From sequence record PZ296772.1: a stretch of DNA of 64,000 nucleotides. One strand, written 5' to 3'. This document shows positions 1 to 64,000 of the stretch, in pieces (positions within the stretch are counted from its first letter, which is position 1; each line of letters starts with the position of its first letter). Both the position numbers and the translations under genes were made by a program. Under the pieces are notes generated by a model, which made no database searches, was not told the origin of the DNA, and saw only the letters and a list, made by a program, of their open reading frames with translations. Origin of the DNA: a phage.

Positions 1-2
1 AT

Positions 3-839
3 ATGCCGTCTGAAATCTATACTAATCTGCCGCGAGCACTTATTAAAGCGTGTAAAGGTTATGGAAAATCAATGGCTGACGGAATATTCAGCGCGCTGAA
101 TAAACTTAACGTTCTGTCGATGATTAACTCTAACAACATCCTGCGTAATCTAGGACGTACTGATTTGTTCGGTCGTGAACAGTGTAAAATGCCTTTGAAA
201 TGGATTGTTGCCCATCTTAACGAGAACCAAACACGTTTTATGGCTGTAACAGCACGTTTACAAATGGGCCTAGATCGTCAGATGAACTTTAAAACTCATC
301 CACGTTATTCAGGTTCAACAAACTTTTATAAATGTGAGCTTCAAAAGGTTGGTGGCAAAACTGTCTTAGTAGTTCGTGTAACGTTTGAAGGACGTCGTCA
401 AGGATATTTTGACATAATCGGCTCTGGACTTAAACATTGTGGATTTATCGACGAAGTTGATATCAAGCGAGACGGCATTGGATACCGTATTGGGTATGTT
501 TGTACTCTTAAAGAAGAGATTTCAGGACCAGCACCAGGACTAAAAGACGTTAGATATAAAGACGAGCTCGTTGAAGAAATAAAAGAAGTTGAATATGATA
601 TCAACCAAGAAGATGCTCTTAAAGACCTTATTGATGAACTGAACCAAGACGTTATTCCGGTTCAGAAATTTGAATCAAAACATGCTGAGCAAATCAAATA
701 CTTTGAAGCTTTGATTAACGAACTTAATGTAACTATTCAACAGACTGATGATGAAATCTCACGATTAGCGGGCTTAAACGGTAAAAATAAAACAGAACGA
801 GCTAATCTTATTCAAGTAGTAAAACTTCTTAAGGAATGA
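3..839 (+). CDS. hypothetical early protein with C-terminal coiled-coil; true N-terminus may lie outside window
   Basis: 278-aa ORF from window edge; heptad-rich acidic C-terminus; no recognisable catalytic motif. Confidence 0.45.
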   Translation: MPSEIYTNLPRALIKACKGYGKSMADGIFSALNKLNVLSMINSNNILRNLGRTDLFGREQCKMPLKWIVAHLNENQTRFMAVTARLQMGLDRQMNFKTHPRYSGSTNFYKCELQKVGGKTVLVVRVTFEGRRQGYFDIIGSGLKHCGFIDEVDIKRDGIGYRIGYVCTLKEEISGPAPGLKDVRYKDELVEEIKEVEYDINQEDALKDLIDELNQDVIPVQKFESKHAEQIKYFEALINELNVTIQQTDDEISRLAGLNGKNKTERANLIQVVKLLKE

Positions 840-868
840 TGTACAACCAAGGATGGTTGGAGTATAAT
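840..868 (+). promoter_or_regulatory. sigma70-type early promoter
   Basis: tgtaca -35, 17-bp spacer caaccaaggatggttgg, tataat -10; 27 bp upstream of ORF 895. Confidence 0.6.
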
Positions 869-894
869 AAATTTTTCAACATGAGGAATATAAA

Positions 895-1854
895 ATGGCT
901 TTTATTACACGTAGAGAACTTATCAAAGAATTTACCTCGAACGCATATACTCCAGGACCTAATCCTATCCGTATGCCTGTAAAGACTCCTGAAGAGATTG
1001 AGGAAATCTGTTCATATTATGGGATTAATTCTCGTATGTTTACTCAATTTGAATGCGTTACTAACACACCCGTTAAAGAGTTCATTAAAAATGGTGAGTT
1101 CAGCCGTTTATTAGCCAAACAGAAACTTCGTAATTTTTGTATCGGCGGCTGCGGACAATATTTTGCTAAACAGTTCCGAAATAACCTTAACAATCTGATG
1201 GCCATTGCTTCTCGTATTCGTCCTCAAGCAATTAACATGAAACATTTGAAATATACTTACGATAAGTTAGAAATCATGGTTATCAGTGAGAATGAGTTCA
1301 CTCTTACATATAAACCTAAGAATGATAACGTTGCTCGTGTATTCCACCAAGCGCTAGAAGTGTTAGGCGATAATATCCATGAGATTAAAGCAATTTATTC
1401 TCGTGAGCTTAATATTATCGACCCTATCAAGAATAAGGGCCATATCGCTATCCAGGCTCGTGTATCTATTGGTAAAAAGGTTCCTGCGCCATGGTGGCAC
1501 AAAGACTCTGAATACTATCAAAATCTTAAAAAGGAAAATGCATTGTTTGAAGGCAATATTACAGCAACACCAGTCGGTAATGCAGAGGTTCTAGGCGCAT
1601 ATTCTCCAGCACAATCTGGTATGTTTAAAGGTTTGCCAAATGTGTGCAAACTGTCGGCAGTAAAACTAAATGTTTCTAATGACCTTCTTCCGGCAGAAGA
1701 TTATCATTACAACCAAATCAAGGCTACTGTAGACCAACTGTCCGTTGAACTTGACAAAGCACAAGCTAAGCTTCGTGATGCTCAAAGTGTTGTAACGAAT
1801 CTCCAGTTGCAGTATTCTAAACTTTTTAATGCAATGAATGCATTAAAATCATAA
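895..1854 (+). CDS. hypothetical early protein with C-terminal coiled-coil
   Basis: 319-aa ORF, own promoter and RBS, C-terminal heptad repeats. Confidence 0.55.
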   Translation: MAFITRRELIKEFTSNAYTPGPNPIRMPVKTPEEIEEICSYYGINSRMFTQFECVTNTPVKEFIKNGEFSRLLAKQKLRNFCIGGCGQYFAKQFRNNLNNLMAIASRIRPQAINMKHLKYTYDKLEIMVISENEFTLTYKPKNDNVARVFHQALEVLGDNIHEIKAIYSRELNIIDPIKNKGHIAIQARVSIGKKVPAPWWHKDSEYYQNLKKENALFEGNITATPVGNAEVLGAYSPAQSGMFKGLPNVCKLSAVKLNVSNDLLPAEDYHYNQIKATVDQLSVELDKAQAKLRDAQSVVTNLQLQYSKLFNAMNALKS

Positions 1855-1858
1855 AACG

Positions 1859-1888
1859 GTTTACAACCAAGGATGGTTGGAATATAAT
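1859..1888 (+). promoter_or_regulatory. sigma70-type early promoter
   Basis: gtttaca -35, same spacer ccaaggatggttgg, tataat -10. Confidence 0.6.
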
Positions 1889-1916
1889 GAATCTATCTTA
1901 ACGAGAGGAAAATATT

Positions 1917-2867
1917 ATGACACGTTCACATTACATTGAATACTTTGCCGGGCTTATCGCTAACGTTCATGCCCAGCGCGCTTCTGGTGCACTAGGATTT
2001 GATGTTCCACACCGAGATGTAGTAAGTGGTATTCTTCGTGATTTTGGTACATACACAGGTCAAGAAAATCATATCTGTAAAGATACTCAAAATGCATATT
2101 CTCATTCATTAGGGACACTGCTTCAATGGTTCAAACGTTCTCGTTTATTATCTTCTACTGTAGCTCGTGATAACATCAAAAACTTTATGAAGCCGAGCTT
2201 TATTAAATCTGTGACATCTAAAACCGATTTGGTTGAATTCACTATTGTTAATGATGTTAAAAAGACTCATTTGGCTGATTGGTTATCTACCATTCCTGAA
2301 ACTAAATTTGCTGATAAATTTGCTTGTGAATTCAATAACCAAGTGAATATGCTTTTTAAACATTCTCGTAAATTATTCACGGGCGGTGATGGTCGTACAA
2401 ATAAAGTTCATGTTAAAGATTGGGTTACTGCAGTATTCAAACCAACCGGTAATGGTAACGCATCATTATCAATTGATATCCAGGTTCCTTATTACTACTC
2501 ACGTAATCTCGGTACCATGAAAGCTGAAGAAATTAATAAGCATAACAAAACCGTTCGTTCGTTGTCTTATAAACTTATTACATTGTTAGAGACTATGGAT
2601 GTTGTTGAAACGTTCGACGAGTCCGAAGATAACGGTTCAATGTTATACAGTTCTCGCACCCGAATTAAGCTGAGGAACCCTAACGAGTATAAACTTAAGA
2701 CTATTAAAGAACCTAAAGTAGAAAAAGTTGACAACTTGAGCGAAGAACGTGAGTACCTCAAATCTCGTCTGAAAGAAGTCGAAGCCCAGATTAAAGAACA
2801 GACTAAATCGTTAAAAGCTCTGAATGCGAAAGCGGATGGTTTACGAAATGCCATTGAGGTGTTATAA
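1917..2867 (+). CDS. hypothetical early protein with C-terminal coiled-coil
   Basis: 316-aa ORF, RBS gagagg upstream, coiled-coil C-terminus. Confidence 0.55.
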   Translation: MTRSHYIEYFAGLIANVHAQRASGALGFDVPHRDVVSGILRDFGTYTGQENHICKDTQNAYSHSLGTLLQWFKRSRLLSSTVARDNIKNFMKPSFIKSVTSKTDLVEFTIVNDVKKTHLADWLSTIPETKFADKFACEFNNQVNMLFKHSRKLFTGGDGRTNKVHVKDWVTAVFKPTGNGNASLSIDIQVPYYYSRNLGTMKAEEINKHNKTVRSLSYKLITLLETMDVVETFDESEDNGSMLYSSRTRIKLRNPNEYKLKTIKEPKVEKVDNLSEEREYLKSRLKEVEAQIKEQTKSLKALNAKADGLRNAIEVL

Positions 2868-3172
2868 TGAATCTACGTCTTCTAGAGGATATTGATATGA
2901 GCACTAATCATGGCTTAGTTAAGTTTATTGATGATAGTTCAAAGATTGAATTTGTTCAGCGAGATAAAATCCTCGGTGAAGAAGAGTTCGTTCCTCCGGC
3001 ATGGAACGAAATAATGAAAATGGTTGAACGACGTGAAAATGCTGCCAAATCGGCAGCAAAACATCCATGCCCAGAATGTGGAACTATCCAGGTCCAACTG
3101 GTTAACTGGACCACTGATAACTTGAAATTGAAATGCCGTAAATGCTTCCACAAATTTGAGAGAACAATATAA
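2867..3172 (+). CDS. small zinc-ribbon protein
   Basis: 101 aa; CPECG...CRKC four-Cys ribbon at C-terminus; start overlaps upstream stop. Confidence 0.5.
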   Translation: MNLRLLEDIDMSTNHGLVKFIDDSSKIEFVQRDKILGEEEFVPPAWNEIMKMVERRENAAKSAAKHPCPECGTIQVQLVNWTTDNLKLKCRKCFHKFERTI

Positions 3173-3585
3173 TGAGATATAGCCTTCGTTGTTTTATCGC
3201 AGCTTTAGTTTTTGCCATTATTCCATTCATTTGGAACAGCCAGAATACTTACATGGAAACTAAAGTAATTCCTGTGGAGGTAGTGGAATTAATCTCAGGC
3301 CAATCTACAGGAAAATATTCTAAATTAGAATTTATTGCAGTCTATAAAGATGAGCAAGGACGAGTTTTTGACAGGCATGTATCACCATCGTTTTATACGC
3401 TTCTGAATAAAGGTGATACGATAGCTATAGAAATTCGTGAGATGGATATTCAGCAAAATACTCGAGATAACATCATTTGGTTCTTTGGTACAGTGCTGAT
3501 GTTTTCTATCGGTATCACAGGTTTTATTACATGTATTGTATTTGGCATTGCATATTTAATCGATGAAAGGAAAAATAATGTTTAA
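3172..3585 (+). CDS. hypothetical membrane protein
   Basis: 137 aa; hydrophobic N-terminal and C-terminal segments. Confidence 0.5.
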   Translation: MRYSLRCFIAALVFAIIPFIWNSQNTYMETKVIPVEVVELISGQSTGKYSKLEFIAVYKDEQGRVFDRHVSPSFYTLLNKGDTIAIEIREMDIQQNTRDNIIWFFGTVLMFSIGITGFITCIVFGIAYLIDERKNNV

Positions 3586-3841
3586 AGTGTACGGGTATGA
3601 CTCTACTATTCATAAATGCATTTATTGTGATAATGCGAAACGATTGCTGACTGTTAAGAAACAGCCATTCGAATTCATTAATGTTATGCCAGAAAAAGGT
3701 GTGTTCGATGATGAGAAAATTGCTGAGCTTCTGGTTAAGCTTGGACGTGAATCACAAGTCGGATTGACTATGCCACAGATATTTGCTCCTGATGGAAGTC
3801 ATATTGGTGGATTTGACCAACTGCGAGAATATTTTAAATGA
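3578..3841 (+). CDS. nrdC: thioredoxin/glutaredoxin NrdC
   Basis: MFKVYGYDS...KCIYCDNAK CxxC motif; near-identical to T4 NrdC from memory; RBS aagga before ATG 3578. Confidence 0.9.
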   Translation: MFKVYGYDSTIHKCIYCDNAKRLLTVKKQPFEFINVMPEKGVFDDEKIAELLVKLGRESQVGLTMPQIFAPDGSHIGGFDQLREYFK

Positions 3842-4134
3842 GTATTGATTTAACTTTCCCGGGCTCTTATGACCAGGGTAAATTAGAAGCTTTGTTATAT
3901 CAAGAAATGTGTTCTCGTGCTAAGAACGATATCCAATATGCTATCGATAATCCATGGGGTGAATTTCGTATATTAATGGGTAATCGAATCATAGGTGTTC
4001 AATGGCGATTCGTTGGTCTTGAACCTGAAGACTACGAAGAAAACGAGCACGGTGACTGGATTCCTGTTGGTGAATATCACTGGGAATACGGTGGTCCTGA
4101 TTTCGAAGTTTCCTGTGCCTGGGTAGAACAATAA
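3838..4134 (+). CDS. hypothetical protein
   Basis: 98-aa ORF translationally coupled to nrdC. Confidence 0.5.
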   Translation: MSIDLTFPGSYDQGKLEALLYQEMCSRAKNDIQYAIDNPWGEFRILMGNRIIGVQWRFVGLEPEDYEENEHGDWIPVGEYHWEYGGPDFEVSCAWVEQ

Positions 4135-4152
4135 ACTGCGAGAATATTTTAA

Positions 4153-4509
4153 ATGACATATTCATTAAATCTTAAAGATTTCCAAGATGCATACGAAGTT
4201 TGTGTATCAGAGCTTGGTCCTGAATCTCCATCTATTATTGAAGTTTTAAATGTGCTCCCTTCATCATTAGCGTATGAAGCCAAATCATGGGGATGGAATG
4301 ATACTATTGTTCGTGATGACTTGTATGTCCTGATGAATGACATGATGGTTAAAAAGGCAGAACCGGTTGCACCAATGGTTACCATTACCGTTGAAGAATA
4401 TAATCGCCTGCAAGCCATTGAAGAGCTTCTGTGGAACATTGAATGTGACCTGCCGTCAGGGCTAGAATCCTGGATTGATTATGAAGAGCTCAATAAACTC
4501 CGGGGTTAA
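4153..4509 (+). CDS. hypothetical protein
   Basis: 118-aa acidic ORF. Confidence 0.5.
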   Translation: MTYSLNLKDFQDAYEVCVSELGPESPSIIEVLNVLPSSLAYEAKSWGWNDTIVRDDLYVLMNDMMVKKAEPVAPMVTITVEEYNRLQAIEELLWNIECDLPSGLESWIDYEELNKLRG

Positions 4510-4637
4510 ACCGTGGTATTCTGCTCGATGGGAGACTGTCGAGCCAGACGTCGAAACGGTTTACAACGACGAAGAACCATGTTATGATGAACCTTCAATA
4601 AATGAATTAATTGATATGGAAATGGGAAGAGATTATT

Positions 4638-4808
4638 ATGCAAGTTAAATTATTGTACCGTTTATTAAAAAACGGCAAGCATGATTGGTATTTGCTTATT
4701 AAAACCGATCCGAATTTTTTCTCTGGACAACCATTTACAGTTCGTCCTACTAAACGTCAGCTTCGCAAAGCTAAACGTTCTCATCGTAACTTTTATAGAG
4801 AATATTGA
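4638..4808 (+). CDS. small basic protein with VRPTKRQ C-terminal motif
   Basis: 56 aa from ATG 4638 with ggaaga RBS; basic tail TVRPTKRQLRKAKR. Confidence 0.4.
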   Translation: MQVKLLYRLLKNGKHDWYLLIKTDPNFFSGQPFTVRPTKRQLRKAKRSHRNFYREY

Positions 4809-4809
4809 T

Positions 4810-5223
4810 ATGAATATTTCTGAAACTCGCGGTAAATGGTTCAAGATTGTTAAAGAAGACGAAGAACTACAAGACAAGTTTCCTGAATTAAAGAAAGGAA
4901 CAATCCTCAAGGTAATTGGTACTACTACCGAAGATGGTTATGGCGACCATGGCATTATCGAAGTGATGTTGAACACAGGTGAGAAACTTTGCATCTATGA
5001 CCGTGATACTTCTCTTTGGTGCTTCTGGGAATCCCATTCAATAGATGAACTCGAAGAAATTGACCAAGTAGTTTGTGATGGTGGACTTGGCGAATTCGAA
5101 GGTGAACGTATTTCTTATGCTTTAGCTAAATTAGCTGGTCAAGAAAATAATGACGGTTATGAAGGTAATCTGATGCAAGCCGCAGCGGAATACATTGAAT
5201 ATTTAGAAAGACGTTTAAGTTAA
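4810..5223 (+). CDS. hypothetical acidic protein
   Basis: 137 aa from ATG 4810 overlapping upstream stop. Confidence 0.5.
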   Translation: MNISETRGKWFKIVKEDEELQDKFPELKKGTILKVIGTTTEDGYGDHGIIEVMLNTGEKLCIYDRDTSLWCFWESHSIDELEEIDQVVCDGGLGEFEGERISYALAKLAGQENNDGYEGNLMQAAAEYIEYLERRLS

Positions 5224-5228
5224 TAAAT

Positions 5229-5253
5229 ACCCTTATCTATTTAAGGTAAGGGT
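5229..5253 (+). promoter_or_regulatory. stem-loop sequestering the gene 49 ribosome-binding site
   Basis: accctta / taagggt 7-bp inverted repeat ending 6 nt before ATG 5259; second arm contains the aaggg SD. Confidence 0.5.
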
Positions 5254-5258
5254 TTATC

Positions 5259-5732
5259 ATGTTATTATCAGGCGCAAAATATAAAGAAGAAAAACAAAAA
5301 TTTTATGATGCACAGAATGGTAAGTGTCCTATTTGCCACCGTGAATTAGACCCTGATGTTCAAGGTAACCATCTTGACCACGACCATGAATTAAACGGGC
5401 CAAAAGCTGGTAAGGTTCGTGGTTTACTATGTAACCTGTGCAATGCAGCAGAAGGTCAAATGAAGCATAAGTTCAACCGTTCTGGTCTTAAAGGTCAAAA
5501 CGTTGATTACCTCGAATGGCTTGAAGCTCTTCTTGCTTATTTGAAACAAGATTATTCTGATAATAATATCCATCCTAATTTTGTTCCAGACAAAACTAAA
5601 GAGTTCTCAAGACTAGGTAAAGAGGAAATGATGACTGAGATGCTTCAAAGAGGATTTGAATATAATGAATCTGATACTAAAACACAATTAATAGCTTCAT
5701 TCAAAAAGCAGCTTAGAAAGAGTTTAAAATGA
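5259..5732 (+). CDS. 49: endonuclease VII (Holliday junction resolvase)
   Basis: 157 aa; CPICH...CNLC zinc cluster and HLDHDH motif matching T4 gp49 from memory. Confidence 0.9.
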   Translation: MLLSGAKYKEEKQKFYDAQNGKCPICHRELDPDVQGNHLDHDHELNGPKAGKVRGLLCNLCNAAEGQMKHKFNRSGLKGQNVDYLEWLEALLAYLKQDYSDNNIHPNFVPDKTKEFSRLGKEEMMTEMLQRGFEYNESDTKTQLIASFKKQLRKSLK

Positions 5733-6271
5733 CGATTGAAAAAGAAATTGAAGGACTAATTCATAAAACTAATAAAGACCTTTTAAACGAGAATGCTAAT
5801 AAAGATTCTCGTGTTTTTCCAACTCAACGGGACCTTATGGCTGGTATTGTGTCTAAACACATTGCCAAAAATATGGTCCCGTCTTTTATTATGAAAGCGC
5901 ATGAAAGCGGAATTATCCATTTCCACGATATTGATTATTCCCCTGCTCTTCCATTTACTAATTGCTGTTTAGTAGATTTAAAAGGAATGCTTGAGAACGG
6001 ATTTAAGCTCGGTAATGCACAGATTGAAACTCCTAAATCAATCGGCGTTGCTACTGCAATTATGGCGCAAATTACTGCACAGGTTGCTTCCCACCAATAT
6101 GGCGGAACGACTTTTGCGAATGTAGATAAAGTACTTTCTCCTTATGTTAAACGCACCTATGCAAAACATATTGAGGATGCAGAAAAATGGCAAATCGCTG
6201 ATGCGTTGAATTATGCTCAATCTAAAACAGAAAAAGATGTATATGACGCGTTTCAGGCGTATGAGTTAATT
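5729..6271 (+). CDS. nrdD: anaerobic ribonucleotide reductase NrdD, exon 1 (3' boundary approximate)
   Basis: 181-aa N-terminal part; reading frame resumes about 1 kb downstream in another frame. Confidence 0.8.
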
Positions 6272-6477
6272 TAATTCAGGCTCATGTAAAACCGGTCTAA
6301 ACGGGGAACCTCTCTAGTAGACAATCCCGTGCTAAATGTTCTTTTGAACTAAATGCCTAACGACTAACCGTGATGAATGTAGCGGTGTAGAATAGAAGCT
6401 AATGCTATTCGAAACGGCCGGCATCGAAAGATGAAGATATAGTCTAATCTGCATGGCGACATGCAGCAGTCATCTTG

Positions 6478-6485
6478 TATAAATA
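6478..6485 (+). promoter_or_regulatory. T4-type late promoter TATAAATA inside intron
   Basis: exact tataaata 30 bp upstream of endonuclease ORF, preceded by ctgcat/atgcag hairpin. Confidence 0.55.
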
Positions 6486-6514
6486 AGATTATCTTATGAA
6501 TACGAGGTGAAACA

Positions 6515-7285
6515 ATGAAATGGATAAAAAGACGTTGTACTAAAATAAAAGATAAAGACGCATTTACATACTTAGTTAAGTTTTCTAATGGCGACATTTA
6601 TATCGGTTATAAAAAATTTAGAACAATTAAAAACAAGCCCACAAACTGGAAAACTTACACAACGTCATCTAAGTATATAAATGAACGCTTAAAAACTGAT
6701 ACACCTACTAAATGGATAATTTTAAAAACATTTGATAGTTATAAAGATGCATTAAAACATGAAGAAGAGGTCATACGTAAATATTTTTATAGCAAAAAAT
6801 GTTTAAATAAATCCATAGGCGGTAAAAAGTTTTATAAGCATCCGGATACTGAAGAACATATTCAAAAATTAAGAGATGCTCATAAGGGTAAAGTGTTATC
6901 CGAATCTCATAAAAACAATATAAAATCTTCTGTGGCTGAATATTATGCTAAAAACAGAAGATCTAAGGAACATGTGCAAAATAATATCAATAGTCGAAAA
7001 AGTAAAAAACAAGTATCGATAAAGCTTAAAAATAAAACTTTTAGAAGTTTTAAAAAAGCAGCGGAATATTTAAATTGCACTGAAAGTGAAGTCGAAACTC
7101 ATCCTCTTGTTTTGAGTATTAAGACTACTATTCATAAAGTTCCTGAATATGTGGTTGTTGACGGTATTAAGTATACGTCTTATATAGAAGCAGCTAAAGC
7201 GCTAAATTTTCATCCTAGCACTATAAAAGAACGTTGCATATCTATGGACTATCCAAATTTTGTTGTTTCATATAAACGGGCATGA
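6515..7285 (+). CDS. GIY-YIG homing endonuclease, I-TevII-like
   Basis: 256 aa; N-terminal FTYLVKF...DIYIGYKK GIY-YIG motif; lysine-rich DNA-binding C-terminus; lies wholly inside the intron. Confidence 0.8.
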   Translation: MKWIKRRCTKIKDKDAFTYLVKFSNGDIYIGYKKFRTIKNKPTNWKTYTTSSKYINERLKTDTPTKWIILKTFDSYKDALKHEEEVIRKYFYSKKCLNKSIGGKKFYKHPDTEEHIQKLRDAHKGKVLSESHKNNIKSSVAEYYAKNRRSKEHVQNNINSRKSKKQVSIKLKNKTFRSFKKAAEYLNCTESEVETHPLVLSIKTTIHKVPEYVVVDGIKYTSYIEAAKALNFHPSTIKERCISMDYPNFVVSYKRA

Positions 7286-7292
7286 ATTTGCG

Positions 7293-8591
7293 ACTCATGC
7301 TGAATATAATGATGAAGTAAATACACTTTTCAGCTCTAATGGTCAAACGCCTTTTGTAACAATTACATTTGGTACGGGAACTGACTGGACTGAACGAATG
7401 ATTCAGAAAGCAATTCTGAAAAATCGTATTAAAGGTCTTGGTCGTGATGGGATAACTCCTATTTTCCCTAAGCTTGTTATGTTCGTTGAAGAAGGTGTTA
7501 ATCTTTATAAAGATGATCCGAACTATGATATTAAGCAGCTTGCTTTAGAGTGTGCAAGCAAAAGGATGTATCCTGATATTATTTCAGCTAAGAACAATAA
7601 AGCTATCACTGGTTCATCTGTTCCTGTTTCTCCAATGGGTTGCCGTAGTTTCTTGAGCGTATGGAAAGATTCGACTGGTAATGAAATTCTTGATGGACGT
7701 AATAATCTTGGTGTTGTAACACTGAATCTTCCTCGCATCGCGTTAGATTCTTATATTGGAACACAGTTCAATGAACAGAAATTTATCGAATTGTTCAATG
7801 AACGAATGGATTTATGTTTTGAAGCTTTGATGTGTAGAATTAGTTCCTTAAAAGGAATTAAAGCTACTGTTGCTCCTATTCTTTACCAAGAAGGTGCATT
7901 CGGGGTTCGTCTTAAACCCGATGACGATATAATTGAGTTATTTAAAAACGGTAGAAGTTCAGTGTCTTTAGGATACATTGGTATTCACGAATTGAATATT
8001 CTTATCGGTCGTGATATTGGACAAGAAATTTTAACTAAAATGAATGCTCATCTTAAACAGTGGACTGAAAGAACTGGGTTTGCTTTTAGTTTGTATTCTA
8101 CTCCTGCTGAAAACCTTTGCTATCGCTTCTGTAAACTTGATACAGAAAAATATGGAAGTGTAAAGGATGTTACTGATAAAGGTTGGTACACTAACAGTTT
8201 CCATGTTTCAGTAGAAGAAAATGTTACTCCGTTTGAAAAGATTTCTCGTGAAGCGCCATATCATTTCATTGCGACAGGTGGTCACATTTCTTATGTTGAA
8301 CTTCCTGATATGAAAAATAACTTAAAAGGTCTTGAGGCTGTATGGGATTATGCCGCACAACATTTAGATTATTTTGGTGTTAATATGCCAGTAGATAAAT
8401 GTTTTACATGTGGAAGTACCCATGAAATGACTCCTACTGAAAACGGATTTGTTTGTTCTATTTGCGGAGAAACTGATCCTAAAAAGATGAATACCATAAG
8501 AAGAACATGTGGTTATTTGGGAAATCCGAACGAACGCGGATTTAATCTCGGTAAAAATAAAGAAATCATGCATAGGGTTAAACACCAATGA
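7293..8591 (+). CDS. nrdD: anaerobic ribonucleotide reductase NrdD, exon 2 (5' boundary approximate)
   Basis: C-terminal CxxC...CxxC zinc site and glycyl-radical motif RRTCGYLG. Confidence 0.85.
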   Translation, partial: THAEYNDEVNTLFSSNGQTPFVTITFGTGTDWTERMIQKAILKNRIKGLGRDGITPIFPKLVMFVEEGVNLYKDDPNYDIKQLALECASKRMYPDIISAKNNKAITGSSVPVSPMGCRSFLSVWKDSTGNEILDGRNNLGVVTLNLPRIALDSYIGTQFNEQKFIELFNERMDLCFEALMCRISSLKGIKATVAPILYQEGAFGVRLKPDDDIIELFKNGRSSVSLGYIGIHELNILIGRDIGQEILTKMNAHLKQWTERTGFAFSLYSTPAENLCYRFCKLDTEKYGSVKDVTDKGWYTNSFHVSVEENVTPFEKISREAPYHFIATGGHISYVELPDMKNNLKGLEAVWDYAAQHLDYFGVNMPVDKCFTCGSTHEMTPTENGFVCSICGETDPKKMNTIRRTCGYLGNPNERGFNLGKNKEIMHRVKHQ

Positions 8592-9058
8592 ATTATGATA
8601 GATTTTATCCCTGTGATTTTGTGAATGGCCCTGGATGCAGGGTCGTTCTTTTCGTCACAGGTTGTTTGCATAAATGCGAAGGGTGTTATAATAAATCAAC
8701 ATGGAATGCTAGAAATGGTATTCCATTCACTGGTGAAACACTGGAACAATTAATTGAATGTTTGAATAATGATTATACAGAAGGATTAACTATAACTGGG
8801 GGAGACCCTCTTTATCCTGATAACAGAGATGTGATTCATTGCATTGTTCAAACAGTAAAAAATCTTTATCCCAGTAAAAGCATTTGGTTGTGGACAGGAT
8901 ATAAGTTTGAAGATATTAAACAACTAGAAATGCTTAAATATGTTGATGTTATTATTGATGGGAAGTATGAGAAAAATCTTCCGACCAAAAAGCTGTGGCG
9001 AGGATCAGATAATCAGCGACTTTGGTCAAATACCGATGGGGTGTGGAAACATGATTAA
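8588..9058 (+). CDS. nrdG: anaerobic RNR activating enzyme NrdG (radical SAM)
   Basis: 156 aa; CLHKCEGC radical-SAM cysteine triad; start overlaps nrdD stop. Confidence 0.9.
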   Translation: MNYDRFYPCDFVNGPGCRVVLFVTGCLHKCEGCYNKSTWNARNGIPFTGETLEQLIECLNNDYTEGLTITGGDPLYPDNRDVIHCIVQTVKNLYPSKSIWLWTGYKFEDIKQLEMLKYVDVIIDGKYEKNLPTKKLWRGSDNQRLWSNTDGVWKHD

Positions 9059-9173
9059 ATTGAATTACATTATGGATACTATAAATGATATGATTTTTCA
9101 TTTTGGTCCAGAATTTTATTCCCAATATAGTTTAGTGCTTATCAATGCTTGGTTAATTAATTAAGGATAAAAT

Positions 9174-9389
9174 ATGTATAAATTTCGTAAAGGTTTAGCT
9201 GATTTTCTTACAACTGTAACATTCTTTCTGTTTATGGCAGTTGGAGCTATTTTTCTTATTCCTTTTACTGGTGTATTTTTCGTGATTAGTTTAATTTCTC
9301 CAGAAAAGGGCTTATCTTCTAATGAGTTCAATGAGCGTCTGGATAAAATTACTAACAAACTGAATTCTGTTCTTGATAAAAAGGCTTAA
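9174..9389 (+). CDS. hypothetical membrane protein
   Basis: 71 aa with long hydrophobic helix. Confidence 0.5.
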   Translation: MYKFRKGLADFLTTVTFFLFMAVGAIFLIPFTGVFFVISLISPEKGLSSNEFNERLDKITNKLNSVLDKKA

Positions 9390-9391
9390 TT

Positions 9392-9709
9392 ATGATTAGT
9401 TTTGAGCGGTACGTGGTAGAGAGTTGGAATGGGTTTGATATGTTCGGTAATGACTATTATTTTTACGAATGTAATCTAAATCCTAGTTTTTGGGCTGGAC
9501 GTGAACGAGATCTCGAAGAAATTAATGCTCGTGCCGAATTGTTAGGTGAACTGCCTACAGTTTATTTTACATTTGATGAATCCGGCTTCGTTATCCAGGT
9601 TTATTTTCCTGAAGAAAACTCGGGTGAGGATTCTGTTAATCCTCCTTATTGGGCTTACCAAGGAATTATTTCTCGTGGAACAAAACTCGAACTTAAAGAA
9701 CAAGATTGA
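9392..9709 (+). CDS. hypothetical protein
   Basis: 105-aa ORF with RBS. Confidence 0.5.
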   Translation: MISFERYVVESWNGFDMFGNDYYFYECNLNPSFWAGRERDLEEINARAELLGELPTVYFTFDESGFVIQVYFPEENSGEDSVNPPYWAYQGIISRGTKLELKEQD

Positions 9710-9998
9710 AATTTATGGCATCCCTGAAGAAGTTGGACGTTGTCCAGGATGTTATACTGTTACAAAACTTTTAAAGGAGCTCAATGTTCCTTATACATTT
9801 TATAAAGTCCTCACTAATAATGGTAAGATTGAATACGACCGTCCTTTAATCGTATCTCTTGCTAAACGTGCAGGATTCACTTCACTTAATATTCGTTATC
9901 CTGTCATATTTTTAAATGATAAGAAACAAAAGAATATTGCAGAGTTTAAAAAGTCCTTGATTTCATTAGGATACGACTCTGATATCATAGAAGATTGA
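9675..9998 (+). CDS. nrdH: glutaredoxin-like protein (NrdH-like); start codon uncertain, possibly GTG
   Basis: IEIYGIPEEVGRCPGCY CxxC motif; no in-frame ATG outside the overlap with the upstream gene; GTG 9675 has aagga 10 nt upstream. Confidence 0.6.
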   Translation: MEQNSNLKNKIEIYGIPEEVGRCPGCYTVTKLLKELNVPYTFYKVLTNNGKIEYDRPLIVSLAKRAGFTSLNIRYPVIFLNDKKQKNIAEFKKSLISLGYDSDIIED

Positions 9999-10022
9999 CC
10001 AGGTGCCGCCTGGTCTTCTTTA
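9998..10022 (+). terminator. rho-independent terminator
   Basis: accagg-tgccg-cctggt hairpin then tcttcttt. Confidence 0.55.
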
Positions 10023-10164
10023 TCCTATTTCTAATATAATCCATTGGAATCTTCACTTCACTATCTCCTTGTGCCCCTCTCAAATCAAAAATATTTTTCA
10101 TAAAACAGTTTACATCCTCGATAGATGTGTTAAGATTAAACCAACTGCTATAGAGGAAAACAAA

Positions 10165-10347
10165 ATGACAATTGAAGATAAAGAAATTAAGGTTGACCAG
10201 TACTATTCTGTCAACGGTAACGCAGTACAGATAACCGGAGTTTCAAGCCTGGATGTTTGGTACCGTTCAATCAAATATCCAGAAATTGGTGAAATGCTTT
10301 GTGACCGTAGTATCTTCTGTTCAATTGCGAAGGAAATTAAGCCATGA
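10165..10347 (+). CDS. hypothetical protein
   Basis: 60 aa; RBS agagga before ATG 10165. Confidence 0.45.
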   Translation: MTIEDKEIKVDQYYSVNGNAVQITGVSSLDVWYRSIKYPEIGEMLCDRSIFCSIAKEIKP

Positions 10348-10592
10348 TTAGTTTAGATTCAAAGAAGGTTGTTCTAACCCTTAAAGTTAATGACGAGCAT
10401 CCGGTATTCATTACCATTTCCGATTTGCATGTTGAAATTGCTAATGGCGTTCGTACTTATCAAGCAAATAAAACTCATTGGGACTATATCCCAATGTTGA
10501 CGCTTACTCAGCGTTTAGAATCAATCGGTCTTAAAGACCTTTCAGTAAGTGAAGTGAATTTTATCAAACGCATTGTATCAATCAACCTCTGA
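10344..10592 (+). CDS. hypothetical protein
   Basis: 82-aa ORF coupled to upstream gene. Confidence 0.5.
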   Translation: MISLDSKKVVLTLKVNDEHPVFITISDLHVEIANGVRTYQANKTHWDYIPMLTLTQRLESIGLKDLSVSEVNFIKRIVSINL

Positions 10593-10599
10593 GGTACTT

Positions 10600-10893
10600 A
10601 TGGGTAAAACATATCGTCGTAAAGATTTGAAAGTTCGCGATTACGACTATTTTGGTAAGCGTAAAGCTCCTGACGGTGTTAGCCACAAAGACATGGTTGA
10701 AAACATCTTCCGCTCAGATAAATGGAAACGTATGAAAGGTGTTGATTCTGAAGTCAAGAACGAAATGAATCGACAACTCCGCAAAGAAGTTCGTAAGTTG
10801 AAAAAAGATGTTTACAGTAAAGAAGATTATGATTATAATACTTCTCATACTGAAGCCAAACGTAAAGCTAACGAATGTTATCGTTACAGTTGA
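10600..10893 (+). CDS. hypothetical basic protein
   Basis: 97 aa, Lys/Arg rich; gagg RBS. Confidence 0.5.
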   Translation: MGKTYRRKDLKVRDYDYFGKRKAPDGVSHKDMVENIFRSDKWKRMKGVDSEVKNEMNRQLRKEVRKLKKDVYSKEDYDYNTSHTEAKRKANECYRYS

Positions 10894-10900
10894 GGAAATT

Positions 10901-11032
10901 ATGAATATCAAACGCTGGCTTTTTAAGCAAGGGTTCTACACTTTAAATTCTGCTCCAAAAGGCGATACAACTAAGTGGTCAGTAAATGACTGGATTAAAT
11001 TTATTGATGAAAACGGTAACTGGAAAATTTAA
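10901..11032 (+). CDS. hypothetical small protein
   Basis: 43 aa; gaggaaatt RBS. Confidence 0.4.
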   Translation: MNIKRWLFKQGFYTLNSAPKGDTTKWSVNDWIKFIDENGNWKI

Positions 11033-11233
11033 ATGAATCCTGAAAATATTGTGTCATGGCAACTTCGTGAAGAACGTGCAGAATTCTTTGCCAATATGAA
11101 ACTCAACGGCGTTGAGGATGAAGACTTCTTACGTTGGTTCTGGATTTACAAATACAAAGAATGCCAGCACGCTGTACTACTGACTTGTGCAGTTATGTAC
11201 GAAGGCTGGAAAGGCGCTAAAAAGTTCGGTTAA
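11033..11233 (+). CDS. hypothetical protein
   Basis: 66-aa ORF. Confidence 0.45.
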   Translation: MNPENIVSWQLREERAEFFANMKLNGVEDEDFLRWFWIYKYKECQHAVLLTCAVMYEGWKGAKKFG

Positions 11234-11235
11234 TA

Positions 11236-11274
11236 ATGTACAACGATAGGAAGACATGTTATTATCTTCCTATC
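11236..11274 (+). promoter_or_regulatory. early promoter with flanking stem-loop (PeSL-like cassette)
   Basis: tgtaca -35, tattat -10, bracketed by 10-bp inverted repeat gataggaaga / tcttcctatc. Confidence 0.6.
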
Positions 11275-11296
11275 GTCTTAAAATGAGGAAAATATC

Positions 11297-11536
11297 ATGG
11301 CCCAAGAATTAGATTTTATCAAATTCAAAAAACACCTCGACGTTAAAATTGGGGATTCAATTGTTAGGATTGAGTATGACATTTTAACAGATGCTATTAC
11401 TGTTAGTTGTGATGGAAATAGTTTCAGCTTCGATACAACCGAAAACAAATACCCAATCTATAAAGGCATCTTTGATATGGGTGTTGATATCACTCCACGT
11501 GATACAAATTACTTACTTTTCATGCTTAAAAAATAA
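11297..11536 (+). CDS. hypothetical protein
   Basis: 79 aa; gaggaaaat RBS. Confidence 0.5.
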   Translation: MAQELDFIKFKKHLDVKIGDSIVRIEYDILTDAITVSCDGNSFSFDTTENKYPIYKGIFDMGVDITPRDTNYLLFMLKK

Positions 11537-11601
11537 TATACAACTCTTGAGAGATGAGTATAATTCTCTAGTTGGATAATAAAATAACCGAGGAAAATAA
11601 T

Positions 11602-11934
11602 ATGTCTACTAAAATCAAAAACGTAGTTAATTCTTTCGCTTTCGATAAAGTTGTTGCTCTTCTGGAATCCGGCAATATTGTTACTCCTCAAGTTCTTGAC
11701 GCGTGGGAATTCCGTCTTTATGAAATCATGCAAAAACATGGCCAGAAAATTGGACGTAATTCTATTCGCGAAATTCTAGTACAATATATTCTTTCTGAAT
11801 TTGACGTTGCTGCATTTGGTGTTGAATCTAAAGCTTATCAGAAACATGAAATCTCTGAAAAGACTATCCGTCGTATGAAAAATCAACGTAAGAAAAAATT
11901 CGTTGACCTGAAAATTGTTAAGGCGGTAAAATGA
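11602..11934 (+). CDS. hypothetical protein
   Basis: 110 aa; gaggaaaat RBS; basic C-terminus. Confidence 0.5.
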   Translation: MSTKIKNVVNSFAFDKVVALLESGNIVTPQVLDAWEFRLYEIMQKHGQKIGRNSIREILVQYILSEFDVAAFGVESKAYQKHEISEKTIRRMKNQRKKKFVDLKIVKAVK

Positions 11935-12158
11935 GCGTATTAACAGAAACTTTGATTAATGACCTGCGTCTAGCTGGTTACGAAGTTGGTACAAATAGCC
12001 TAGGTCTTCCTCAGATTGAAGGTCCTGGATTTATTCTAGAATATGAATTCAAACAATGGTGGTTATATGCTACGGTTGACGATGCGTTGAATATTGATTT
12101 CGTTGACCAATTTGATTCGCTGGATGCTGCTCTTGAAGCAGCAAAGGAACTAGAATGA
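11931..12158 (+). CDS. hypothetical protein
   Basis: 75-aa acidic ORF, coupled. Confidence 0.5.
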   Translation: MSVLTETLINDLRLAGYEVGTNSLGLPQIEGPGFILEYEFKQWWLYATVDDALNIDFVDQFDSLDAALEAAKELE

Positions 12159-12424
12159 AATTAACTCGAATCAGTATAACTGAAGAAAAGCTTGGCGAAT
12201 TTTATGTTGACGAATACATGAAAGTCACGTATTTTCCATTCGTTAAAGGTGTTGGTTTTTGGGAAACTCATGTATCTCAATTAAACGAAGGCGACTATAA
12301 CGAAACACATGAGAACTTTTTAGATTTTCTTTATAATGCCGGTCTTACTGAGCTTTATATCGATATCCATGAGTTCAAACGTTTAATGGAAAAAGTGTTT
12401 CAGGCTTATTGTTTGCTCCGATAG
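12155..12424 (+). CDS. hypothetical protein
   Basis: 89-aa ORF, coupled. Confidence 0.5.
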   Translation: MKLTRISITEEKLGEFYVDEYMKVTYFPFVKGVGFWETHVSQLNEGDYNETHENFLDFLYNAGLTELYIDIHEFKRLMEKVFQAYCLLR

Positions 12425-12431
12425 TATCTCG

Positions 12432-12475
12432 TGCTTTAAGATAGGTCTCTAAATATTATGATATAATAGACCTAT
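12432..12475 (+). promoter_or_regulatory. promoter region upstream of gene 55: MotA-box-like tgcttta plus -10 flanked by inverted repeat
   Basis: tgcttta at 12432-12438; tataat 12462-12467 bracketed by ataggtct / agacctat. Confidence 0.5.
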
Positions 12476-12496
12476 GAATTGAGCCAAGAGGTACTT

Positions 12497-13054
12497 ATGA
12501 CTGAACAAAAACCTAAAAATAACTATGTGAATAATAAAGAGCTTCTCGCCGCTATAATCGAGTGGAAAAAGGAGCTCTTAAATAATAAAGACCCAAACAA
12601 AATTATTCGTCAGAATGATACCATCGGTTTAGCAATTATGCTTATCGCCGAAGGCCTGTCCAAACGTTTCAACTTTTCAGGATATACCCAGTCTTGGAAG
12701 CAGGAGATGATTGCAGATGGGATTGAAGCCTCTATTAAGGGACTTCATAATTTCGACGAAACTAAGTACAATAACCCACATGCATACATAACTCGAGCTT
12801 GTTTTAATGCTTTTGTCCAACGTATCAAAAAAGAACGTAAGGAAGTTGCAAAGAAATATAGTTACTTCGTTCATAATGTCTACGACAGTCATGACGATGA
12901 TATGGTAGCGTTGGTAGATGAAACGTTTATTCAAGACATCTACGATAAAATGACGCATTATGAAGAATCCGCTTATAAAGCTCCTGGGGCTGAAAAGAAG
13001 GAAGTTGTTAGCGATTCGCCTAGTTTGGATTTTTTATATGAGGATGACAATTGA
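12497..13054 (+). CDS. 55: late-transcription sigma factor gp55
   Basis: [13 protein letters not shown]...[39 protein letters not shown] matches T4 gp55 from memory; aagagg RBS before ATG 12497. Confidence 0.9.
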
Positions 13055-13253
13055 CATCTCTAACTACTTAGAAGAACCTTTTGACGAAGCAATCCCTTAT
13101 TTGGTAAAACTGTTGGGTCGTGAATTTAAAATTAATTTTGACATCGACCCTTTGAACCCACATGACGTGTCATTTTCGATAAATGGGACTCCGGTTGAGT
13201 ATGAGTTCTGTATTGAAGAGGATGGACGTTTTTATTTTAATTTAATGAGATAA
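13038..13253 (+). CDS. hypothetical protein
   Basis: about 70-aa ORF overlapping end of gene 55. Confidence 0.4.
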
Positions 13254-13254
13254 T

Positions 13255-13578
13255 ATGACTACCGAGATTATTGAAAATAAAGAAGCAGAAGATGCAGTAG
13301 CTAAAATGCTACAAGAAATCCAAAAGAAAAATGAAGCTGAAGCACGTAAAAAATCCGAAAAGATTCTTAAAAAGAATCGTTTTGAACTAAACCGTCTTTA
13401 TGCTCATGCTCAAGAAGCAGCAATTCAAAACAACTTCGAAGCTTACGAATATGCTATTAAGAAATCTCGGGATATTCTACGACAACCATATAATGACAAG
13501 TTAATTAAAATCCAGTGGGTTACTACTCGTCAGGCTATTGAGGACATCATTAATGGCGCTAGTTCAAACAAAGTTTAA
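13255..13578 (+). CDS. hypothetical coiled-coil protein
   Basis: 107 aa, Lys/Glu-rich helical. Confidence 0.5.
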   Translation: MTTEIIENKEAEDAVAKMLQEIQKKNEAEARKKSEKILKKNRFELNRLYAHAQEAAIQNNFEAYEYAIKKSRDILRQPYNDKLIKIQWVTTRQAIEDIINGASSNKV

Positions 13579-13759
13579 ACGATTGAAGCTGAACGCAGGG
13601 TTCACCCTTAAATTGGGAGGTCCTCTTTGTGTTAAAATCTCTGAAAAGGAATATCACGACAGTTCTATTACAGAAATTTGTCCACCTATTGTAAAGGCAG
13701 ACCCAAAACAACTCGTGTGGGTTGATTCATTTCAAGTTAAGAAATGGTGGAAACGATGA
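13553..13759 (+). CDS. hypothetical protein
   Basis: 68-aa ORF from ATG 13553. Confidence 0.4.
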   Translation: MALVQTKFKRLKLNAGFTLKLGGPLCVKISEKEYHDSSITEICPPIVKADPKQLVWVDSFQVKKWWKR

Positions 13760-13798
13760 GAGAAATCGATTTAGGCATTTTCTGAGAGGTGATTATGC

Positions 13799-13972
13799 AT
13801 GACGAACATCCCGACTTCTGAAAATTTCGATAAAATCCGTAAAGGCAAAGCAGAAAGAATGAGACGTTTTAAAGAGTCTTATGATAAAGCTAAAGCCGAA
13901 GGAACTATTACGTACAAGCCCATTCGATTTAAAAGTTCAAATGAGCCTCTGTACGGTGTACTATGTGGATAG
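13799..13972 (+). CDS. hypothetical small protein (below ORF-track cutoff)
   Basis: 57-aa ORF MTNIPTSENFDKIRKGKAERMRRF...; ends at terminator hairpin. Confidence 0.35.
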   Translation: MTNIPTSENFDKIRKGKAERMRRFKESYDKAKAEGTITYKPIRFKSSNEPLYGVLCG

Positions 13973-13996
13973 GAACTCTTCGGAGTTCCTTTTTTG
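13971..13996 (+). terminator. rho-independent terminator
   Basis: aggaactc-ttcg-gagttcct hairpin plus tttttt. Confidence 0.7.
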
Positions 13997-14018
13997 CTTT
14001 ATAAACGGATGATAGAAT
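13993..14018 (+). promoter_or_regulatory. MotA-dependent middle promoter for gene 47
   Basis: MotA box tttgcttta, 11-bp gap, -10 tagaat; 24 bp before ATG. Confidence 0.6.
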
Positions 14019-14041
14019 GAATTAACTAATGAGGAAATAAT

Positions 14042-15061
14042 ATGAAAATTTTGCACTTAGGCGACTTCCATATCGGAGTCAAACAAGACGACCCATGGGT
14101 TCAAGATATTCAACGTGATGGTATTCGTCAAGCAATTGAATACTCTAAGAAACACGGGATTAAAACTTGGATTCAGTACGGCGATTGGTTTGACGTCCGT
14201 AAAGCAATAACACATCGTACAATGGAATTCAATCGTGAAATCGTTGATATGATTTCTAAAGCAGGCATTCACGTTCATGTCACGATAGGAAACCATGACA
14301 TGGCGTTTAAGAATACAATAACACCTAACACTGTTTCTGAATTGTTAACTCAATTTGAAAACTTTACTATTTACGAGCGTCCGACTACTGTAGATTTTGA
14401 CGGATGTCTGATTGATATCGTTCCATGGATGTGTGAAGAAAATACAGGTGAAATCTTAGAGCACATCAAGACTTCTTCCGCAGCGTATTGTGTTGGGCAC
14501 TGGGAACTGAACGGCTTTTATTTCTATAAAGGAATGAAGTCTCATGGGCTTGAACCTGATTTCTTAAAGACCTATAAACAAGTCTGGTCCGGCCACTTCC
14601 ACACAATCTCTGAAGCTGCTAACGTCAAATATATTGGGACACCATGGACCCTTACTGCAGGCGATGAGAACGACCCACGCGGATTCTGGGTATTTGACAC
14701 TGATGTTGAACGTATGGAATTTATTCCTAATGAAACAACATGGCATCGACGAATCACTTATCCGTTTAAAGGCAAAATCAATTATTCTGATTATACTAAT
14801 CTAGCCGTACGTGTTATAGTATCAGAAATTGATTCAGAGTTGACTAAGTTTGAATCTGAACTTGAAAAAGTAGTTCACTCTCTTCGTATGGTTTCTAAAG
14901 TTGATAACAGTGTTGAATCTGATGATGACCAGGAAATCGAGATTAAATCACTTCAAGATATCATTAAAGAATATATTGACGCGATTCCAGATATCTCAGA
15001 CGAAGACAGAGAAGCGCTGGTCAAATATTCCAACGAACTTTATATTGAGGCAACACAATGA
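14042..15061 (+). CDS. 47: recombination nuclease subunit gp47 (Mre11/SbcD-like)
   Basis: 339 aa; phosphoesterase motifs LGDFH, GDWFD, GNHD, GHFH. Confidence 0.9.
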   Translation: MKILHLGDFHIGVKQDDPWVQDIQRDGIRQAIEYSKKHGIKTWIQYGDWFDVRKAITHRTMEFNREIVDMISKAGIHVHVTIGNHDMAFKNTITPNTVSELLTQFENFTIYERPTTVDFDGCLIDIVPWMCEENTGEILEHIKTSSAAYCVGHWELNGFYFYKGMKSHGLEPDFLKTYKQVWSGHFHTISEAANVKYIGTPWTLTAGDENDPRGFWVFDTDVERMEFIPNETTWHRRITYPFKGKINYSDYTNLAVRVIVSEIDSELTKFESELEKVVHSLRMVSKVDNSVESDDDQEIEIKSLQDIIKEYIDAIPDISDEDREALVKYSNELYIEATQ

Positions 15062-15315
15062 CTTTAGATGAATTTAACAATGCTGGGCTCGGGCTTGAAG
15101 TTGAAATAGACGTTAAAGATGATGATGGATTCGAGAACACCATCAAGTATTGGATTGAGCCATTACGCGTTGAAGGCAATGAAGTTAAAGCAGTTCATGT
15201 CTGCACCGACTGGGCTATTGAATTTAGCTTTAATATAATGGACAACGATACTCCCGGCTCTATTCTTAAAATGGCTGAAGCGTGTATCGAGGATGCGTAT
15301 AATGACGAAGACTGA
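15058..15315 (+). CDS. hypothetical acidic protein
   Basis: 85-aa ORF coupled to gene 47. Confidence 0.5.
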   Translation: MTLDEFNNAGLGLEVEIDVKDDDGFENTIKYWIEPLRVEGNEVKAVHVCTDWAIEFSFNIMDNDTPGSILKMAEACIEDAYNDED

Positions 15316-15541
15316 TTATAAAATCCATCGTCATGAATTTAGTATTGGTGACGGTTATATTGGTATCGTTGAATGGACTGAGAATTACGAGGAATCAACT
15401 CCTCGTTTCTTTGGAACAATGTATGTTACCTGTGAGTACGCACCAGGTGTTGTTATGTATGCAGAACTAGATGAATATTTTGCTGATAGAGATGACATGT
15501 TAAAATATGTAGAGGACTTCATTCGAAGAGAATACATATGA
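15293..15541 (+). CDS. hypothetical protein
   Basis: 82-aa ORF; ends overlapping gene 46 start. Confidence 0.5.
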   Translation: MRIMTKTDYKIHRHEFSIGDGYIGIVEWTENYEESTPRFFGTMYVTCEYAPGVVMYAELDEYFADRDDMLKYVEDFIRREYI

Positions 15542-17226
15542 AATCATTTAAATTAAATCGTGTTCGTTATCAAAACATCATGTCGGTAGGTGGGAATCCT
15601 ATTGATATCCAATTAGATAAAGTCCAAAAGACATTAATCACCGGTAAAAACGGCGGTGGTAAATCTACGATGTTAGAAGCCATTACTTTCGGACTTTTCG
15701 GTAAACCATTTCGTGATGTTAAGAAAGGACAAATCATTAACAGCACGAATAAGAAAGAGCTCTTAGTTGAGCTTTGGATGGAATTCGATGATAAAAAATA
15801 CTTCATTAAACGCGGCCAAAAGCCCAATATTTTCGAAATCTCCGTTGACGGTGTTCGTCTTGATGAATCTGCCAGCAGTCGGGACTTCCAAGAAGAATTT
15901 GAACGTAGCATCGGAATGTCATACGCGTCTTTTAAACAAATCGTTGTGCTTGGGACGGCAGGGTATACCCCTTTCATGGCTCTTAGCACCCCTGCTCGTA
16001 GAAAACTTGTCGAAGACCTTTTAGAAGTCGGCACACTCGCTGAAATGGATAAAATCAATAAGTCTCAAGTTCGAGAACTTAATTCCCAGGGACAAGTTCT
16101 AGATGCCAAGAAAGATGGTATTATCCAACAAATTAAGATTTATAACGAGAATATTGAACGTCAAAAGAAATTATCTGGTGATAATGTAGCGCGTCTACAG
16201 AATATGTATGACGATCTAGCCAAAGAAGCTCGTTCATTAAAAGCAGAAATCGAAGAAGCTAATGAGCGACTACTTAATATCGTTCTTGATGAAGACCCTA
16301 CTGAGGCATTCAACAAGATCGGACAAGAAGCATTCTTGATTAAATCTAAAATTGACTCATATAACAAAGTTATTAAGATGTATCATGATGGCGGTACATG
16401 TCCTACTTGTGCATCACAGTTGCACCAGGGTGATCCTATTGTCTCTAAGATTACCGATAAGCTTCACGAATGTAATCACTCATTCGAGCAACTTACATGT
16501 CACAGAGATAATCTGAGTGTCCTAGTGGACGAATATAGAGCTAATGTTAAGACTAAACAGGACCTTGCATCTGATATTCGTACCAAGAAACAAGCAATGA
16601 TTGCCACTATTGATAAAGCTAAGAAAGTTAAAGCTGCAATAGAGCAAGCCTCAGCAGAATTTATCGACCATGCTGATGAGATAGCTTTGCTTCAAAAAGA
16701 ACTTGATAAAATCATTAAAACAAAATCAGACATCGTTCTTGAAAAATACCATCGTGGTATTATCACAGATATGTTAAAAGATTCTGGTATTAAAGGTGCT
16801 ATCATTAAAAAATATGTGCCTTTGTTCAACAAGCAGATTAACCATTATCTTAAAATCATGGAAGCTGATTACGTGTTTTCTATTGACGAAGAATTCAATG
16901 AATCTATAAAATCACGTGGTCGTGAAGACTTTAGTTATGCTTCATTTAGTCAAGGTGAAAAGGCCCGTATCGATATCGCACTGTTGTTTACATGGCGAGA
17001 TATTGCTGAAAAGGTCTCTGGTGTTAAAATCAACACTCTGATTCTTGATGAGGTTTTTGATGGTGCTGTCGATTCTGAGGCTGTTAAGGCTATAGATACC
17101 ATCCTTGGTAGTTTACAAAATACTAATGTGTTCATTATCTCTCATCGAGATCATGACCCTCAACGTTATGGACAACATCTTCAAATGAGCAAAGTTGGAC
17201 GATTTACTGTAATGACTGTTTCATAA
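15538..17226 (+). CDS. 46: recombination nuclease subunit gp46 (Rad50/SbcC-like ATPase)
   Basis: 562 aa; Walker A GKNGGGKST, zinc hook CPTC, signature SFSQGEKARID, Walker B LILDEVFDG. Confidence 0.92.
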   Translation: MKSFKLNRVRYQNIMSVGGNPIDIQLDKVQKTLITGKNGGGKSTMLEAITFGLFGKPFRDVKKGQIINSTNKKELLVELWMEFDDKKYFIKRGQKPNIFEISVDGVRLDESASSRDFQEEFERSIGMSYASFKQIVVLGTAGYTPFMALSTPARRKLVEDLLEVGTLAEMDKINKSQVRELNSQGQVLDAKKDGIIQQIKIYNENIERQKKLSGDNVARLQNMYDDLAKEARSLKAEIEEANERLLNIVLDEDPTEAFNKIGQEAFLIKSKIDSYNKVIKMYHDGGTCPTCASQLHQGDPIVSKITDKLHECNHSFEQLTCHRDNLSVLVDEYRANVKTKQDLASDIRTKKQAMIATIDKAKKVKAAIEQASAEFIDHADEIALLQKELDKIIKTKSDIVLEKYHRGIITDMLKDSGIKGAIIKKYVPLFNKQINHYLKIMEADYVFSIDEEFNESIKSRGREDFSYASFSQGEKARIDIALLFTWRDIAEKVSGVKINTLILDEVFDGAVDSEAVKAIDTILGSLQNTNVFIISHRDHDPQRYGQHLQMSKVGRFTVMTVS

Positions 17227-17227
17227 A

Positions 17228-17262
17228 CGCTTTAACACGATGTGGTTATAATGACCACATCA
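17228..17262 (+). promoter_or_regulatory. candidate middle promoter with -10 embedded in perfect inverted repeat
   Basis: cgcttta MotA-box-like, 12-bp gap, tataat; atgtggt / accacat arms flank the -10. Confidence 0.45.
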
Positions 17263-17280
17263 AATTAAATGGAGAACAAC

Positions 17281-17469
17281 ATGGAGTATTCAACTGGCCA
17301 ACATCTTCTCGTTGTCCCTGAAATTAAAAAATATGTTTTGACCAATACGTTTTCAGGTGAAGAACATATTGTTACTGAACAAATGCTCAAATCTGCTTTT
17401 AAAGATGAGTATAATAAAATAATGTCTAATCGCAATTCCGCCTGGACAGTTACCGACTTCTACGAATAA
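17281..17469 (+). CDS. hypothetical protein
   Basis: 62 aa; ggag RBS 6 nt before ATG 17281. Confidence 0.5.
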   Translation: MEYSTGQHLLVVPEIKKYVLTNTFSGEEHIVTEQMLKSAFKDEYNKIMSNRNSAWTVTDFYE

Positions 17470-17481
17470 GAGAGAAATAAT

Positions 17482-17898
17482 ATGTTTACTACTGCTAAAG
17501 GTTTCACTGCTGCTGATCTGAAAGTTACTTCTATCCGTACTGACGTTAACCCACATAACCATAATCGTGTTCGTAAAGCATGGGTCCTGCATTGTGATGA
17601 CGCAAGTGCTAAAAAACTTCAATCTTTGCCACAAGAAACTCGTTTTATGATTTATGGTTTTATTGATAACGATGTATCTGATATGTGGATTCATCTGATG
17701 CGTAAGCACTATAAAGATTCTATTGAAGCTGGCGGAAAAATCGTTCTTGATAAAGACGGTTCTGAGCGTCTGGAAGATTTATATTGTGTTGATGCAGACG
17801 AACAACTAATTGCAGCTGGCGAAATTGTTGCTTCTAAAATTCCAGAATATATTGAATCATTGCCTGAAGCTATTAAAAAGCAGATGGTTGCTGCATAA
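17482..17898 (+). CDS. rpbA: RNA polymerase-binding protein RpbA (positional assignment)
   Basis: 138-aa ORF in the conserved slot between 46 and 45. Confidence 0.6.
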   Translation: MFTTAKGFTAADLKVTSIRTDVNPHNHNRVRKAWVLHCDDASAKKLQSLPQETRFMIYGFIDNDVSDMWIHLMRKHYKDSIEAGGKIVLDKDGSERLEDLYCVDADEQLIAAGEIVASKIPEYIESLPEAIKKQMVAA

Positions 17899-17940
17899 TA
17901 AATTTGTTATAAACTTTGAATTGTCTTGAAAGGAAATAAA

Positions 17941-18627
17941 ATGAAACTGTCTAAAGATACTATTGCTATTCTGAAAAACTTTGCCTCTATTAACTCCGGT
18001 ATTCTGCTGAGTCAAGGTAAATTTATTATGACTCGTGCAGTTAATGGCACTACTTATGCGGAAGCAAATATCTCTGATGAAATTGATTTTGACGTAGCAC
18101 TTTATGATTTGAATAGCTTCTTAAGCATTTTGAGTCTAGTGTCTGATGATGCTGAAATTTCAATGCACACTGATGGTAATATTAAAATTGCAGATACACG
18201 TTCCACAGTTTATTGGCCTGCCGCTGACAAGAGCACTATTGTTTTTCCTAATAAGCCAATTCAATTCCCAGTGGCTTCTGTGATTACTGAAATTAAAGCC
18301 GAAGACCTTCAACAATTGCTTCGAGTTTCACGTGGTCTTCAGATTGATACAATTGCTATTACAAATAAAGATGGTAAAATTGTTATCAATGGCTATAATA
18401 AAGTTGAAGATTCAGGACTAACTCGTCCTAAGTATTCTTTGACTCTTACCGATTATGATGGTTCTAACAACTTTAACTTCGTAATCAATATGGCTAATAT
18501 GAAAATCCAGCCAGGTAACTATAAAGTAATGCTGTGGGGAGCCGGTGATAAAGTTGCAGCCAAGTTTGAAAGCTCTCAAGTAAGTTATATTATTGCGATG
18601 GAAGCCGATTCTACCCACGACTTCTAA
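17941..18627 (+). CDS. 45: sliding clamp gp45
   Basis: MKLSKDT...FIMTRAVNGTTYAEANISD...ADSTHDF matches T4 gp45 from memory. Confidence 0.93.
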   Translation: MKLSKDTIAILKNFASINSGILLSQGKFIMTRAVNGTTYAEANISDEIDFDVALYDLNSFLSILSLVSDDAEISMHTDGNIKIADTRSTVYWPAADKSTIVFPNKPIQFPVASVITEIKAEDLQQLLRVSRGLQIDTIAITNKDGKIVINGYNKVEDSGLTRPKYSLTLTDYDGSNNFNFVINMANMKIQPGNYKVMLWGAGDKVAAKFESSQVSYIIAMEADSTHDF

Positions 18628-18702
18628 GTCAAAGCTTTACGTTTAATGTAGTACGATTATGGAGGAGAAATCCTCCAGTTTAATGATAATGAGGAAAATT
18701 AC

Positions 18703-19665
18703 ATGATTACTATCAATTCCAAAGAACACATTCTAGAACAGAAATATCGTCCTTCTTCCATTGACGAATGTATTCTGCCTGCGTATGACCATGAAACATT
18801 CAAGTCTTTAGTATCTAAAGGAAAACTTCCTCATATTATTTTGCACTCTCCTTCTCCTGGTACAGGTAAAACAACTGTAGCAAAAGCATTATGTAATGAT
18901 ATCAATGCCGAAATGATGTTCGTCAACGGTTCTGATTGTAAGATTGATTTTGTGCGTGGCCCGTTAACTGCATTCGCTCGTTCAGTCTCAATGGAAGGCA
19001 AGCCTAAAGTTATTGTTATTGATGAATTCGACCGTAGTGGTCTCGCCGAATCACAACGTCACCTTCGTACGTTTATGGAAGAATTCTCTAGTAACTGCTC
19101 TATTGTTATTACTGCTAACAACATCGATGGAATTATTGAACCATTACGTAGTCGTTGTCGAGTTATCGAATTCGGACGTCCAACCGAAGAAGATAAAATC
19201 TCGATGATGAAGAAAATGATTCATCGTATGGTTGAAATCTGTAAGAATGAAAATATCGAAATCGCTGATATGAAAGTTGTTGCAGCTCTGGTTAAAAAGA
19301 ACTTCCCGGACTTTCGTCGTACAATTGGTCAATTAGACCAGTACTCGTCTAAAGGTGTTCTTGATGCAGGTATTCTGTCTATCGTAACTAATGACCGTGG
19401 CACAGTCTCTGACGTTATCGAAGCAATGAAGAATAAAGATATCAAACAGCTTCGTGCATTAGCTCCAAAATATGCTGCAGATTATTCATGGTTCATCGAT
19501 AAATTAGTTTCAGAATGTTATGACCAAGTTGCACCTGGTAAAAGTATTATTTCGCTTTACGAAATTGCAGGCGAAAATAATAAGTTTCATGGACTAGCAA
19601 GTAATATTGAATTACATGTTATGTATATGCTTCTTCAACTGACCTGCGAACTGACTTGGAAATAA
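18703..19665 (+). CDS. 44: clamp loader large subunit gp44 (AAA+)
   Basis: Walker [15 protein letters not shown] Walker B; 320 aa. Confidence 0.93.
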
Positions 19666-19666
19666 T

Positions 19667-20230
19667 ATGAACTTATTTGATGATGACGTCCAGCTTAACG
19701 AGCACCAAATTGCATGGAAGTCTAATGACGCTGATGCGATCCAAAAATGTGCTGATATGTTTAAAGAAAAACCTGAGAATGAATTCTTTAAAATCATTAA
19801 TGCTATTAATGAAAAGAAACCTATGTCAATTGCTCAGGTCGACTACTCAAAATTTATGGTTGAGAACTCATTATCCCAGTTCCCAGAATGTATGCCAGCT
19901 GTTTACATGATGAACTTAGTCGGTTCTGAATTAAGTGATGAAGCGCACTTCAACTATATGATGGCGGCAATTCCGCGTGGTCGACGATTCTCTAAATGGG
20001 CTAAACTAGTAGAAGACACTTCAGAGTTACTAGTTATCAAACTGTTGATGAAACATTACACAATCAACATGAATGATGCTACCGAGTATAAGCGGCTCCT
20101 TGAAAAAAATAACAAGTTGCCAATAGTCCTTAAAGAACTGAAGGCCATGGTCACTGATGAATTTCTCAAAGAAGTTACCAAAAACGTGAAAGAACAAAAA
20201 CAATTTAAAAAATTAGCATTGGAATGGTAA
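19667..20230 (+). CDS. 62: clamp loader small subunit gp62
   Basis: 187-aa ORF immediately after 44; conserved T4 order. Confidence 0.85.
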
Positions 20231-20232
20231 AA

Positions 20233-20601
20233 ATGATTGAAATTAAATTGAAGAACCCCGAAGATTTTCTGAAAGTCAAAGAGACTTTGACCCGTATGGG
20301 CATCGCTAATAACAAGGATAAAGTTCTTTATCAGTCCTGTCATATCCTCCAAAAGCAAGGTAAGTACTATATCGTCCACTTTAAAGAAATGTTGCGTATG
20401 GATGGACGTCAGGTTGATATCGACGGTGAAGACTATCAGCGACGTGATTCGATTGCCCAGTTGCTTGAAGACTGGGGATTGATTATTATTGAAGACTCTG
20501 CTCGTGAAGATCTATTTAGTCTGACTAATAACTTCCGAGTTATCTCTTTTAAACAGAAAGATGACTGGACTTTGAAAGCAAAATATACAATTGGTAATTA
20601 A
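20233..20601 (+). CDS. regA: translational repressor RegA
   Basis: MIEIKLKNPEDFLKVKETLTRMGIANNKDKVLYQSCHILQK matches T4 RegA from memory. Confidence 0.92.
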   Translation: MIEIKLKNPEDFLKVKETLTRMGIANNKDKVLYQSCHILQKQGKYYIVHFKEMLRMDGRQVDIDGEDYQRRDSIAQLLEDWGLIIIEDSAREDLFSLTNNFRVISFKQKDDWTLKAKYTIGN

Positions 20602-20606
20602 AGCAA

Positions 20607-20622
20607 TGGGACTTCGGTCCCA
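20607..20622 (+). promoter_or_regulatory. stem-loop between regA and gene 43, candidate gp43 translational operator or processing site
   Basis: tgggac-ttcg-gtccca hairpin; tataat at 20630 downstream; no U-tract. Confidence 0.45.
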
Positions 20623-20682
20623 TTTGGAGTATAATAAGTTCATCAACAAACAAAAGACAATAACTCGTCTAAAGGAAATTAA

Positions 20683-23394
20683 ATGAAAGAATTTTACTTA
20701 ACGGTTGAACAGATTGGTGATTCAATTTTTGAACGTTACATCGATTCTAATGGCCGTGAACGTACTCGTGAAGTAGAATATAAACCATCACTGTTTGCTC
20801 ATTGTCCAGAAAGTCAGGCTACGAAATATTTCGATATCTACGGTAAGCCGTGTACTCGTAAGTTGTTCGCTAATATGCGTGATGCCTCCCAATGGATTAA
20901 ACGCATGGAAGATATCGGACTTGAAGCACTTGGCATGGACGATTTCAAATTGGCGTATTTGTCTGACACTTATAACTATGAAATCAAATACGACCATACA
21001 AAAATTCGTGTGGCTAACTTCGACATCGAAGTAACATCTCCGGATGGGTTCCCTGAGCCGTCACAAGCAAAACATCCAATTGATGCTATCACCCATTATG
21101 ACTCAATTGATGACAGGTTTTATGTATTTGACCTTTTGAATTCTCCATACGGTAATGTGGAAGAATGGTCTATCGAAATTGCGGCTAAGCTTCAAGAACA
21201 AGGTGGTGATGAAGTTCCATCCGAAATTATCGATAAAATCATTTATATGCCGTTCGATAACGAAAAAGAATTGTTGATGGAATATCTCAACTTCTGGCAA
21301 CAGAAAACTCCTGTCATTTTGACTGGATGGAACGTTGAGTCATTTGATATTCCATATGTGTATAACCGAATCAAGAATATTTTTGGCGAATCAACTGCGA
21401 AACGTTTATCACCACATCGTAAAACTCGTGTTAAAGTTATCGAAAACATGTATGGTTCTCGTGAAATCATTACATTGTTCGGTATCTCTGTTCTTGATTA
21501 CATTGACCTTTACAAAAAATTCTCTTTTACCAATCAACCGTCATATTCTCTGGATTACATTTCAGAATTTGAATTGAACGTTGGTAAACTGAAATACGAC
21601 GGCCCTATTTCTAAGCTTCGTGAAAGCAATCACCAACGATATATTTCTTATAACATTATCGACGTGTATCGTGTATTGCAAATTGATGCTAAGCGTCAGT
21701 TCATCAACTTGAGCTTGGACATGGGTTATTATGCTAAAATTCAGATTCAATCCGTGTTCAGTCCAATTAAAACTTGGGACGCTATTATTTTTAATAGCCT
21801 TAAAGAACAAAACAAGGTGATTCCACAAGGTCGTTCGCATCCAGTTCAACCTTACCCAGGTGCTTTTGTTAAGGAACCTATTCCAAATCGATACAAATAT
21901 GTTATGAGCTTCGACCTCACATCTCTGTATCCAAGTATTATTCGCCAAGTGAATATTAGTCCGGAAACAATAGCAGGAACGTTTAAAGTAGCTCCATTGC
22001 ATGATTATATTAACGCTGTTGCTGAACGTCCTTCTGATGTGTACAGTTGTTCTCCTAACGGCATGATGTATTATAAAGACCGTGATGGTGTAGTTCCAAC
22101 TGAAATCACTAAGGTCTTTAATCAACGTAAAGAACATAAAGGTTACATGCTTGCAGCTCAACGTAATGGTGAAATAATTAAAGAGGCATTGCATAATCCT
22201 AATTTTTCTGATGACGAACCGTTAGATGTTGATTATCGTTTCGACTTCAGCGATGAGATTAAAGAAAAGATTAAAAAGTTGTCTGCTAAATCTCTTAATG
22301 AAATGTTGTTTAGAGCTCAACGTACTGAAGTTGCAGGTATGACTGCACAAATTAACCGTAAATTGCTTATCAACTCACTTTATGGTGCACTTGGCAACGT
22401 TTGGTTCCGTTATTACGATTTGCGTAATGCTACTGCAATCACAACATTCGGGCAAATGGCTTTACAGTGGATTGAACGTAAAGTCAATGAATATCTGAAT
22501 GAAGTTTGTGGTACAGAAGGCGAAGCTTTCGTTCTATATGGTGATACAGACTCCATTTACGTATCTGCAGATAAAATTATTGATAAGGTTGGTGAATCTA
22601 AATTCCGTGATACCAACCATTGGGTAGACTTCTTAGATAAGTTCGCTCGTGAACGTATGGAACCTGCTATTGATAGAGGTTTCCGTGAAATGTGCGAATA
22701 CATGAATAATAAGCAACATTTGATGTTCATGGACCGAGAAGCTATCGCTGGACCTCCGCTTGGTTCTAAAGGTATTGGCGGATTTTGGACTGGTAAGAAA
22801 CGTTATGCATTAAACGTGTGGGATATGGAAGGCACTCGTTACGCTGAGCCTAAACTCAAAATCATGGGTCTAGAGACTCAGAAATCTTCGACTCCTAAAG
22901 CAGTACAGAAAGCTCTTAAGGAATGTATTCGTCGTATGCTTCAGGAAGGTGAAGAATCATTACAAGAATATTTTAAAGAGTTTGAAAAAGAATTCCGTCA
23001 ATTGAATTATATTAGCATCGCGTCGGTATCTTCTGCGAATAACATCGCTAAATATGATGTTGGTGGATTCCCTGGTCCCAAATGCCCGTTCCATATTCGT
23101 GGAATTCTGACGTATAACCGGGCTATCAAAGGTAATATCGATGCACCACAAGTTGTAGAAGGTGAAAAAGTATATGTTCTGCCTTTACGTGAAGGAAACC
23201 CATTCGGTGATAAATGTATCGCATGGCCTTCTGGTACTGAAATCACAGATTTAATTAAAGACGACGTACTTCATTGGATGGACTACACTGTTCTCCTTGA
23301 GAAGACATTTATTAAACCACTTGAAGGATTCACATCAGCAGCGAAACTCGATTACGAGAAGAAAGCATCTCTGTTCGATATGTTCGATTTTTGA
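20683..23394 (+). CDS. 43: DNA polymerase gp43 (family B)
   Basis: 903 aa; exonuclease FDIE and polymerase YGDTDS motifs; N-terminus MKEFYLTVEQIGDSIFERYIDSNGRERTREVEYKPSLFAHCPE recalled as RB69 gp43. Confidence 0.95.
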   Translation: MKEFYLTVEQIGDSIFERYIDSNGRERTREVEYKPSLFAHCPESQATKYFDIYGKPCTRKLFANMRDASQWIKRMEDIGLEALGMDDFKLAYLSDTYNYEIKYDHTKIRVANFDIEVTSPDGFPEPSQAKHPIDAITHYDSIDDRFYVFDLLNSPYGNVEEWSIEIAAKLQEQGGDEVPSEIIDKIIYMPFDNEKELLMEYLNFWQQKTPVILTGWNVESFDIPYVYNRIKNIFGESTAKRLSPHRKTRVKVIENMYGSREIITLFGISVLDYIDLYKKFSFTNQPSYSLDYISEFELNVGKLKYDGPISKLRESNHQRYISYNIIDVYRVLQIDAKRQFINLSLDMGYYAKIQIQSVFSPIKTWDAIIFNSLKEQNKVIPQGRSHPVQPYPGAFVKEPIPNRYKYVMSFDLTSLYPSIIRQVNISPETIAGTFKVAPLHDYINAVAERPSDVYSCSPNGMMYYKDRDGVVPTEITKVFNQRKEHKGYMLAAQRNGEIIKEALHNPNFSDDEPLDVDYRFDFSDEIKEKIKKLSAKSLNEMLFRAQRTEVAGMTAQINRKLLINSLYGALGNVWFRYYDLRNATAITTFGQMALQWIERKVNEYLNEVCGTEGEAFVLYGDTDSIYVSADKIIDKVGESKFRDTNHWVDFLDKFARERMEPAIDRGFREMCEYMNNKQHLMFMDREAIAGPPLGSKGIGGFWTGKKRYALNVWDMEGTRYAEPKLKIMGLETQKSSTPKAVQKALKECIRRMLQEGEESLQEYFKEFEKEFRQLNYISIASVSSANNIAKYDVGGFPGPKCPFHIRGILTYNRAIKGNIDAPQVVEGEKVYVLPLREGNPFGDKCIAWPSGTEITDLIKDDVLHWMDYTVLLEKTFIKPLEGFTSAAKLDYEKKASLFDMFDF

Positions 23395-23434
23395 TATAAT
23401 ACCATGGACGGTAAACTAATTAAATGAGAGAAAT

Positions 23435-24070
23435 ATGAAAACTACTCCTATTACTATCGCTATTGACGCAATCATAAAACAAGCTTCTTCTTTGGCCGCT
23501 ATGGCCAAAGTAATTAGTCAAAACCCTGCTCGTTATAATGCTATTCTAGAAACTCTTCGACGCCCGGGACTTAGTAATTATGAAAGCCGAGTAATTATTA
23601 CAGGTGTTGGTAAGAATGCTAATATTGCAACTAAAGCTTCTGAGACATTTGCTTCACTCGGTATCCCGAGTATGTACTTGAACACCGGGCACTATTCTCA
23701 CGGTGATGCAGGATTTATTGCGCCTAATGATGTATTAGTTCACATCAGTCGTTCTGGTAAGACTGAAGAAATGATAGGTGTTGCTAAACATCTTCGTATG
23801 ATTCGTCCTCAGGTTAAACAGATTCTGTTACATTGTAACCCTGACATTCCACAAGAATACGAAGCTCTTTTTGATTATACGTTCTGTACCGGTATCGCGG
23901 TAGAAGTTGACGAGAACTCTTTAGCTCCGACAATGTCAACCACATTGTTGTTAGCGCTTATCGATACGTTCGCTATCAACCTTTCGTCTGAGCGTGGATT
24001 TACCTCTAATGACTTCCTTAAGTTCCACCCTGGTGGTGCACTAGGTGCCATGTTACGAGGCGAACAATGA
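23435..24070 (+). CDS. SIS-domain sugar-phosphate isomerase, KdsD/GutQ-type arabinose-5-phosphate isomerase-like
   Basis: 211 aa; GVGKNANIA phosphosugar-binding loop, HGDAGFI, LAPTMSTT signature, HPGGALG. Confidence 0.75.
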   Translation: MKTTPITIAIDAIIKQASSLAAMAKVISQNPARYNAILETLRRPGLSNYESRVIITGVGKNANIATKASETFASLGIPSMYLNTGHYSHGDAGFIAPNDVLVHISRSGKTEEMIGVAKHLRMIRPQVKQILLHCNPDIPQEYEALFDYTFCTGIAVEVDENSLAPTMSTTLLLALIDTFAINLSSERGFTSNDFLKFHPGGALGAMLRGEQ

Positions 24071-24210
24071 AAGCAATAACAATAGGACTTTTACTATTGA
24101 TGCTTGTCATGACTATCTACTGGAGCTTAACGGCTCCAGTAATGATTCCAACACTTGTAATTGGATGGATTATGATTGGTCTACAGGCAAAGTATGAATG
24201 CTTTAACTAG
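24067..24210 (+). CDS. small hydrophobic membrane peptide (below ORF-track cutoff)
   Basis: 47 aa MKAITIGLLLLMLVMTIYWSL...; ATGA overlap with upstream stop. Confidence 0.35.
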   Translation: MKAITIGLLLLMLVMTIYWSLTAPVMIPTLVIGWIMIGLQAKYECFN

Positions 24211-24251
24211 AATAGTGTACAATACATCTACTTACCAATGAGGACCACAAC

Positions 24252-25937
24252 ATGAAAAAAGCTGTTATTCTTGGTGCTGGACTGGCAACTCGTTTGTATC
24301 CAATAACGCATCATATTCCAAAAGTTCTTGTGAACTATAAACAAGACACTATTCTGAGCAATTTGTATACAATTTATTCTGACCTTGGCGCAGATGAAAT
24401 TATTGTAGTAGTTCATTCAAAATTTGCTGAAACTGTTCGAGCTTATTGTGAGCAAGAAGGGTTCAATGTGACTATTCGTACAGTTGATGAAGCGTATGGT
24501 TCTGCTTATGCTCTTGCTAAATTACACAAAGATTTAGACGGCCATAATGTAATTGTTAACTGGTGTGATATTATTCCTGATTTTGGTTCATGGTCTTGGA
24601 ATGTTAACGCAATCTATGTTAAGGGTGACGAATGTCGGTATAATTTCGACGGTGAAAATATCACTAACGTAGGTTCAACAGGTGGTAATGTTGTAGGAAT
24701 TTATCAGTTCAAAGACTGGGAATTCTATATGGGTTCTACTGATGAGGAAATTCATGAATACTGCAAAGGACGCGATTTCGTAGAATTCCTTTACAGCGGC
24801 GCATTCAATAAATCAGAGCTTATGAATCTAATTGATTTAGGTGATATGCCTAAACTTGAAAAAGCTCATGAAGTTCGTGAACTTAATCGTAGTTTTAATG
24901 CAGTTGAAATTGGTGAAGAAACTGTAACTAAATTCGCATTAACCGAACAGGGTCGAGCTCTTCAGAAAGATGAGATTTCATGGTATCTTAAAGTGAAATC
25001 AGATTCAGTTCCTCAGTTAGTTTCTGTAAATGAAAATAACTTTGAAATGGAACGTATTAAAGGTAAGCCGGCATTTGAATATATTAAATCCAAATCAAGT
25101 CTTGCTCGTCCACAAATTGTTGATGCAATTTTAGATGCACTAAAATTCAGCACAGACACGTATTTTGTAAGTCCTGAAACTGTTCGTCGTGATTTCACTA
25201 AAGAATTCTATACGAAAGTTATTGATCGTTGTGAAAGCATTCAGCCATTGATTGATTCATTTGGTAAAATCACACACGTGAACTACACTAAGATTGGACG
25301 TCTGAAGCCAATGCTGAAACAAGCTTTAGAACACCTTATTCGTTATCATAACCGTTCTCAGGGACAGTACTCTGTTATTCATGGTGACCCGAACTTCAGT
25401 AATACTATGATTACTGATAACGGCGAAGTCAAGTTTATCGACCCTCGTGGATATTTTGGCGAAACCAAGATTTACGGGCCAAAATTGTATGATGAAGCTA
25501 AAGTGCTTTATGCTGTTTCAGGTTATGATGAATTCAATGCTAATCCGACCTGGGGACAGTTTACTATTGATGAAACAACTTGTAATGTGACTATTAACAT
25601 CAATCCATTAATTTACAAATATGGAAAGATGAGTTCGTTTAACGAGTATCATCATTTGGCTGTAGCAATTATCTGGATTGCATTAGGTGGTTATTTCAAG
25701 AATAATCCACTTAAAGCGGTAGCCGCATATTATAAAGGTATGGAACTTCTGACTAAGCAATTACGTAACATGGGCCGTGTACTTCAAGATGGCTCTATTA
25801 GTTATGACGTAGCAGAACCTGTAACGGCTACTCTGATTACAAAAAATCCTGGTAAATGGGTACTAACTGATAAAGAAACTGGTGTTTCCTATCGTCCAAT
25901 CGGTGGCGATATCACTCATCAATGGGAACGAATCTAA
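24252..25937 (+). CDS. bifunctional sugar-1-phosphate nucleotidyltransferase / sugar kinase
   Basis: N-terminal LGAGLATRLYPIT resembles RmlA/GlmU GxGTRL pyrophosphorylase loop; C-terminal HGDPNFSNTMI...IDPRG resembles APH/choline-kinase-type catalytic loop. Confidence 0.7.
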   Translation: MKKAVILGAGLATRLYPITHHIPKVLVNYKQDTILSNLYTIYSDLGADEIIVVVHSKFAETVRAYCEQEGFNVTIRTVDEAYGSAYALAKLHKDLDGHNVIVNWCDIIPDFGSWSWNVNAIYVKGDECRYNFDGENITNVGSTGGNVVGIYQFKDWEFYMGSTDEEIHEYCKGRDFVEFLYSGAFNKSELMNLIDLGDMPKLEKAHEVRELNRSFNAVEIGEETVTKFALTEQGRALQKDEISWYLKVKSDSVPQLVSVNENNFEMERIKGKPAFEYIKSKSSLARPQIVDAILDALKFSTDTYFVSPETVRRDFTKEFYTKVIDRCESIQPLIDSFGKITHVNYTKIGRLKPMLKQALEHLIRYHNRSQGQYSVIHGDPNFSNTMITDNGEVKFIDPRGYFGETKIYGPKLYDEAKVLYAVSGYDEFNANPTWGQFTIDETTCNVTININPLIYKYGKMSSFNEYHHLAVAIIWIALGGYFKNNPLKAVAAYYKGMELLTKQLRNMGRVLQDGSISYDVAEPVTATLITKNPGKWVLTDKETGVSYRPIGGDITHQWERI

Positions 25938-26323
25938 TGCATCGTGTAGAAAACATGCTTAATCTTTGTTTTGATGTCGACGATTGTATAACAGAGTGGA
26001 ATAACAATCGTGATTACGTGAACTTCAAGCCAGACGTCGAAATGGTGACTGCCATTAATGCCCTGTATGATGCAGGGCATACCATAACGCTTTACACTGC
26101 TCGTGGTATGAAGTCAGTAGGTCCTGGACGTATAGCAATTGACATTCTACCGAGTCTGATTCAGAACTTGGAAAACATTGGTTTGAAGTACCATAATTTG
26201 CTAACACATAAACCAGTATATGATTGGATTATCGACGACAAAGCTATGCGTCCTGACGAATTCAAAGCTCTTATGAATAAAGGCGAATTCGAAACATTTA
26301 AATCATATAAACCGAACCTATAA
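25937..26323 (+). CDS. HAD-superfamily phosphatase (KdsC-like size)
   Basis: FDVDDCIT motif I, TLYTARG motif II, IIDDKA motif IV; about 128 aa. Confidence 0.65.
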   Translation: MHRVENMLNLCFDVDDCITEWNNNRDYVNFKPDVEMVTAINALYDAGHTITLYTARGMKSVGPGRIAIDILPSLIQNLENIGLKYHNLLTHKPVYDWIIDDKAMRPDEFKALMNKGEFETFKSYKPNL

Positions 26324-26371
26324 TAATTTAAGTAAGACCTGCAAAAAAACCATCGCATCAATTAACGTGAG

Positions 26372-27541
26372 ATGCAAAAAATGAATACTTTTAAAATCGG
26401 AACGAATTTTGATTTAGCTCTTCTTGATAAAATCGTAGAGCTCAATAAAACTTATCCTAATAGCTTGATAAACGAAGTGTACGGCTCTACAAGAGAAATG
26501 GCTTTTGTAGCAGCCAGACCTGATTTTAGGCTTCCTGACGTTGACAAAAAGATGTTAGAAGATTACGTTAAACGTTGTAACGAATTAGGTATTTGCTTTA
26601 ACTATACACTCAACACGATAAATCCTGGTTCAAAAAGAGAACTAGTTGAGTGGAAGAAGAAAGCTATTCAGGATTATGTTCAGTATCTTTGGTCAATAGG
26701 CGTATGGCGTATTACTATCGCTAACCCTGTTGTTATGGAAATTGTTCGTGAAGTAAATAAAGACATTGAGATTGAAGTTTCAACAATTCTACATGTTGAT
26801 GCTGTAACTCAAATCAAATACTTGCATGACCAATATAATATCAAAAAGGTCTGCTGTGGAATTCATAAGAACCGTTCAGTTTCTTTCCTGAAGCGTGCAG
26901 CAGAGTTTTGCAATAAGAACAATATAATATTTGAAGTTCTTGTAAATGAGTTCTGTTCTAATGCTGGTAAAGGGTATACAACACATTGTAGCTATCGTGA
27001 CTCTTGCTATATTTTCCATAGTACTGATGTTACAGCTGATGATGCTAAATCCTTAAATGGATATCCAATGCAGCACTGTATTAAAGCTCGTGATACAGAC
27101 CCATTTAACTGGTTGAGAACTCGTTTTGTTCGTCCTCAAGATTTGAAACTTTATAATGATATTGGTATCACTCAATTCAAAGTTTCAGGACGTACAGGTA
27201 GCACAGACTACATTTTGAAAGTTCTTGAAGCATACGCTTCTGAAAAGTTTGAAGGTAATTTGTTAGAACTGTGGAAGCCTTTAGAGACTATTTTCACTCT
27301 TGAAAACGAAACCGAGTTTTCACATACAGTAAATATTGAAACCTCTTTGTTAGATGGCTTTTTAGAAAAAAGGTGGTTCAGACATCCAGATTTCGATTGT
27401 GCTAATGAAATCTGTGGGACGACGTGTACATATTGTGAAAGATATTATAAACGTCAGTTATCTAAAAACGGGTTAGCAGAAAACTCTATATCTATTATTG
27501 ATATAACTAACTCTGATGACGCTTTGAGGTACCCGGAATGA
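26372..27541 (+). CDS. Cys-rich protein of unknown function in the modification island
   Basis: 389 aa; cysteine-dense segment NEFCSNAGKGYTTHCSYRDSCYIF loosely reminiscent of peptidase U32-type cysteine motifs; terminal C-x-C-x5-C-T-Y-C. Confidence 0.5.
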   Translation: MQKMNTFKIGTNFDLALLDKIVELNKTYPNSLINEVYGSTREMAFVAARPDFRLPDVDKKMLEDYVKRCNELGICFNYTLNTINPGSKRELVEWKKKAIQDYVQYLWSIGVWRITIANPVVMEIVREVNKDIEIEVSTILHVDAVTQIKYLHDQYNIKKVCCGIHKNRSVSFLKRAAEFCNKNNIIFEVLVNEFCSNAGKGYTTHCSYRDSCYIFHSTDVTADDAKSLNGYPMQHCIKARDTDPFNWLRTRFVRPQDLKLYNDIGITQFKVSGRTGSTDYILKVLEAYASEKFEGNLLELWKPLETIFTLENETEFSHTVNIETSLLDGFLEKRWFRHPDFDCANEICGTTCTYCERYYKRQLSKNGLAENSISIIDITNSDDALRYPE

Positions 27542-27777
27542 TTTCTAGAAAAACTTTTAATCACCAACTTAATGAAGAGATTTTGACTACGAAACTGAAC
27601 ACTAACGAACAAATTCTTAAAAAGGCCCTTATGGGCCTGTTTGAAACCAAAGCGGCTAAAGTGATTAAAGAACCTGTTCAATTGGAATACTACGCTGATG
27701 CATTTCTTCACAGTGTTCTTGGAAGTATCGATGCTGAAGCTTTACGGTATACCAACATTGCCAAGAAATTCAAATAA
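27538..27777 (+). CDS. hypothetical protein
   Basis: 79-aa ORF coupled to upstream gene. Confidence 0.45.
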   Translation: MISRKTFNHQLNEEILTTKLNTNEQILKKALMGLFETKAAKVIKEPVQLEYYADAFLHSVLGSIDAEALRYTNIAKKFK

Positions 27778-27819
27778 GCTTTACGAATCGAGTATATAAT
27801 AAATTGTATTGAGGTAAAC

Positions 27820-28536
27820 ATGGGAAAACATAACACAATGAAATATATCAAAGCCGCAGATTTTCAAGCCGCATTTAAAGCAGTCAATCGTGAAATTTTA
27901 GAAAACCCAGAATTCGTAACTGATTCTCGTATTGGACGTTGTAATGAAATTGGGTCTATGACAGTAGTTGTTGACACTCCATCATCATTCAAAATGACCG
28001 ACCCACGTATTAACCGCATCTCTTATGAATATGCTGAAGACTTCTGGAAGTTTATGATTTCTGGTGGTACTGACGCAGAAGAAGCGTTTAAGGCATACCC
28101 TAATGTCGCTAAATTTATTTCTAAACCCAAATCAGACGCTTTGCCGGCGAACTTCAACACTTTCTATGGTCCTCGCATTGCGGCCCAATTACCAGCTCTT
28201 CTAAAAGAACTTAAAGAGAAGCCTAACTCTCGAAGAGTTGTGTTCCAAATTCTAGAAAGTTCTGATCAGGCTTTGCTTGATTCGGACGAAACGCTTGAAT
28301 ATCCATGTACTGACTCAGTGACTTATTATATTCGTGATGGTAAGCTTTATACCCACTGTCATATGCGTTCTCAGAACTGTGCTGTTGTTATGCAGTTGGA
28401 TTTTTATCTCCAAGGAAAATTACTTCATTATATCGCTAACGAATGCGGTGTAGAAGTAGGTGATTATACTCATACCATGGTAAGTGCCCATGTGTTTGAA
28501 CGTGATTTTGATTATGTTAAAGGATTCCTTGACTAA
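27820..28536 (+). CDS. 42: thymidylate-synthase-fold dCMP hydroxymethylase homologue (diverged gp42)
   Basis: 238 aa; PNSRRVV...YPCTDSVTYYIRDGKLYTHCHMRSQ aligns by eye with T4 gp42 PDSRR...MCTNTVQYLIRDKK...NMRSND. Confidence 0.65.
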   Translation: MGKHNTMKYIKAADFQAAFKAVNREILENPEFVTDSRIGRCNEIGSMTVVVDTPSSFKMTDPRINRISYEYAEDFWKFMISGGTDAEEAFKAYPNVAKFISKPKSDALPANFNTFYGPRIAAQLPALLKELKEKPNSRRVVFQILESSDQALLDSDETLEYPCTDSVTYYIRDGKLYTHCHMRSQNCAVVMQLDFYLQGKLLHYIANECGVEVGDYTHTMVSAHVFERDFDYVKGFLD

Positions 28537-29435
28537 TGGCTATTTTCCGCGTACCTATCTTGAGTATGCGGTCTTATGAAACTGGACAGTATGCTATCCT
28601 TAAGGATGGCAACTTCCAACTTCATTTGCACCGTGCTAATCCAGGTGATGTGATTACATATCCACGTAATGCATCTGATATTAAAGAATGTGAACGTCTT
28701 TTCCCGGAATTTAAGTTTGTTCCATTATGGTATAAAGATAACGCGTATAACACTCGTAAATATTTCTGGTCTGAAAATGAATTTGTGGTTGATTCATTAA
28801 TTGCTTATTATGATTGTGATTTTCTAATCACAGATATCACTGGATATGATGGCGCTTTTGACGTAGAATTCAATTTCAATATCACTGCAGACCCTAATAA
28901 ACCACGTTTTTATATTGATGAATTCTTAAAAACCGACATGTTGTCTGTTAATCGTTCAATCCAAACAACTGTGTTGAATAAACGTCAAAAGGAAGTGCTG
29001 GTTAACGCTGGTGCCGATGGTAATAAGATTATCGTAACGCAGAAAGTTATACGTCCTTCCGTCATGCAGCGTCTTGTAGGTGATTTGGCTCCTATTCATC
29101 TAGATGGTATTTTTCATCCATTTCGAATTAGTGACCCATGCTATCGTTTTGAACAAGTTGTTGAATGCGCAATTCAATTAGGTCAACCGCTTTATATAAC
29201 TGATCCAAATAATAGTTTCGACAGAAATAAGTATCCTGAAGAAGCGCTGATTCGAATTTTTAATCCAACTAAAACTGAGTACTATCAAATTCTTAAAGGA
29301 CGTCCGAAGATTCAATATTTCGAAAATCCTGAAGAAGTATTCCATCCAGGTCTTGGTGAGTTCATCTACTTTAATGCTTTAATTTCTTCACCGTATAATA
29401 TACCTAAATACGAAGATGTCGTAATCGAGGAATAA
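28536..29435 (+). CDS. hypothetical protein occupying the T4 beta-glucosyltransferase position
   Basis: 299-aa ORF coupled to the gp42 homologue; no motif recognised. Confidence 0.5.
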   Translation: MAIFRVPILSMRSYETGQYAILKDGNFQLHLHRANPGDVITYPRNASDIKECERLFPEFKFVPLWYKDNAYNTRKYFWSENEFVVDSLIAYYDCDFLITDITGYDGAFDVEFNFNITADPNKPRFYIDEFLKTDMLSVNRSIQTTVLNKRQKEVLVNAGADGNKIIVTQKVIRPSVMQRLVGDLAPIHLDGIFHPFRISDPCYRFEQVVECAIQLGQPLYITDPNNSFDRNKYPEEALIRIFNPTKTEYYQILKGRPKIQYFENPEEVFHPGLGEFIYFNALISSPYNIPKYEDVVIEE

Positions 29436-29436
29436 A

Positions 29437-29985
29437 ATGGCTAAAATTATTTTAGTAGATGGCCCGGATAATGCCGGTAAAACAACTTTCATTAATGACG
29501 TAATGGAAATTAGTGAAAGATATGTAAAGATTGATTTCCCTAAACGAACAATTGATGGACGTTTCGATGTTAAGTCTCGAAATGAAGTTGGCTGTTTCGA
29601 AACGATGTTGAATTATTTAGACCCTACTAAGATTTATCTGTTAGACCGTGGATATATTAGTAACTGGGTTTATGGACGTATTCGACAAGATGCGGACTCA
29701 GTTCTTGACGTTTATGAACAGGATTATGTTCGTCTTTGCCAAAACCATGATGTGTTCACAATTATTTTAACACGTAACGAAATGACTGAAAGTTTTGAAG
29801 ACGACCTTATTACTTTGTCTTCATTAGGTTTTAATACAGTCATTTCATATTTTGAAGAGTTTGCAATTCATAACAAAATCCAAACGTATCAATTACTTAA
29901 TCATGATGGTGCTAACAAAGTTATAGGATTTAATGCAAGCGAACGTAATAATTTGATTACAGAAATCATCAAATGGGCTCGTTAA
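29437..29985 (+). CDS. P-loop nucleotide kinase-like protein
   Basis: Walker A VDGPDNAGKTT and LLDRGY (DRY-type) motif as in dNMP/thymidylate kinases. Confidence 0.6.
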   Translation: MAKIILVDGPDNAGKTTFINDVMEISERYVKIDFPKRTIDGRFDVKSRNEVGCFETMLNYLDPTKIYLLDRGYISNWVYGRIRQDADSVLDVYEQDYVRLCQNHDVFTIILTRNEMTESFEDDLITLSSLGFNTVISYFEEFAIHNKIQTYQLLNHDGANKVIGFNASERNNLITEIIKWAR

Positions 29986-30004
29986 GAGCCATTTAAAGTT
30001 TTAA

Positions 30005-30029
30005 ATGCTGTATAACCCTTAGTATATAA
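30005..30029 (+). promoter_or_regulatory. candidate middle promoter for uvsX
   Basis: tgctgta MotA-box-like, 12-bp gap, tataat. Confidence 0.4.
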
Positions 30030-30083
30030 TCATCTTATCTTTTAAACATGAGTAAAATATAATGATGCCTATGGAAAAATACA

Positions 30084-31256
30084 ATGTCTGATTTAAAATC
30101 TCGTCTGATTAAAGCTTCTACTTCTAAAATGACTGCAGACTTGACTAAGTCTAAGCTGTTTAATAATCGTGATGAAGTCCCTACTCGTATTCCGATGTTG
30201 AATATTGCACTAGGTGGTGCTCTGAATGCAGGATTGCAATCAGGCTTGACTATTTTTGCTGCTCCTTCTAAACACTTTAAAACGTTGTTTGGGCTGACTA
30301 TGGTTGCAGCGTATATGAAGAAATATAAAGATGCAATCTGTTTGTTTTATGACTCGGAATTCGGTGCTTCAGAATCTTATTTTCGTTCAATGGGTGTCGA
30401 TTTAGACCGTGTAGTTCATACACCAATTCAGTCTGTCGAACAACTTAAAGTCGATATGACTAATCAGCTTGACGCTATTGAACGCGGTGATAAAGTTATT
30501 ATCTTTATCGATTCAATCGGTAATACTGCATCTAAGAAAGAAACCGAAGATGCGTTGAACGAGAAAGTTGTAGGTGATATGTCTCGTGCTAAGGCACTTA
30601 AATCTCTTTTCCGTATTGTGACCCCGTATCTGACTATTAAAGATATTCCGTGTGTTGCAATTAACCATACCGCAATGGAAATTGGCGGATTGTATCCTAA
30701 AGAGATTATGGGCGGTGGTACAGGTATTCTTTATTCTGCCAACACAGTATTTTTTATCTCTAAACGTCAGGTTAAAGAAGGTACAGAATTGACCGGTTAT
30801 GACTTCACGTTGAAAGCAGAAAAATCTCGCACCGTTAAAGAAAAATCTACTTTCCCAATCACGGTTAATTTTGATGGTGGTATCGACCCATTCAGTGGCT
30901 TGCTAGAAATGGCAACTGAAATCGGTTTTGTGGTTAAGCCTAAAGCCGGGTGGTATGCTCGTGAATTCCTTGACGAAGAAACAGGTGAAATGATTCGTGA
31001 AGAAAAATCATGGCGTGCTAAAGCTACTGATTGTGTAGAATTCTGGGGACCTTTGTTTAAACACAAACCTTTCCGAGATGCAATTGAAACCAAATATAAA
31101 CTAGGTGCTATCTCTTCTATTAAAGAAGTTGATGACGCTGTTAACGACCTTATTAATTGCAAAGCAACAACTAAGGTTCCAGTTAAAACTTCTGATGCTC
31201 CATCTGCAGCAGATATAGAAAACGACCTTGACGAAATGGAAGATTTCGATGAATAA
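30084..31256 (+). CDS. uvsX: RecA-like recombinase UvsX
   Basis: MSDLKSRLIKASTSK...GWYAREFLDEETGEMIREEKSWRAK matches T4 UvsX from memory. Confidence 0.93.
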   Translation: MSDLKSRLIKASTSKMTADLTKSKLFNNRDEVPTRIPMLNIALGGALNAGLQSGLTIFAAPSKHFKTLFGLTMVAAYMKKYKDAICLFYDSEFGASESYFRSMGVDLDRVVHTPIQSVEQLKVDMTNQLDAIERGDKVIIFIDSIGNTASKKETEDALNEKVVGDMSRAKALKSLFRIVTPYLTIKDIPCVAINHTAMEIGGLYPKEIMGGGTGILYSANTVFFISKRQVKEGTELTGYDFTLKAEKSRTVKEKSTFPITVNFDGGIDPFSGLLEMATEIGFVVKPKAGWYAREFLDEETGEMIREEKSWRAKATDCVEFWGPLFKHKPFRDAIETKYKLGAISSIKEVDDAVNDLINCKATTKVPVKTSDAPSAADIENDLDEMEDFDE

Positions 31257-31590
31257 TCTCGATGATTTAAATCTAGAAATCGTTGATGAATCCCCTTCTT
31301 TGGAAGGGGAGGACATTCGCAAAGAACGAGTGTTTAATGAATCTCTTAAAATTATCCGTTCAGCAATGGAAAATGTCATTCAAGAGATTCTGATTACACT
31401 TGAAGACGGTTCACATCATATAGTCTATATTACAAAACTAGACTGGGTTGATGGTAAAATCGTAATGGACTTTGCAGTTCTTGACCAGGACAGAAAAGCA
31501 GAACTTGCACCACATGTTGAAAAATGTGTTACAATGCAAGTACAACAAGCTTTTAATGAACGAACCAAGAAAAAATTTAAATTCTTTTAA
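31249..31590 (+). CDS. 40: gp40-position protein (head vertex assembly chaperone; positional assignment)
   Basis: 113-aa ORF between uvsX and 41; start 31228 or 31249. Confidence 0.55.
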   Translation: MNNLDDLNLEIVDESPSLEGEDIRKERVFNESLKIIRSAMENVIQEILITLEDGSHHIVYITKLDWVDGKIVMDFAVLDQDRKAELAPHVEKCVTMQVQQAFNERTKKKFKFF

Positions 31591-31599
31591 GGAGTTATC

Positions 31600-33042
31600 G
31601 TGGTAGAAATTATTTTGTCTCATCTCGTATATGACCAGGCTTATTTTTCTAAGGTCTGGCCTTATATGGATTCTGAGTATTTTGAGCGTGGACCGGCAAA
31701 AAATGTCTTTAAAATTATAAAGAGCCACGTTAACGAATATAATGCAATGCCATCCATCAATGCATTAAAGGTGGCTTTAGATAACAGTTCTTTAACTGAA
31801 GCCGAATATAAAGGAACTTCAGACCTAATTGAAAAATTGGCTGATACTCCTGAAGACCACGAATGGTTGGTTAAAGAAACTGAGAAATATGTCCAGCAAA
31901 AAGCGATGTATAATGCTACATCCAAAATCATTGAGATTCAGTCTAATGCTGAACTACCTCCAGAACAACGTAACAAGAAAATGCCTGACGTAGGAGCTAT
32001 TCCTGATATTATGCGTCAAGCACTTTCAATTTCGTTCGATAGTTATGTTGGACATGACTGGATGGAAGACTACGAAGCACGCTGGCTTTCTTATCTGAAC
32101 AAAGCACGTAAGGTCCCGTTCAAATTAAACATTCTGAATAAAATCACTAAAGGTGGTGCTGAAACCGGTACACTAAACGTTTTAATGGCTGGTGTTAACG
32201 TTGGTAAATCTTTAGGCCTTTGTTCACTTGCTGCAGATTATCTTCAAACAGGTCATAATGTTCTTTATATTTCCATGGAAATGGCTGAAGAAGTTTGTGC
32301 TAAGCGTATAGATGCAAACATGCTTGACGTATCGCTCGATGATATCGATGATGGTAATGTATCTTATGCTGAATATAAAGCCAAGATGGAAAAATGGCGT
32401 TCAAAATCCACATTAGGACGTTTAGTAGTTAAACAGTATCCTACCGGTGGAGCTAATGCTAATACATTTCGTGCATTGCTTAATGAGTTAAAACTTAAGA
32501 AGAACTTTGTGCCATCCGTAATCATGGTTGATTACTTAGGTATTTGTGGGTCTTGTCGTATCAGAGTTTACACTGAAAATAGCTACACATTAGTTAAAGC
32601 TATCGCAGAAGAACTTCGTGCATTAGCAGTAGAATCTGAAACAGTTTTATGGACTGCAGCTCAAGTAGGACGTGCAGCATGGGATGCTTCGGATATGAAC
32701 ATGAGCGATATTGCAGAATCAGCAGGTTTACCAGCAACGGCAGATTTCATGTTGGCCGTAATTGAAACCGAAGAACTTGCACAAGCTGAACAACAACTTA
32801 TCAAACAAATCAAATCACGATATGGTGATAAGAATAAATGGAATAAATTCCTGATGGGTGTACGTAAAGGCAACCAAAAATGGATTGAGATTGAGCAAGA
32901 AGGCATGAACACACCTAACACAGTAAATGAAAACGCAGGTGCTCAGATGCGTCAGGCAGAGGTGAATCGTACGGAACGCGTAGGTAAAGCCAAAGCAACA
33001 CGGGCTGACCTAGATAGCTTAGCCAATGAGTTAAAATTTTAA
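31600..33042 (+). CDS. 41: replicative DNA helicase gp41 (DnaB-like)
   Basis: 480 aa; Walker A GVNVGKSLG; GTG start with aaggag RBS. Confidence 0.92.
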   Translation: MVEIILSHLVYDQAYFSKVWPYMDSEYFERGPAKNVFKIIKSHVNEYNAMPSINALKVALDNSSLTEAEYKGTSDLIEKLADTPEDHEWLVKETEKYVQQKAMYNATSKIIEIQSNAELPPEQRNKKMPDVGAIPDIMRQALSISFDSYVGHDWMEDYEARWLSYLNKARKVPFKLNILNKITKGGAETGTLNVLMAGVNVGKSLGLCSLAADYLQTGHNVLYISMEMAEEVCAKRIDANMLDVSLDDIDDGNVSYAEYKAKMEKWRSKSTLGRLVVKQYPTGGANANTFRALLNELKLKKNFVPSVIMVDYLGICGSCRIRVYTENSYTLVKAIAEELRALAVESETVLWTAAQVGRAAWDASDMNMSDIAESAGLPATADFMLAVIETEELAQAEQQLIKQIKSRYGDKNKWNKFLMGVRKGNQKWIEIEQEGMNTPNTVNENAGAQMRQAEVNRTERVGKAKATRADLDSLANELKF

Positions 33043-33049
33043 TAAAAAA

Positions 33050-33072
33050 GGAGACTTCGGTCTCCTTTCGGG
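33050..33072 (+). terminator. rho-independent terminator followed by early promoter
   Basis: ggagac-ttcg-gtctcc hairpin, tttcgggg; gtttaca at 33073. Confidence 0.7.
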
Positions 33073-33131
33073 GTTTACATCTTCCTCTAGGCATGATATG
33101 ATGAACTTACACCAACCAAGAGGAAAACATT

Positions 33132-33506
33132 ATGAATATGTCTCAAGCAATTTTTACTGCAATCACCGAAAACAAAACTGTTGAAGTAGTTTCTCCGCTG
33201 GCAACCTACGTTATTCTTGCTCCTAAAACTATTGTATCTCGTATGGAAAACACGGGCAAACGTATCGTACAAATAGTTGGAGCTGGAAATCAAAAACTTG
33301 ATTATCTACGAACCATCAAAGCTTATGAACATTTCCAACTCGAAAAAGGTTCTCCTATCCAGGTAGAACTCGTAAATGGTGATATCGTTCGAGCAATGTT
33401 CCATCATTTCTATGCATTGAATGACCCATCTAAAGCGGTTCGTTTAATTGCATACGACGCAAACCAAAACGAAATCAACGCAGATATATCTAAATTACAT
33501 TTTTAA
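33132..33506 (+). CDS. hypothetical protein
   Basis: 124 aa; gaggaaaacatt RBS. Confidence 0.5.
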   Translation: MNMSQAIFTAITENKTVEVVSPLATYVILAPKTIVSRMENTGKRIVQIVGAGNQKLDYLRTIKAYEHFQLEKGSPIQVELVNGDIVRAMFHHFYALNDPSKAVRLIAYDANQNEINADISKLHF

Positions 33507-33557
33507 GTTTACTTCTCCAGTAGTTGTGTTATTATAGACCCTATCAACTACTGGAGA
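33507..33557 (+). promoter_or_regulatory. early promoter with flanking stem-loop (PeSL-like cassette)
   Basis: gtttac -35, tattat -10, flanked by perfect 13-bp inverted repeat tctccagtagttg / caactactggaga. Confidence 0.65.
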
Positions 33558-33562
33558 ACAAA

Positions 33563-33880
33563 ATGAAAACCATCGATTGTAAAGCAGAATTTAAGATTTT
33601 TTATCACGGTTCAAGTAGTTCAGCTAACATCAAAAACATGCTTTGTCCTCCTGAAGAAACAGGAGTTCTGTCTGAAACAGGACGTAAGAAAAACTTGGAT
33701 CGTGTATTCTTTACTGAAGATATCGGTTTAGCAAAGATTTATGCAGGACGAGCAGCACGCTCTTATGGAGGTGAACCACGTCTCTATCGAGTAATTTCTC
33801 CGGTAGATGTAGTTCAAATGAATGATACTAAAGGCGCTACAGTTTATCACGCTGAATGGGCATTTTGCGAGGAAATATGA
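33563..33880 (+). CDS. hypothetical protein
   Basis: 105 aa from ATG 33563 with ggag RBS. Confidence 0.5.
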   Translation: MKTIDCKAEFKIFYHGSSSSANIKNMLCPPEETGVLSETGRKKNLDRVFFTEDIGLAKIYAGRAARSYGGEPRLYRVISPVDVVQMNDTKGATVYHAEWAFCEEI

Positions 33881-34068
33881 GCAAATTAACTAAAGTTACT
33901 TTTATTGGCTGGTTTAAAAGCGGTGAGATGTTCACTAAAGATATCATGTTATCAGGCGACCGTGAAGAAATCGAGTGGGTTGCGGTACAACTTGCTGAAG
34001 TGAACAACGCATTAGTTAAAGCATTTGTTAATGACGAGAAAGTTTTTGAAGCTGATTTCAGAGGATAA
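33877..34068 (+). CDS. hypothetical protein
   Basis: 63 aa; gagg RBS. Confidence 0.45.
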   Translation: MSKLTKVTFIGWFKSGEMFTKDIMLSGDREEIEWVAVQLAEVNNALVKAFVNDEKVFEADFRG

Positions 34069-34282
34069 TATGTATTCAACTGTGTTTAAACCATCAACAT
34101 ACGAATTTGCATCAACTACACAATGGAAAGCTCTTATTCTGGAAGGATGGGAACTAATGATGGACTGTGAAGCATCTGAAAAGTTTCCACACGGCAAAGT
34201 GGACTTCGTTAAATTTGCTGTACGTCCGACTAAACGACAGATTCGTCAAGAAAAACGCAAATTTCGCAAAAGTTTAAAATAA
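34069..34282 (+). CDS. small basic protein with VRPTKRQ C-terminal motif (paralogue of 4638-4808)
   Basis: 70 aa; C-terminus AVRPTKRQIRQEKRKFRK. Confidence 0.45.
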
Positions 34283-34342
34283 CTGTTTACAAGCACCACA
34301 TACTGTGTTACTATCTTTCTATCAACTACAGAGGAAATTGAA

Positions 34343-34711
34343 ATGAAAAAATTAATCGCTTTAGCAATGGTATTTGGATTAACCGGATGTGGTGCCCATG
34401 GCTTTATTCCTAATAACGTTGGCCAACTGATTTACAATCCGAATGTTAAACAATATGAACAACCTAAAGTTGAAGTGGAAGACCCGGTTACTGTAGGTAA
34501 TCGAATGATTCAAGCTGATGCTCATGCTCAACGTTATCGTGATTCTGATACTGTAGCTATGTCAAAAGAACAACGTGTTAAAGAACATTGCTTACAGGCT
34601 ACTGAAATCGCATTCATTCGCTATGTTGAAACAACTGGTAAAGAGCCTACCCAGAAACAAATCGCAAATAACTACGTCCAGTGTATTGAACGTTTAAACA
34701 AATTTAATTAA
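34343..34711 (+). CDS. predicted lipoprotein
   Basis: signal peptide MKKLIALAMVFGLTGC with lipobox LTGC. Confidence 0.6.
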   Translation: MKKLIALAMVFGLTGCGAHGFIPNNVGQLIYNPNVKQYEQPKVEVEDPVTVGNRMIQADAHAQRYRDSDTVAMSKEQRVKEHCLQATEIAFIRYVETTGKEPTQKQIANNYVQCIERLNKFN

Positions 34712-34772
34712 TTGGTTTACACCAAAGTTAAAATAAGATACTATAAACATAACAAATCAAGAGGAAATTAAC

Positions 34773-35021
34773 ATGGAATTATTCGTGGCTAGTTCAGTAG
34801 CAGTTTTAATCGCAGGTATTGGTTCAATCATCATTTACATGTTGCCTTGGGTAATCGCACTTATTCGTGGCACAAAAAGCACAACAGCAATCTTCTTTGT
34901 ATCTTTACTCTTTAACTGGACGATGGTTGGTTGGATTGGAACTTTAATTTGGTCTATCGTTGCCGAAAAGAAATCTGCTCAGCAGCCTCAACAAGTAATT
35001 ATTATTCGCGAAAAAGAATAA
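34773..35021 (+). CDS. small inner-membrane protein (two predicted TM helices)
   Basis: 82 aa, hydrophobic; T4 Imm-like size and topology. Confidence 0.5.
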   Translation: MELFVASSVAVLIAGIGSIIIYMLPWVIALIRGTKSTTAIFFVSLLFNWTMVGWIGTLIWSIVAEKKSAQQPQQVIIIREKE

Positions 35022-35084
35022 ACTTGTTTACATTATAGATGGACTATAGTATAGTAGTCCTATCAAATCAACTAAGGAGTTAAA

Positions 35085-35378
35085 ATGAAAAAGTTATCAT
35101 TGGCAGCAATCTTACTCGCAGTATCATGTGCACCAGCTCCAGTTACGGCAGGTTATGATAAAGACCTCTGTGAGTGGTCAATGACTGCAAATCAAGAAGA
35201 TGTTGAACAACAAATCTTCTCTGATATCATGAACATCACTAAACGAGACCGTCCTAATATGGTTAATAAAGTTGTTGAACAACTTAAGTCTGGTGGTATC
35301 ATGCAGTACAATTATGTTTTGTATTGTGACCCTAATTTCGATAACAAAGATATCGTAACCGAAATCACAGGTGAATAA
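35085..35378 (+). CDS. predicted lipoprotein or secreted protein
   Basis: MKKLSLAAILLAVSCAP signal peptide with lipobox-like AVSC. Confidence 0.55.
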   Translation: MKKLSLAAILLAVSCAPAPVTAGYDKDLCEWSMTANQEDVEQQIFSDIMNITKRDRPNMVNKVVEQLKSGGIMQYNYVLYCDPNFDNKDIVTEITGE

Positions 35379-35379
35379 T

Positions 35380-36030
35380 ATGATTTATTACATGCACAAA
35401 AACGCGCCATTTAAATATGGTAAATTTCCTAATGCACAATGTTATAATATAACGCCGAATGAAAATAATAACGGTTATCATATTGGTGTAATTTTTGTAA
35501 TTGTTAAAGATAACGAAATCGTTGCCTGGGCTGATTTTAAAGGTACAACGTATGATGTTAATCCGGTGCCTTTCACATATTATAATATAATGGATTTGGC
35601 ATATGATTATAATTGGTTTAATCATGACGCGTTGGCTCATATTGAAGGTGTAGGATTTGACATCTCTTATTCTAGTTATTCATTATGTCCTATGAGCCGA
35701 GCTCACGGTAAAGATGCATCATATCTTTCATTTCGGAAACGTGTAAACTTCAAACGTAGTACAGAGTATGTCGGTGGACTCTTTGTTAAAGATAATAAAA
35801 TAACCCGTATTAGTTATCCTTTAAGTGTAGGTCAAAAAGATGTTGATGTTGATTTAGACTTAACCGAAAATAACATTAATCATATTGCTTCCGTGTATTT
35901 TGATATCGATGAAAAAATTGTAGTGTGTGGATACGAATTACCGCCTGAAGAAAAGGCTGAAACAATTGAAGTCGAATTAGAAATTTCTGTTGATGACCAA
36001 ATATTTAATGCATTTATGAATCGAGGTTAA
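35380..36030 (+). CDS. hypothetical protein
   Basis: 216-aa ORF; aggtg RBS. Confidence 0.5.
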   Translation: MIYYMHKNAPFKYGKFPNAQCYNITPNENNNGYHIGVIFVIVKDNEIVAWADFKGTTYDVNPVPFTYYNIMDLAYDYNWFNHDALAHIEGVGFDISYSSYSLCPMSRAHGKDASYLSFRKRVNFKRSTEYVGGLFVKDNKITRISYPLSVGQKDVDVDLDLTENNINHIASVYFDIDEKIVVCGYELPPEEKAETIEVELEISVDDQIFNAFMNRG

Positions 36031-36031
36031 A

Positions 36032-36229
36032 ATGACTACTGCAATTTGCACTGGTTCTAAAATTAGTGTTTTTACAAGTTTTGAAGATTACGAAGTTGTT
36101 TCAAAACACCAATGCCATATTAGCGTAAAAGCTAATGATGGTGTAATTTGGAATATTCCGCAGTATGAAGGCACTACATATGAAGTCACAGATATAAATG
36201 GTGACAAAGCAATCTTTGTAATTGATTAA
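36032..36229 (+). CDS. hypothetical protein
   Basis: 65-aa ORF coupled. Confidence 0.45.
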   Translation: MTTAICTGSKISVFTSFEDYEVVSKHQCHISVKANDGVIWNIPQYEGTTYEVTDINGDKAIFVID

Positions 36230-36248
36230 ATATACTCAGGAGGTACCT

Positions 36249-36716
36249 ATGGGTATTATTAACACTGCAATAGATTCTGTTTACGCATATAAGTTTATTC
36301 GACTAATGCAAAAACCTTTTACCGAATGGAAAGCATACGAAGCCAAAATCATCGATGAACGTGGAAGTGTTCTTAAACGTCCTTCTACTCCCGAAGAGAA
36401 AGCAGCGTATACACCTTTTCATGCTTCAGTTCGTTCAATGAAGCGAATGATGAGCACTGTTCCGGGTCTTAATGGAATGGCCTCAATGATGTCTGCCTGG
36501 AGTGCTGTAGCTTCACGCTATAACATTACGGAAGAACAACAGAAAGAAATATTTAAAGAACTCCCTTTATTTGAGGATATGGTTGCTGGTGATTCAGGTG
36601 GCAGCCCTCAAGCTATTGCATCAGGAACAACTACAGGTGCAGTCGTAAATAAAGGTCCAGAACAAATTCCTTCCAAGAAAAGAAAGCGAATTAAAGTAAA
36701 TATTAATAAGTTGTGA
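36249..36716 (+). CDS. hypothetical protein
   Basis: 155 aa; aggagg RBS. Confidence 0.5.
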   Translation: MGIINTAIDSVYAYKFIRLMQKPFTEWKAYEAKIIDERGSVLKRPSTPEEKAAYTPFHASVRSMKRMMSTVPGLNGMASMMSAWSAVASRYNITEEQQKEIFKELPLFEDMVAGDSGGSPQAIASGTTTGAVVNKGPEQIPSKKRKRIKVNINKL

Positions 36717-36755
36717 TATGATGGCCTTATTAATTTAAGGCCTCTGGAGAATACT

Positions 36756-37778
36756 ATGGCTGAATGGATAGATAATGAATTTGCGTATCGTGCGTTTTCT
36801 CACCTACCTCGTTTTAGACAAATCAATAATTCAAGCACATTTAAATTAACATTTCGTTGTCCAGTTTGTGGCGACTCCCAGACAGATGCAATGAAAGCTC
36901 GTGGATGGTATTATGGCGGTACTCCTGGTAATGTACATTGCTATAATTGTCAATACCACAATACAATTTCCGGATACTTAAAAGAATATGACGAAGAGCT
37001 TTATCGCGAATATCTAATGGAAGTTCGTAAAGAAAAAGCTAGAATGGAACCAAAGATTGAAAAGGTTCCTGAAGCTAAGCCGGAGCCAGAGAAAAAGACT
37101 ATAAATTCTTTGCCGTCTTGTTCTCGTCTGGACAAGCTGCCTGAAGAGCATCCTATTGTGAAATATGTTAAGTCTCGATGCATTCCTAAAGAATCATGGA
37201 ACAGATTATGGTTCACATTAGAATGGCCTAAATTGGTCAACAAGATTCAACCTGGTACGTATAAGAAAGAGATTCCCGAACCACGTTTAGTGATTCCTAT
37301 TTTTAATAAAGACGGGAAGGCTGAGTCATTCCAAGGACGTGCACTTCGTAAAGATGCTCCTCAGAAATATATCACTATTAAAGCGTTTGAGTCTGCAACA
37401 AAAATTTATGGTGTTGAACGTGTTAAGGAAGGGGACGTCTGGGTAATGGAAGGCCCTATTGATAGTTTATTCATACCCAATGCAATCGCTATTACAGGCG
37501 GCTCAATAGATTTAGATGTGGTACCATTTAAAGAACGTCGGGTATGGGTAATGGATAATGAACCTAGGCATCCGGATACTATAGCTCGCATGAAGCGATT
37601 AGTTGATGCAGGCGAACGTGTCATGTTCTGGGACCGAGCTCCATGGAGATCAAAGGATGTGAATGATATGGTAATGAAAGAAAATGCAACACCACAAGAA
37701 ATTTTAGAATATATGAAACAGAATATTTCAAGTGGGTTGCATGCTAAAATGAGATTATCTCGTTATTCGAAGATTTAA
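36756..37778 (+). CDS. 61: DNA primase gp61
   Basis: zinc ribbon CPVCGDS...CYNC; Toprim region; matches T4 gp61 from memory. Confidence 0.92.
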   Translation: MAEWIDNEFAYRAFSHLPRFRQINNSSTFKLTFRCPVCGDSQTDAMKARGWYYGGTPGNVHCYNCQYHNTISGYLKEYDEELYREYLMEVRKEKARMEPKIEKVPEAKPEPEKKTINSLPSCSRLDKLPEEHPIVKYVKSRCIPKESWNRLWFTLEWPKLVNKIQPGTYKKEIPEPRLVIPIFNKDGKAESFQGRALRKDAPQKYITIKAFESATKIYGVERVKEGDVWVMEGPIDSLFIPNAIAITGGSIDLDVVPFKERRVWVMDNEPRHPDTIARMKRLVDAGERVMFWDRAPWRSKDVNDMVMKENATPQEILEYMKQNISSGLHAKMRLSRYSKI

Positions 37779-37972
37779 ACAAGCCCTATAATAGCAAAGG
37801 CCAAATCAACTACAGTATCCAATGGAACAGAAGGAACTATAATACCATGGGCAACTAACAATGGCGCAATCCCGAAGTTCCATGAAATAATGCCACCTAC
37901 AACTATTGCAGCGATAGCAGTTTTCTTTTTATTGCCTTTAATAGCGTTGATTAACGATGGAAGTTTAAACAT
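37775..37972 (-). CDS. small membrane protein encoded antisense to the early gene array
   Basis: 65 aa, two hydrophobic helices; perfect RBS aaggag 7 nt upstream on - strand; sits in the 61-56 gap. Confidence 0.5.
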   Translation of the reverse strand: MFKLPSLINAIKGNKKKTAIAAIVVGGIISWNFGIAPLLVAHGIIVPSVPLDTVVDLAFAIIGLV

Positions 37973-38060
37973 AATATCTCCTTAGTTACCTATTATTTAT
38001 TACGCTTTATAAAATTAATGTTAGAATTAACTCTCTTATACTGAATTGAAAGGAAAAATT

Positions 38061-38582
38061 ATGGCACACTTTAACGAATGTTCACAACTTATTTCTGGTG
38101 TTGATAAAGCAGAAGAAGCTTATTTTAATGCTCTGATTCACGAAGATAAAGACCCACTGCAGGTAATGCTTGATATGCAGAAATCTTTACAGGTTCGTTT
38201 GGCAAATGATAAGCCTGAACATAACAAACATCCTGATGAATTGGCTACTGCCGGTGATGTTGTTGATTGGCTGCGTAATCAGAAAGATTATATTGATGAT
38301 GAATTCCGTGAACTGCTGACTTCACTTGGCGGTATGAGCAATGGTGAAAAAGCCGCTAGCTCTGTATGGAAGCCGTGGAAAGCACAACATGCTGAATATC
38401 GTAATCGTCGTATCGATGAACTGTCTCCTGAAGACCAGCTTGAAATTAAATTCGAGATGATTGACATCCTCCACTTTGTTCTGAATATGTTCCAAGGTCT
38501 GGGTCTTTCTGCTGAAGAAATCTTTAAACTTTACTACTTGAAAAACCAACACAACTTTGAACGCCAGGATAACGGTTACTAA
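38061..38582 (+). CDS. 56: dCTPase-dUTPase gp56
   Basis: MAHFNEC...DPLQVMLDMQ...LTSLGGMSNGEKA matches T4 gp56 from memory. Confidence 0.9.
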   Translation: MAHFNECSQLISGVDKAEEAYFNALIHEDKDPLQVMLDMQKSLQVRLANDKPEHNKHPDELATAGDVVDWLRNQKDYIDDEFRELLTSLGGMSNGEKAASSVWKPWKAQHAEYRNRRIDELSPEDQLEIKFEMIDILHFVLNMFQGLGLSAEEIFKLYYLKNQHNFERQDNGY

Positions 38583-38588
38583 TTAAGT

Positions 38589-38596
38589 TATAAATA
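38589..38596 (+). promoter_or_regulatory. T4-type late promoter TATAAATA for soc
   Basis: exact tataaata about 32 bp upstream of soc ATG. Confidence 0.65.
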
Positions 38597-38627
38597 CACC
38601 TGTAATTAAACAACAAAGGAGTTAATT

Positions 38628-38864
38628 ATGGGTGGTTACGTTAATATCAAAACCTTTACGCATCCTGCCGGTGAAGGCAAAGAAGTTAAAGGTATGGAAG
38701 TTTCTGTACCGTTTGAGATTTATTCAAACGAACATCGGATTGCAGATTCTCATTACCAAATCTTTCCATCAGAAAAGGCAGCATATTCTACTGTAGTTTC
38801 TGATGCGGCTGATTGGAAAACTAAGAATGCCGCAATGTTTACCCCTACACCAGTAAGTGGTTAA
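38628..38864 (+). CDS. soc: small outer capsid protein Soc
   Basis: GYVNIKTF...HYQIFPSEKAAYSTV matches T4 Soc from memory. Confidence 0.88.
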   Translation: MGGYVNIKTFTHPAGEGKEVKGMEVSVPFEIYSNEHRIADSHYQIFPSEKAAYSTVVSDAADWKTKNAAMFTPTPVSG

Positions 38865-38873
38865 ATAATTTAA

Positions 38874-38898
38874 GGAATCCTTCGGGATTCCTTTTTTG
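38874..38898 (+). terminator. rho-independent terminator
   Basis: ggaatcc-ttcg-ggattcc hairpin plus ttttttg. Confidence 0.75.
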
Positions 38899-38963
38899 TT
38901 TCTACAGTTTACAACCACTAAAAACTGTGTTAAGATATTTTTACTTACTCAAGAGGAGAACAA

Positions 38964-39192
38964 TATGTTAAATCGTTGGATTAAACCTAATAACACATTA
39001 GGTGCTTTGATTGCTCAAGAAGTTTCATTGAAATACGGCCTTGGATATTATGATGATGTAGTCGTACACTCGTTCATGATGGATGGTGAAAACGTCAAAT
39101 TTAATGCCGAAATCCGTTGGGATGACGGTGGTGTTCGTTTTGTTCGAGGAACAATTAATGCTTACGATGCTGAAGAAGTTGTTTGCTGTTAA
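38964..39192 (+). CDS. hypothetical protein
   Basis: 76 aa; gaggag RBS. Confidence 0.5.
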
Positions 39193-39205
39193 ACCAGGCG
39201 AAGGT

Positions 39206-39406
39206 ATGATGCCGATTCCTGATACACACGAAAAAAGTTGGGAATACATTGGTGATGGAATGATGGAAGAAGTTGTTCGTCCAAAAACAAAACAGGTTAA
39301 TGCTTCAAGCTCTTCCGATTATAATCATTCATACGTATCGTCTTGGCCTGGTGATTCTGGGTCAAGTTATTCTGATTGTGGTTCAAGCTCAGGGAGCTGC
39401 GAATGA
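39206..39406 (+). CDS. hypothetical Ser-rich protein
   Basis: 66 aa; gaagg RBS. Confidence 0.4.
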   Translation: MMPIPDTHEKSWEYIGDGMMEEVVRPKTKQVNASSSSDYNHSYVSSWPGDSGSSYSDCGSSSGSCE

Positions 39407-39582
39407 ACAGAATAGTAAAATGGTTTAAAAGCTTGAATGATGGTGTCGGTCCGGAAGATTGGCTGGATGTTCTTGAAGAGAATATGGCTAAAGAATTCCA
39501 GAAACACGAAGAGAAGCTCGTCGAAGATGAAGGCGAACGTATTGTAAAACTTTATATGGGTGAACCATCGAGGAAATTATAA
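39402..39582 (+). CDS. hypothetical protein
   Basis: 59 aa; ATGA overlap. Confidence 0.4.
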
Positions 39583-40046
39583 TGGATGCTATGTTATTTA
39601 AAATGTATTTGCTTGAAGCCAAGTCGTTTAAACATATACCAGTAGAAGATAAGACTCCACTAGAAATAGCTATTCTCATTAACAAAAGTCTAAATAATCC
39701 GCAATATATCGTAGAAGAATTCTGCAAATTGCAGATTCCTAAAGGTTACAAAATTCGTGTAGAGCGAGTTGGAGCTATTACTCATTCTAAAAATTCTCCG
39801 TTTAGTCTTGAAGAAGGCATAAAGGACTTAGGTTATGAATCTACGGAAAATGCAGTTTATGTGAATCCTGAAAAGCGTTTAGACTTGTTTGAAAAGCGAG
39901 ACCATAAGTATTTTGCCAAAAAATACTTTATTACATCATTAGCAGATTTAATCCATTTGCAACGAGCTATTTGGAAATTTTTTAAGACAAAAGGTGTAGT
40001 ACTAGAAACATTCTCTGAACCTGCTAGTTTTTATCTCGGTGAATAA
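39582..40046 (+). CDS. hypothetical protein
   Basis: 154-aa ORF. Confidence 0.5.
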   Translation: MDAMLFKMYLLEAKSFKHIPVEDKTPLEIAILINKSLNNPQYIVEEFCKLQIPKGYKIRVERVGAITHSKNSPFSLEEGIKDLGYESTENAVYVNPEKRLDLFEKRDHKYFAKKYFITSLADLIHLQRAIWKFFKTKGVVLETFSEPASFYLGE

Positions 40047-40047
40047 T

Positions 40048-40227
40048 ATGGACTTGATGAGTATGTTTGATGAGCCTGAAGTTGAGGCTCCTAAAGTGCA
40101 TCGTAGTGAACTTGTTGATGAACTAGATAGTATTATACAACGACACGGCTTTAGTTTACCTGTTGAAGCCCTGAAAGACCTTGCCTCTTATTATGACGAC
40201 CCTCCACCATGGAGTCCTTGGAAATGA
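40048..40227 (+). CDS. hypothetical acidic protein
   Basis: 59 aa. Confidence 0.4.
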   Translation: MDLMSMFDEPEVEAPKVHRSELVDELDSIIQRHGFSLPVEALKDLASYYDDPPPWSPWK

Positions 40228-40388
40228 AAGAGAAATTTAAAGAGAAATTCTTACTAGAAATCAAGGAAAAAGACTTTGAGACATGGTATCGAATGGTGAA
40301 AGGGTTGACATTGCTTTTTAAAGCATCCTTATTCATGTTAGAACAACCTGGTCCTGATGGACCTTTAGTAGGAAAGCTTAAAAAGTAG
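40224..40388 (+). CDS. hypothetical small protein (below ORF-track cutoff)
   Basis: 54 aa MKEKFKEKFLLEIKEKDFETWYRMVKGL... Confidence 0.3.
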   Translation: MKEKFKEKFLLEIKEKDFETWYRMVKGLTLLFKASLFMLEQPGPDGPLVGKLKK

Positions 40389-40443
40389 TTTACATTCCCT
40401 CCTCTCGTGTTATGATAGGCTTATCTTTAAATGGAGGTCTATC

Positions 40444-41025
40444 ATGACATGTCAATCTGAACTTCAAGAACATGAATACCTAACAAATCTGATTGATAGC
40501 AAATTCACCCGCCAAGAACAAAACATTCTCTGGGCCTGCACCGATTCTAAGGAAGACCCGGATTTCCACTATGAATTAGACCATCTTGTTCGTAAGCATA
40601 TGACTTCTACAGTGCCAGTAGAACTCTACCGTGGTGTAACTCCAGAAGAAGTAGAACGTCTTTCCCTTCTTTCTGTGGGATGCCATTGGTCTCCTGGACG
40701 AGTAACATCGTTCACAACTGATTTCAGTACAGCTCGTCAATTCTCCGGGAGATGGGAATATCAGACGTACACTATTCTTAGTCTCAGGAATGCTCCATTC
40801 ATTTTTGATTACTACCAAAACATGGTTAACATTGTACTTGCCGGAAAGAACCCTAAGCATGTTATGGAAGAAACGCGTGTTGACGTCCTAGATATGATTG
40901 AATCTGAACAAGAATACATGGTCTCAGGTATCTCTAGATTTGAGATTGTGGAAATTGAAGAGTTAGAGTATGACCCTTTGCCTCGAGTATACAAAATCAT
41001 TCACTTAAAGATGTTGAATTTTTAG
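40444..41025 (+). CDS. ADP-ribosyltransferase, ModA/ModB family (R-S-EXE)
   Basis: 193 aa; YRG arginine, VTSFTTDFS STS-like, ESEQEY EXE motif; paralogue of the next gene. Confidence 0.6.
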   Translation: MTCQSELQEHEYLTNLIDSKFTRQEQNILWACTDSKEDPDFHYELDHLVRKHMTSTVPVELYRGVTPEEVERLSLLSVGCHWSPGRVTSFTTDFSTARQFSGRWEYQTYTILSLRNAPFIFDYYQNMVNIVLAGKNPKHVMEETRVDVLDMIESEQEYMVSGISRFEIVEIEELEYDPLPRVYKIIHLKMLNF

Positions 41026-41082
41026 TGTACAAACTCTACCTACGATGATACTATACTTTTATCAACCAGAGGAGAAACCTAA

Positions 41083-41691
41083 ATGTTTATGCCGTATAAC
41101 GAGTGTGAAATTGAAGAAATGGTTCGTCGTGCTCAAAACCCCGAATATCAAGATGTATTGCAGTACGAAATTGATAGTCAATTCAGCGACATTGAACAAA
41201 GTGTACTGTGGCAGTGTATGGAAAACAAGCCAGACTGTATTCAACAGGAGTTAAGTTCAATCGTTCGTAGAAATTGGACGTCTTCTGTTCCTGAGACAAT
41301 GTATCGTGGAATCTCTAAGAAAACTATGGCCACACTCGATGATAAAGGCATTGGTAGTATTATTAAATTTGACAGAGTAATGAGCTTTAGTCCAGTGTTT
41401 GGTGTAGCACGTAACTTCGCTTCATATAATTTTTATGGAACATTTAATATGTTCTGCGTCAAAGATGCACCATTTGCTTTCAACTTCCGTGAACATATGC
41501 TTAATATGATTCTGGCTGCACCATCTTGTGAGTTCAATGGAGCTTTCCCTGAAGCGACAAGACGGTCTAATGCTAGACTTATATCTGACGAATGTGAATT
41601 TATGCTCCCTATAGGGACTACACTGCGTGTAGATTCTATTATTCAAGATGGACGTTATACAATCTGGAATCTGTCTATTGTTGGTTACTGA
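41083..41691 (+). CDS. ADP-ribosyltransferase, ModA/ModB family (R-S-EXE)
   Basis: 202 aa; MYRG, VMSFSPVFG, SDECEF motifs. Confidence 0.6.
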   Translation: MFMPYNECEIEEMVRRAQNPEYQDVLQYEIDSQFSDIEQSVLWQCMENKPDCIQQELSSIVRRNWTSSVPETMYRGISKKTMATLDDKGIGSIIKFDRVMSFSPVFGVARNFASYNFYGTFNMFCVKDAPFAFNFREHMLNMILAAPSCEFNGAFPEATRRSNARLISDECEFMLPIGTTLRVDSIIQDGRYTIWNLSIVGY

Positions 41692-41843
41692 CTGGATTGG
41701 AATAACCGGATGGAACTCAGAACCATTATAACACATAAAAAATTAAAGCATTTTACGAAAAAAGTGTGTACACTACCTGAGGGCATGATATTATAGACCT
41801 ATCAGCTAAATGACCTAACGTCCGTAAGACAGAGGAAAATATT

Positions 41844-42590
41844 ATGTTATCAAATAATAAAATTAACAAAATCAATCGTCGTCTTGACCACACCAGAGCT
41901 TCTGCGAAGAGACGCTCTAAGGATTTTAACTTAGATTTTAATTACCTTAAAAACATTCTTGATCAAAAGGTCTGCGCTTACTCAGGTGAATCTTTCAATA
42001 ACTCTGTTGAAGGTGAGAAATTATCCTTAGAACGTTTTAATAATGATATAGGCTACATTAAAGGTAATGTTATCCCAGTTAAGAAAAAATATAACACGGC
42101 TCGTTCTGATTTAACATTAGAAGAACTTATTGAGAAACGTGATGCCATTGCAAGACGTATTGCTAATCCTTCTGCCCGTAAAGTAGAGAAACTTAATCTT
42201 GACGAGAAGAAATGGGCCCAAATTAAAAAGGTTTATGGTACTATTTTAAAAATCCGAGCAAAACGTGAAAACCGTGTTAAGCATATGGCGAACATGATGA
42301 AAAATCAACCTTTATCTAACGAATCTAAACTTAGAATTGTTGCTTTGAAAGCACGCATTAATGGCTCACATCAAGCAGAAGGCCATGAACTTACTAAACT
42401 CAACGTTCTTCTTAAAGGCTCTGACTGGAAAACTAAAACTAAATTAACTGACGCCGAATCGCTTTTCGATACATATGATAAAGTTATCCAAGGTCTGCAA
42501 CGTTTTGAAAAGATCGGTTTCATTGGTAAATTAAAATTGAAACGTGGCCTACCACTTAGCGCATCATTATTCCAACTGATTAAAGGTTAA
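41844..42590 (+). CDS. hypothetical basic protein (Srd position; degenerate HNH-like N-terminus possible)
   Basis: 248 aa; RLDHTRA...CAYSGESF...NNDIGYIKGNV segment; lies between the ART pair and dda. Confidence 0.45.
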   Translation: MLSNNKINKINRRLDHTRASAKRRSKDFNLDFNYLKNILDQKVCAYSGESFNNSVEGEKLSLERFNNDIGYIKGNVIPVKKKYNTARSDLTLEELIEKRDAIARRIANPSARKVEKLNLDEKKWAQIKKVYGTILKIRAKRENRVKHMANMMKNQPLSNESKLRIVALKARINGSHQAEGHELTKLNVLLKGSDWKTKTKLTDAESLFDTYDKVIQGLQRFEKIGFIGKLKLKRGLPLSASLFQLIKG

Positions 42591-42592
42591 TT

Positions 42593-42904
42593 ATGGTTTA
42601 TGTATATGCAATAGTTTATCGAGATATGGAAGGATTTACTGTCCCGGTTCCACTTGATGAGCATCGTCCTGCAGTATTTTTTAGAAAGGATATTGCAGAT
42701 AAAGTTTTCGATACTTTGAAAACACAGTATAAAACAGATTTAAAAATGGGAGTTCTAAGAATGGTCGAAACTCCGCGTAAGTTCTGGTTTAATAAGCTTG
42801 AAATGAAACACGTTAAACTAGATGCGGAGACGCAAAAATTGTATCAACGAATCCTGGACACAGGCCGTATTGTTAGTATTCCAATTGCAGGGACTTTACG
42901 ATGA
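42593..42904 (+). CDS. hypothetical protein
   Basis: 103-aa ORF coupled to dda. Confidence 0.5.
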   Translation: MVYVYAIVYRDMEGFTVPVPLDEHRPAVFFRKDIADKVFDTLKTQYKTDLKMGVLRMVETPRKFWFNKLEMKHVKLDAETQKLYQRILDTGRIVSIPIAGTLR

Positions 42905-44214
42905 CATTTGATGATTTGACTGAAGGCCAGAAAAACGCCTTCAACGTTGTTATGGAAGCTATTAAAGAAAAGAAACATCATGTAACTATTAATGGACCTG
43001 CTGGTACAGGTAAAACAACCCTTACTAGATTCATCGTTGAAGCCCTTATTTCTTCTGGAGAATCAGGTATTATTTTAGCAGCCCCTACACATGCTGCTAA
43101 AAAGGTTCTAAGCAAACTTGCGGGTCAAGAAGCATCGACTATTCATAGCATTCTTAAAATCAACCCAACTACATACGAAGAAAACGTATTATTTGAACAG
43201 AAAAAGGTTCCAGACTTAGCCTTGTGTCGTGTACTGTTATTTGATGAAGCGTCAATGTGCGACCGTTCTCTGTTTAAAATAATGTTAGCTAGTATCCCTA
43301 AATGGTGTACAGTAATTGGAATCGGCGACCGATGCCAGATTCGTCCGGTAGACCCAGGCGAATCAACTGCGTATCTAAGTCCTTTCTTCACTCACAAAGA
43401 CTTCGTGCAATGCAACCTTACAGAAGTTAAACGTAGCAATGCACCAATTATTGATGTTGCGACTGATATTCGTAACGGCAAATGGATTTACGATAAAGTA
43501 GTTGATGGGCACGGTGTTCACGGATATACAGACCTTAAATCGTATATGATGAACTATTTTAACGTCGTTAAAACTCCTGAAGACCTTTTCGAAAATCGAA
43601 TGATGGCATTCACAAATAAGTCGGTGGACAAGTTAAATTCAATTATTCGCCGAAAACTTCTTGAAACAGAAAAACCATTTATTAAAGACGAAGTCATTGT
43701 TCTACAAGAGCCGTTTACTAAGACATATAAGCTAGATGGTAAAAATATGACCGAAATGCTTTTCAATAACGGTCAATTCGTTCGTATTCGAGATGCTGTA
43801 GAAACGTCTACATTCGTTAAAGCACGTGGTGTTTCAGGCGAATATATGATACGATACTGGAATCTTACAGTAGAAACGTATGGGGATGATGAAGAATACA
43901 TCCGCGAAGATATAAAGGTTATTTCTTCTGAAGAAGAGCTTTATAAATTCAATTTGTTTTTGGCTAAGACCGCAGAAACATACAAATTTTGGAATAAAGG
44001 TGGTAAAGCTCCATGGAGCGAATTCTGGGATGCTAAACGTATGTTCACTAAGGTGAAGGCACTACCAGTATCAACCTTCCATAAGGCCCAGGGTATGTCT
44101 GTTGACACGGCCTTTGTTTATACACCGTGTATCCATTACGCCGATTCAGAATTAGCTAAACAGTTATTGTATGTCGGCACAACTCGTGGTCGGTTTGACG
44201 TCCATTTTATTTGA
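42901..44214 (+). CDS. dda: SF1 DNA helicase Dda
   Basis: Walker A GPAGTGKTT; MTFDDLTEGQKNAFN matches T4 Dda from memory. Confidence 0.92.
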   Translation: MTFDDLTEGQKNAFNVVMEAIKEKKHHVTINGPAGTGKTTLTRFIVEALISSGESGIILAAPTHAAKKVLSKLAGQEASTIHSILKINPTTYEENVLFEQKKVPDLALCRVLLFDEASMCDRSLFKIMLASIPKWCTVIGIGDRCQIRPVDPGESTAYLSPFFTHKDFVQCNLTEVKRSNAPIIDVATDIRNGKWIYDKVVDGHGVHGYTDLKSYMMNYFNVVKTPEDLFENRMMAFTNKSVDKLNSIIRRKLLETEKPFIKDEVIVLQEPFTKTYKLDGKNMTEMLFNNGQFVRIRDAVETSTFVKARGVSGEYMIRYWNLTVETYGDDEEYIREDIKVISSEEELYKFNLFLAKTAETYKFWNKGGKAPWSEFWDAKRMFTKVKALPVSTFHKAQGMSVDTAFVYTPCIHYADSELAKQLLYVGTTRGRFDVHFI

Positions 44215-44223
44215 GAGAAAATT

Positions 44224-44901
44224 ATGAGCACTGATGTTATTATAGATTTTGAAACATTCGGCAATACATCAAAAGCGGCTGTTATTGACCTTGCGGTTAT
44301 TGCATATAATTCCGACCCTGAAGTTGTTGAATCATTTGAAGAACTTGTTCAACGAGGTAAGCGAATTAAATTTAATTTAGCTTCTCAGAAAGGGAAGCGA
44401 GTTTTCGCTAAATCCACTATGAAATGGTGGAAAGAACAATCGGCTGAAGCACGTAAAAACTTGGCTCCGTCTGAAGACGATGTCACTACGCTTGAAGGCA
44501 TTAAAATCTTTTTAGACTATTGCCGAGCTAATAAAGTTGACCAATGGAAATCACAGATGTGGTGTCGTGGTATGAGCTTTGACTTCCCGATATTGGTCGA
44601 TTTGATTCGTGACCTCTATCGTGATGAAGGTGTTCCTGAACCAGAGATTGATACTGATAAATTAGAACCGGTTAAATTCTGGGCTCAACGTGATATTCGT
44701 ACGGCAATCGAAGCTTACTCGTTGACACGAGGATTAAGTATGTGTCCATTACCGATGGGTACGCTAAAAGGATTCGTTGCCCATGATAGTATTCATGATT
44801 GTGCTAAAGATATTTTGATGTTAAAATATGCTCAGCGTTATGCGCTTGGTCTTGAAGATGTCCCTGAGAATCCTGACCCGTTAAGTGTAAAACAGCGATA
44901 A
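44224..44901 (+). CDS. dexA: exonuclease A (DnaQ-like 3'-5' exonuclease)
   Basis: 225 aa; N-terminal IIDFETFG exo motif; conserved position after dda. Confidence 0.8.
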   Translation: MSTDVIIDFETFGNTSKAAVIDLAVIAYNSDPEVVESFEELVQRGKRIKFNLASQKGKRVFAKSTMKWWKEQSAEARKNLAPSEDDVTTLEGIKIFLDYCRANKVDQWKSQMWCRGMSFDFPILVDLIRDLYRDEGVPEPEIDTDKLEPVKFWAQRDIRTAIEAYSLTRGLSMCPLPMGTLKGFVAHDSIHDCAKDILMLKYAQRYALGLEDVPENPDPLSVKQR

Positions 44902-44906
44902 AATCA

Positions 44907-44936
44907 GTTTACAACCAAGGACGGTTGGAGTATAAT
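44907..44936 (+). promoter_or_regulatory. sigma70-type early promoter (conserved-spacer family)
   Basis: gtttaca, spacer ccaaggacggttgg, tataat. Confidence 0.6.
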
Positions 44937-44966
44937 CTTTCTATCTTAACCAAACGGGAAACAATT

Positions 44967-45461
44967 ATGAATATCAATACTACGTCTACTTACATCCTGA
45001 AAGACGAAAAACAAATCAACTGGTACGGTGCTTCAGTGCGAGCTTATGAAAAGTTTTGTGAAATTTTAGGTGCCACTCAAGGTAATAGTTTCACTATTGT
45101 TAACTTCATTAAACAAGTTGAAGGCCCTTGGTTATTCTTAGAAATTAAAAATTCATACGGTACAATTTCTACTACTGCCATCCCAAGCACCGACTTTGAA
45201 CTGTTGATTGAAGAAGCACCTGTTAAAGATGGTCTCCACTTTGATATGGATATCGTTTGTATGTACGGTACTCTGATTAAGCCTATTGAGCCTACTGATT
45301 TATTGTGTAAATATGTTTCAATTCGACGCCCATTCGATGGTCCAGTAAATGGATGGGTAACTGACCAGTGGATTGAAGATGGGGTTGAACTTCTGAACGT
45401 TGTTCATGCCGGTGATTTTAGTGTGGTTCCACGTAGTGCAGTAGTTAATATTCTAAATTAA
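44967..45461 (+). CDS. paralogous family protein 1 (conserved C-terminal DQWxEDG domain)
   Basis: 164 aa; C-terminus GWVTDQWIEDGVELLNVVHAGDFSVVP. Confidence 0.55.
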   Translation: MNINTTSTYILKDEKQINWYGASVRAYEKFCEILGATQGNSFTIVNFIKQVEGPWLFLEIKNSYGTISTTAIPSTDFELLIEEAPVKDGLHFDMDIVCMYGTLIKPIEPTDLLCKYVSIRRPFDGPVNGWVTDQWIEDGVELLNVVHAGDFSVVPRSAVVNILN

Positions 45462-45463
45462 TG

Positions 45464-45493
45464 TTGTACATCCAAGGATGGATGGAGTATAAT
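45464..45493 (+). promoter_or_regulatory. sigma70-type early promoter (conserved-spacer family)
   Basis: ttgtaca, spacer tccaaggatggatgg, tataat. Confidence 0.6.
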
Positions 45494-45522
45494 GAATTCA
45501 ATTTAACAAAGAGAGAAAAATT

Positions 45523-45978
45523 ATGATTACTATTGGTGAAATTAAGCGTGTATCAACTGCATCCCGGTCTAAAGCCGCAGGTCGTCTGGTTGAAGTGGTA
45601 GGACTTCGCACAAATGGCATGGGACGCATTAAAGAAGTTAAAGTTCGAATCATTCCTAGTTTTGGACGTCAGGATACTCAGCACGCTTACGTAAGTCCTA
45701 AATTCTTGGAAACTCCTGTGAGCGCTCATTTTGCTTCTACTGAACCTAATGCACAGTTCAAATGGGCCTTGTGTAAAGGTGTTGAATTCCAGACTGATAA
45801 AGAATTTGACTTCATCGATGAATACGGTTATCCAAGCAAAACTGATACTATGTGTGGCTTCATTAGTGACCAATGGGTTGAAGATGGTGAAAAGTTATAC
45901 AATATCGTATTCTTAGGTGACTTCCGAGTTGTTAAAGAATCTGAAATCACTCGTTATGTGTCTCCTCGTAAAGCTTAA
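45523..45978 (+). CDS. paralogous family protein 2 (conserved C-terminal DQWxEDG domain)
   Basis: 151 aa; C-terminus GFISDQWVEDGEKLYNIVFLGDFRVV. Confidence 0.55.
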   Translation: MITIGEIKRVSTASRSKAAGRLVEVVGLRTNGMGRIKEVKVRIIPSFGRQDTQHAYVSPKFLETPVSAHFASTEPNAQFKWALCKGVEFQTDKEFDFIDEYGYPSKTDTMCGFISDQWVEDGEKLYNIVFLGDFRVVKESEITRYVSPRKA

Positions 45979-45987
45979 GGAATTATT

Positions 45988-46407
45988 ATGAATATTGTAA
46001 ATCTCTCTACAGGTGATTACGTATATGTATCTGTTGCTTCTCGCTCTAAAGTTGCCGGGAAGTTGGTTGAAGTTCTTTCTGTGAGTGATCCGGTTTTTGG
46101 TCGTAACCAAGTTAAAGTTCGTGACGCCGATGGTAACATTGGTTACGTTAAAAGCCAATTTATTGAACCAGAAGAAAAAGCGTTCAAATGGAAACTGGGC
46201 AGATCAGTTTTAGTTGTAAAAGACTACGAGTTCACCATTGCCGCTGCGACAGATGGAACACCGTGGACAACGAATCAAGTTGCTGGTTTTATTTCGGACC
46301 AATGGGTAGAAGATGGTGTTAAGCTTTATAACATTGTTTTCGCTGGGCAGTTCATGGTAGTTCCTGAGTTCCAAATCAAAAAATATTGTCCAGCATCTTT
46401 TGCATAA
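45988..46407 (+). CDS. paralogous family protein 3 (conserved C-terminal DQWxEDG domain)
   Basis: 139 aa; C-terminus GFISDQWVEDGVKLYNIVFAGQFMVVP; N-terminus resembles protein 2. Confidence 0.55.
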   Translation: MNIVNLSTGDYVYVSVASRSKVAGKLVEVLSVSDPVFGRNQVKVRDADGNIGYVKSQFIEPEEKAFKWKLGRSVLVVKDYEFTIAAATDGTPWTTNQVAGFISDQWVEDGVKLYNIVFAGQFMVVPEFQIKKYCPASFA

Positions 46408-46411
46408 AGTT

Positions 46412-46460
46412 GTTTACTTCTCCTCCGGTTTTGATATTATAACCATATCAACCAGAGGAG
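46412..46460 (+). promoter_or_regulatory. early promoter with flanking imperfect stem-loop (PeSL-like)
   Basis: gtttac -35, tattat -10, arms tcctccggtt / aaccagagga. Confidence 0.55.
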
Positions 46461-46466
46461 AATAAT

Positions 46467-46991
46467 ATGTTAGTTTACCGCGTAGAACGTAGTTTTTGTA
46501 CTCAACGTGAATCATTACCAGGAATTGCTATCGAAGATGGTAAAGCCGTCAGAATTTGGGAAACCTCTTGGAATAAAGAACCTCGCTCACCATACGGTTG
46601 GTCAGGCACCGACAACTCTGAAGAAACATGGGAGTTCCTTGATAAACATGGAATACTCTCAGGTAACTTCTACCATCATGGCGACAACTATAATGTCCCT
46701 AATCGTCCTACAGTAAATGAAGACAAACTCCTTGAACAAAATATCTTAAGATACCATAGAATTGAGCACACATTTGAATTGAACGAAGATTGGGCTCAAG
46801 GGTTCTATTTTGGATTTGAAAGTGTTGACGCGGTTTATGCATGGTTTGATGACCAGGTGGATGTTGAACTCTTGAAAGCTAAAGGATACTACATCGCTGT
46901 CTATGAAGCACCCGATTTCATCCTCGGAAGTTGTCAATTAATGTTTAGACGTTCATTGGCAGAACAAGTTGATTTTATTTTGCTAAAATGA
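46467..46991 (+). CDS. hypothetical protein
   Basis: 174 aa; gaggag RBS. Confidence 0.5.
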   Translation: MLVYRVERSFCTQRESLPGIAIEDGKAVRIWETSWNKEPRSPYGWSGTDNSEETWEFLDKHGILSGNFYHHGDNYNVPNRPTVNEDKLLEQNILRYHRIEHTFELNEDWAQGFYFGFESVDAVYAWFDDQVDVELLKAKGYYIAVYEAPDFILGSCQLMFRRSLAEQVDFILLK

Positions 46992-47025
46992 TGTACAACA
47001 ACTATGGTCTATGATACTATAGACC
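46992..47025 (+). promoter_or_regulatory. early promoter with stem-loop (PeSL-like)
   Basis: tgtacaa -35; -10 gatact in loop of ggtctat / atagacc inverted repeat. Confidence 0.55.
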
Positions 47026-47048
47026 TATCAAAACAAGAGGAGAATATT

Positions 47049-47276
47049 ATGAAACGTCAAATCATTAAAAACGTAACTACTGATTCAAACATCGATGAGT
47101 TTGAAGATGTTCTGTTTAATCCTGATTTAGTTGTTGTACAGAAAAACTGGACCGAATTTTTATGCTACACCGAAGTGGTTTACGTTTACGAAAAACTCGG
47201 CGATGAAATGCCTATCTATGGTATCTTCCGTGAAATCACTGAAAATGGTACAACTTATTGGAAGGAAACTTACTAA
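47049..47276 (+). CDS. hypothetical protein
   Basis: 75 aa from ATG 47049 with agagga RBS; the longer track ORF would start inside the promoter. Confidence 0.5.
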
Positions 47277-47686
47277 TGGCTAATAAATTCCGCGTTAACT
47301 CATGGTACCAATTTATAGATAAACGTGCCCAAGAAGAGTTTATTAAAGACCACACTGATAATGGGATTTATGCACGACGTCTTGGCATGGAACCATTTAA
47401 AGTATTAGATGTTGACCATCTCGGACGTCCTACTAAAATTTTAACATCTACTGGCACGGTTGGATACGCAACAGGCGGTGATATCCTTGATGAAAACTTT
47501 ATCTGGCTCTCCACGAATGAAGCAGAGTTCTTTGACGAAGTTGAAAATCCATATCAAGCGTCCGAAGAGCAAGATTCTGGTGAACTTGGCGAATTGTCTG
47601 AATTTCCTGTGATGACGATTACTATCGAAAATAATGACCAGGCATGGTCTTTGTATCAAATGTTGAAAGCACATTTTAAGGAATAA
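47276..47686 (+). CDS. hypothetical protein
   Basis: 136-aa ORF coupled. Confidence 0.5.
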
Positions 47687-47688
47687 TA

Positions 47689-47868
47689 ATGCCATTATAC
47701 GACTATAAATGCCAATCTAAAGATTGTGGCCATGAATATGAAAAAATTAAAAGAATTTCTGAACGAGAAAACGATGTTTGCCCTGAATGTCATCGTTTGT
47801 CTACTCGTCGGGTTTCTGCTCCTAAACATGTGAACGGTGGTTTTTACGACTTACTTAAGAAGGGTTAA
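47689..47868 (+). CDS. FmdB-family-like zinc-ribbon protein (below ORF-track cutoff)
   Basis: 59 aa MPLYDYKCQSKDCGHEYEK...CPECHR: two CxxC pairs in the characteristic arrangement. Confidence 0.5.
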   Translation: MPLYDYKCQSKDCGHEYEKIKRISERENDVCPECHRLSTRRVSAPKHVNGGFYDLLKKG

Positions 47869-47870
47869 TT

Positions 47871-48296
47871 ATGGCTTTTAAAGGTTTTGAAGTTGGTAAG
47901 AAATATCGTATTATCAAAGGACAGGAAGATAATTTCTTGAGAATTCTTAATACGACTGGTAAACGTCTTAATACTAATCTGCATACTACTTTATTGACCA
48001 AAGATTTTATTGTGGAAGAGATGATTGGTTACGGCGTTTCGGTTATTGCCGTAGAAGCCGTAGGCGATTATGGGCGAACTATTCATAGTATGCAAGGTGA
48101 TATTCTGCTTTATGGTGCAGAATTTAAATTCTTTGAAGAAGTTCCGGAACCAGATACAGCTGTCGATTTCAAAAAAGGCTCTATAGAATTTGTTGATGGT
48201 TCGGTGATCGTATCAGGCGATGTGGTCATTACAGTTAAAAGTGAACAAGGGCGTTTGGCTGCAATTGATACACTTCAGAAAATTAAATTTAAATAA
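47871..48296 (+). CDS. hypothetical protein
   Basis: 141-aa ORF ending at a terminator. Confidence 0.5.
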   Translation: MAFKGFEVGKKYRIIKGQEDNFLRILNTTGKRLNTNLHTTLLTKDFIVEEMIGYGVSVIAVEAVGDYGRTIHSMQGDILLYGAEFKFFEEVPEPDTAVDFKKGSIEFVDGSVIVSGDVVITVKSEQGRLAAIDTLQKIKFK

Positions 48297-48297
48297 G

Positions 48298-48317
48298 GGC
48301 TTCGGCCCTTTTTGCTT
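48298..48317 (+). terminator. rho-independent terminator
   Basis: gggc-ttcg-gccc hairpin plus tttttg. Confidence 0.7.
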
Positions 48318-48337
48318 TAGATTTCGGATGATAGAAT
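48313..48337 (+). promoter_or_regulatory. MotA-dependent middle promoter for gene 39
   Basis: tttgcttta MotA box, 12-bp gap, tagaat; near-identical to the block upstream of gene 47. Confidence 0.6.
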
Positions 48338-48359
48338 ACCTTCATAACGAGGAGACAAC

Positions 48360-50177
48360 ATGATTAAAAATGAAATTAAGGTATTGTCAGATGTAGAACA
48401 TATTAAGAAACGTAGTGGTATGTATATTGGTTCTTCGGCCAAAGAAGCACATGAGCGTTTTTTGTTTGGTAAATATCAACAAGTTGAATATGTTCCTGGT
48501 CTGGTTAAATTAATCGATGAGATTATTGACAACTCGGTCGATGAAGCTATTCGTACATCATTTAAGTTTGCAAATAAAATTGATGTGCAAATTAAAAATA
48601 ATCAAGTTTCGGTGGAAGATAACGGACGTGGTATTCCTCAAGGTTTAGTTACAGACCAAACAGGTGAACAAATTCCTGGGCCTGTAGCAGCCTGGACTAT
48701 TCCAAAGGCCGGTGGTAACTTTGGTGATGACTCTGAACGCAAGACTGGTGGTATGAACGGTGTCGGGAGTAGTTTAACTAATATCTTCTCTACGTTGTTT
48801 ACAGGCATTACGTCAGATGGCGAAAATGAAATCACTGTTAACTGTTCAAACGGAATGGAAAACAAATCATGGTCTTCTAAGAAATCTAAAGGTAAAGGCA
48901 CTAAAGTAATCTTCACTCCTGATTTCTCTTCATTTGAAGAGCATAATTTATCTCAAATTTATTTAGATATTACTTTAGACCGACTTCAAACATTAGCAGT
49001 CGTTTATCCTGATATCAAGTTCACATTTAATGGTAAAAAGGTTGATGGTAATTTTAAACGATTTGCTAAACAATTTGGTGAAGATAACATCATTCAAGAA
49101 AATGATAAAGTCTCTATAGCATTCACAACATCACCAGATGGCTTCCGTCATTTAACTTATGTGAATAACATCCATACTAAAAATGGCGGACATCATGTTG
49201 AATGTGTAATGGATGATATCTGCGAACATCTTTTGCCGGGTATTAAAAAGAAATATAAAGGTATTGAAGTCACTAAAGCTCGTGTTAAAGAATGCCTCAC
49301 AATGTTGATGTTTATTAGAGACATGAGCAACGTGCGTTTTGATTCTCAGACTAAAGAACGTTTAACGTCGACGTATGGTGATATTCGTAATCATATCCAA
49401 TTAGATGCTAAGAAAATTGCTCAGGCACTTCTTAAAAACGAAGCCTTGATTATGCCTATTGTTGAAGCAGCATTAGCTCGTAAATTGGCGGCAGAAAAGG
49501 CTGCAGAAACTAAAGCAGCTAAAAAGGCAACTAAAGCTAAAGTTCATAAGCATATTAAAGCTAACCAATGTGGTAAAGATGCAGATACGACATTGTTCTT
49601 AACAGAAGGTGATTCGGCAATTGGTTATCTCATTGATGTTCGTGACCGTGAACTACACGGTGGATTCCCATTACGTGGTAAGGTGATGAATAGCTGGGGT
49701 ATGTCATATGCTGATATGATGAAGAACAAAGAGCTCTTTGATATCTGTGCTATCACAGGTCTTATTCTTGGTGAAAAGGCAGAGAATACGAACTATCGTA
49801 ATATTGCAATTATGACTGATGCCGATCATGACGGTCTTGGAAGTATTTATCCGGCTTTGCTTGCTTTCTTTAGTAATTGGCCTGAATTGTTTGAACAAGG
49901 ACGTATTCGCTTTGTTAAAACGCCTGTAATTATTGCACAAATTGGCAAAACTCAAAAATGGTTTTATACTGTAGCTGAGTATGAAGAAGTTAAAGATACA
50001 CTGCCTAAGCATAGTATTCGATACATCAAGGGATTAGGCTCCCTTGAAAAGTCAGAATATCGTGAAATGATTCAGAACCCAGTGTACGACGTAGTTAAAC
50101 TTCCTGAAAATTGGAAAGAACTATTTGAAATGCTCATGGGTGATGATTCAGAACTTCGTAAAGAATGGATGTCCTAA
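48360..50177 (+). CDS. 39: DNA topoisomerase II large subunit (gp39 fused with gp60-equivalent region)
   Basis: 605 aa continuous; GHKL ATPase motif EDNGRGIP and Toprim LTEGDSA. Confidence 0.9.
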   Translation: MIKNEIKVLSDVEHIKKRSGMYIGSSAKEAHERFLFGKYQQVEYVPGLVKLIDEIIDNSVDEAIRTSFKFANKIDVQIKNNQVSVEDNGRGIPQGLVTDQTGEQIPGPVAAWTIPKAGGNFGDDSERKTGGMNGVGSSLTNIFSTLFTGITSDGENEITVNCSNGMENKSWSSKKSKGKGTKVIFTPDFSSFEEHNLSQIYLDITLDRLQTLAVVYPDIKFTFNGKKVDGNFKRFAKQFGEDNIIQENDKVSIAFTTSPDGFRHLTYVNNIHTKNGGHHVECVMDDICEHLLPGIKKKYKGIEVTKARVKECLTMLMFIRDMSNVRFDSQTKERLTSTYGDIRNHIQLDAKKIAQALLKNEALIMPIVEAALARKLAAEKAAETKAAKKATKAKVHKHIKANQCGKDADTTLFLTEGDSAIGYLIDVRDRELHGGFPLRGKVMNSWGMSYADMMKNKELFDICAITGLILGEKAENTNYRNIAIMTDADHDGLGSIYPALLAFFSNWPELFEQGRIRFVKTPVIIAQIGKTQKWFYTVAEYEEVKDTLPKHSIRYIKGLGSLEKSEYREMIQNPVYDVVKLPENWKELFEMLMGDDSELRKEWMS

Positions 50178-50200
50178 GCTCCTTCGGGAGCTTCATTTTA
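50177..50200 (+). terminator. stem-loop / weak terminator
   Basis: agctcc-ttcg-ggagct hairpin then tcatttta. Confidence 0.5.
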
Positions 50201-50219
50201 ATTTTAATAAGGCTTAATT

Positions 50220-51320
50220 ATGAAAGTTATGTTTATCCCATCTCGTGCAGTCCCATTTAATCCTGACCGTGTACAAGGTGGACTTGAAGCAGTACATTTA
50301 AATGTGTTGAAATATCTTGTGTCCATCGGTGCTGATATTGATTATATCGGCTTTGATAATGACACGTTTGGTGACTGGAAAGTTACACACCATCCTGTTG
50401 GTCATCTGACTAAATTCAGTCTAGGTATGAGTTATACTATGGCTCGTAAGATTGTTGAACTAGCCGGCATCCATGAATACGATTTTGTTGTTACTATGGA
50501 ACCGACTAAACTAACCGTCCAAGCAATTAAAGACGCAGGTCTCTCTAAAGTTCATAAGAATTTTATGGCTACGCCATTTGAACCGGTGTCTCGTGGTATT
50601 GTTCAAATTTGGGATCAGACTATCCAGATTCACAAGAACGGTGGGAAGAGCTATGCTCCTACTAAAGCCTTCCGTGAATTTGAACGTAAATATTGTCATA
50701 TGACTTCAGCTCTTACTGACAAAATTGATTATGACTACTGGCGTGAAAATCCATTATTTGAACCTGATGACTACCCGGTTATTTGTTTGAATGAAAAACC
50801 TGAAGTTCTTCCGGCAACTGATTTGATTATTAGTGCTCAACGTTATGACACTAAGATGCGTCGCACTGATGTTGCTCTTGAAGCAATTAAAGCACTAGGC
50901 GAAAATGGTATTGGTTATTGTCCAAGCAAATGGGCACCACCAGCTAAATATCCTGTTATTATTGATGCTCCACACAGTGAAATCATGGAACGTCTTAAAA
51001 CAGCTAAAGCACTTATTAATACATGTCCTGACACAGGTACGGTAGAGAATAGTTCTATTGAAGCCATCTCTAAAGGTGTCCCTGTAATCCAGTTAGTTTT
51101 TAAGGATTATCCTCATGCGACATTCGAATACGACCCAGATACTGTGCGTGTAGAAATTGATTCCTCTACTCCTAAGAAAGAAGTAGTTGCGCTTTACACA
51201 AAAGCTGTATTAGAATTCACTGACACATACAAAGCTCGAGTTAAACGTGCTGAAGCAGTATGGAAGAAGTATAATCGAGATGCAGTTGTTGCGATGTGGG
51301 ATAAAATCTTCACAGCGTAA
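50220..51320 (+). CDS. GT-B fold glycosyltransferase (GT4-like), candidate DNA hydroxymethylcytosine pentosyltransferase
   Basis: 366 aa; N-terminal MKVMFIPSRAVPFNPDRVQGGLEAVHLNVLKYL and C-terminal GTVENSSIEAISKGVPVI resemble GT1/GT4 donor-binding motifs. Confidence 0.6.
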   Translation: MKVMFIPSRAVPFNPDRVQGGLEAVHLNVLKYLVSIGADIDYIGFDNDTFGDWKVTHHPVGHLTKFSLGMSYTMARKIVELAGIHEYDFVVTMEPTKLTVQAIKDAGLSKVHKNFMATPFEPVSRGIVQIWDQTIQIHKNGGKSYAPTKAFREFERKYCHMTSALTDKIDYDYWRENPLFEPDDYPVICLNEKPEVLPATDLIISAQRYDTKMRRTDVALEAIKALGENGIGYCPSKWAPPAKYPVIIDAPHSEIMERLKTAKALINTCPDTGTVENSSIEAISKGVPVIQLVFKDYPHATFEYDPDTVRVEIDSSTPKKEVVALYTKAVLEFTDTYKARVKRAEAVWKKYNRDAVVAMWDKIFTA

Positions 51321-51336
51321 ATCCTGAATAGCCTGA

Positions 51337-51386
51337 GGCACTATTACACATAAGATGATAAATTATATGGTCTTTAGTAATAGTGC
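51337..51386 (+). promoter_or_regulatory. long stem-loop between glycosyltransferase gene and rIIA-proximal ORF
   Basis: 11-bp perfect inverted repeat ggcactattac / gtaatagtgcc with 26-nt AT-rich loop. Confidence 0.5.
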
Positions 51387-51412
51387 CCTAGGAATCTACT
51401 GAAGAGAATATT

Positions 51413-51613
51413 ATGAGAACATATAACGTGGACTTGGAACTTTTTGATAAAGCGGTGCTCCGGGAATTCCGGCTTATCCAAAGATTTTTTGATATCGAGT
51501 CAGCAGAGTCATTTAAAGAACGCTTTAAAGAAATTCGATATAAAATACAAACCGATACAGCTACTAAAGAAGAACTTCTTGAAGTAGCAGAAATTTTTAA
51601 ACGTAACTTGTGA
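51413..51613 (+). CDS. hypothetical protein (rIIA.1 position)
   Basis: 66-aa ORF just upstream of rIIA. Confidence 0.5.
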   Translation: MRTYNVDLELFDKAVLREFRLIQRFFDIESAESFKERFKEIRYKIQTDTATKEELLEVAEIFKRNL

Positions 51614-51625
51614 TGAGAGAAAAAT

Positions 51626-53839
51626 ATGATTATTGAAACAGCTAAAGAAACGATTATTGGTTCAGGCGGTAAGAGCACAGCATTCACTATTCAAGGCAAT
51701 AGCAAAGTTTATAAGATTTTGTCTAATGACCTTTATACAAACAAAGAATTGGCTTGTGTACGTGAATTAATCACAAACTGTATCGATGGACAAATTCTTA
51801 ATGGTTGCACTGATAAGTTTATTGTTCAGGCTCCAGGTCGTTTAGACCCACGTTTTGTAGTTCGAGACTTTGGTCCTGGCATGAGCGATTTCACCATTAG
51901 AGGTAATGACGAAGAGCCAGGAATCTATAACTCATATTTTGCTTCAACTAAAACATCGAGTAACGATTTCATTGGCGGATTCGGACTCGGCTCTAAAGCT
52001 CCACTAGCATATACCGATACGTTTAACCTTACGTCTTATCACAACGGTGAAGTTCGTGGTTACGTAATCTACCAAGATGACAGTGGTCCACAGATTAAGC
52101 CGACCTTTGTAGATAAGATGGGCCCTGATGACCGTACGGGTGTAGAAGTAGTTGTGCCGGTTAACCCAGAAGATTTTGAAAAGTTCGCATCTGAAATTGC
52201 ATATGTTATGCGTCCTCTAGGTGATATTGCAGAAGTTCGCGGTGTTAAAGATATTAAATACTTTCCTGAATTTGACGATGTATATTTGGCTAAGGAAGCT
52301 CCATGGGGTGAACGTGGTAATATCATGGCTGTTTATGGTGGTATTGTATATCCAATCGGAAGTGTTATTAAAGAACAAACATGGATGATGACGCGATGCA
52401 CTACAGCTTATATTAAATTCCCTATGGGTGAACTAGATGTAGCCCCGTCTCGTGAAGCATTGTCATTTGATAAACGTACAGTAGCAAATATCCATAAACG
52501 CGTTGCAGAAATTGATGCAAAATTATTTGCTGAAGATTCTAAGAAATGGATTGATTGTGAATATCCACGTCATGTATTCCGTGAAATCGATTCTCTTGGT
52601 TACTCTGCTCGTAAATACATGGAAAAAGCTGGTTCTAATATTGAATCACTGAAATATTCTAAAGAACAGCTAACTTATTCTGAGTTGTACAAACGTTTTA
52701 AAATGGGACCCGAATGGTGCAACCTTGGTGTTGTATATGATATCGTTTCAGACCCACGACTTCGTCGTATTCGTGAAAGCGGAAGCTCGTCTGCAACTAT
52801 TTCAATTAATAGCCTGCTAGGTATTAGTCGTAAGCATATTGATATTGTTATTGACGATGTGAAAGGCCGCGTACCAATGATGCGTGCTCTGAACGATGCT
52901 TTGACTTCCACAGATGCATCAACACTCGTTGATAAGGTTCCTTCCGGATATGGTAGTAGCGTATTATTCATTAACCCGGAAGATGAAGTTGCAATGAAAC
53001 TTCTGGAACGATTAAAGGTTATTTTCGCTGGTGATAGCCTTAAATTTTATAAGACCTCTGAAATTCTTGCATTAGTTAAACCGTGGATTGAAGTTAAAGA
53101 ACGTTCATCGCAGCCTCGTCCTAAATCCCCAAGTGCTCATCGGTTCTTTAAGAACGAAAAAGATGTTTGGGTATCAGAAGACCTTTTTATTCCGGCCAGT
53201 AAAGCTGATGAGATTCAAGGTTATGTTGTAATTCGTAATCGTTCTAATGCTGAATGTCTTGATGCAGATAAAGGTTGGTTGAACTATGATTCAAATTTCT
53301 TGACCCGTATTGCTGATTTGTCAGGTATTAAAGAGTTCACTGTAGTTCGCCCACAGATTGCTAAGAAAGTTCGTAAACTTGGTGAAGTAGAATGTTTGTT
53401 CGAAAAATCAATTAATGACTATGTTATGCTAATTGATAAAGTGGATTATGATGAGTATGTATCACCAAGTCGTAGAGCACAGCCTTATTTGAATCATATT
53501 ACTCGTAATGAAGAGCTTAATTTCCTTAGTAAATATTTTAGCTCTAAGAACAAAGAAATCAGTAAAGACTTTGCAAAACTCTCAACAGTAAATAATCGCT
53601 GGGGATGGAATCGATTCGCAGGTGCTGATAACAAAGACCTGAACAGGAAGTTAGAATTGTGTGCTAAAATTTTCGATAAGCTTAAAGATAATGCTTACGA
53701 TAATGATGATAAAATGGTTATTGAATTCGAAACCAATTATCATATTGTGTCAGAATACATGGGACGACGTGGTACTCTTTCCAAAGAACAGGTCGCTCAA
53801 ATCGTTAAATTCATGAAGGCCGTGGAAGCGGCCAAATAA
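51626..53839 (+). CDS. rIIA: rIIA membrane-associated protein
   Basis: 737 aa; VRELITNCIDG...PGRLDPRFVVRDFGPGMSDF...GGFGLGSKA matches T4 rIIA from memory. Confidence 0.93.
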   Translation: MIIETAKETIIGSGGKSTAFTIQGNSKVYKILSNDLYTNKELACVRELITNCIDGQILNGCTDKFIVQAPGRLDPRFVVRDFGPGMSDFTIRGNDEEPGIYNSYFASTKTSSNDFIGGFGLGSKAPLAYTDTFNLTSYHNGEVRGYVIYQDDSGPQIKPTFVDKMGPDDRTGVEVVVPVNPEDFEKFASEIAYVMRPLGDIAEVRGVKDIKYFPEFDDVYLAKEAPWGERGNIMAVYGGIVYPIGSVIKEQTWMMTRCTTAYIKFPMGELDVAPSREALSFDKRTVANIHKRVAEIDAKLFAEDSKKWIDCEYPRHVFREIDSLGYSARKYMEKAGSNIESLKYSKEQLTYSELYKRFKMGPEWCNLGVVYDIVSDPRLRRIRESGSSSATISINSLLGISRKHIDIVIDDVKGRVPMMRALNDALTSTDASTLVDKVPSGYGSSVLFINPEDEVAMKLLERLKVIFAGDSLKFYKTSEILALVKPWIEVKERSSQPRPKSPSAHRFFKNEKDVWVSEDLFIPASKADEIQGYVVIRNRSNAECLDADKGWLNYDSNFLTRIADLSGIKEFTVVRPQIAKKVRKLGEVECLFEKSINDYVMLIDKVDYDEYVSPSRRAQPYLNHITRNEELNFLSKYFSSKNKEISKDFAKLSTVNNRWGWNRFAGADNKDLNRKLELCAKIFDKLKDNAYDNDDKMVIEFETNYHIVSEYMGRRGTLSKEQVAQIVKFMKAVEAAK

Positions 53840-53848
53840 GGAAACATT

Positions 53849-54784
53849 ATGTACAATATCAAATGCTTGTCCCAAGAAGAACAGTTAGAAGCTTACGGTC
53901 TGGTTGAATCAGGCAAATGGACTCGTAAAGAAATTGCCGATTACTTCGACATTTCAACAGATACTCTTCGTAAGATTGTTAAGAATTTTAAAGCTGAAGA
54001 GAAAGCAGCTGAATTTGAAGACGAAGAACAGGCCCCAGAAAATAATGAACCTATTATTACAGGTCATCGTCCAGAAATCGTATGGAACGCGTCATCTAAA
54101 TTTATTTCAATCATTGAAGGACGCGTAGCATACAATGCGACCCCATCAAGTCATGCAAATTTTGAAGAAATTAAAGCTAATTTGGTCGCAGGAAACCTTA
54201 GTAAAGCTGTCGAACTTATTAACATCAAGAAAGCTATTAGTAAGTTTGTTGACGGTAATGTTACTATTGAAGGTGGTAGTTTATTTTATCAAGGTATAGA
54301 GATTCGTTCAGGGCTGGTTAATCGTATTATTGATTCCATGGAAAAAGGCGAAGACTTTAAATTCTACCTGCCGTTCCTTGAAAACCTGTTAGAAAACCCA
54401 AGCGAAAAAGCTGTACAACGTTTATTCGACTTCTTGGTTGCAAACGATATTGAAATCACTAAAGATGGGCATTTCTATGCGTGGAAAGTAGTTCGTAAAG
54501 ACTATTTAGATTGCTATAGTGGCACATTTGATAACTCGCCTGGTAAAGTTGTTTCAATGCCTCGTACTCGTGTTAACGATGATGATACACAAACTTGTTC
54601 CCGTGGTCTACATGTTTGTGCTAAATCATATATTCGTTACTTTGGTTCTAGCTCAGATAAAGTTGTTAAGGTTAAAGTTCATCCGCGTGATGTTGTGTCC
54701 ATCCCAGTTGACTATGGCGATGCTAAGATGCGTACTTGTCGTTATGAAGTAATTTCAGACGTTACTGAATTATTTGCAGAATAA
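53849..54784 (+). CDS. rIIB: rIIB protein
   Basis: MYNIKCL...DDDTQTCSRGLHVCAKSYIR...VKVKVHPRDVVSIP matches T4 rIIB from memory. Confidence 0.93.
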   Translation: MYNIKCLSQEEQLEAYGLVESGKWTRKEIADYFDISTDTLRKIVKNFKAEEKAAEFEDEEQAPENNEPIITGHRPEIVWNASSKFISIIEGRVAYNATPSSHANFEEIKANLVAGNLSKAVELINIKKAISKFVDGNVTIEGGSLFYQGIEIRSGLVNRIIDSMEKGEDFKFYLPFLENLLENPSEKAVQRLFDFLVANDIEITKDGHFYAWKVVRKDYLDCYSGTFDNSPGKVVSMPRTRVNDDDTQTCSRGLHVCAKSYIRYFGSSSDKVVKVKVHPRDVVSIPVDYGDAKMRTCRYEVISDVTELFAE

Positions 54785-54789
54785 TAATT

Positions 54790-54815
54790 GGGGACTTCGG
54801 TCCCCTTTTTTTCTT
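54790..54815 (+). terminator. rho-independent terminator
   Basis: ggggac-ttcg-gtcccc hairpin plus tttttttc. Confidence 0.75.
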
Positions 54816-54826
54816 TAGGGGTAATT

Positions 54827-55114
54827 ATGATTCATCCATTTGACGTATCAGAATCCAAAATTGCTAATCTTCGCGGTCATCATAAGTGTAAATCAGTTTA
54901 TTGTGCTAAATTGGTAAAACATCCTGGTGATGCACACTACGGCTGGTTAGAATGCGACGAAGTTGTTATTGAAATCCCACCGGTAGATGCTAACTATCTT
55001 GAAGAAGGAGACCGCATTTATTTTGGCGAACTACACATCAGAGGTATCTATGGTAAAGACGAACTTGGGACTGTTGAGACTGAAGAATCTTCCGACATTT
55101 ATCCTGTCGAATGA
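54827..55114 (+). CDS. hypothetical protein
   Basis: 95 aa from ATG 54827; the longer track ORF would start inside the terminator. Confidence 0.5.
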   Translation: MIHPFDVSESKIANLRGHHKCKSVYCAKLVKHPGDAHYGWLECDEVVIEIPPVDANYLEEGDRIYFGELHIRGIYGKDELGTVETEESSDIYPVE

Positions 55115-55130
55115 GTTTTTGACTAGTGAA

Positions 55131-55607
55131 ATGAAGGTGAAGATTGCTGACACTGCTCGGTATTCCCTGAGCCAAAATCCTGACCAAAACAAAGAAGATG
55201 TAGTTCGTCGTTGTAAGGTTGCAGTCTTTGCAGAGTATGTGGTAGCAAATTGGCTAGATGGATATGTTAATAAAGGTATTGAAGACGTAGAAGACCCGTA
55301 CACGTATGCATGGGACGTGTTAGCTCATCCTAAATACTGCGGGTTGCGTGTCGAAGTCAAGACGCACCAGGTAGATTCTAAATGGATTTCGGTTACCACA
55401 GGATACAGTGGTGATTATCCGGGTGGTAATGGAATCAATATAGGGCCCTTCTTGAACCATCGAGTCGCAGATTGCATTATTATATTAGATGTCAAAGAAA
55501 CCTCACCTGACGTCTTCTCTTATTCTATAAAGTTCGTGGGAGACCATGAAGACCTAAAGAAAATCGTCCGCAAGAGCAACTACAACGGGTGGTATCTTCA
55601 TCTTTAA
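55131..55607 (+). CDS. hypothetical protein (start uncertain)
   Basis: about 159 aa from ATG 55131; ORF frame extends upstream into the previous gene. Confidence 0.45.
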   Translation: MKVKIADTARYSLSQNPDQNKEDVVRRCKVAVFAEYVVANWLDGYVNKGIEDVEDPYTYAWDVLAHPKYCGLRVEVKTHQVDSKWISVTTGYSGDYPGGNGINIGPFLNHRVADCIIILDVKETSPDVFSYSIKFVGDHEDLKKIVRKSNYNGWYLHL

Positions 55608-55618
55608 TTTCATAAAAG

Positions 55619-55656
55619 TGTTTACAACTAAGTAGGACTATGTTATAGTAGTCCTA
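55619..55656 (+). promoter_or_regulatory. early promoter with stem-loop (PeSL-like)
   Basis: gtttaca -35; perfect 8-bp inverted repeat taggacta / tagtccta around the -10 region. Confidence 0.6.
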
Positions 55657-55675
55657 TCTAAAAGAGGATAACATC

Positions 55676-55939
55676 ATGAAATTTAAATTTTTCTACGCAA
55701 AACATAAAGTAACAGGCGAATTTGTTTCGATGTACAACACTGCAGATGACGAAGGGATGGTTTATACCCATTTGGGACTATCTCATTGGGACTCAGACAT
55801 GCCTTATATGTCATCTGAAGCCGAAATAACTCGTCTGGTTAATGGACATATGAACGACCATTTTAATGTCATTCTTTCTAAAGACCTTAAAGATGTTATC
55901 AACAAAGGATATATGGAACTCGCGGAAGTTGAGATATGA
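55676..55939 (+). CDS. hypothetical protein
   Basis: 87 aa; agagga RBS. Confidence 0.5.
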   Translation: MKFKFFYAKHKVTGEFVSMYNTADDEGMVYTHLGLSHWDSDMPYMSSEAEITRLVNGHMNDHFNVILSKDLKDVINKGYMELAEVEI

Positions 55940-56131
55940 GCTCTAAAATGTGGATCGGAATATGGTTGCTTAGTATCCCTATGATTTGTATAATATTTTC
56001 AATTGCATTGAGGTACTTATGAAAAATGCACTTCTTATTGTACTAAGAACAATTTGTGATACTGGTTTTTACATCGCATGTTCGTTCACTGGAACATGGT
56101 TGGCTTTAACATATTTTAATGTAATTTAATT

Positions 56132-56168
56132 GTTTACAACACAGTAGGATTATGGTATAGTAGTCCTA
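56132..56168 (+). promoter_or_regulatory. early promoter with stem-loop (PeSL-like)
   Basis: gtttaca -35; taggatta / tagtccta arms (one mismatch). Confidence 0.55.
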
Positions 56169-56189
56169 TCAAAACACGAGGAACACAAA

Positions 56190-56390
56190 ATGGCTAAGCT
56201 TTTTAAAGATGTTGAAATTGGTGAAAAATTTGTCCTGAATAATGGCCAGCAGCTTATTCGTGTAGCTTCTATAGCCGGACAAACTCATAACTGCATCACC
56301 CCAACGTGTTGGTCCCGATTCTTTATTGAGGATGATACCGAATGTTTAACTGTTGAAGAGCTTTTTGAACGTTCTGATATGGCCGAATAA
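56190..56390 (+). CDS. hypothetical protein
   Basis: 66 aa; gagg RBS. Confidence 0.5.
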   Translation: MAKLFKDVEIGEKFVLNNGQQLIRVASIAGQTHNCITPTCWSRFFIEDDTECLTVEELFERSDMAE

Positions 56391-56393
56391 AAT

Positions 56394-56429
56394 TGTACAA
56401 ACTCTTGAGAGCAGAGTATAATGCTCTCA
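56394..56429 (+). promoter_or_regulatory. early promoter with stem-loop (PeSL-like)
   Basis: ttgtaca -35, tataat -10 bracketed by tgagagc / gctctca. Confidence 0.6.
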
Positions 56430-56466
56430 CGGATTACAAAAACATTAATCAATTGAGGAAATTAGC

Positions 56467-56913
56467 ATGTCTAAATATTTAACTCGTAAAGACCTTCTGG
56501 CAGTTGGCGGTGAAGTTGTTGCAGTAGTTCGTAATGGCGAATACGGTTCCGAAGTTTCTAAAGAGTTTCGTTCTCGTGAAGGTTTTTACTTCTTTGTTAA
56601 AGGTTCATCTGATTGGCGACAAGTAGCAGCACGATTTTTTGTAGGACGTCAACGTTCTAAACAAGGGTTGGATGCAATTCTTTCTCACATTCGTCAAGGC
56701 CGTTCGCAACTAGCCCGTACCATGGGCACTAACAATATTGAATATGACGTAATCTTTGTTGCAGCTAAGAACATGAAACCACTGACTACCGGTTATGGTA
56801 AAGGACAATTGGCTCTGGCATTCACTCGCAATCATACATCAGAATATCAAACACTCACTGAAATGAACCGTCTTCTGGCAGATAATTTCAAATTCATTCT
56901 GCAGAGTTACTAA
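56467..56913 (+). CDS. ndd: nucleoid disruption protein Ndd
   Basis: [29 protein letters not shown]...[18 protein letters not shown] matches T4 Ndd from memory. Confidence 0.88.
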
Positions 56914-56965
56914 TTTATATAGGCCTAGCTTAATAGGCCCTTTAATTTATTTGTGAGGTAATAAA

Positions 56966-57112
56966 ATGGTAGCATGGATTATTGCATTGTTGTGTTGGTC
57001 GTTTTTATTCGTTAATACTTTAGTTACAGGCGAAACAACAGTATTTCAACAGGCCGTATCACAAGGTACCTTAGCGGTCTTAGCTCTTTTTAACGTGTTA
57101 AAAGGCGAGTAA
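56966..57112 (+). CDS. small hydrophobic membrane peptide (Ac/Stp region; below ORF-track cutoff)
   Basis: 48 aa MVAWIIALLCWSFLFVNTLV... Confidence 0.35.
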   Translation: MVAWIIALLCWSFLFVNTLVTGETTVFQQAVSQGTLAVLALFNVLKGE

Positions 57113-57253
57113 TGATTAAGAAAATCTTAGCAGGAGCCTTCGGGCTCTTGTTGTTGCTTACTGTTCTGTACTACGGTGTGATGTTTGGACTAATCCAAGT
57201 AGTGCTTTTCATTTCAGATGTTATAATGGTTATTCGTTCATTAATATGGTGAA
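57113..57253 (+). CDS. small hydrophobic membrane peptide (below ORF-track cutoff)
   Basis: 46 aa MIKKILAGAFGLLLLLTVLYYGV... Confidence 0.35.
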
Positions 57254-57256
57254 AAT

Positions 57257-58582
57257 ATGCAATTGAATTCTCGTAATCTAAAAAGTATTATTGATAACGA
57301 AGCCTTAGCATATGCGATGTACACCGTTGAAAACCGTGCAATCCCAAACATGATTGATGGATTTAAGCCGGTTCAACGTTTTGTGGTTCATCGTGCGTTA
57401 GATTTGGCTCGTGGTAATAAAGAAAAATTTCATAAACTTGCGTCAATTGCAGGCGGTGTTGCTGATTTAGGTTATCATCATGGCGAATCTTCTGCACAAG
57501 ATGCAGGTGCATTGATGGCTAATACGTGGAATAACAACTATCCACTGTTAGACGGCCAAGGCAACTTTGGTTCTAGAACAGTCCAAAAAGCTGCAGCATC
57601 TCGTTATATTTTTGCTCGTGTAAGTAAAAATTTCTATAATGTCTATAAAGATACTGAATATGCTCCAGCACATGAAGATAAAGAACACGTTCCACCAAAA
57701 TTCTATCTTCCTATTATTCCGACAGTTCTTTTGAATGGCGTCTCTGGTATTGCAACCGGTTACGCAACAAATATTCTGCCTCATAGTTTTAAATCAGTCA
57801 AAAAGGCCGTATTACAAGCTCTTCAAGGTAAAAATGTCACTAAACCAAAAGTTGAATTCCCGGAATTCCGTGGTGAAGTGCATGAAGTTGATGGACGTTA
57901 TGAGATTCACGGAACATATAAGTTCACATCTCGCACTCAAATGCAGATAACTGAAATCCCATATAAATTCGACCGTGAAACGTATGTGAGTAAGGTTCTT
58001 GACCCGTTGGAAGACAAAGGTCTAATCTCATGGGAAGATGATTGCGGTGAACACGGCTTTGGGTTTAAGGTGAAGTTCCGTAAAGAGTACTCGCTTCCTG
58101 ATGATGAAGAGCTACGTCATGAAAAAATCATGAAAGATTTTAGTCTCATCGAACGTCGTTCACAAAACATCACAGTGATTAATGAAAAGGGTAAATTAGC
58201 GGTCTACGATAACGTAGTGGACTTAATCAAAGATTTTGTTGAAGTCCGTAAGACTTACGTTCAGAAACGTATTGATAACAAAATCCTTGAATCTGAAAAA
58301 GCATTTAAACTTGCTTTTGCTAAGGCACACTTCATCAAAAAAGTTATCAGTGGCGAAATTGTGATTCAGGGCAAGACTCGTAAAGCTTTGACTGAAGAGC
58401 TAGCACAAATCGAAATGTATAAAGAACATGTTGATAAACTGGTAGGTCTTAACATCTTCCATATCACTTCCGATGAAGCACGTAAACTAGCAGAAGAAGC
58501 TAAAGCTAAGAAAGAAGAAAATGAGTATTGGAAGTCTACTGATGTTGTGACAGAGTACACTAAAGACTTGGAGGCACTTTGA
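57257..58582 (+). CDS. 52: DNA topoisomerase II medium subunit gp52 (GyrA-like)
   Basis: 441 aa; MIDGFKPVQRFVVH...LASIAGG...HHGE cleavage-religation domain motifs. Confidence 0.9.
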   Translation: MQLNSRNLKSIIDNEALAYAMYTVENRAIPNMIDGFKPVQRFVVHRALDLARGNKEKFHKLASIAGGVADLGYHHGESSAQDAGALMANTWNNNYPLLDGQGNFGSRTVQKAAASRYIFARVSKNFYNVYKDTEYAPAHEDKEHVPPKFYLPIIPTVLLNGVSGIATGYATNILPHSFKSVKKAVLQALQGKNVTKPKVEFPEFRGEVHEVDGRYEIHGTYKFTSRTQMQITEIPYKFDRETYVSKVLDPLEDKGLISWEDDCGEHGFGFKVKFRKEYSLPDDEELRHEKIMKDFSLIERRSQNITVINEKGKLAVYDNVVDLIKDFVEVRKTYVQKRIDNKILESEKAFKLAFAKAHFIKKVISGEIVIQGKTRKALTEELAQIEMYKEHVDKLVGLNIFHITSDEARKLAEEAKAKKEENEYWKSTDVVTEYTKDLEAL

Positions 58583-58658
58583 GTGCCCTAGCCTTAGGAT
58601 TTCTCGGTGCAATAGCTGCACTAGTGATTTGGCTGTATTGGTTGGACAATCATGATTA

Positions 58659-58680
58659 GGGAGCTTCGGCTCCCTTTTGT
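58659..58680 (+). terminator. rho-independent terminator
   Basis: gggagc-ttcg-gctccc hairpin plus ttttgtg. Confidence 0.7.
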
Positions 58681-58699
58681 GCATTTTTCTCACAAAACA

Positions 58700-58746
58700 G
58701 TTTACATGTGCTTCAAACATGATATTATAGACCTATCAAAACAAAA
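58700..58746 (+). promoter_or_regulatory. early/middle hybrid promoter (duplicated cassette, copy 1)
   Basis: gtttaca, tgcttca MotA-box-like, tattat, agacctatcaaaacaaa leader. Confidence 0.55.
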
Positions 58747-58767
58747 CAACCAAATTGGAGAAATAAA

Positions 58768-58983
58768 ATGTCTAAAATGAAATTAACCCAAAACACAACT
58801 ACTCGTTTCGGTAAAGTCAAACCTGGTATGAATGCTCTCCGTAAAGCACTTGTTGAAGAATTAAATTTCTTAGAAGTTGAAATCAATTCTTTAGTGGTTC
58901 GCGGTTCAAATGGTCATCATTTAGAAAAGCTTCGTTCTAAAAAGGCAAAACTTATTAGCCTTATTAAAGAAATGAGTTTGTAA
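58768..58983 (+). CDS. hypothetical basic protein
   Basis: 71 aa starting MSK; ttggagaaataaaATG leader shared with motA. Confidence 0.5.
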   Translation: MSKMKLTQNTTTRFGKVKPGMNALRKALVEELNFLEVEINSLVVRGSNGHHLEKLRSKKAKLISLIKEMSL

Positions 58984-59020
58984 ATTTTACCAGGGCTTTT
59001 GAAAAAGAGCCCAAAATAAA

Positions 59021-59066
59021 GTTTACTTTTGCTTCAAACATGATATTATAGACCTATCAAAACAAA
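59021..59066 (+). promoter_or_regulatory. early/middle hybrid promoter for motA (duplicated cassette, copy 2)
   Basis: gtttac, tttgcttca, tattat, agacctatcaaaacaaa; preceded by gggct/agccc hairpin. Confidence 0.55.
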
Positions 59067-59086
59067 TACTAATTTGGAGAAATAAA

Positions 59087-59719
59087 ATGTCTAAAGTTAC
59101 TTACATCATCAAAGCTTCTGAAAACGCTCTGAATGAAAAAACTGCTGCAATAATGGTTTATATCATTAAGAACAACTTCACCACTGCTGCCAATGTCCGT
59201 GAAGCTCTGGAAGCAGAATACAACGCATCAGTTGTTAACTCTAACATTGGTGTATTGATTAAGAAAGGTTTAGTCGAAAAATCCGGTGACGGACTTGTAG
59301 CAACAGGCGAAGCAATGGATATTATCCAAAAAGCTGCAGACCTCTTTGCCCAAGAAAATGCTCCAGAACTTCTTCAGAAACGTAACACTAGAAAAGCACG
59401 TGGAGTTACTCCTGAAATGCATGAATTAGCAAACTTTGTTTTTGAAAATATTAAAGATAAAGTTGAAGTTAAAGAAATTGGTGAAAACCGTAGTAACTTA
59501 GAAGTTCGATTCGCTAAACGAGTTCTAGGCATTCGCCAAATTGAAATTCGACGAGATGGCGCTCTTAGAATCTTTGCATACAACATGTCAGAAACTGAAT
59601 CAAAGCTGTTTACTTCTCTTGAAAATGATGTTAAGATTAAGATCGGTGGTAAATATACTTACATTGACTTCCCTAATGTGTCCAAAGAAATCATTACCCT
59701 TGTAACTAACGTACTGTGA
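59087..59719 (+). CDS. motA: middle transcription activator MotA
   Basis: MSKVTYIIKAS...NSNIGVLIKKGLVEKSGDGL matches T4 MotA from memory; 210 aa. Confidence 0.9.
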   Translation: MSKVTYIIKASENALNEKTAAIMVYIIKNNFTTAANVREALEAEYNASVVNSNIGVLIKKGLVEKSGDGLVATGEAMDIIQKAADLFAQENAPELLQKRNTRKARGVTPEMHELANFVFENIKDKVEVKEIGENRSNLEVRFAKRVLGIRQIEIRRDGALRIFAYNMSETESKLFTSLENDVKIKIGGKYTYIDFPNVSKEIITLVTNVL

Positions 59720-59729
59720 GGAATACATA

Positions 59730-60059
59730 ATGAATAAGCTGAATATTATTAATGAACTTCGTAAATGTGCAGAACCTACTCAGGAAGGATGGGATATTTG
59801 GTACCATGGGGCTTATTTAGGGACAATTGTAAAGATTAAAGCAGGCCAATATACGGTTATTCGTGAAAATAATGACGCGCCATTTGGCCTTCGTAAAAAC
59901 TACATGGCAGCGATCAGTTCATTTGTTGATGCGGCTTACGAAATCTATAAAGAAGATTATAAAGAATATCAGCAGTCACAACCGGTTATTCGTTCGATTG
60001 GTGTAAATAAACAAGCACAAAAATCTATTTGGCAACGTATTAAGGAATGGTTTAAATGA
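59730..60059 (+). CDS. hypothetical protein
   Basis: 109-aa ORF. Confidence 0.5.
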
Positions 60060-60517
60060 AATCATTTAAAGAACGTTTAGAGCTATTAGATTTGGCCTTG
60101 TCTCGTGAGACTCCTGAAAGTCTAGCAGAAAAATTCCAGTCCTACGGTTATAATTATTCTGCTGATGATATAATGAATGAAGTTCCTGAAATCTGTTGGC
60201 AAACGTGCTATTGGAACAATGACCAAAAAGTTCAACGTGTTATAGTATGTGCAGCTAATAGGTTTAAATTGAAGAGCGGTGGAACTCTGGTTATTCCTGG
60301 AGTTCGTCATTACTCTAAAGATATGGCTGAAGTACTTGATATAGTTGGTCCTCAATTAGTCTCGCAACAAGTTTGTGGTGACGACCAAGGTTTTATTGAC
60401 CAATACTCTAATTACTGGACGCGTGAAGAAGCAATGATTATTGCAACGTATGCTGGACAGGTACGTATTGAACGTGGCGGAAGTGAGAAAGAACTTTATT
60501 CAGAGGACCTTTATTAA
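60056..60517 (+). CDS. hypothetical protein
   Basis: 153-aa ORF coupled. Confidence 0.5.
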
Positions 60518-60798
60518 TGAATATTAAACAACTCCAGAAAGATGCTATTGAATCACGTATCCAAGATATCAAACGTCTTAATCATATGATGGAAGAAAAC
60601 TATGGTATGTATGCTAATCAGCCTGGCTGGGATGCTTTAGATCATCCTTATTTGGTCAATCTATGTAAAGGTGATACATTAGCAATTATTCGTGAAGGGT
60701 TAAAACCTTTCTTGCGTGACATGTATATTAAAATGAACGAAGAAATTATTAGCTCGTTGCAATATCAGTTAAGGAAATTAGATGATGAGAATAATTGA
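60517..60798 (+). CDS. hypothetical protein
   Basis: 93-aa ORF coupled. Confidence 0.5.
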   Translation: MNIKQLQKDAIESRIQDIKRLNHMMEENYGMYANQPGWDALDHPYLVNLCKGDTLAIIREGLKPFLRDMYIKMNEEIISSLQYQLRKLDDENN

Positions 60799-61009
60799 TT
60801 CTAAAGCAGATTATTTTAATTCTGTTAATGATAAGAATAAAGCTTTAATTCGCCACTTTATTACTGAGATGGGTTATACTGACTCTAAAGATTTGAAAGA
60901 ACACATTATCGAATGTTCTGTGGCTAAAAAGTTTTCTTTTACCGATAAATGTTTAAATGAGGTTATAAATCATTATGAACAATCTTGTAGCAAAACACGA
61001 TTTCAATAA
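60782..61009 (+). CDS. hypothetical protein
   Basis: 75-aa ORF overlapping upstream gene end. Confidence 0.45.
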   Translation: MMRIIDSKADYFNSVNDKNKALIRHFITEMGYTDSKDLKEHIIECSVAKKFSFTDKCLNEVINHYEQSCSKTRFQ

Positions 61010-61083
61010 GGCTTCTGTCCATAAGGACAAGAAGAAATCAGAACTTCAATCTAAACGCAAACAAAAACATAAGGGTAAAGACT

Positions 61084-61383
61084 ATGCTTACTAAAATCAA
61101 AGAAAATCCTGCCACTGAACTTGTTATTCGTTGTGAAGAACTCGCAGAGCTTTATCAGGTTAACCGAGAAGTGTATCGTAGTGTTGTCGCAGATATGGCA
61201 GACGAAGTATGTTCTCATATTCCTTTTAGTGTGGATTTCAATCACATGAAGCCTGGTGAAATCACTATCGTCTTTGGTTCTGACTATACTGAAGAACGGG
61301 CTCTTAATGTCCTAGAATATGAAATGTCATTCTTCGACATACAGGACTATATTGATAGTTATAAGGAACGATATGAGCCATAA
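61084..61383 (+). CDS. hypothetical acidic protein
   Basis: 99-aa ORF. Confidence 0.5.
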   Translation: MLTKIKENPATELVIRCEELAELYQVNREVYRSVVADMADEVCSHIPFSVDFNHMKPGEITIVFGSDYTEERALNVLEYEMSFFDIQDYIDSYKERYEP

Positions 61384-61534
61384 TCTTCAGAACGTAGTAG
61401 AGGCAGAACGTGAGCGTGAGGCTTTAGTCTATAATGAACTATTAGTTCAGTTCTTGGCTTTACACTCGTACGAACAGGAAGACTATATCAATTACGTTAA
61501 AAGCGTAGAAAAAGCCGTTTACAATCAACACTGA
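61373..61534 (+). CDS. hypothetical small protein
   Basis: 53 aa from ATG 61373 with aagga RBS. Confidence 0.4.
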   Translation: MSHNLQNVVEAEREREALVYNELLVQFLALHSYEQEDYINYVKSVEKAVYNQH

Positions 61535-61580
61535 TAATGGTACTATACTCCTATCAATTAAGTGGAATGAATAAAACGTT

Positions 61581-61853
61581 ATGAATAAAGACATTGAAAT
61601 CGTACGTGAAATTATTACTATTGCTTCTATTTTGATTAAATTCTCTAGGGAAGATATTGTTGAAGACCGAGCAAATTTCATCGGATTCTTGAATGAGATT
61701 GGAATTAAAAAAGATGGTCGGCAGCTAAATCAGAATTCGTTCAGAAAACTAATTACAAATTTAACTGCCGAAGAAAAGAAAACACTGATTAGTGAATTCA
61801 ATGAAGGTTTTGAAAATATTTATCGCCATTTGACGATGTATTCTAACAACTAA
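61581..61853 (+). CDS. asiA: anti-sigma70 factor AsiA
   Basis: VREIITIASILIKFSREDIVEDRANFIGFLNEIG...NQNSFRKL matches T4 AsiA from memory; 90 aa. Confidence 0.92.
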   Translation: MNKDIEIVREIITIASILIKFSREDIVEDRANFIGFLNEIGIKKDGRQLNQNSFRKLITNLTAEEKKTLISEFNEGFENIYRHLTMYSNN

Positions 61854-62513
61854 TTATTTAGCCCGCCCTAATATCCTTGCTGCTTGGTTGCATATTGCAG
61901 CCAAGCGTTCTTCATTTAACACATCCGACCCCTTATACCAATACATAGAAACAGTTCCCGCATATATGTTATCCAAATTGAAGTAAGGACAACTATACAT
62001 ATACGCCAGTTCCGGAGTTTTTGATTTGGTAGGTAAGAAAGCAAAATCTGTTTTAGAAGTAAAGTGAAGTCCACTTAAATGGACCGAATATTCTGCTGTC
62101 GTTTTATCAACAGGAAATCCTCCCATAGATTTTTCAGTTACTGTGCTAGGTAACTTACCTTCATACGCAATAAGGTCGACGAAATAATTTAGATTTTTAG
62201 GTCTGAAAGAATACACCGAACTAAAATCCGCCCTTGATGTGACGTGGACTATTTGTAGTTGTTCTAAAGCCGCAGATTCAAATCGTGTATTTCTTTCTTT
62301 TTGAATTACTTCTGTGTAAGTATCATATTTCGACCTCACGTAATAATCCATAAAAATATTCCCTTTGTACCATATTAGTGCCATTAGGAACAAAAGAACT
62401 ACAACAGCAACTCTTGAAATAAGAATATTTCCAGAGGCGTTATCTTTGAAAATGCGGTCTAGCAACCCAAATAAAATATCACTAGGCGAAAATGATACTT
62501 TTGGTGCTGCCAT
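61854..62513 (-). CDS. t: holin T
   Basis: MAAPKVSFSPSDILFGLLDRIFKDNA...SCPYFNLDNIYAGT matches T4 holin from memory; SD ggaggt before ATG 62513. Confidence 0.9.
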   Translation of the reverse strand: MAAPKVSFSPSDILFGLLDRIFKDNASGNILISRVAVVVLLFLMALIWYKGNIFMDYYVRSKYDTYTEVIQKERNTRFESAALEQLQIVHVTSRADFSSVYSFRPKNLNYFVDLIAYEGKLPSTVTEKSMGGFPVDKTTAEYSVHLSGLHFTSKTDFAFLPTKSKTPELAYMYSCPYFNLDNIYAGTVSMYWYKGSDVLNEERLAAICNQAARILGRAK

Positions 62514-62531
62514 ATTACCTCCCATTTATCA

Positions 62532-62539
62532 ATATTTAT
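62532..62539 (-). promoter_or_regulatory. T4-type late promoter TATAAATA for t
   Basis: tataaata on - strand about 20 bp upstream of t start. Confidence 0.6.
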
Positions 62540-62558
62540 AATTGAGAGGTATTATCGT

Positions 62559-63338
62559 TTAAATCCAGGAGCCGTAGATTGTGCCTGTAGCACCCCATGA
62601 CGGTGAACTTCCGAATACTGCTCTGCCAGGAGCACCACCGCCAGATCTAGATAAGTGATTACCCCATCCATCTCCACCCCGAGCGCCAGCATCACCGCCA
62701 TTGCCTCCGCCGAACTGGGAAGTGTAACCAGCACCGCCCGGGGCGTCATAACTAGCATTACCACCCGGCCAATTAACGCCACCTCCGCCGATGCCAAATG
62801 GTCTACCACCACCGCCACCTGCTGTAGCATTTGGAGCCCAGCTATTCTGTAATGACACTGCACCGCCACCGCCACCGCCTGATGCAATAACGCCATAGTT
62901 CCAAATACGAAGTCTTCCGCCGATATCATTTTGGATTACATCGCCGCCATTTGTGCCTGGGTTTCCGTTTACAGTGCCGTTACCACCTCGTCCCCACATA
63001 TGAACTCCACCATGAATATTCAAAGTAACATATTCATTCGGTGTATCGCCATACATAAAGAATAATGGAACATCTTTACTATATGATACTAAATTTCCGG
63101 TGATATTAAACACTATAGGAGCGCCGCCAGCTTCAAAGCAACGGTCACGGAACCATTGCCCGTTAAAGTTATGGTCTGCACCAAGTGTATGAATTATTTC
63201 TCTTGAACGGCCCGCGAATTGGGACATCCATGAAGGGTTTCCTAAACGAAGTTCCCTTGAAGCAGCCGTCATCCATCTTTGTCCCGTTTCAGCAACGGCT
63301 GAAGTCCCAATCCAACCAGGGATTCCTACTACTGCCAT
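62559..63338 (-). CDS. 38: long tail fibre adhesin gp38 (T2-type, glycine-rich)
   Basis: 259 aa with several poly-Gly blocks ([35 protein letters not shown]) separating variable segments. Confidence 0.8.
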
Positions 63339-63349
63339 ATAAACCTCCA

Positions 63350-63363
63350 GGGCCCGAAGGCCC
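63350..63363 (+). promoter_or_regulatory. GC-rich palindromic hairpin between 37 and 38; with the following T-run a possible + strand terminator
   Basis: gggcc-cgaa-ggccc then ttttattatttt on + strand. Confidence 0.45.
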
Positions 63364-63368
63364 TTTTA

Positions 63369-64000
63369 TTATTTTATCAATGATTTAATTAATGCTTTCA
63401 ATTCGGTAATTTCAGATTTCAATTCCTTGATTTCATCTGTATGCTCGTTTATTGCAGCTGTATTTAAACCAATAATACCGTTATAGTTCAAACGAAGCAG
63501 TCCGGTCTCTTTATCTTCAGAAACAAGTTCAGGTAATACTTCTTGAACTTCCTGAGCAATTAAACCTGCGGACGGTTTAACTTCGTCTGTAACAGAGTTT
63601 TTAAGCAGATAAGTATAACCGCCCAATAGTTTAGATTTCTCTTGAGCGTTCTTAATAAGCTTAATTTCCGACTTACAACGAATATCAGAACGAATATAAA
63701 CGTCGTTAACATCAATGTTATCACGAACATACATACCTGCATTACAGTGGAAGTTAACATCACCGAATGTCTGAGCTAAACCAGGTCTAAAACTAAACAC
63801 ACCTTGGCCGTTTGCATATGCGTTGAAAATACCGTCTGCTTCCCAAAGCAAACCGGTATCGTTATCTCCAAGTACAATACACGGCCCGCCCCATGCAGGG
63901 TCACCACCACCAGCTGATACTCTACTGCTCTTAAGTAAGCTTGGAGCATAAAAAGTACCGTTATGGTGAAATTCATAGATAGCTTGTGGGTCAGAACCAT
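63369..64000 (-). CDS. 37: long tail fibre distal subunit gp37, C-terminal part with intramolecular chaperone (S74-like) domain; continues beyond window
   Basis: frame stays open to the window edge; DIRCKSEIKLI...GLIAQEVQEVLPELV...ELKSEITELK resembles tail-fibre auto-processing chaperone domains. Confidence 0.75.
   Translation of the reverse strand, partial: GSDPQAIYEFHHNGTFYAPSLLKSSRVSAGGGDPAWGGPCIVLGDNDTGLLWEADGIFNAYANGQGVFSFRPGLAQTFGDVNFHCNAGMYVRDNIDVNDVYIRSDIRCKSEIKLIKNAQEKSKLLGGYTYLLKNSVTDEVKPSAGLIAQEVQEVLPELVSEDKETGLLRLNYNGIIGLNTAAINEHTDEIKELKSEITELKALIKSLIK

Follow-up and report, generated by a model that had tools for sequence, protein, structure and literature searches.

A GT-B glycosyltransferase encoded between gene 39 and rIIA of a Mosigvirus-type phage, ortholog of RB69 gp3, is the probable second arabinosyltransferase of DNA hypermodification

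Introduction

Arabinose was found in the DNA of phage RB69 by Thomas et al. (2018), whose candidate for the arabinosyltransferase was ORF003c: analysis with custom HMMs, HHpred and Phyre2 gave it a GT-B fold, with Gly20, Arg207 and Glu281 as the counterparts of the nucleotide-binding residues of the T4 alpha-glucosyltransferase, and the gene was linked to the module located between the DNA polymerase gene and uvsX (PMC6024577). ORF003c/gp3 also appears as a proposed DNA arabinosyltransferase in PMC13390438. The chemistry of the RB69 base was revised by Lee et al. (2026, NAR) to beta-D-Araf-(1-3)-alpha-D-Araf-5-hydroxy-2'-deoxycytidine (beta-D-Araf-(1-3)-alpha-D-Araf-O5-dC), the 5-hydroxycytosine being made by the flavin-containing ThyA homolog gp48, which has demonstrated 5-hydroxy-dCMP synthase activity (PMC13326640). 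The same authors listed RB69p003 as "beta-arabinosyltransferase 2", with gp46:47 as the proposed first transferase and gp3 as the second; the experimental part concerned only gp76 and gp77 of phage DLP3, which in combination use UDP-Araf to attach a third Araf to the already arabinosylated DNA of RB69 (PMC13326640). Transfer was observed neither with gp76 or gp77 singly nor with plain 5hoC DNA as substrate, so that UDP-Araf-dependent sugar-on-sugar transfer on DNA is established for these two proteins acting together (PMC13326640).

The number of sugars differs among the described phages: one pentose in the Shewanella phage Thanatos (PMC12838424), up to two arabinoses in RB69, NP, Bas46 and Bas47 (PMC13326640, PMC13390438, PMC12923530), and three in DLP3-type phages (PMC13326640). 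According to the citation in PMC13216743, an arabinosyltransferase named "Aat" was reportedly deleted in Bas46 by Mahler et al. (2025), and the HY126 pathway was characterised by He et al. (2026), as cited in PMC13326640. Here, we analyze the corresponding gene in a 64,000-nucleotide stretch of phage DNA (record PZ296772.1), referred to as the window.

Results

The gene and its surroundings

Along its entire length, the segment of the window from 40 to 60 kb has 98.3% identity with Escherichia phage AlbertHofmann (Bas47) of the genus Mosigvirus. The ORF listing and the reading of the 64-kb sequence place a 366-residue ORF, running from ATG to TAA, between gene 39 and rIIA (Table 1); its product starts with MKVMFIPS...GGLEAVHLNVLKYL and carries the C-terminal string GTVENSSIEAISKGVPVI, exactly as in a previous sequence-only reading of this DNA. 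That reading had also placed the ORF in the slot of gene 60, mobA and rIIA.1, which is correct in part: gene 60 is fused into gene 39, but rIIA.1 is still present. The ORF differs by 1 nt from bas47_0105, labeled "putative hmC-arabinosyltransferase" in GenBank. The order rIIA – rIIA.1 – 366-residue gene – gene 39 is common to PhAPEC2, RB69, and HY126, which makes the ORF the ortholog of RB69 ORF003c (RB69p003, NP_861693). Comparison with the same three phages gives dN/dS values of 0.03-0.05, and this strong purifying selection speaks for a functional gene. A recent horizontal acquisition was rejected because the GC content of the ORF equals that of its flanks and its GC3 of 0.272 matches the 0.271 and 0.278 of the flanking genes.

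Table 1 Features of the window discussed in the text
Feature	Coordinates	Strand	Basis or context
SIS-domain arabinose-5-phosphate isomerase, first step of UDP-Araf supply	23435..24070	+	Pfam SIS; annotations; PMC13326640
561-aa bifunctional nucleotidyltransferase/kinase (AfhE-like; RB69 ORF53_52c), described as making UDP-Araf	24252..25937	+	Pfam NTP_transferase and weak kinase-family matches; PMC13326640, in its summary of He et al. 2026
133-aa HAD-like phosphatase (AfhF-like; RB69 gp51)	25922..26323	+	Position; "putative phosphatase" in Bas47, "HAD-like" in DLP1; no Pfam match; PMC13326640
389-aa Peptidase_U32-family protein (RB69 gp50)	26372..27541	+	Pfam Peptidase_U32; PMC13326640 Table 1
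ThyA-like 5-hydroxy-dCMP synthase, makes the acceptor base	27820..28536	+	Pfam Thymidylat_synt; PDB 9IQC/9IR2/9IQU, E 4.5e-162
299-aa GT-B protein (RB69 gp46:47 position; DLP3 gp79, Thanatos TH1_063 family), proposed first (alpha) arabinosyltransferase and functional partner of the ORF	28536..29435	+	
182-aa nucleotide (thymidylate-like) kinase (RB69 gp45)	29437..29985	+	Annotated in Bas47 and DLP1; no Pfam match; PMC13326640 Table 1
dCTPase (gene 56 homolog), depletes dCTP and supplies dCMP	38061..38582	+	Pfam dUTPase_2; Bas47 "dCTPase / dCDPase"
605-aa DNA topoisomerase II large subunit, fused gp39 and gp60	48360..50177		Upstream of the ORF
Terminator-like hairpin AAGCTCC-TTCG-GGAGCTT (7-bp stem, TTCG loop) with T-run	50176..50193, with T-run to 50203	+	
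Shine-Dalgarno-like AAGGC	50209..50213	+	7 nt upstream of ATG; read from the sequence
366-aa GT-B glycosyltransferase, proposed second (beta) DNA arabinofuranosyltransferase	50220..51320	+	Ortholog of RB69 ORF003c/gp3, Bas47_0105, HY126 XAN60436.1
Stem-loop, 61 nt, between the ORF and rIIA.1	about 51332..51392	+	11-bp perfect core stem, ~30-nt internal region
rIIA.1	51413..51613		Downstream of the ORF
rIIA	51626..53839		After rIIA.1; followed by rIIB

The two RNA elements described in the sequence-only reading, a terminator-like hairpin upstream and a long stem-loop downstream, were both found. The upstream hairpin overlaps the gene 39 stop codon and, with its T-run, leaves 17 nt to the ATG of the ORF. 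The PhAPEC2 annotation has a "putative terminator" in this position, and an intrinsic terminator or an RNA-stability element following gene 39 is plausible. As the gap between the hairpin itself and the ATG is only 26 nt and contains an AAGG Shine-Dalgarno motif, transcription reading through from gene 39 probably accounts for expression of the ORF. A promoter scan around the ORF returned sigma-70-like sites at a frequency not above that of shuffled sequence (5 vs 6.6 +/- 2.8). The downstream stem-loop has a dG of -27.7 kcal/mol with z = -4.36, none of 200 shuffles folding as well, and no T-run follows it. It is 99% conserved in five Mosigvirus genomes, where one change keeps a G-U pair and another breaks a pair; these five sequences, 99% identical to one another, show no informative covariation, and a search of Rfam matched no family.

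Fold and nucleotide binding

The sequence search of the PDB gave one match of 369 residues, covering residues 1-366 of the ORF protein with E = 7e-250, in two entries released on 2025-07-16: 9IQZ, titled "phage HY126 glycosyltransferase", and 9IR0, "... with UDP". The ORF protein is 98% identical to this chain, with six substitutions including E176A, P181A/D182E, I230V, S315F, and K339E, none of which falls on an invariant position of the family. In the HY126 genome, the protein encoded at the syntenic position has all six diagnostic substitutions. Relatives are few: the homolog search by word index found five clusters among 5.8 billion proteins, and the exhaustive HMM search of 1.84 billion representatives found only 11 matching proteins. 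With so few relatives (5-11), no deep alignment was possible and the AF2 model of the protein is therefore poor (pLDDT 57), so that the evidence for the fold comes mainly from the PDB entries. These entries confirm a GT-B fold of GT4-like architecture, in which two Rossmann-like beta/alpha/beta domains flank a cleft that houses the active site, and uphold the sequence-only reading, which had named this fold and called for a structure comparison. Binding of UDP is established for the 98% identical ortholog in 9IR0; together with the invariant residues R208, R214, and E281, it points to binding of the nucleotide-sugar donor by the C-terminal domain of the ORF protein.

Residues G20, G142, R208, R214, N267, T268, T274, E281-A282, and G286-V-P-V289 are invariant in the family down to 20% identity. 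The GT4-like motifs previously noticed at both termini are real, but the canonical EX7E motif of GT4 enzymes is incomplete: E281 is invariant, position 273 is a glycine, and E276 creates an E-x4-E spacing. The Pfam scan of the ORF returned nothing even at E <= 10, Glycos_transf_1 and Glyco_trans_4 included, and the remote relatives gave only sub-threshold GT4-conflict or Glycos_transf_1 matches of 12-17 bits (cut-offs 26-27). Both by profile and by the EX7E motif, the protein falls outside CAZy GT4/Pfam Glycos_transf_1. In PHROGs, it belongs to PHROG 8302 (E 8e-221 over residues 1-366), a family labeled "unknown function".

The sugar-nucleotide island and its own glycosyltransferase

The window contains the 5hoC/UDP-Araf island at 23435..29985 (Table 1). 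Its ThyA-like enzyme and the characterised 5-hydroxy-dCMP synthase of PDB entry 9IQC are orthologs, and the three entries that the former matches, 9IQC/9IR2/9IQU, are from the same deposition series as 9IQZ/9IR0. The RB69 modification is located on O5-dC (PMC13326640), and the acceptor base is 5-hydroxycytosine, not the hmC that the sequence-only reading had named for a transfer assay. The same reading had regarded the 366-residue protein as the only recognisable glycosyltransferase of the window, which does not hold either, as the island encodes its own 299-residue GT-B protein. The latter has no match in a Pfam scan and is confidently assigned to the GT-B fold, with 6KIH, BshA, and PimA as structural neighbors. 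We rejected the idea that the two glycosyltransferases are diverged paralogs, since neither BLASTP nor hhalign detected any relationship between the 366- and the 299-residue families. Three ORFs of ~280-320 residues at the start of the window were considered as further glycosyltransferases and were rejected as well; they belong to DUF7235 or to no family.

Distribution, copy number, and relatives

The 366-residue family occurs in 212 phage records, all of them Mosigvirus-type or Acinetobacter phages and all belonging to phage groups that carry the island glycosyltransferase. The 299-residue family is more widespread, with 349 records from Escherichia, Acinetobacter, Klebsiella, Serratia, Enterobacter, Proteus, Yersinia, Edwardsiella, Erwinia, Pectobacterium, Providencia, and Shewanella phages, including Thanatos. 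The 366-residue family is single-copy in Mosigvirus and found at two places per record in DLP-type Acinetobacter phages, and its copy number tracks the reported number of sugars: none in Thanatos, one in RB69, NP, Bas46, and Bas47, and two in DLP-type phages.

Homology to the founding members extends over the full length of the protein, with 98% identity to the RB69-group proteins and 42% and 40% to the Acinetobacter paralogs, which are 58% identical to each other. As the two paralogs lie at about the same distance from the window protein, the tandem duplication is specific to the Acinetobacter lineage, with the Mosigvirus protein as a co-ortholog of both gp76 and gp77 rather than of gp77 specifically. 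In DLP1, the two homologs stand in tandem directly after the genes for the isomerase, the pyrophosphorylase/kinase, the HAD protein, the ThyA-like protein, the 299-family glycosyltransferase, and the kinase. This adjacency is gene-neighborhood evidence for the link between ORF and island, which in Mosigvirus spans ~20 kb. Taken with the orthology to RB69 gp3, the UDP complex 9IR0, and the in vitro transfer by the DLP3 homologs, it upholds the core idea of the sequence-only reading, a DNA pentosyltransferase fed by the distant island.

Among the more distant relatives, P0129 (39% identity) has phage structural genes as neighbors and no island within 10 kb, and the gene context of P0129 and P0130 is uninformative. 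The most remote relative sits in a thymidine-hypermodification cluster.

An enzyme that glycosylates something other than DNA, for instance a free nucleotide, a glycan of the host envelope, or a protein of the phage, and whose connection with DNA arabinosylation is indirect, would agree with the position of P0129 and with the substrates of the closest solved folds, PimA, BshA, WaaG, and tetrahydrobiopterin glucosyltransferase, which are lipids or small molecules. However, DNA is the in vitro substrate of the Acinetobacter co-orthologs (PMC13326640), the gene is found on the early strand in the early/DNA-metabolism region, the family is confined to phages having more than one arabinose on their DNA, and the most remote relative is also part of a DNA-hypermodification cluster; we therefore hold a non-DNA acceptor to be very improbable.

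Which sugar is transferred

Distribution, copy number, and the biochemistry of the homologs point to an enzyme that lengthens an existing sugar chain instead of joining a sugar to the base. We consider it probable that the ORF encodes a soluble GT-B glycosyltransferase of GT4-like architecture which, in the arabinosyl-5-hydroxycytosine hypermodification of Mosigvirus, adds the second arabinose onto the first.

The reverse assignment, in which the 366-residue enzyme is the primary transferase that sets the first arabinose on 5-hydroxycytosine in DNA and the 299-residue protein adds the second sugar or activates the sugar, is unlikely in our judgment. Thanatos and the Serratia, Klebsiella, Yersinia, and other island phages with pentosylated or arabinosylated cytosine do not have the 366-residue family, so another enzyme must perform the first step there; the 299-residue protein is a confident GT-B, the DLP3 co-orthologs need sugar-bearing DNA instead of bare 5hoC DNA (PMC13326640), and the copies of the 366-residue family follow the extra sugars. 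In favor of this assignment, ORF003c was the original candidate for arabinosylation, of hmC, in Thomas et al. (PMC6024577). The HY126 glycosyltransferase was crystallised with UDP, and the PDB holds no deposited structure of the 299-residue protein. The Thanatos homolog of the latter was reported to act in vitro as a UDP-xylose pyrophosphorylase that transferred nothing to plasmid DNA (PMC12838424), and DLP3 gp79 alone showed no activity on 5hoC DNA (PMC13326640).

The 366-residue enzyme could also be an obligate partner, in a heteromer with the 299-residue glycosyltransferase or as a homo-oligomer, and lack catalytic competence on its own. The requirement for both gp76 and gp77 in DLP3 (PMC13326640) and the two chains per PDB entry, of which the example chain is labeled H and hints at an oligomeric crystal content, would fit this arrangement, which nevertheless seems hardly likely to us given the single copy in Mosigvirus and the intact catalytic and nucleotide-binding residues; it would in any case refine the assignment to the second sugar more than replace it.

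Discussion

The gene, its proposed role, and a near-identical structure are already known from the literature proposal, the GenBank annotation, and the deposited crystal structure of the 98% identical ortholog. As the role has been proposed in print and the structure is in the PDB, the present finding adds no new biology; the ORF is likely the determinant of the second sugar.

We propose the following order of events, in which the assignment of the second step to this protein, its beta stereochemistry, and the roles of individual residues are inferred. The island at 23.4-30.0 kb would produce 5-hydroxy-dCMP, to be incorporated into DNA as 5hoC, and UDP-D-arabinofuranose. Most likely, the 299-residue GT-B protein would link the first arabinose to O5 of the base in alpha configuration. 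The 366-residue enzyme would bind UDP-Araf in the cleft between its Rossmann-like domains, where Gly20/Gly21, Arg208/Arg214, and Glu281 may contact the nucleotide, and would place a second Araf, in beta-(1-3) linkage, on the first sugar of the double-stranded phage DNA. [quoted passage not shown]

The presence of both an alpha and a beta linkage requires one retaining and one inverting glycosyltransferase, if both draw on the same UDP-Araf. Both glycosyltransferases of the window resemble retaining GT4-type folds, and inversion would be necessary to obtain a beta product from a UDP-alpha-D-Araf donor. Since the first Glu of EX7E is absent and no GT4 profile matches, the 366-residue enzyme might be a beta-(1-3)-D-arabinofuranosyltransferase that inverts although its scaffold is of the retaining GT4 type, with an acceptor sugar tethered to duplex DNA, and might found a new CAZy family; we put this forward only tentatively, as the less probable outcome. 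Were it correct, the new family would be one of unusual stereochemistry. In addition, the location of the most remote relative in a thymidine-hypermodification cluster hints that the clade could be a toolkit with which phages in general extend the decorations of their DNA bases.

Mosigvirus DNA is protected by its arabinosylated 5-hydroxycytosine against restriction enzymes and some CRISPR systems, and it depends on the number of sugars which defences of the host still recognise the DNA (PMC13326640; PMC13216743 and PMC12923530, in the passages where they cite Mahler et al. 2025). This is relevant to phage-therapy candidates and to the engineering and sequencing of these phages.

Comparison with known systems

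RB69 ORF003c/gp3 (NP_861693), Bas47_0105, and the HY126 glycosyltransferase (9IQZ, 9IR0) are the same gene, with a product of 366 residues, located between gene 39 and rIIA.1; the HY126 protein, at 98% amino acid identity, differs from the window protein by a handful of substitutions that spare the invariant positions. DLP3 gp76 and gp77 (ADLP1_074/075 in DLP1; DNA beta-arabinosyltransferases 2 and 3) are full-length homologs at 40-42% identity with the same invariant residues, which use UDP-Araf and act on arabinosylated 5hoC DNA (PMC13326640). They differ in forming a tandem pair inside the island and in being both needed for the third arabinose, whereas the Mosigvirus gene is a single copy ~20 kb away from the island in phages whose DNA stops at two arabinoses. 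The island 299-residue protein shares with the ORF protein the GT-B fold, with 6KIH, BshA, and PimA as structural neighbors, the pathway, and the window; it is unlike it in having no sequence or profile similarity, in its shorter length, in its far wider occurrence, and in the first, alpha-linked sugar proposed as its product.

The T4 alpha-glucosyltransferase (GT72) and beta-glucosyltransferase (GT63) are likewise early phage GT-B enzymes that transfer a sugar from a UDP-sugar onto modified cytosine in duplex DNA, with the same mode of action, but the ORF protein shows neither sequence nor close structural similarity to them. Its best non-phage structural matches are the bacterial retaining GT4 enzymes PimA (2GEJ), BshA (3MBO), WaaG, and PglA, with which it shares the N-terminal Gly-rich loop, the Arg/Lys pair, and the C-terminal Glu-Ala helix. 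The identity to these enzymes is 11-14%, and the ORF protein is set apart from them by Gly273 in place of the first Glu of EX7E, by its DNA-bound sugar acceptor, and by the proposed beta configuration of its product.

Remote relatives of the 366-aa glycosyltransferase

The most remote family member that we found, P0135, is encoded within a phage cluster for another kind of DNA hypermodification (L006, a Logan contig). Taken together, its neighbors, an amino-acid:DNA transferase, a 5-hmdU DNA kinase, two AdoMet_dc genes and a gene weakly resembling inositol-1-phosphate synthase, suggest thymidine hypermodification with glycosylation, a combination that may be hitherto undescribed. A closer relative, P0129, is surrounded by phage structural genes (T4 gp13-like, DUF4815 and terminase), with no sugar-nucleotide or ThyA-like gene within 10 kb on its contig (L007), and may represent a different use of the family.

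In the phage collection, tblastn matched the family in 157 non-Acinetobacter records, 156 of them at ≥95% identity, so that one non-Acinetobacter phage may hold a divergent copy (<60% identity). One record among the matches is named 'Tegunavirus'.

Coordinates of the features discussed in this part.
Feature	Sequence	Position	Strand	Details
P0129	L007 (Logan SRR34261890)	10001-11140		39% identity
P0135	L006 (Logan SRR24908209)	10001-11110		~20% identity
ADDT (amino-acid:DNA transferase)	L006	within 2307-13518		PF18724
HMUDK_hel (5-hmdU DNA kinase)	L006	within 2307-13518		PF18723
AdoMet_dc genes	L006	within 2307-13518		n = 2
Inositol-1-phosphate-synthase-like gene	L006	within 2307-13518		weak match
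HY126 glycosyltransferase	L005 (PP658200.1)	2247-3344	-	
Three tandem ORFs	window	3-2867	+	278-319 aa
Peptidase_U32-family protein (RB69 gp50)	window	26372-27541	+	mid-arabinosylation island
299-aa GT-B	window	28536-29435	+	arabinosylation island
Stem-loop, GT gene/rIIA.1 intergenic	window	51332-51392	+	dG -27.7 kcal/mol, z -4.4

The GenBank translation of the HY126 glycosyltransferase reads KGVLGIQ around residues 288-289, whereas KGVPVIQ is invariant in the PDB chain 9IQZ, the window protein and all other family members. The probable cause of this mismatch is faulty sequencing or assembly of the HY126 record, or else a differing expression construct.

Other features of the window

The stem-loop downstream of the glycosyltransferase gene has a perfect 11-bp core and is devoid of a T-run. 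No Rfam family was found for it, nor any informative covariation among five Mosigvirus genomes, in which it is 99% conserved. At the window start, one of the three tandem ORFs matches DUF7235 (E 1e-118) and the remaining two have no Pfam match; in Bas47 they are annotated as hypothetical.

Island genes in comparison with known systems

The C-terminal motif H270-P-G-L-x-E-F-I-Y-F is nearly invariant in the 299-aa GT-B of the island, the proposed first arabinosyltransferase. The activity reported for its Thanatos homolog, UDP-xylose pyrophosphorylase (PMC12838424), is unusual among proteins with a GT-B fold and at odds with this proposed role. In T4, the slot of the 299-aa GT-B is occupied by beta-gt. 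Unlike the window island, the equivalent cluster of Acinetobacter phage DLP1 lacks the Peptidase_U32-family protein.

Follow-up and report, generated by a model that had tools for sequence, protein, structure and literature searches.

Near-identical predicted early-promoter cassettes flank an optional small gene upstream of motA in an RB69-like phage

The region upstream of motA, the gene for the activator of middle transcription, raises the question of why a promoter, leader and translation start should occur there twice, once before motA itself and once before the small gene that precedes it. The window, the whole 64,000-nucleotide stretch of phage DNA analyzed here, belongs to a Mosigvirus, an RB69-like T4-type phage. 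A repeat of about 60 bp at 58711-58776 and 59031-59095 had been noticed in a preliminary description, and self-comparison confirmed a significant direct repeat at that place, slightly longer than first stated. Gapped local alignment of 58691-58776 with 59012-59095 revealed 76 identical bases of 86 and one 2-bp indel, with a score of 65 as compared with 15.5 +/- 2.5 (maximum 31) for 300 shuffles. A repeat search divided the alignment into two ungapped blocks, 58691-58745 versus 59012-59066 (55 nt, 91%) and 58740-58776 versus 59059-59095 (37 nt, 84%), the second shifted from the first by the indel. An exact 37-mer, TGCTTCAAACATGATATTATAGACCTATCAAAACAAA, was found at 58709-58745 and 59030-59066 and nowhere else in the window with 3 mismatches allowed, and was matched in 0 of 100 dinucleotide-preserving shuffles. 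The copies form direct repeats about 320 bp apart that share one perfectly identical stretch of 37-41 bp and another of 22 bp, and both end exactly after ATG TCT AAA. A duplicated promoter-leader-start cassette is therefore present as first described, and each copy is correctly placed to drive the gene behind it, the 71-aa ORF or motA (Table 1).

Table 1. Features of the interval from gene 52 to the arn.4 homologue (window positions)
Feature	Position	Strand	Description
Gene 52	57257..58582	+	Topoisomerase II medium subunit; 441-aa ORF; Pfam DNA_topoisoIV, E 4.6e-78
Possible mini-ORF (uncertain)	58579..58659	+	26 codons, hydrophobic; TTG start, GGAGG 4 nt upstream
Stem-loop 1	58659..58678	+	GGGAGC-TTCG-GCTCCC then TTTT, terminator-like; upstream element of cassette 1
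Repeat copy 1	58691..58776	+	A-rich upstream tract, early promoter, leader, SD, start
Copy 1 -35	58700-58705	+	GTTTAC
Copy 1 spacer block	58709-58715	+	TGCTTCA
Copy 1 TGn	58720-58722	+	
Copy 1 -10	58723-58728	+	TATTAT
Copy 1 SD	58757-58760	+	GGAG
Copy 1 start	58768-58776	+	ATG TCT AAA (71-aa ORF)
71-aa ORF (cargo A)	58768..58983	+	Conserved optional early gene; phrog_6200, E 1e-39
Stem-loop 2	58993..59012	+	GGGCTTTT-GAAA-AAGAGCCC, no U-run after; upstream element of cassette 2
Repeat copy 2	59012..59095	+	Early promoter, leader, SD, start of motA
Copy 2 -35	59021-59026	+	GTTTAC
Copy 2 spacer block	59030-59036	+	TGCTTCA
Copy 2 TGn	59041-59043	+	
Copy 2 -10	59044-59049	+	TATTAT
Copy 2 SD	59076-59079	+	GGAG
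Copy 2 start	59087-59095	+	ATG TCT AAA (motA)
motA	59087..59719	+	Activator of middle transcription; Pfam MotA_activ, E 2.4e-39; MotCF, E 2.2e-8
arn.4 homologue	59730..60059	+	109 aa; annotated arn.4 in RB69; starts 10 nt past motA stop

The surroundings of the two cassettes are those of a T4-type motA locus. Gene 52, annotated as gp52 in RB69, AlbertHofmann and T4, is the conserved left anchor. The possible mini-ORF, for which no PHROG match was found, sits where T4 has motA.1 (49 aa) and Dhakaviruses have a 34-aa hydrophobic ORF. Both predicted promoters are of the T4 early type, GTTTAC-N17-TGnTATTAT, and that of copy 1 matched the sigma-70 consensus at 10 of 12 positions, with TG, in a promoter scan. 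The copy 2 leader (AAAACAAATAC...) is of the type found upstream of motA in Marfavirus, Karamvirus and Moonvirus. The product of motA (phrog_1345, E 5e-90) is 100% identical to RB69 MotA. Anti-SD inverted repeats like those of other promoters in the window were sought inside the cassette, and the two copies have none in common. Since Rfam gave no match at E<=1 for either strand of 58400-59300, conservation of the locus is not explained by a known riboswitch, leader or sRNA.

The stem-loop adjoining each cassette was assessed by RNA folding and from published or annotated predictions; a simple terminator scan listed neither. Stem-loop 1 (-15.7 kcal/mol, z -4.1) has the 6-bp GC-rich stem, UUCG loop and directly following UUUU of an intrinsic terminator. 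Its RB69 orthologue was predicted by TransTerm as the terminator 'motA<--52' (Nolan 2006), and in phage SA79RD the orthologous hairpin carries a terminator annotation. Stem-loop 2 (GGGCUUUU/AAGAGCCC as RNA; -12.3 kcal/mol, z -3.4) is followed by AAAAUAAAG, which is not the U-run of an intrinsic terminator. It is kept in Dhakavirus with a compensatory change (AGAGCTCTT-GAAA-AAGAGCTC, z -4.95), also follows different cargo genes in Marfavirus and Tequatrovirus, and was called a terminator by one program in the SA79RD annotation. Because stem-loop 2 lacks a U-run it may not terminate, in which case motA would be read from both promoters and the picture of an insulated module would be incomplete.

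The 71-aa ORF is optional among relatives of this phage. Of about 156 close relatives, 76-77, or about half, carry it. ORF-bearing Mosigviruses include AlbertHofmann/Bas47 and AV110. In the relatives without the ORF the match to the window is split in two, with 320-321 bp missing; they lack exactly one unit of about 320 bp, RB69 included, and keep a single chimeric cassette. The single copy foreseen for such genomes was found in RB69, pEK20, two IMG/VR Mosigviruses (L005 and L006) and one Dhakavirus (L014). The IMG/VR relatives were recovered with a MotA protein query (2 loci) and with the promoter core written as an IUPAC motif (8 loci). A third copy elsewhere in these genomes, suggested by two match places per relative record, was rejected: single-copy genomes give one place, and two places are most simply the off-diagonal match of one repeat copy on the other.

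The junctions left in the ORF-less genomes are of at least two different types. The single RB69 cassette consists of the upstream part of copy 1 and the leader of copy 2, and at 100% identity this junction occurs in RB69 alone. In most ORF-less Mosigviruses the copy 1 leader is fused to motA, an arrangement that implies a putative crossover in the SD/ATGTCTAAA patch. Records with this fusion at >=95% identity number 95, and some few of these are still ORF-bearing. This count and those of relatives with and without the ORF are approximate, since allele types were assigned from BLAST identity bands and duplicate GenBank/RefSeq records are included. Because the copy 2 leader is the motA leader across genera, the fusions look like deletion scars. 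PHB12 has kept the ORF, yet carries the copy 1 leader on both cassettes, and in pEK20 a Dhakavirus-like terminator stem is joined to a Mosigvirus promoter. Parsimony would point mostly to loss or exchange of the unit among relatives, as opposed to insertion.

The two copies also vary together. Lineage-specific variants at 2-3 core sites are common to both copies: TGCTTC/TATTAT in Mosigvirus, TGCTTT/TACTAT in JS98, ACGTGTTATTAT in IME08, TTA in VR5 and TTT in SA79RD. This co-variation, which rests on 1-3 sites per comparison, fits recombination between the cassettes, but cycles of excision and re-integration, or selection for a binding site common to both, could also produce it.

The site between gene 52 and motA also holds other genes. 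Cargo A, the 71-aa ORF, lies between duplicated cassettes in the Dhakaviruses JS98 and VR5, and IME08 has both cargo B and an arrangement of A and B in tandem with three cassettes. Cargo C is present in one Dhakavirus and in Tequatroviruses, and in the latter a Dhakavirus-type cassette precedes a T4-type motA. Marfavirus carries cargo D, and the site is empty in T4 and in one Dhakavirus. At least four genera use the slot, and at least four different cargo genes occupy it.

This arrangement resembles the promoter-early stem-loops (PeSLs) described in RB49 and phi1 (Arbiol 2010, PMC2839356) and in PST/T4 and nt-1/KVP40 (Comeau 2014, PMC4122927), two papers that make no mention of motA or RB69. 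Arbiol and colleagues reported deletion between flanking PeSLs, found mini-circles by inverse PCR and placed the crossovers between the -10 and the SD/ATG (PMC2839356), and the T4-type promoter consensus was given as TTTACW...TAYWAT with an N17 gap (PMC4122927). The PeSL class is loosely defined, and nearly any T4-type early promoter beside a hairpin fits it.

The motA locus shares with PeSLs the order of stem-loop, A/T-rich tract, sigma-70-like early promoter, SD and ATG, repeated in plastic regions. The promoters read TTTACA-N16-TATTAT and TTTACT-N16-TATTAT with TG before the -10, the gap being one base below N17; in RB69, the single orthologous cassette was listed as predicted early promoter Pe:162713, with the note '1 bp del', plus a terminator (Nolan 2006). 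A stable hairpin adjoins both copies, and each is intergenic, running from a stop codon (58657-58659 or 58981-58983) through cassette and GGAG to an ATG (58768 or 59087). There are about 13 such cassettes in the 64-kb window, and the ORF between the two copies is variable, with one chimeric cassette in the relatives that lack it and other cargo at the site. The two copies surround a small ORF absent from close relatives, which keep the single chimeric cassette, and crossovers probably fell in the interval from the -10 to the SD/ATG, as mapped for PeSL mini-circles. In contrast to described PeSLs, the site is directly before a core regulatory gene and not deep in an ORFan cluster, the copies co-vary by lineage, and in Mosigvirus the homology reaches into coding sequence, ATG TCT AAA. 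We consider it probable that the cassettes are paralogs of the PeSL type that regulate early genes and allow the exchange of units by homologous recombination. The locus is a clear example of the already described gain, loss and swapping of small genes, and is not a new element or mechanism.

Under this model, each predicted promoter, of a strong sigma-70 type with an extended -10, would give the gene behind it its own burst of early transcription: copy 1 would serve the 71-aa ORF, and copy 2 motA and probably arn.4/emp. Given two direct repeats with perfectly identical stretches at a distance of about 320 bp, phage homologous recombination could delete the unit between them, leaving one chimeric cassette, re-insert units or exchange them for other small genes, and homogenize the two copies. 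The 52-motA intergenic region would thus be a recombination hot spot at which optional small early genes come, go and are swapped with motA expression undisturbed. We infer promoter activity and strength and termination in this phage from sequence and from T4, and likewise infer the recombination mechanism and the direction of each event. Like the morons of lambdoid phages, the unit places one small accessory gene, equipped with a promoter and hairpin of its own, between conserved genes; unlike them, its flanking regulatory sequences are homologous substrates for gain and loss, and the 71-aa ORF is oriented like its neighbors. The authors of the PeSL work drew a contrast with morons as well (PMC2839356). 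The locus offers a natural record of how the early gene set of T4-type phages is remodelled, with junctions inside 22-41 bp of promoter/RBS homology. Gain or loss of the unit may alter the number of early promoters feeding motA and arn.4/emp, and the locus could serve as a system for rates of short-homology recombination, for cassette homogenization and for the fitness effect of an optional early ORF.

The TGCTTCA block in the spacer bears on how the copies came to be so similar. The preliminary description had seen in each copy an early -35 combined with a MotA-box-like tgcttca; both elements are there, but they do not form a canonical middle promoter. In such promoters the MotA box, (a/t)(a/t)(a/t)TGCTTtA, lies 12 +/- 1 bp upstream of the -10, is centred at -30 and replaces the -35 (PMC2988021). 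The cassettes resemble the MotA-dependent middle promoters of T4 and RB69 in their TGCTT(t/c)A core and good -10 with TGn, and differ in having the box only 7 bp from the -10 (box ends 58715 and 59036, -10 starts 58723 and 59044) together with a consensus -35, GTTTAC. The three bases before the core are ATG in copy 1, a partial match, and TTT in copy 2, a match. No TAnnnT was found 11-13 bp from TGCTTCA in either copy. The spacing rules out the canonical middle-promoter reading of the cassette; nine properly spaced middle-promoter candidates are found elsewhere on the + strand of the window.

An alternative that we regard as unlikely, and that is compatible with recombination and not exclusive of it, is that the near-identity of the cassettes comes mainly from selection on this shared site (TGCTTYA/GCTT) as a target for MotA or some other factor. 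The ORF and motA would then be shut off together or come under both early and middle control. Consistent with such selection, neither copy departs from TGCTT(C/T)A in Mosigvirus, Dhakavirus or Marfavirus although nearby spacer bases vary, a GCTT(T/A)AAA block stands at the same place in Karamvirus and Moonvirus motA promoters, and the remaining 11 early promoters of the window contain neither form; several T4 early genes also rise in motA- infections (PMC2988021). However, a box 7-8 bp and not 12 +/- 1 bp from the -10, behind a good -35, is not that of a canonical middle promoter, T4's own motA promoter has no TGCTT block, MotA alone binds DNA weakly (PMC2988021), and a 7-nt site explains neither the identity at 30 other core positions nor the in-register deletions. 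More doubtful still is the specific proposal that the block is a MotA operator through which MotA, with AsiA-modified polymerase, shuts off its own early promoter. Were it true, MotA would have a negative role, the identity of the cassettes a functional reason, and any cargo recombining into the site would inherit MotA-dependent autoregulation.

The origin first proposed, a recent tandem duplication of the motA 5' region whose intervening sequence evolved into a new small gene controlled like motA, now appears very improbable. It would account for a tandem, local repeat that takes in the motA SD and codons 1 to 3, but the history of the 71-aa ORF contradicts it. The ORF lies between two cassettes in both Mosigvirus and Dhakavirus, and its Dhakavirus homologues are full-length with 72-77% identity. 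Its dN/dS is 0.21, pointing to purifying selection, and its Mosigvirus-Dhakavirus dS is 1.16, as compared with 1.03 for motA. Because it has diverged between these genera as much as motA has, the ORF is, on this comparison, an old conserved gene and not a newly arisen one, and the duplication appears largely refuted by the Dhakavirus orthologues (dS ~1.2). Further, the ORF has no similarity to motA past codon 3, and other phages have unrelated cargo between the same cassettes. The Dhakavirus ORF begins MNK behind its own leader, and there the repeat stops before the leader and covers only the 41-nt promoter core. For this reason, the SD and MSK start shared in Mosigvirus look like a recombination or conversion tract and not a duplicated gene start.

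The product of the 71-aa ORF belongs to a family annotated as of unknown function (phrog_6200) and has no Pfam match. Homologues were found in 94 phage records, and only 8 close clusters among 5.8 billion proteins. T4 has no homologue of the ORF, and for that reason a screen of early proteins of AV110 did not include it. An AlphaFold2 model (pLDDT 76) has helices at 23-44 and 50-70, a predicted helical hairpin, and a Foldseek search of this model against viral structures returned only its own orthologue and non-specific helical matches.

Recombination between paralogous cassettes, the reading we favor, also fits their wider family. The + strand of the 64-kb window holds about 13 related cassettes, which precede one ORF each and share GTTTAC-N17/18-TATnaT-agaCCTATCa; sub-families were recognized at 55620/56132/35026 and at 1859/44907, and shared patches, among them CACAAAACAGTTTACAT and GGAGAAATAAAATG, are also present at a different locus of a related phage. 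That the two motA-locus copies are merely good matches to this shared T4-type promoter and RBS consensus, reached by convergence, is scarcely credible: two other pairs in the window are about 80% alike, but the 58691/59012 pair is the most similar of the 78 pairs from 13 early-promoter-like cassettes (83% ungapped, median 48%), no other reaches 88% over 86 nt, the exact 37-mer that no shuffle matched spans normally unconstrained spacer and leader, and one-unit deletions in relatives join the copies in register.

The T4 motA locus has the same order of hydrophobic small ORF, terminator hairpin, GTTTAC promoter, GGAG SD and ATG TCT AAA. It differs in having a single copy, no ORF between and an unrelated spacer without TGCTT; here, the motA-type SD is also attached to a second gene. 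In T4, the GGAG and A-rich SD of motA is a RegB cleavage site that shuts off MotA synthesis (PMC2988021, PMC3014915; Sanson & Uzan 1993), and the consensus of strong RegB/S1 sites is GG*AGRAYARAA in the intergenic translation-initiation region (PMC3014915). Judged by eye, GGAGAAATAAA in both copies agrees with 9 of 11 consensus positions, and GGAGATTAGAA of T4 motA with 10 of 11. The mRNAs of the ORF and of motA would both carry this GGAG-plus-A-rich RBS and, by analogy with T4, could both be cleaved by the diverged RB69-type RegB.

Downstream, the arn.4 homologue is, to judge from its position, probably co-transcribed with motA. Its orthologue in phage AV110, 98% identical, is the 109-aa protein adjoining motA there, Gp94 'Emp', which has been described as an MreBCD-targeting growth inhibitor (2026 preprint).

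The direct repeat proposed in the preliminary description was borne out and proved slightly longer than claimed. Copy 1, which precedes the 71-aa ORF, and copy 2, which precedes motA, were identical at 76 of 86 positions with one 2-bp indel. Their local alignment score was 65, while shuffles scored 15.5 ± 2.5 (maximum, 31). A 37-mer core was exact in both copies, occurred nowhere else in the window even when 3 mismatches were allowed, and was matched in 0 of 100 shuffles. The homology of both copies stopped exactly past ATG TCT AAA.

Positions of the features discussed (in the window unless another phage is named)
Feature	Position	Details
Gene 52	57257-58582	
Mini-ORF	58579-58659	26 codons, hydrophobic, MSALALGFLGAIAALVIWLYWLDNHD; TTG start overlaps gene 52 stop; GGAGG 4 nt upstream
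SL1, stem-loop before copy 1	58659-58678	GGGAGC-UUCG-GCUCCC, then UUUU; fold -15.7 kcal/mol, z -4.1
SL1 loop	58665-58668	TTCG
SL1 loop, RB69 (locus L002)	1966-1969	CGAA
Copy 1	58691-58776	promoter consensus 10/12
71-aa ORF	58768-58983	
SL2, stem-loop before copy 2	58993-59012	GGGCUUUU-GAAA-AAGAGCCC, without U-run; fold -12.3 kcal/mol, z -3.4
Copy 2	59012-59095	promoter consensus 9/12
motA	59087-59719	Pfam MotA_activ and MotCF
arn.4	59730-60059	109-aa homologue, begins 10 nt past motA
Spacer/SD-complementary promoter	33073-33150	
Spacer/SD-complementary promoter	33507-33590	TTCTCCAGTAGTTG...CAACTACTGGAGAA
Spacer/SD-complementary promoter	40388-40460	
Spacer/SD-complementary promoter	46412-46490	TTCTCCTCCGGTT...AACCAGAGGAGAA
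Spacer/SD-complementary promoters	35026-35090, 55620-55680, 56132-56195	complement around -10, TAGGACTAT...TAGTCCTA
Partial relative of motA cassette	41766-41830	CATGATATTATAGACCTATCAGCTAAATGACC
Cargo B ORF, IME08 (L016, HM071924)	1301-1519	73 aa, without annotation
motA as annotated, IME08	1522-2229	
Promoter cores, Proteus Bragavirus phiP4-3 (L024)	601 and 923	identical, GTTTACTTTTGCTGTAGACATGTTATTAT

Over the 1.6 kb around the repeat, identity to Escherichia phage AlbertHofmann (Bas47) was 99.9%, and about 156 records from RB69-like phages of the T4 type (genus Mosigvirus) matched at 96-99%. Gene order was ndd, ac, 52.1, gene 52, 71-aa ORF, motA and arn.4. The arn.4 homologue was 98% identical to the 109-aa protein adjoining motA in Mosigvirus AV110 which, judged from size and position, is Gp94 'Emp'; Emp is reported to inhibit E. 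coli growth via MreB/C/D (bioRxiv preprint, September 2026). The 71-aa ORF fell outside the AV110 Emp screen because it lacks a T4 homologue. A mini-ORF following gene 52 occupied the place of T4 motA.1 (49 aa) and of a 34-aa hydrophobic ORF in Dhakavirus; it carries no annotation in RB69 or AlbertHofmann.

Both copies consisted, 5' to 3', of an A-rich tract, a -35 GTTTAC, a 17-nt spacer with TGCTTCA inside it and TGn (an extended -10 TG) at its end, a -10 TATTAT, AGACCTATCAAAACAAA, a short variable leader, TTGGAGAAATAAA and ATG TCT AAA. For RB69, independent predictions list the single orthologous cassette as early promoter Pe:162713 and SL1 as the terminator 'motA<--52' (Nolan et al. 2006). 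The region before T4 motA is arranged likewise (motA.1, hairpin and U-run, GTTTAC-N18-TACTAT, GGAG, ATG TCT AAA); its spacer is unrelated in sequence. The SL1 loops of the window and RB69 were reverse complements on identical stems; from its sequence, this difference is an inversion of the hairpin loop, such as template switching inside a palindrome produces. The leaders of both copies contained GGAGAAATAAA, which matches the RegB strong-site consensus GG*AGRAYARAA (PMC3014915) at 9 of 11 positions. Because T4 RegB cuts the motA SD, so that MotA is made only in an early burst (PMC2988021), RegB control of both the 71-aa ORF and motA would be plausible.

The preliminary description had likened TGCTTCA to a MotA box. 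The motif does match the box core, but it ends 7 bp from the -10, and middle promoters require 12 ± 1 bp and have no -35 (PMC2988021); on this spacing and the presence of a -35, membership of the middle-promoter class was rejected. Elsewhere in the window, the + strand had nine correctly spaced MotA-box candidates of canonical form. TGCTTYA was invariant in both copies across three genera, with variable adjoining spacer bases, and GCTT(T/A)AAA was kept in the motA promoters of Karam- and Moonvirus; neither the window's other early promoters nor T4 contained the block. Such conservation is unusual, and the block may serve as an operator for MotA or another factor, though with low probability.

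The question raised by the preliminary description, whether phages lacking the ORF carry a single copy, was answered by RB69, which has neither the ORF nor a second cassette. RB69 aligned in two pieces and was 321 bp shorter, its cassette combining the upstream part of copy 1 with the copy-2 leader; this junction was found at 100% in RB69 only. Of the Mosigvirus records, 76 carried the ORF at ≥95% identity and one more at 87%, about half of the close relatives. Two IMG/VR Mosigviruses without it (L005 and L006) had another junction, in which the copy-1 leader (AACAACCAAA) was joined to motA, and the crossover must have fallen within the 22-nt patch TTGGAGAAATAAAATGTCTAAA. This was the common junction (≥95% identity in 95 records, a few of them still with the ORF). 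Since Marfa-, Karam- and Moonvirus have the copy-2 leader (AAAACAAATAC...) before motA, the copy-1-leader/motA fusions are best interpreted as scars left by deletion from an ancestor that carried the ORF. PHB12 kept the ORF and had the copy-1 leader on both cassettes. pEK20 lacked the ORF and had the copy-2 leader, with a Dhakavirus-like small ORF and terminator stem joined at the U-run to the Mosigvirus promoter.

Contrary to the suggestion of a new small gene, the 71-aa ORF is old. In Dhakavirus (JS98, VR5, IME08, Bp7, C6 and others; 17 records), a 72-77% identical 71-aa ORF lay in the same place between two cassettes, with a homologous SL2 after it. In the comparison of the window with JS98, dN/dS was 0.21 and dS 1.16 for the ORF, close to the 0.23 and 1.03 of motA, which indicates that the ORF is under selection and has diverged together with its neighbor. 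Duplication of a gene start is likewise disfavored: the Dhakavirus repeat comprises a 41-nt promoter core only, and the ORF there begins MNK, behind a leader and SD of its own. The Mosigvirus ORF begins MSK and shares its SD and first three codons with motA, which points to the motA leader as the source of a tract acquired by recombination or conversion. The protein was confined to these phages (8 clusters among 5.8 billion proteins) and had no Pfam family; it was predicted to fold as a helical hairpin (pLDDT 76), and a fold search with this model gave no informative match.

Lineage-specific core variants were common to both copies within a genome: TGCTTC...TATTAT in Mosigvirus, TGCTTT...TACTAT in JS98, ...ACGTGTTATTAT in IME08, TTA in VR5 vs TTC in JS98, and TTT in SA79RD. 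In each comparison between lineages, two to three sites differed alike in both copies, and within-genome differences numbered 0-5. Since the sites are few, this co-variation is only suggestive; it would fit copies homogenized through recombination or conversion, or units repeatedly excised and re-integrated.

Across genera, the 52-motA site was empty in T4, RB69 and L014, or held cargo A (the 71-aa ORF) in Mosigvirus and Dhakavirus, cargo B (73 aa) in Dhakavirus L010, cargo A and B in tandem with three cassettes in IME08, cargo C (75 aa) in Dhakavirus L013 and many Tequatroviruses, and cargo D (76 aa) in Marfavirus PWKp16. Cargo C was found in 168 phage records. In the Tequatrovirus-type IMG/VR loci L008, L009 and L011, it lay between T4-type gene 52 and T4-type motA; the upstream promoter was T4's own motA promoter, and the promoter before motA had a Dhakavirus-type core. 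This mix implies inter-genus transfer of cargo C with its cassette attached. Homologues of cargo B (63-66% identical) were found in Mosigviruses at another locus about 80 kb away, flanked by early-promoter cassettes with the patches CACAAAACAGTTTACAT and GGAGAAATAAAATG in common. The annotated IME08 motA exceeds that of other phages by about 25 codons, and its start, which abuts cargo B, was probably mis-called. In the distant phiP4-3, a pair of related cores 322 nt apart surrounds a small ORF adjoining DNA ligase, an unrelated locus with the same architecture and a near-equal period.

In the PeSL (promoter-early stem-loop) model put forward by Arbiol, Comeau, Krisch and colleagues, composites of a stem-loop and an early promoter (consensus in T4-type phages, TTTACW...TAYWAT) recur across the plastic regions of T4-type genomes, and when two copies flanking an ORF recombine, the ORF is lost, one chimeric cassette stays behind and a mini-circle able to re-insert at another cassette is freed; crossovers in RB49/phi1 map between the -10 and SD/ATG (PMC2839356, PMC4122927). 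Because the window cassettes match this model in anatomy and comparative pattern, we infer that each acts as an early promoter in its own right, one for the 71-aa ORF and the other for motA, and that the two are homologous substrates for loss, regain and exchange of the unit between them. Recombination between the copies would delete, restore or swap the unit carrying the small ORF, and transcription would terminate at SL1 or SL2. Since SL2 lacks a U-run, motA may be read from both promoters in ORF-bearing phages; arn.4 is probably co-transcribed with motA. The PeSL papers (PMC2839356, PMC4122927) mention neither motA nor RB69, and a literature search found no paper describing this motA-locus cassette site. 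Recombination between repeated cassettes is an established principle, of which the locus is a new, well-documented instance; its particulars appear undescribed, namely a hot spot directly upstream of the gene for the master middle-mode activator, its use by at least four genera and for at least four different cargo genes, deletion junctions of two types, and homology that extends into coding sequence. Its main value is as a clean system to measure short-homology recombination and to probe the role of optional early ORFs.

Scanning the + strand of the window for GTTTAC-N16-18-TAnnnT found about 13 promoters, every one before an ORF and most with TATnaT-agaCCTATCa. Among 78 pairs, the motA-locus pair ranked first in similarity (83% over 54 ungapped positions; median, 48%). 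Two further pairs were about 80% alike: 1859/44907, 43 kb apart, and 55620/56132, to which 35026 is related. Near-identical repeated cassettes are thus a feature of this genome and not only of the motA locus. The 55620 and 56132 promoters lie 512 bp apart before 87-aa and 66-aa ORFs just upstream of ndd, and this unit may be another exchangeable one. The -35/-10 spacer of several further early promoters was complementary to the SD region of the downstream gene, whose RBS would be sequestered in upstream read-through RNA and free in locally started RNA; these promoters correspond to PeSL subclasses whose stem-loops lie between the -35/-10 boxes or over them. The motA cassette had a third, partial relative, whose leader resembled the Marfavirus copy-1 leader and the Winklervirus motA leader (CTATCAGCTAAATGA...); thus, leader modules are also common to different loci and genera.
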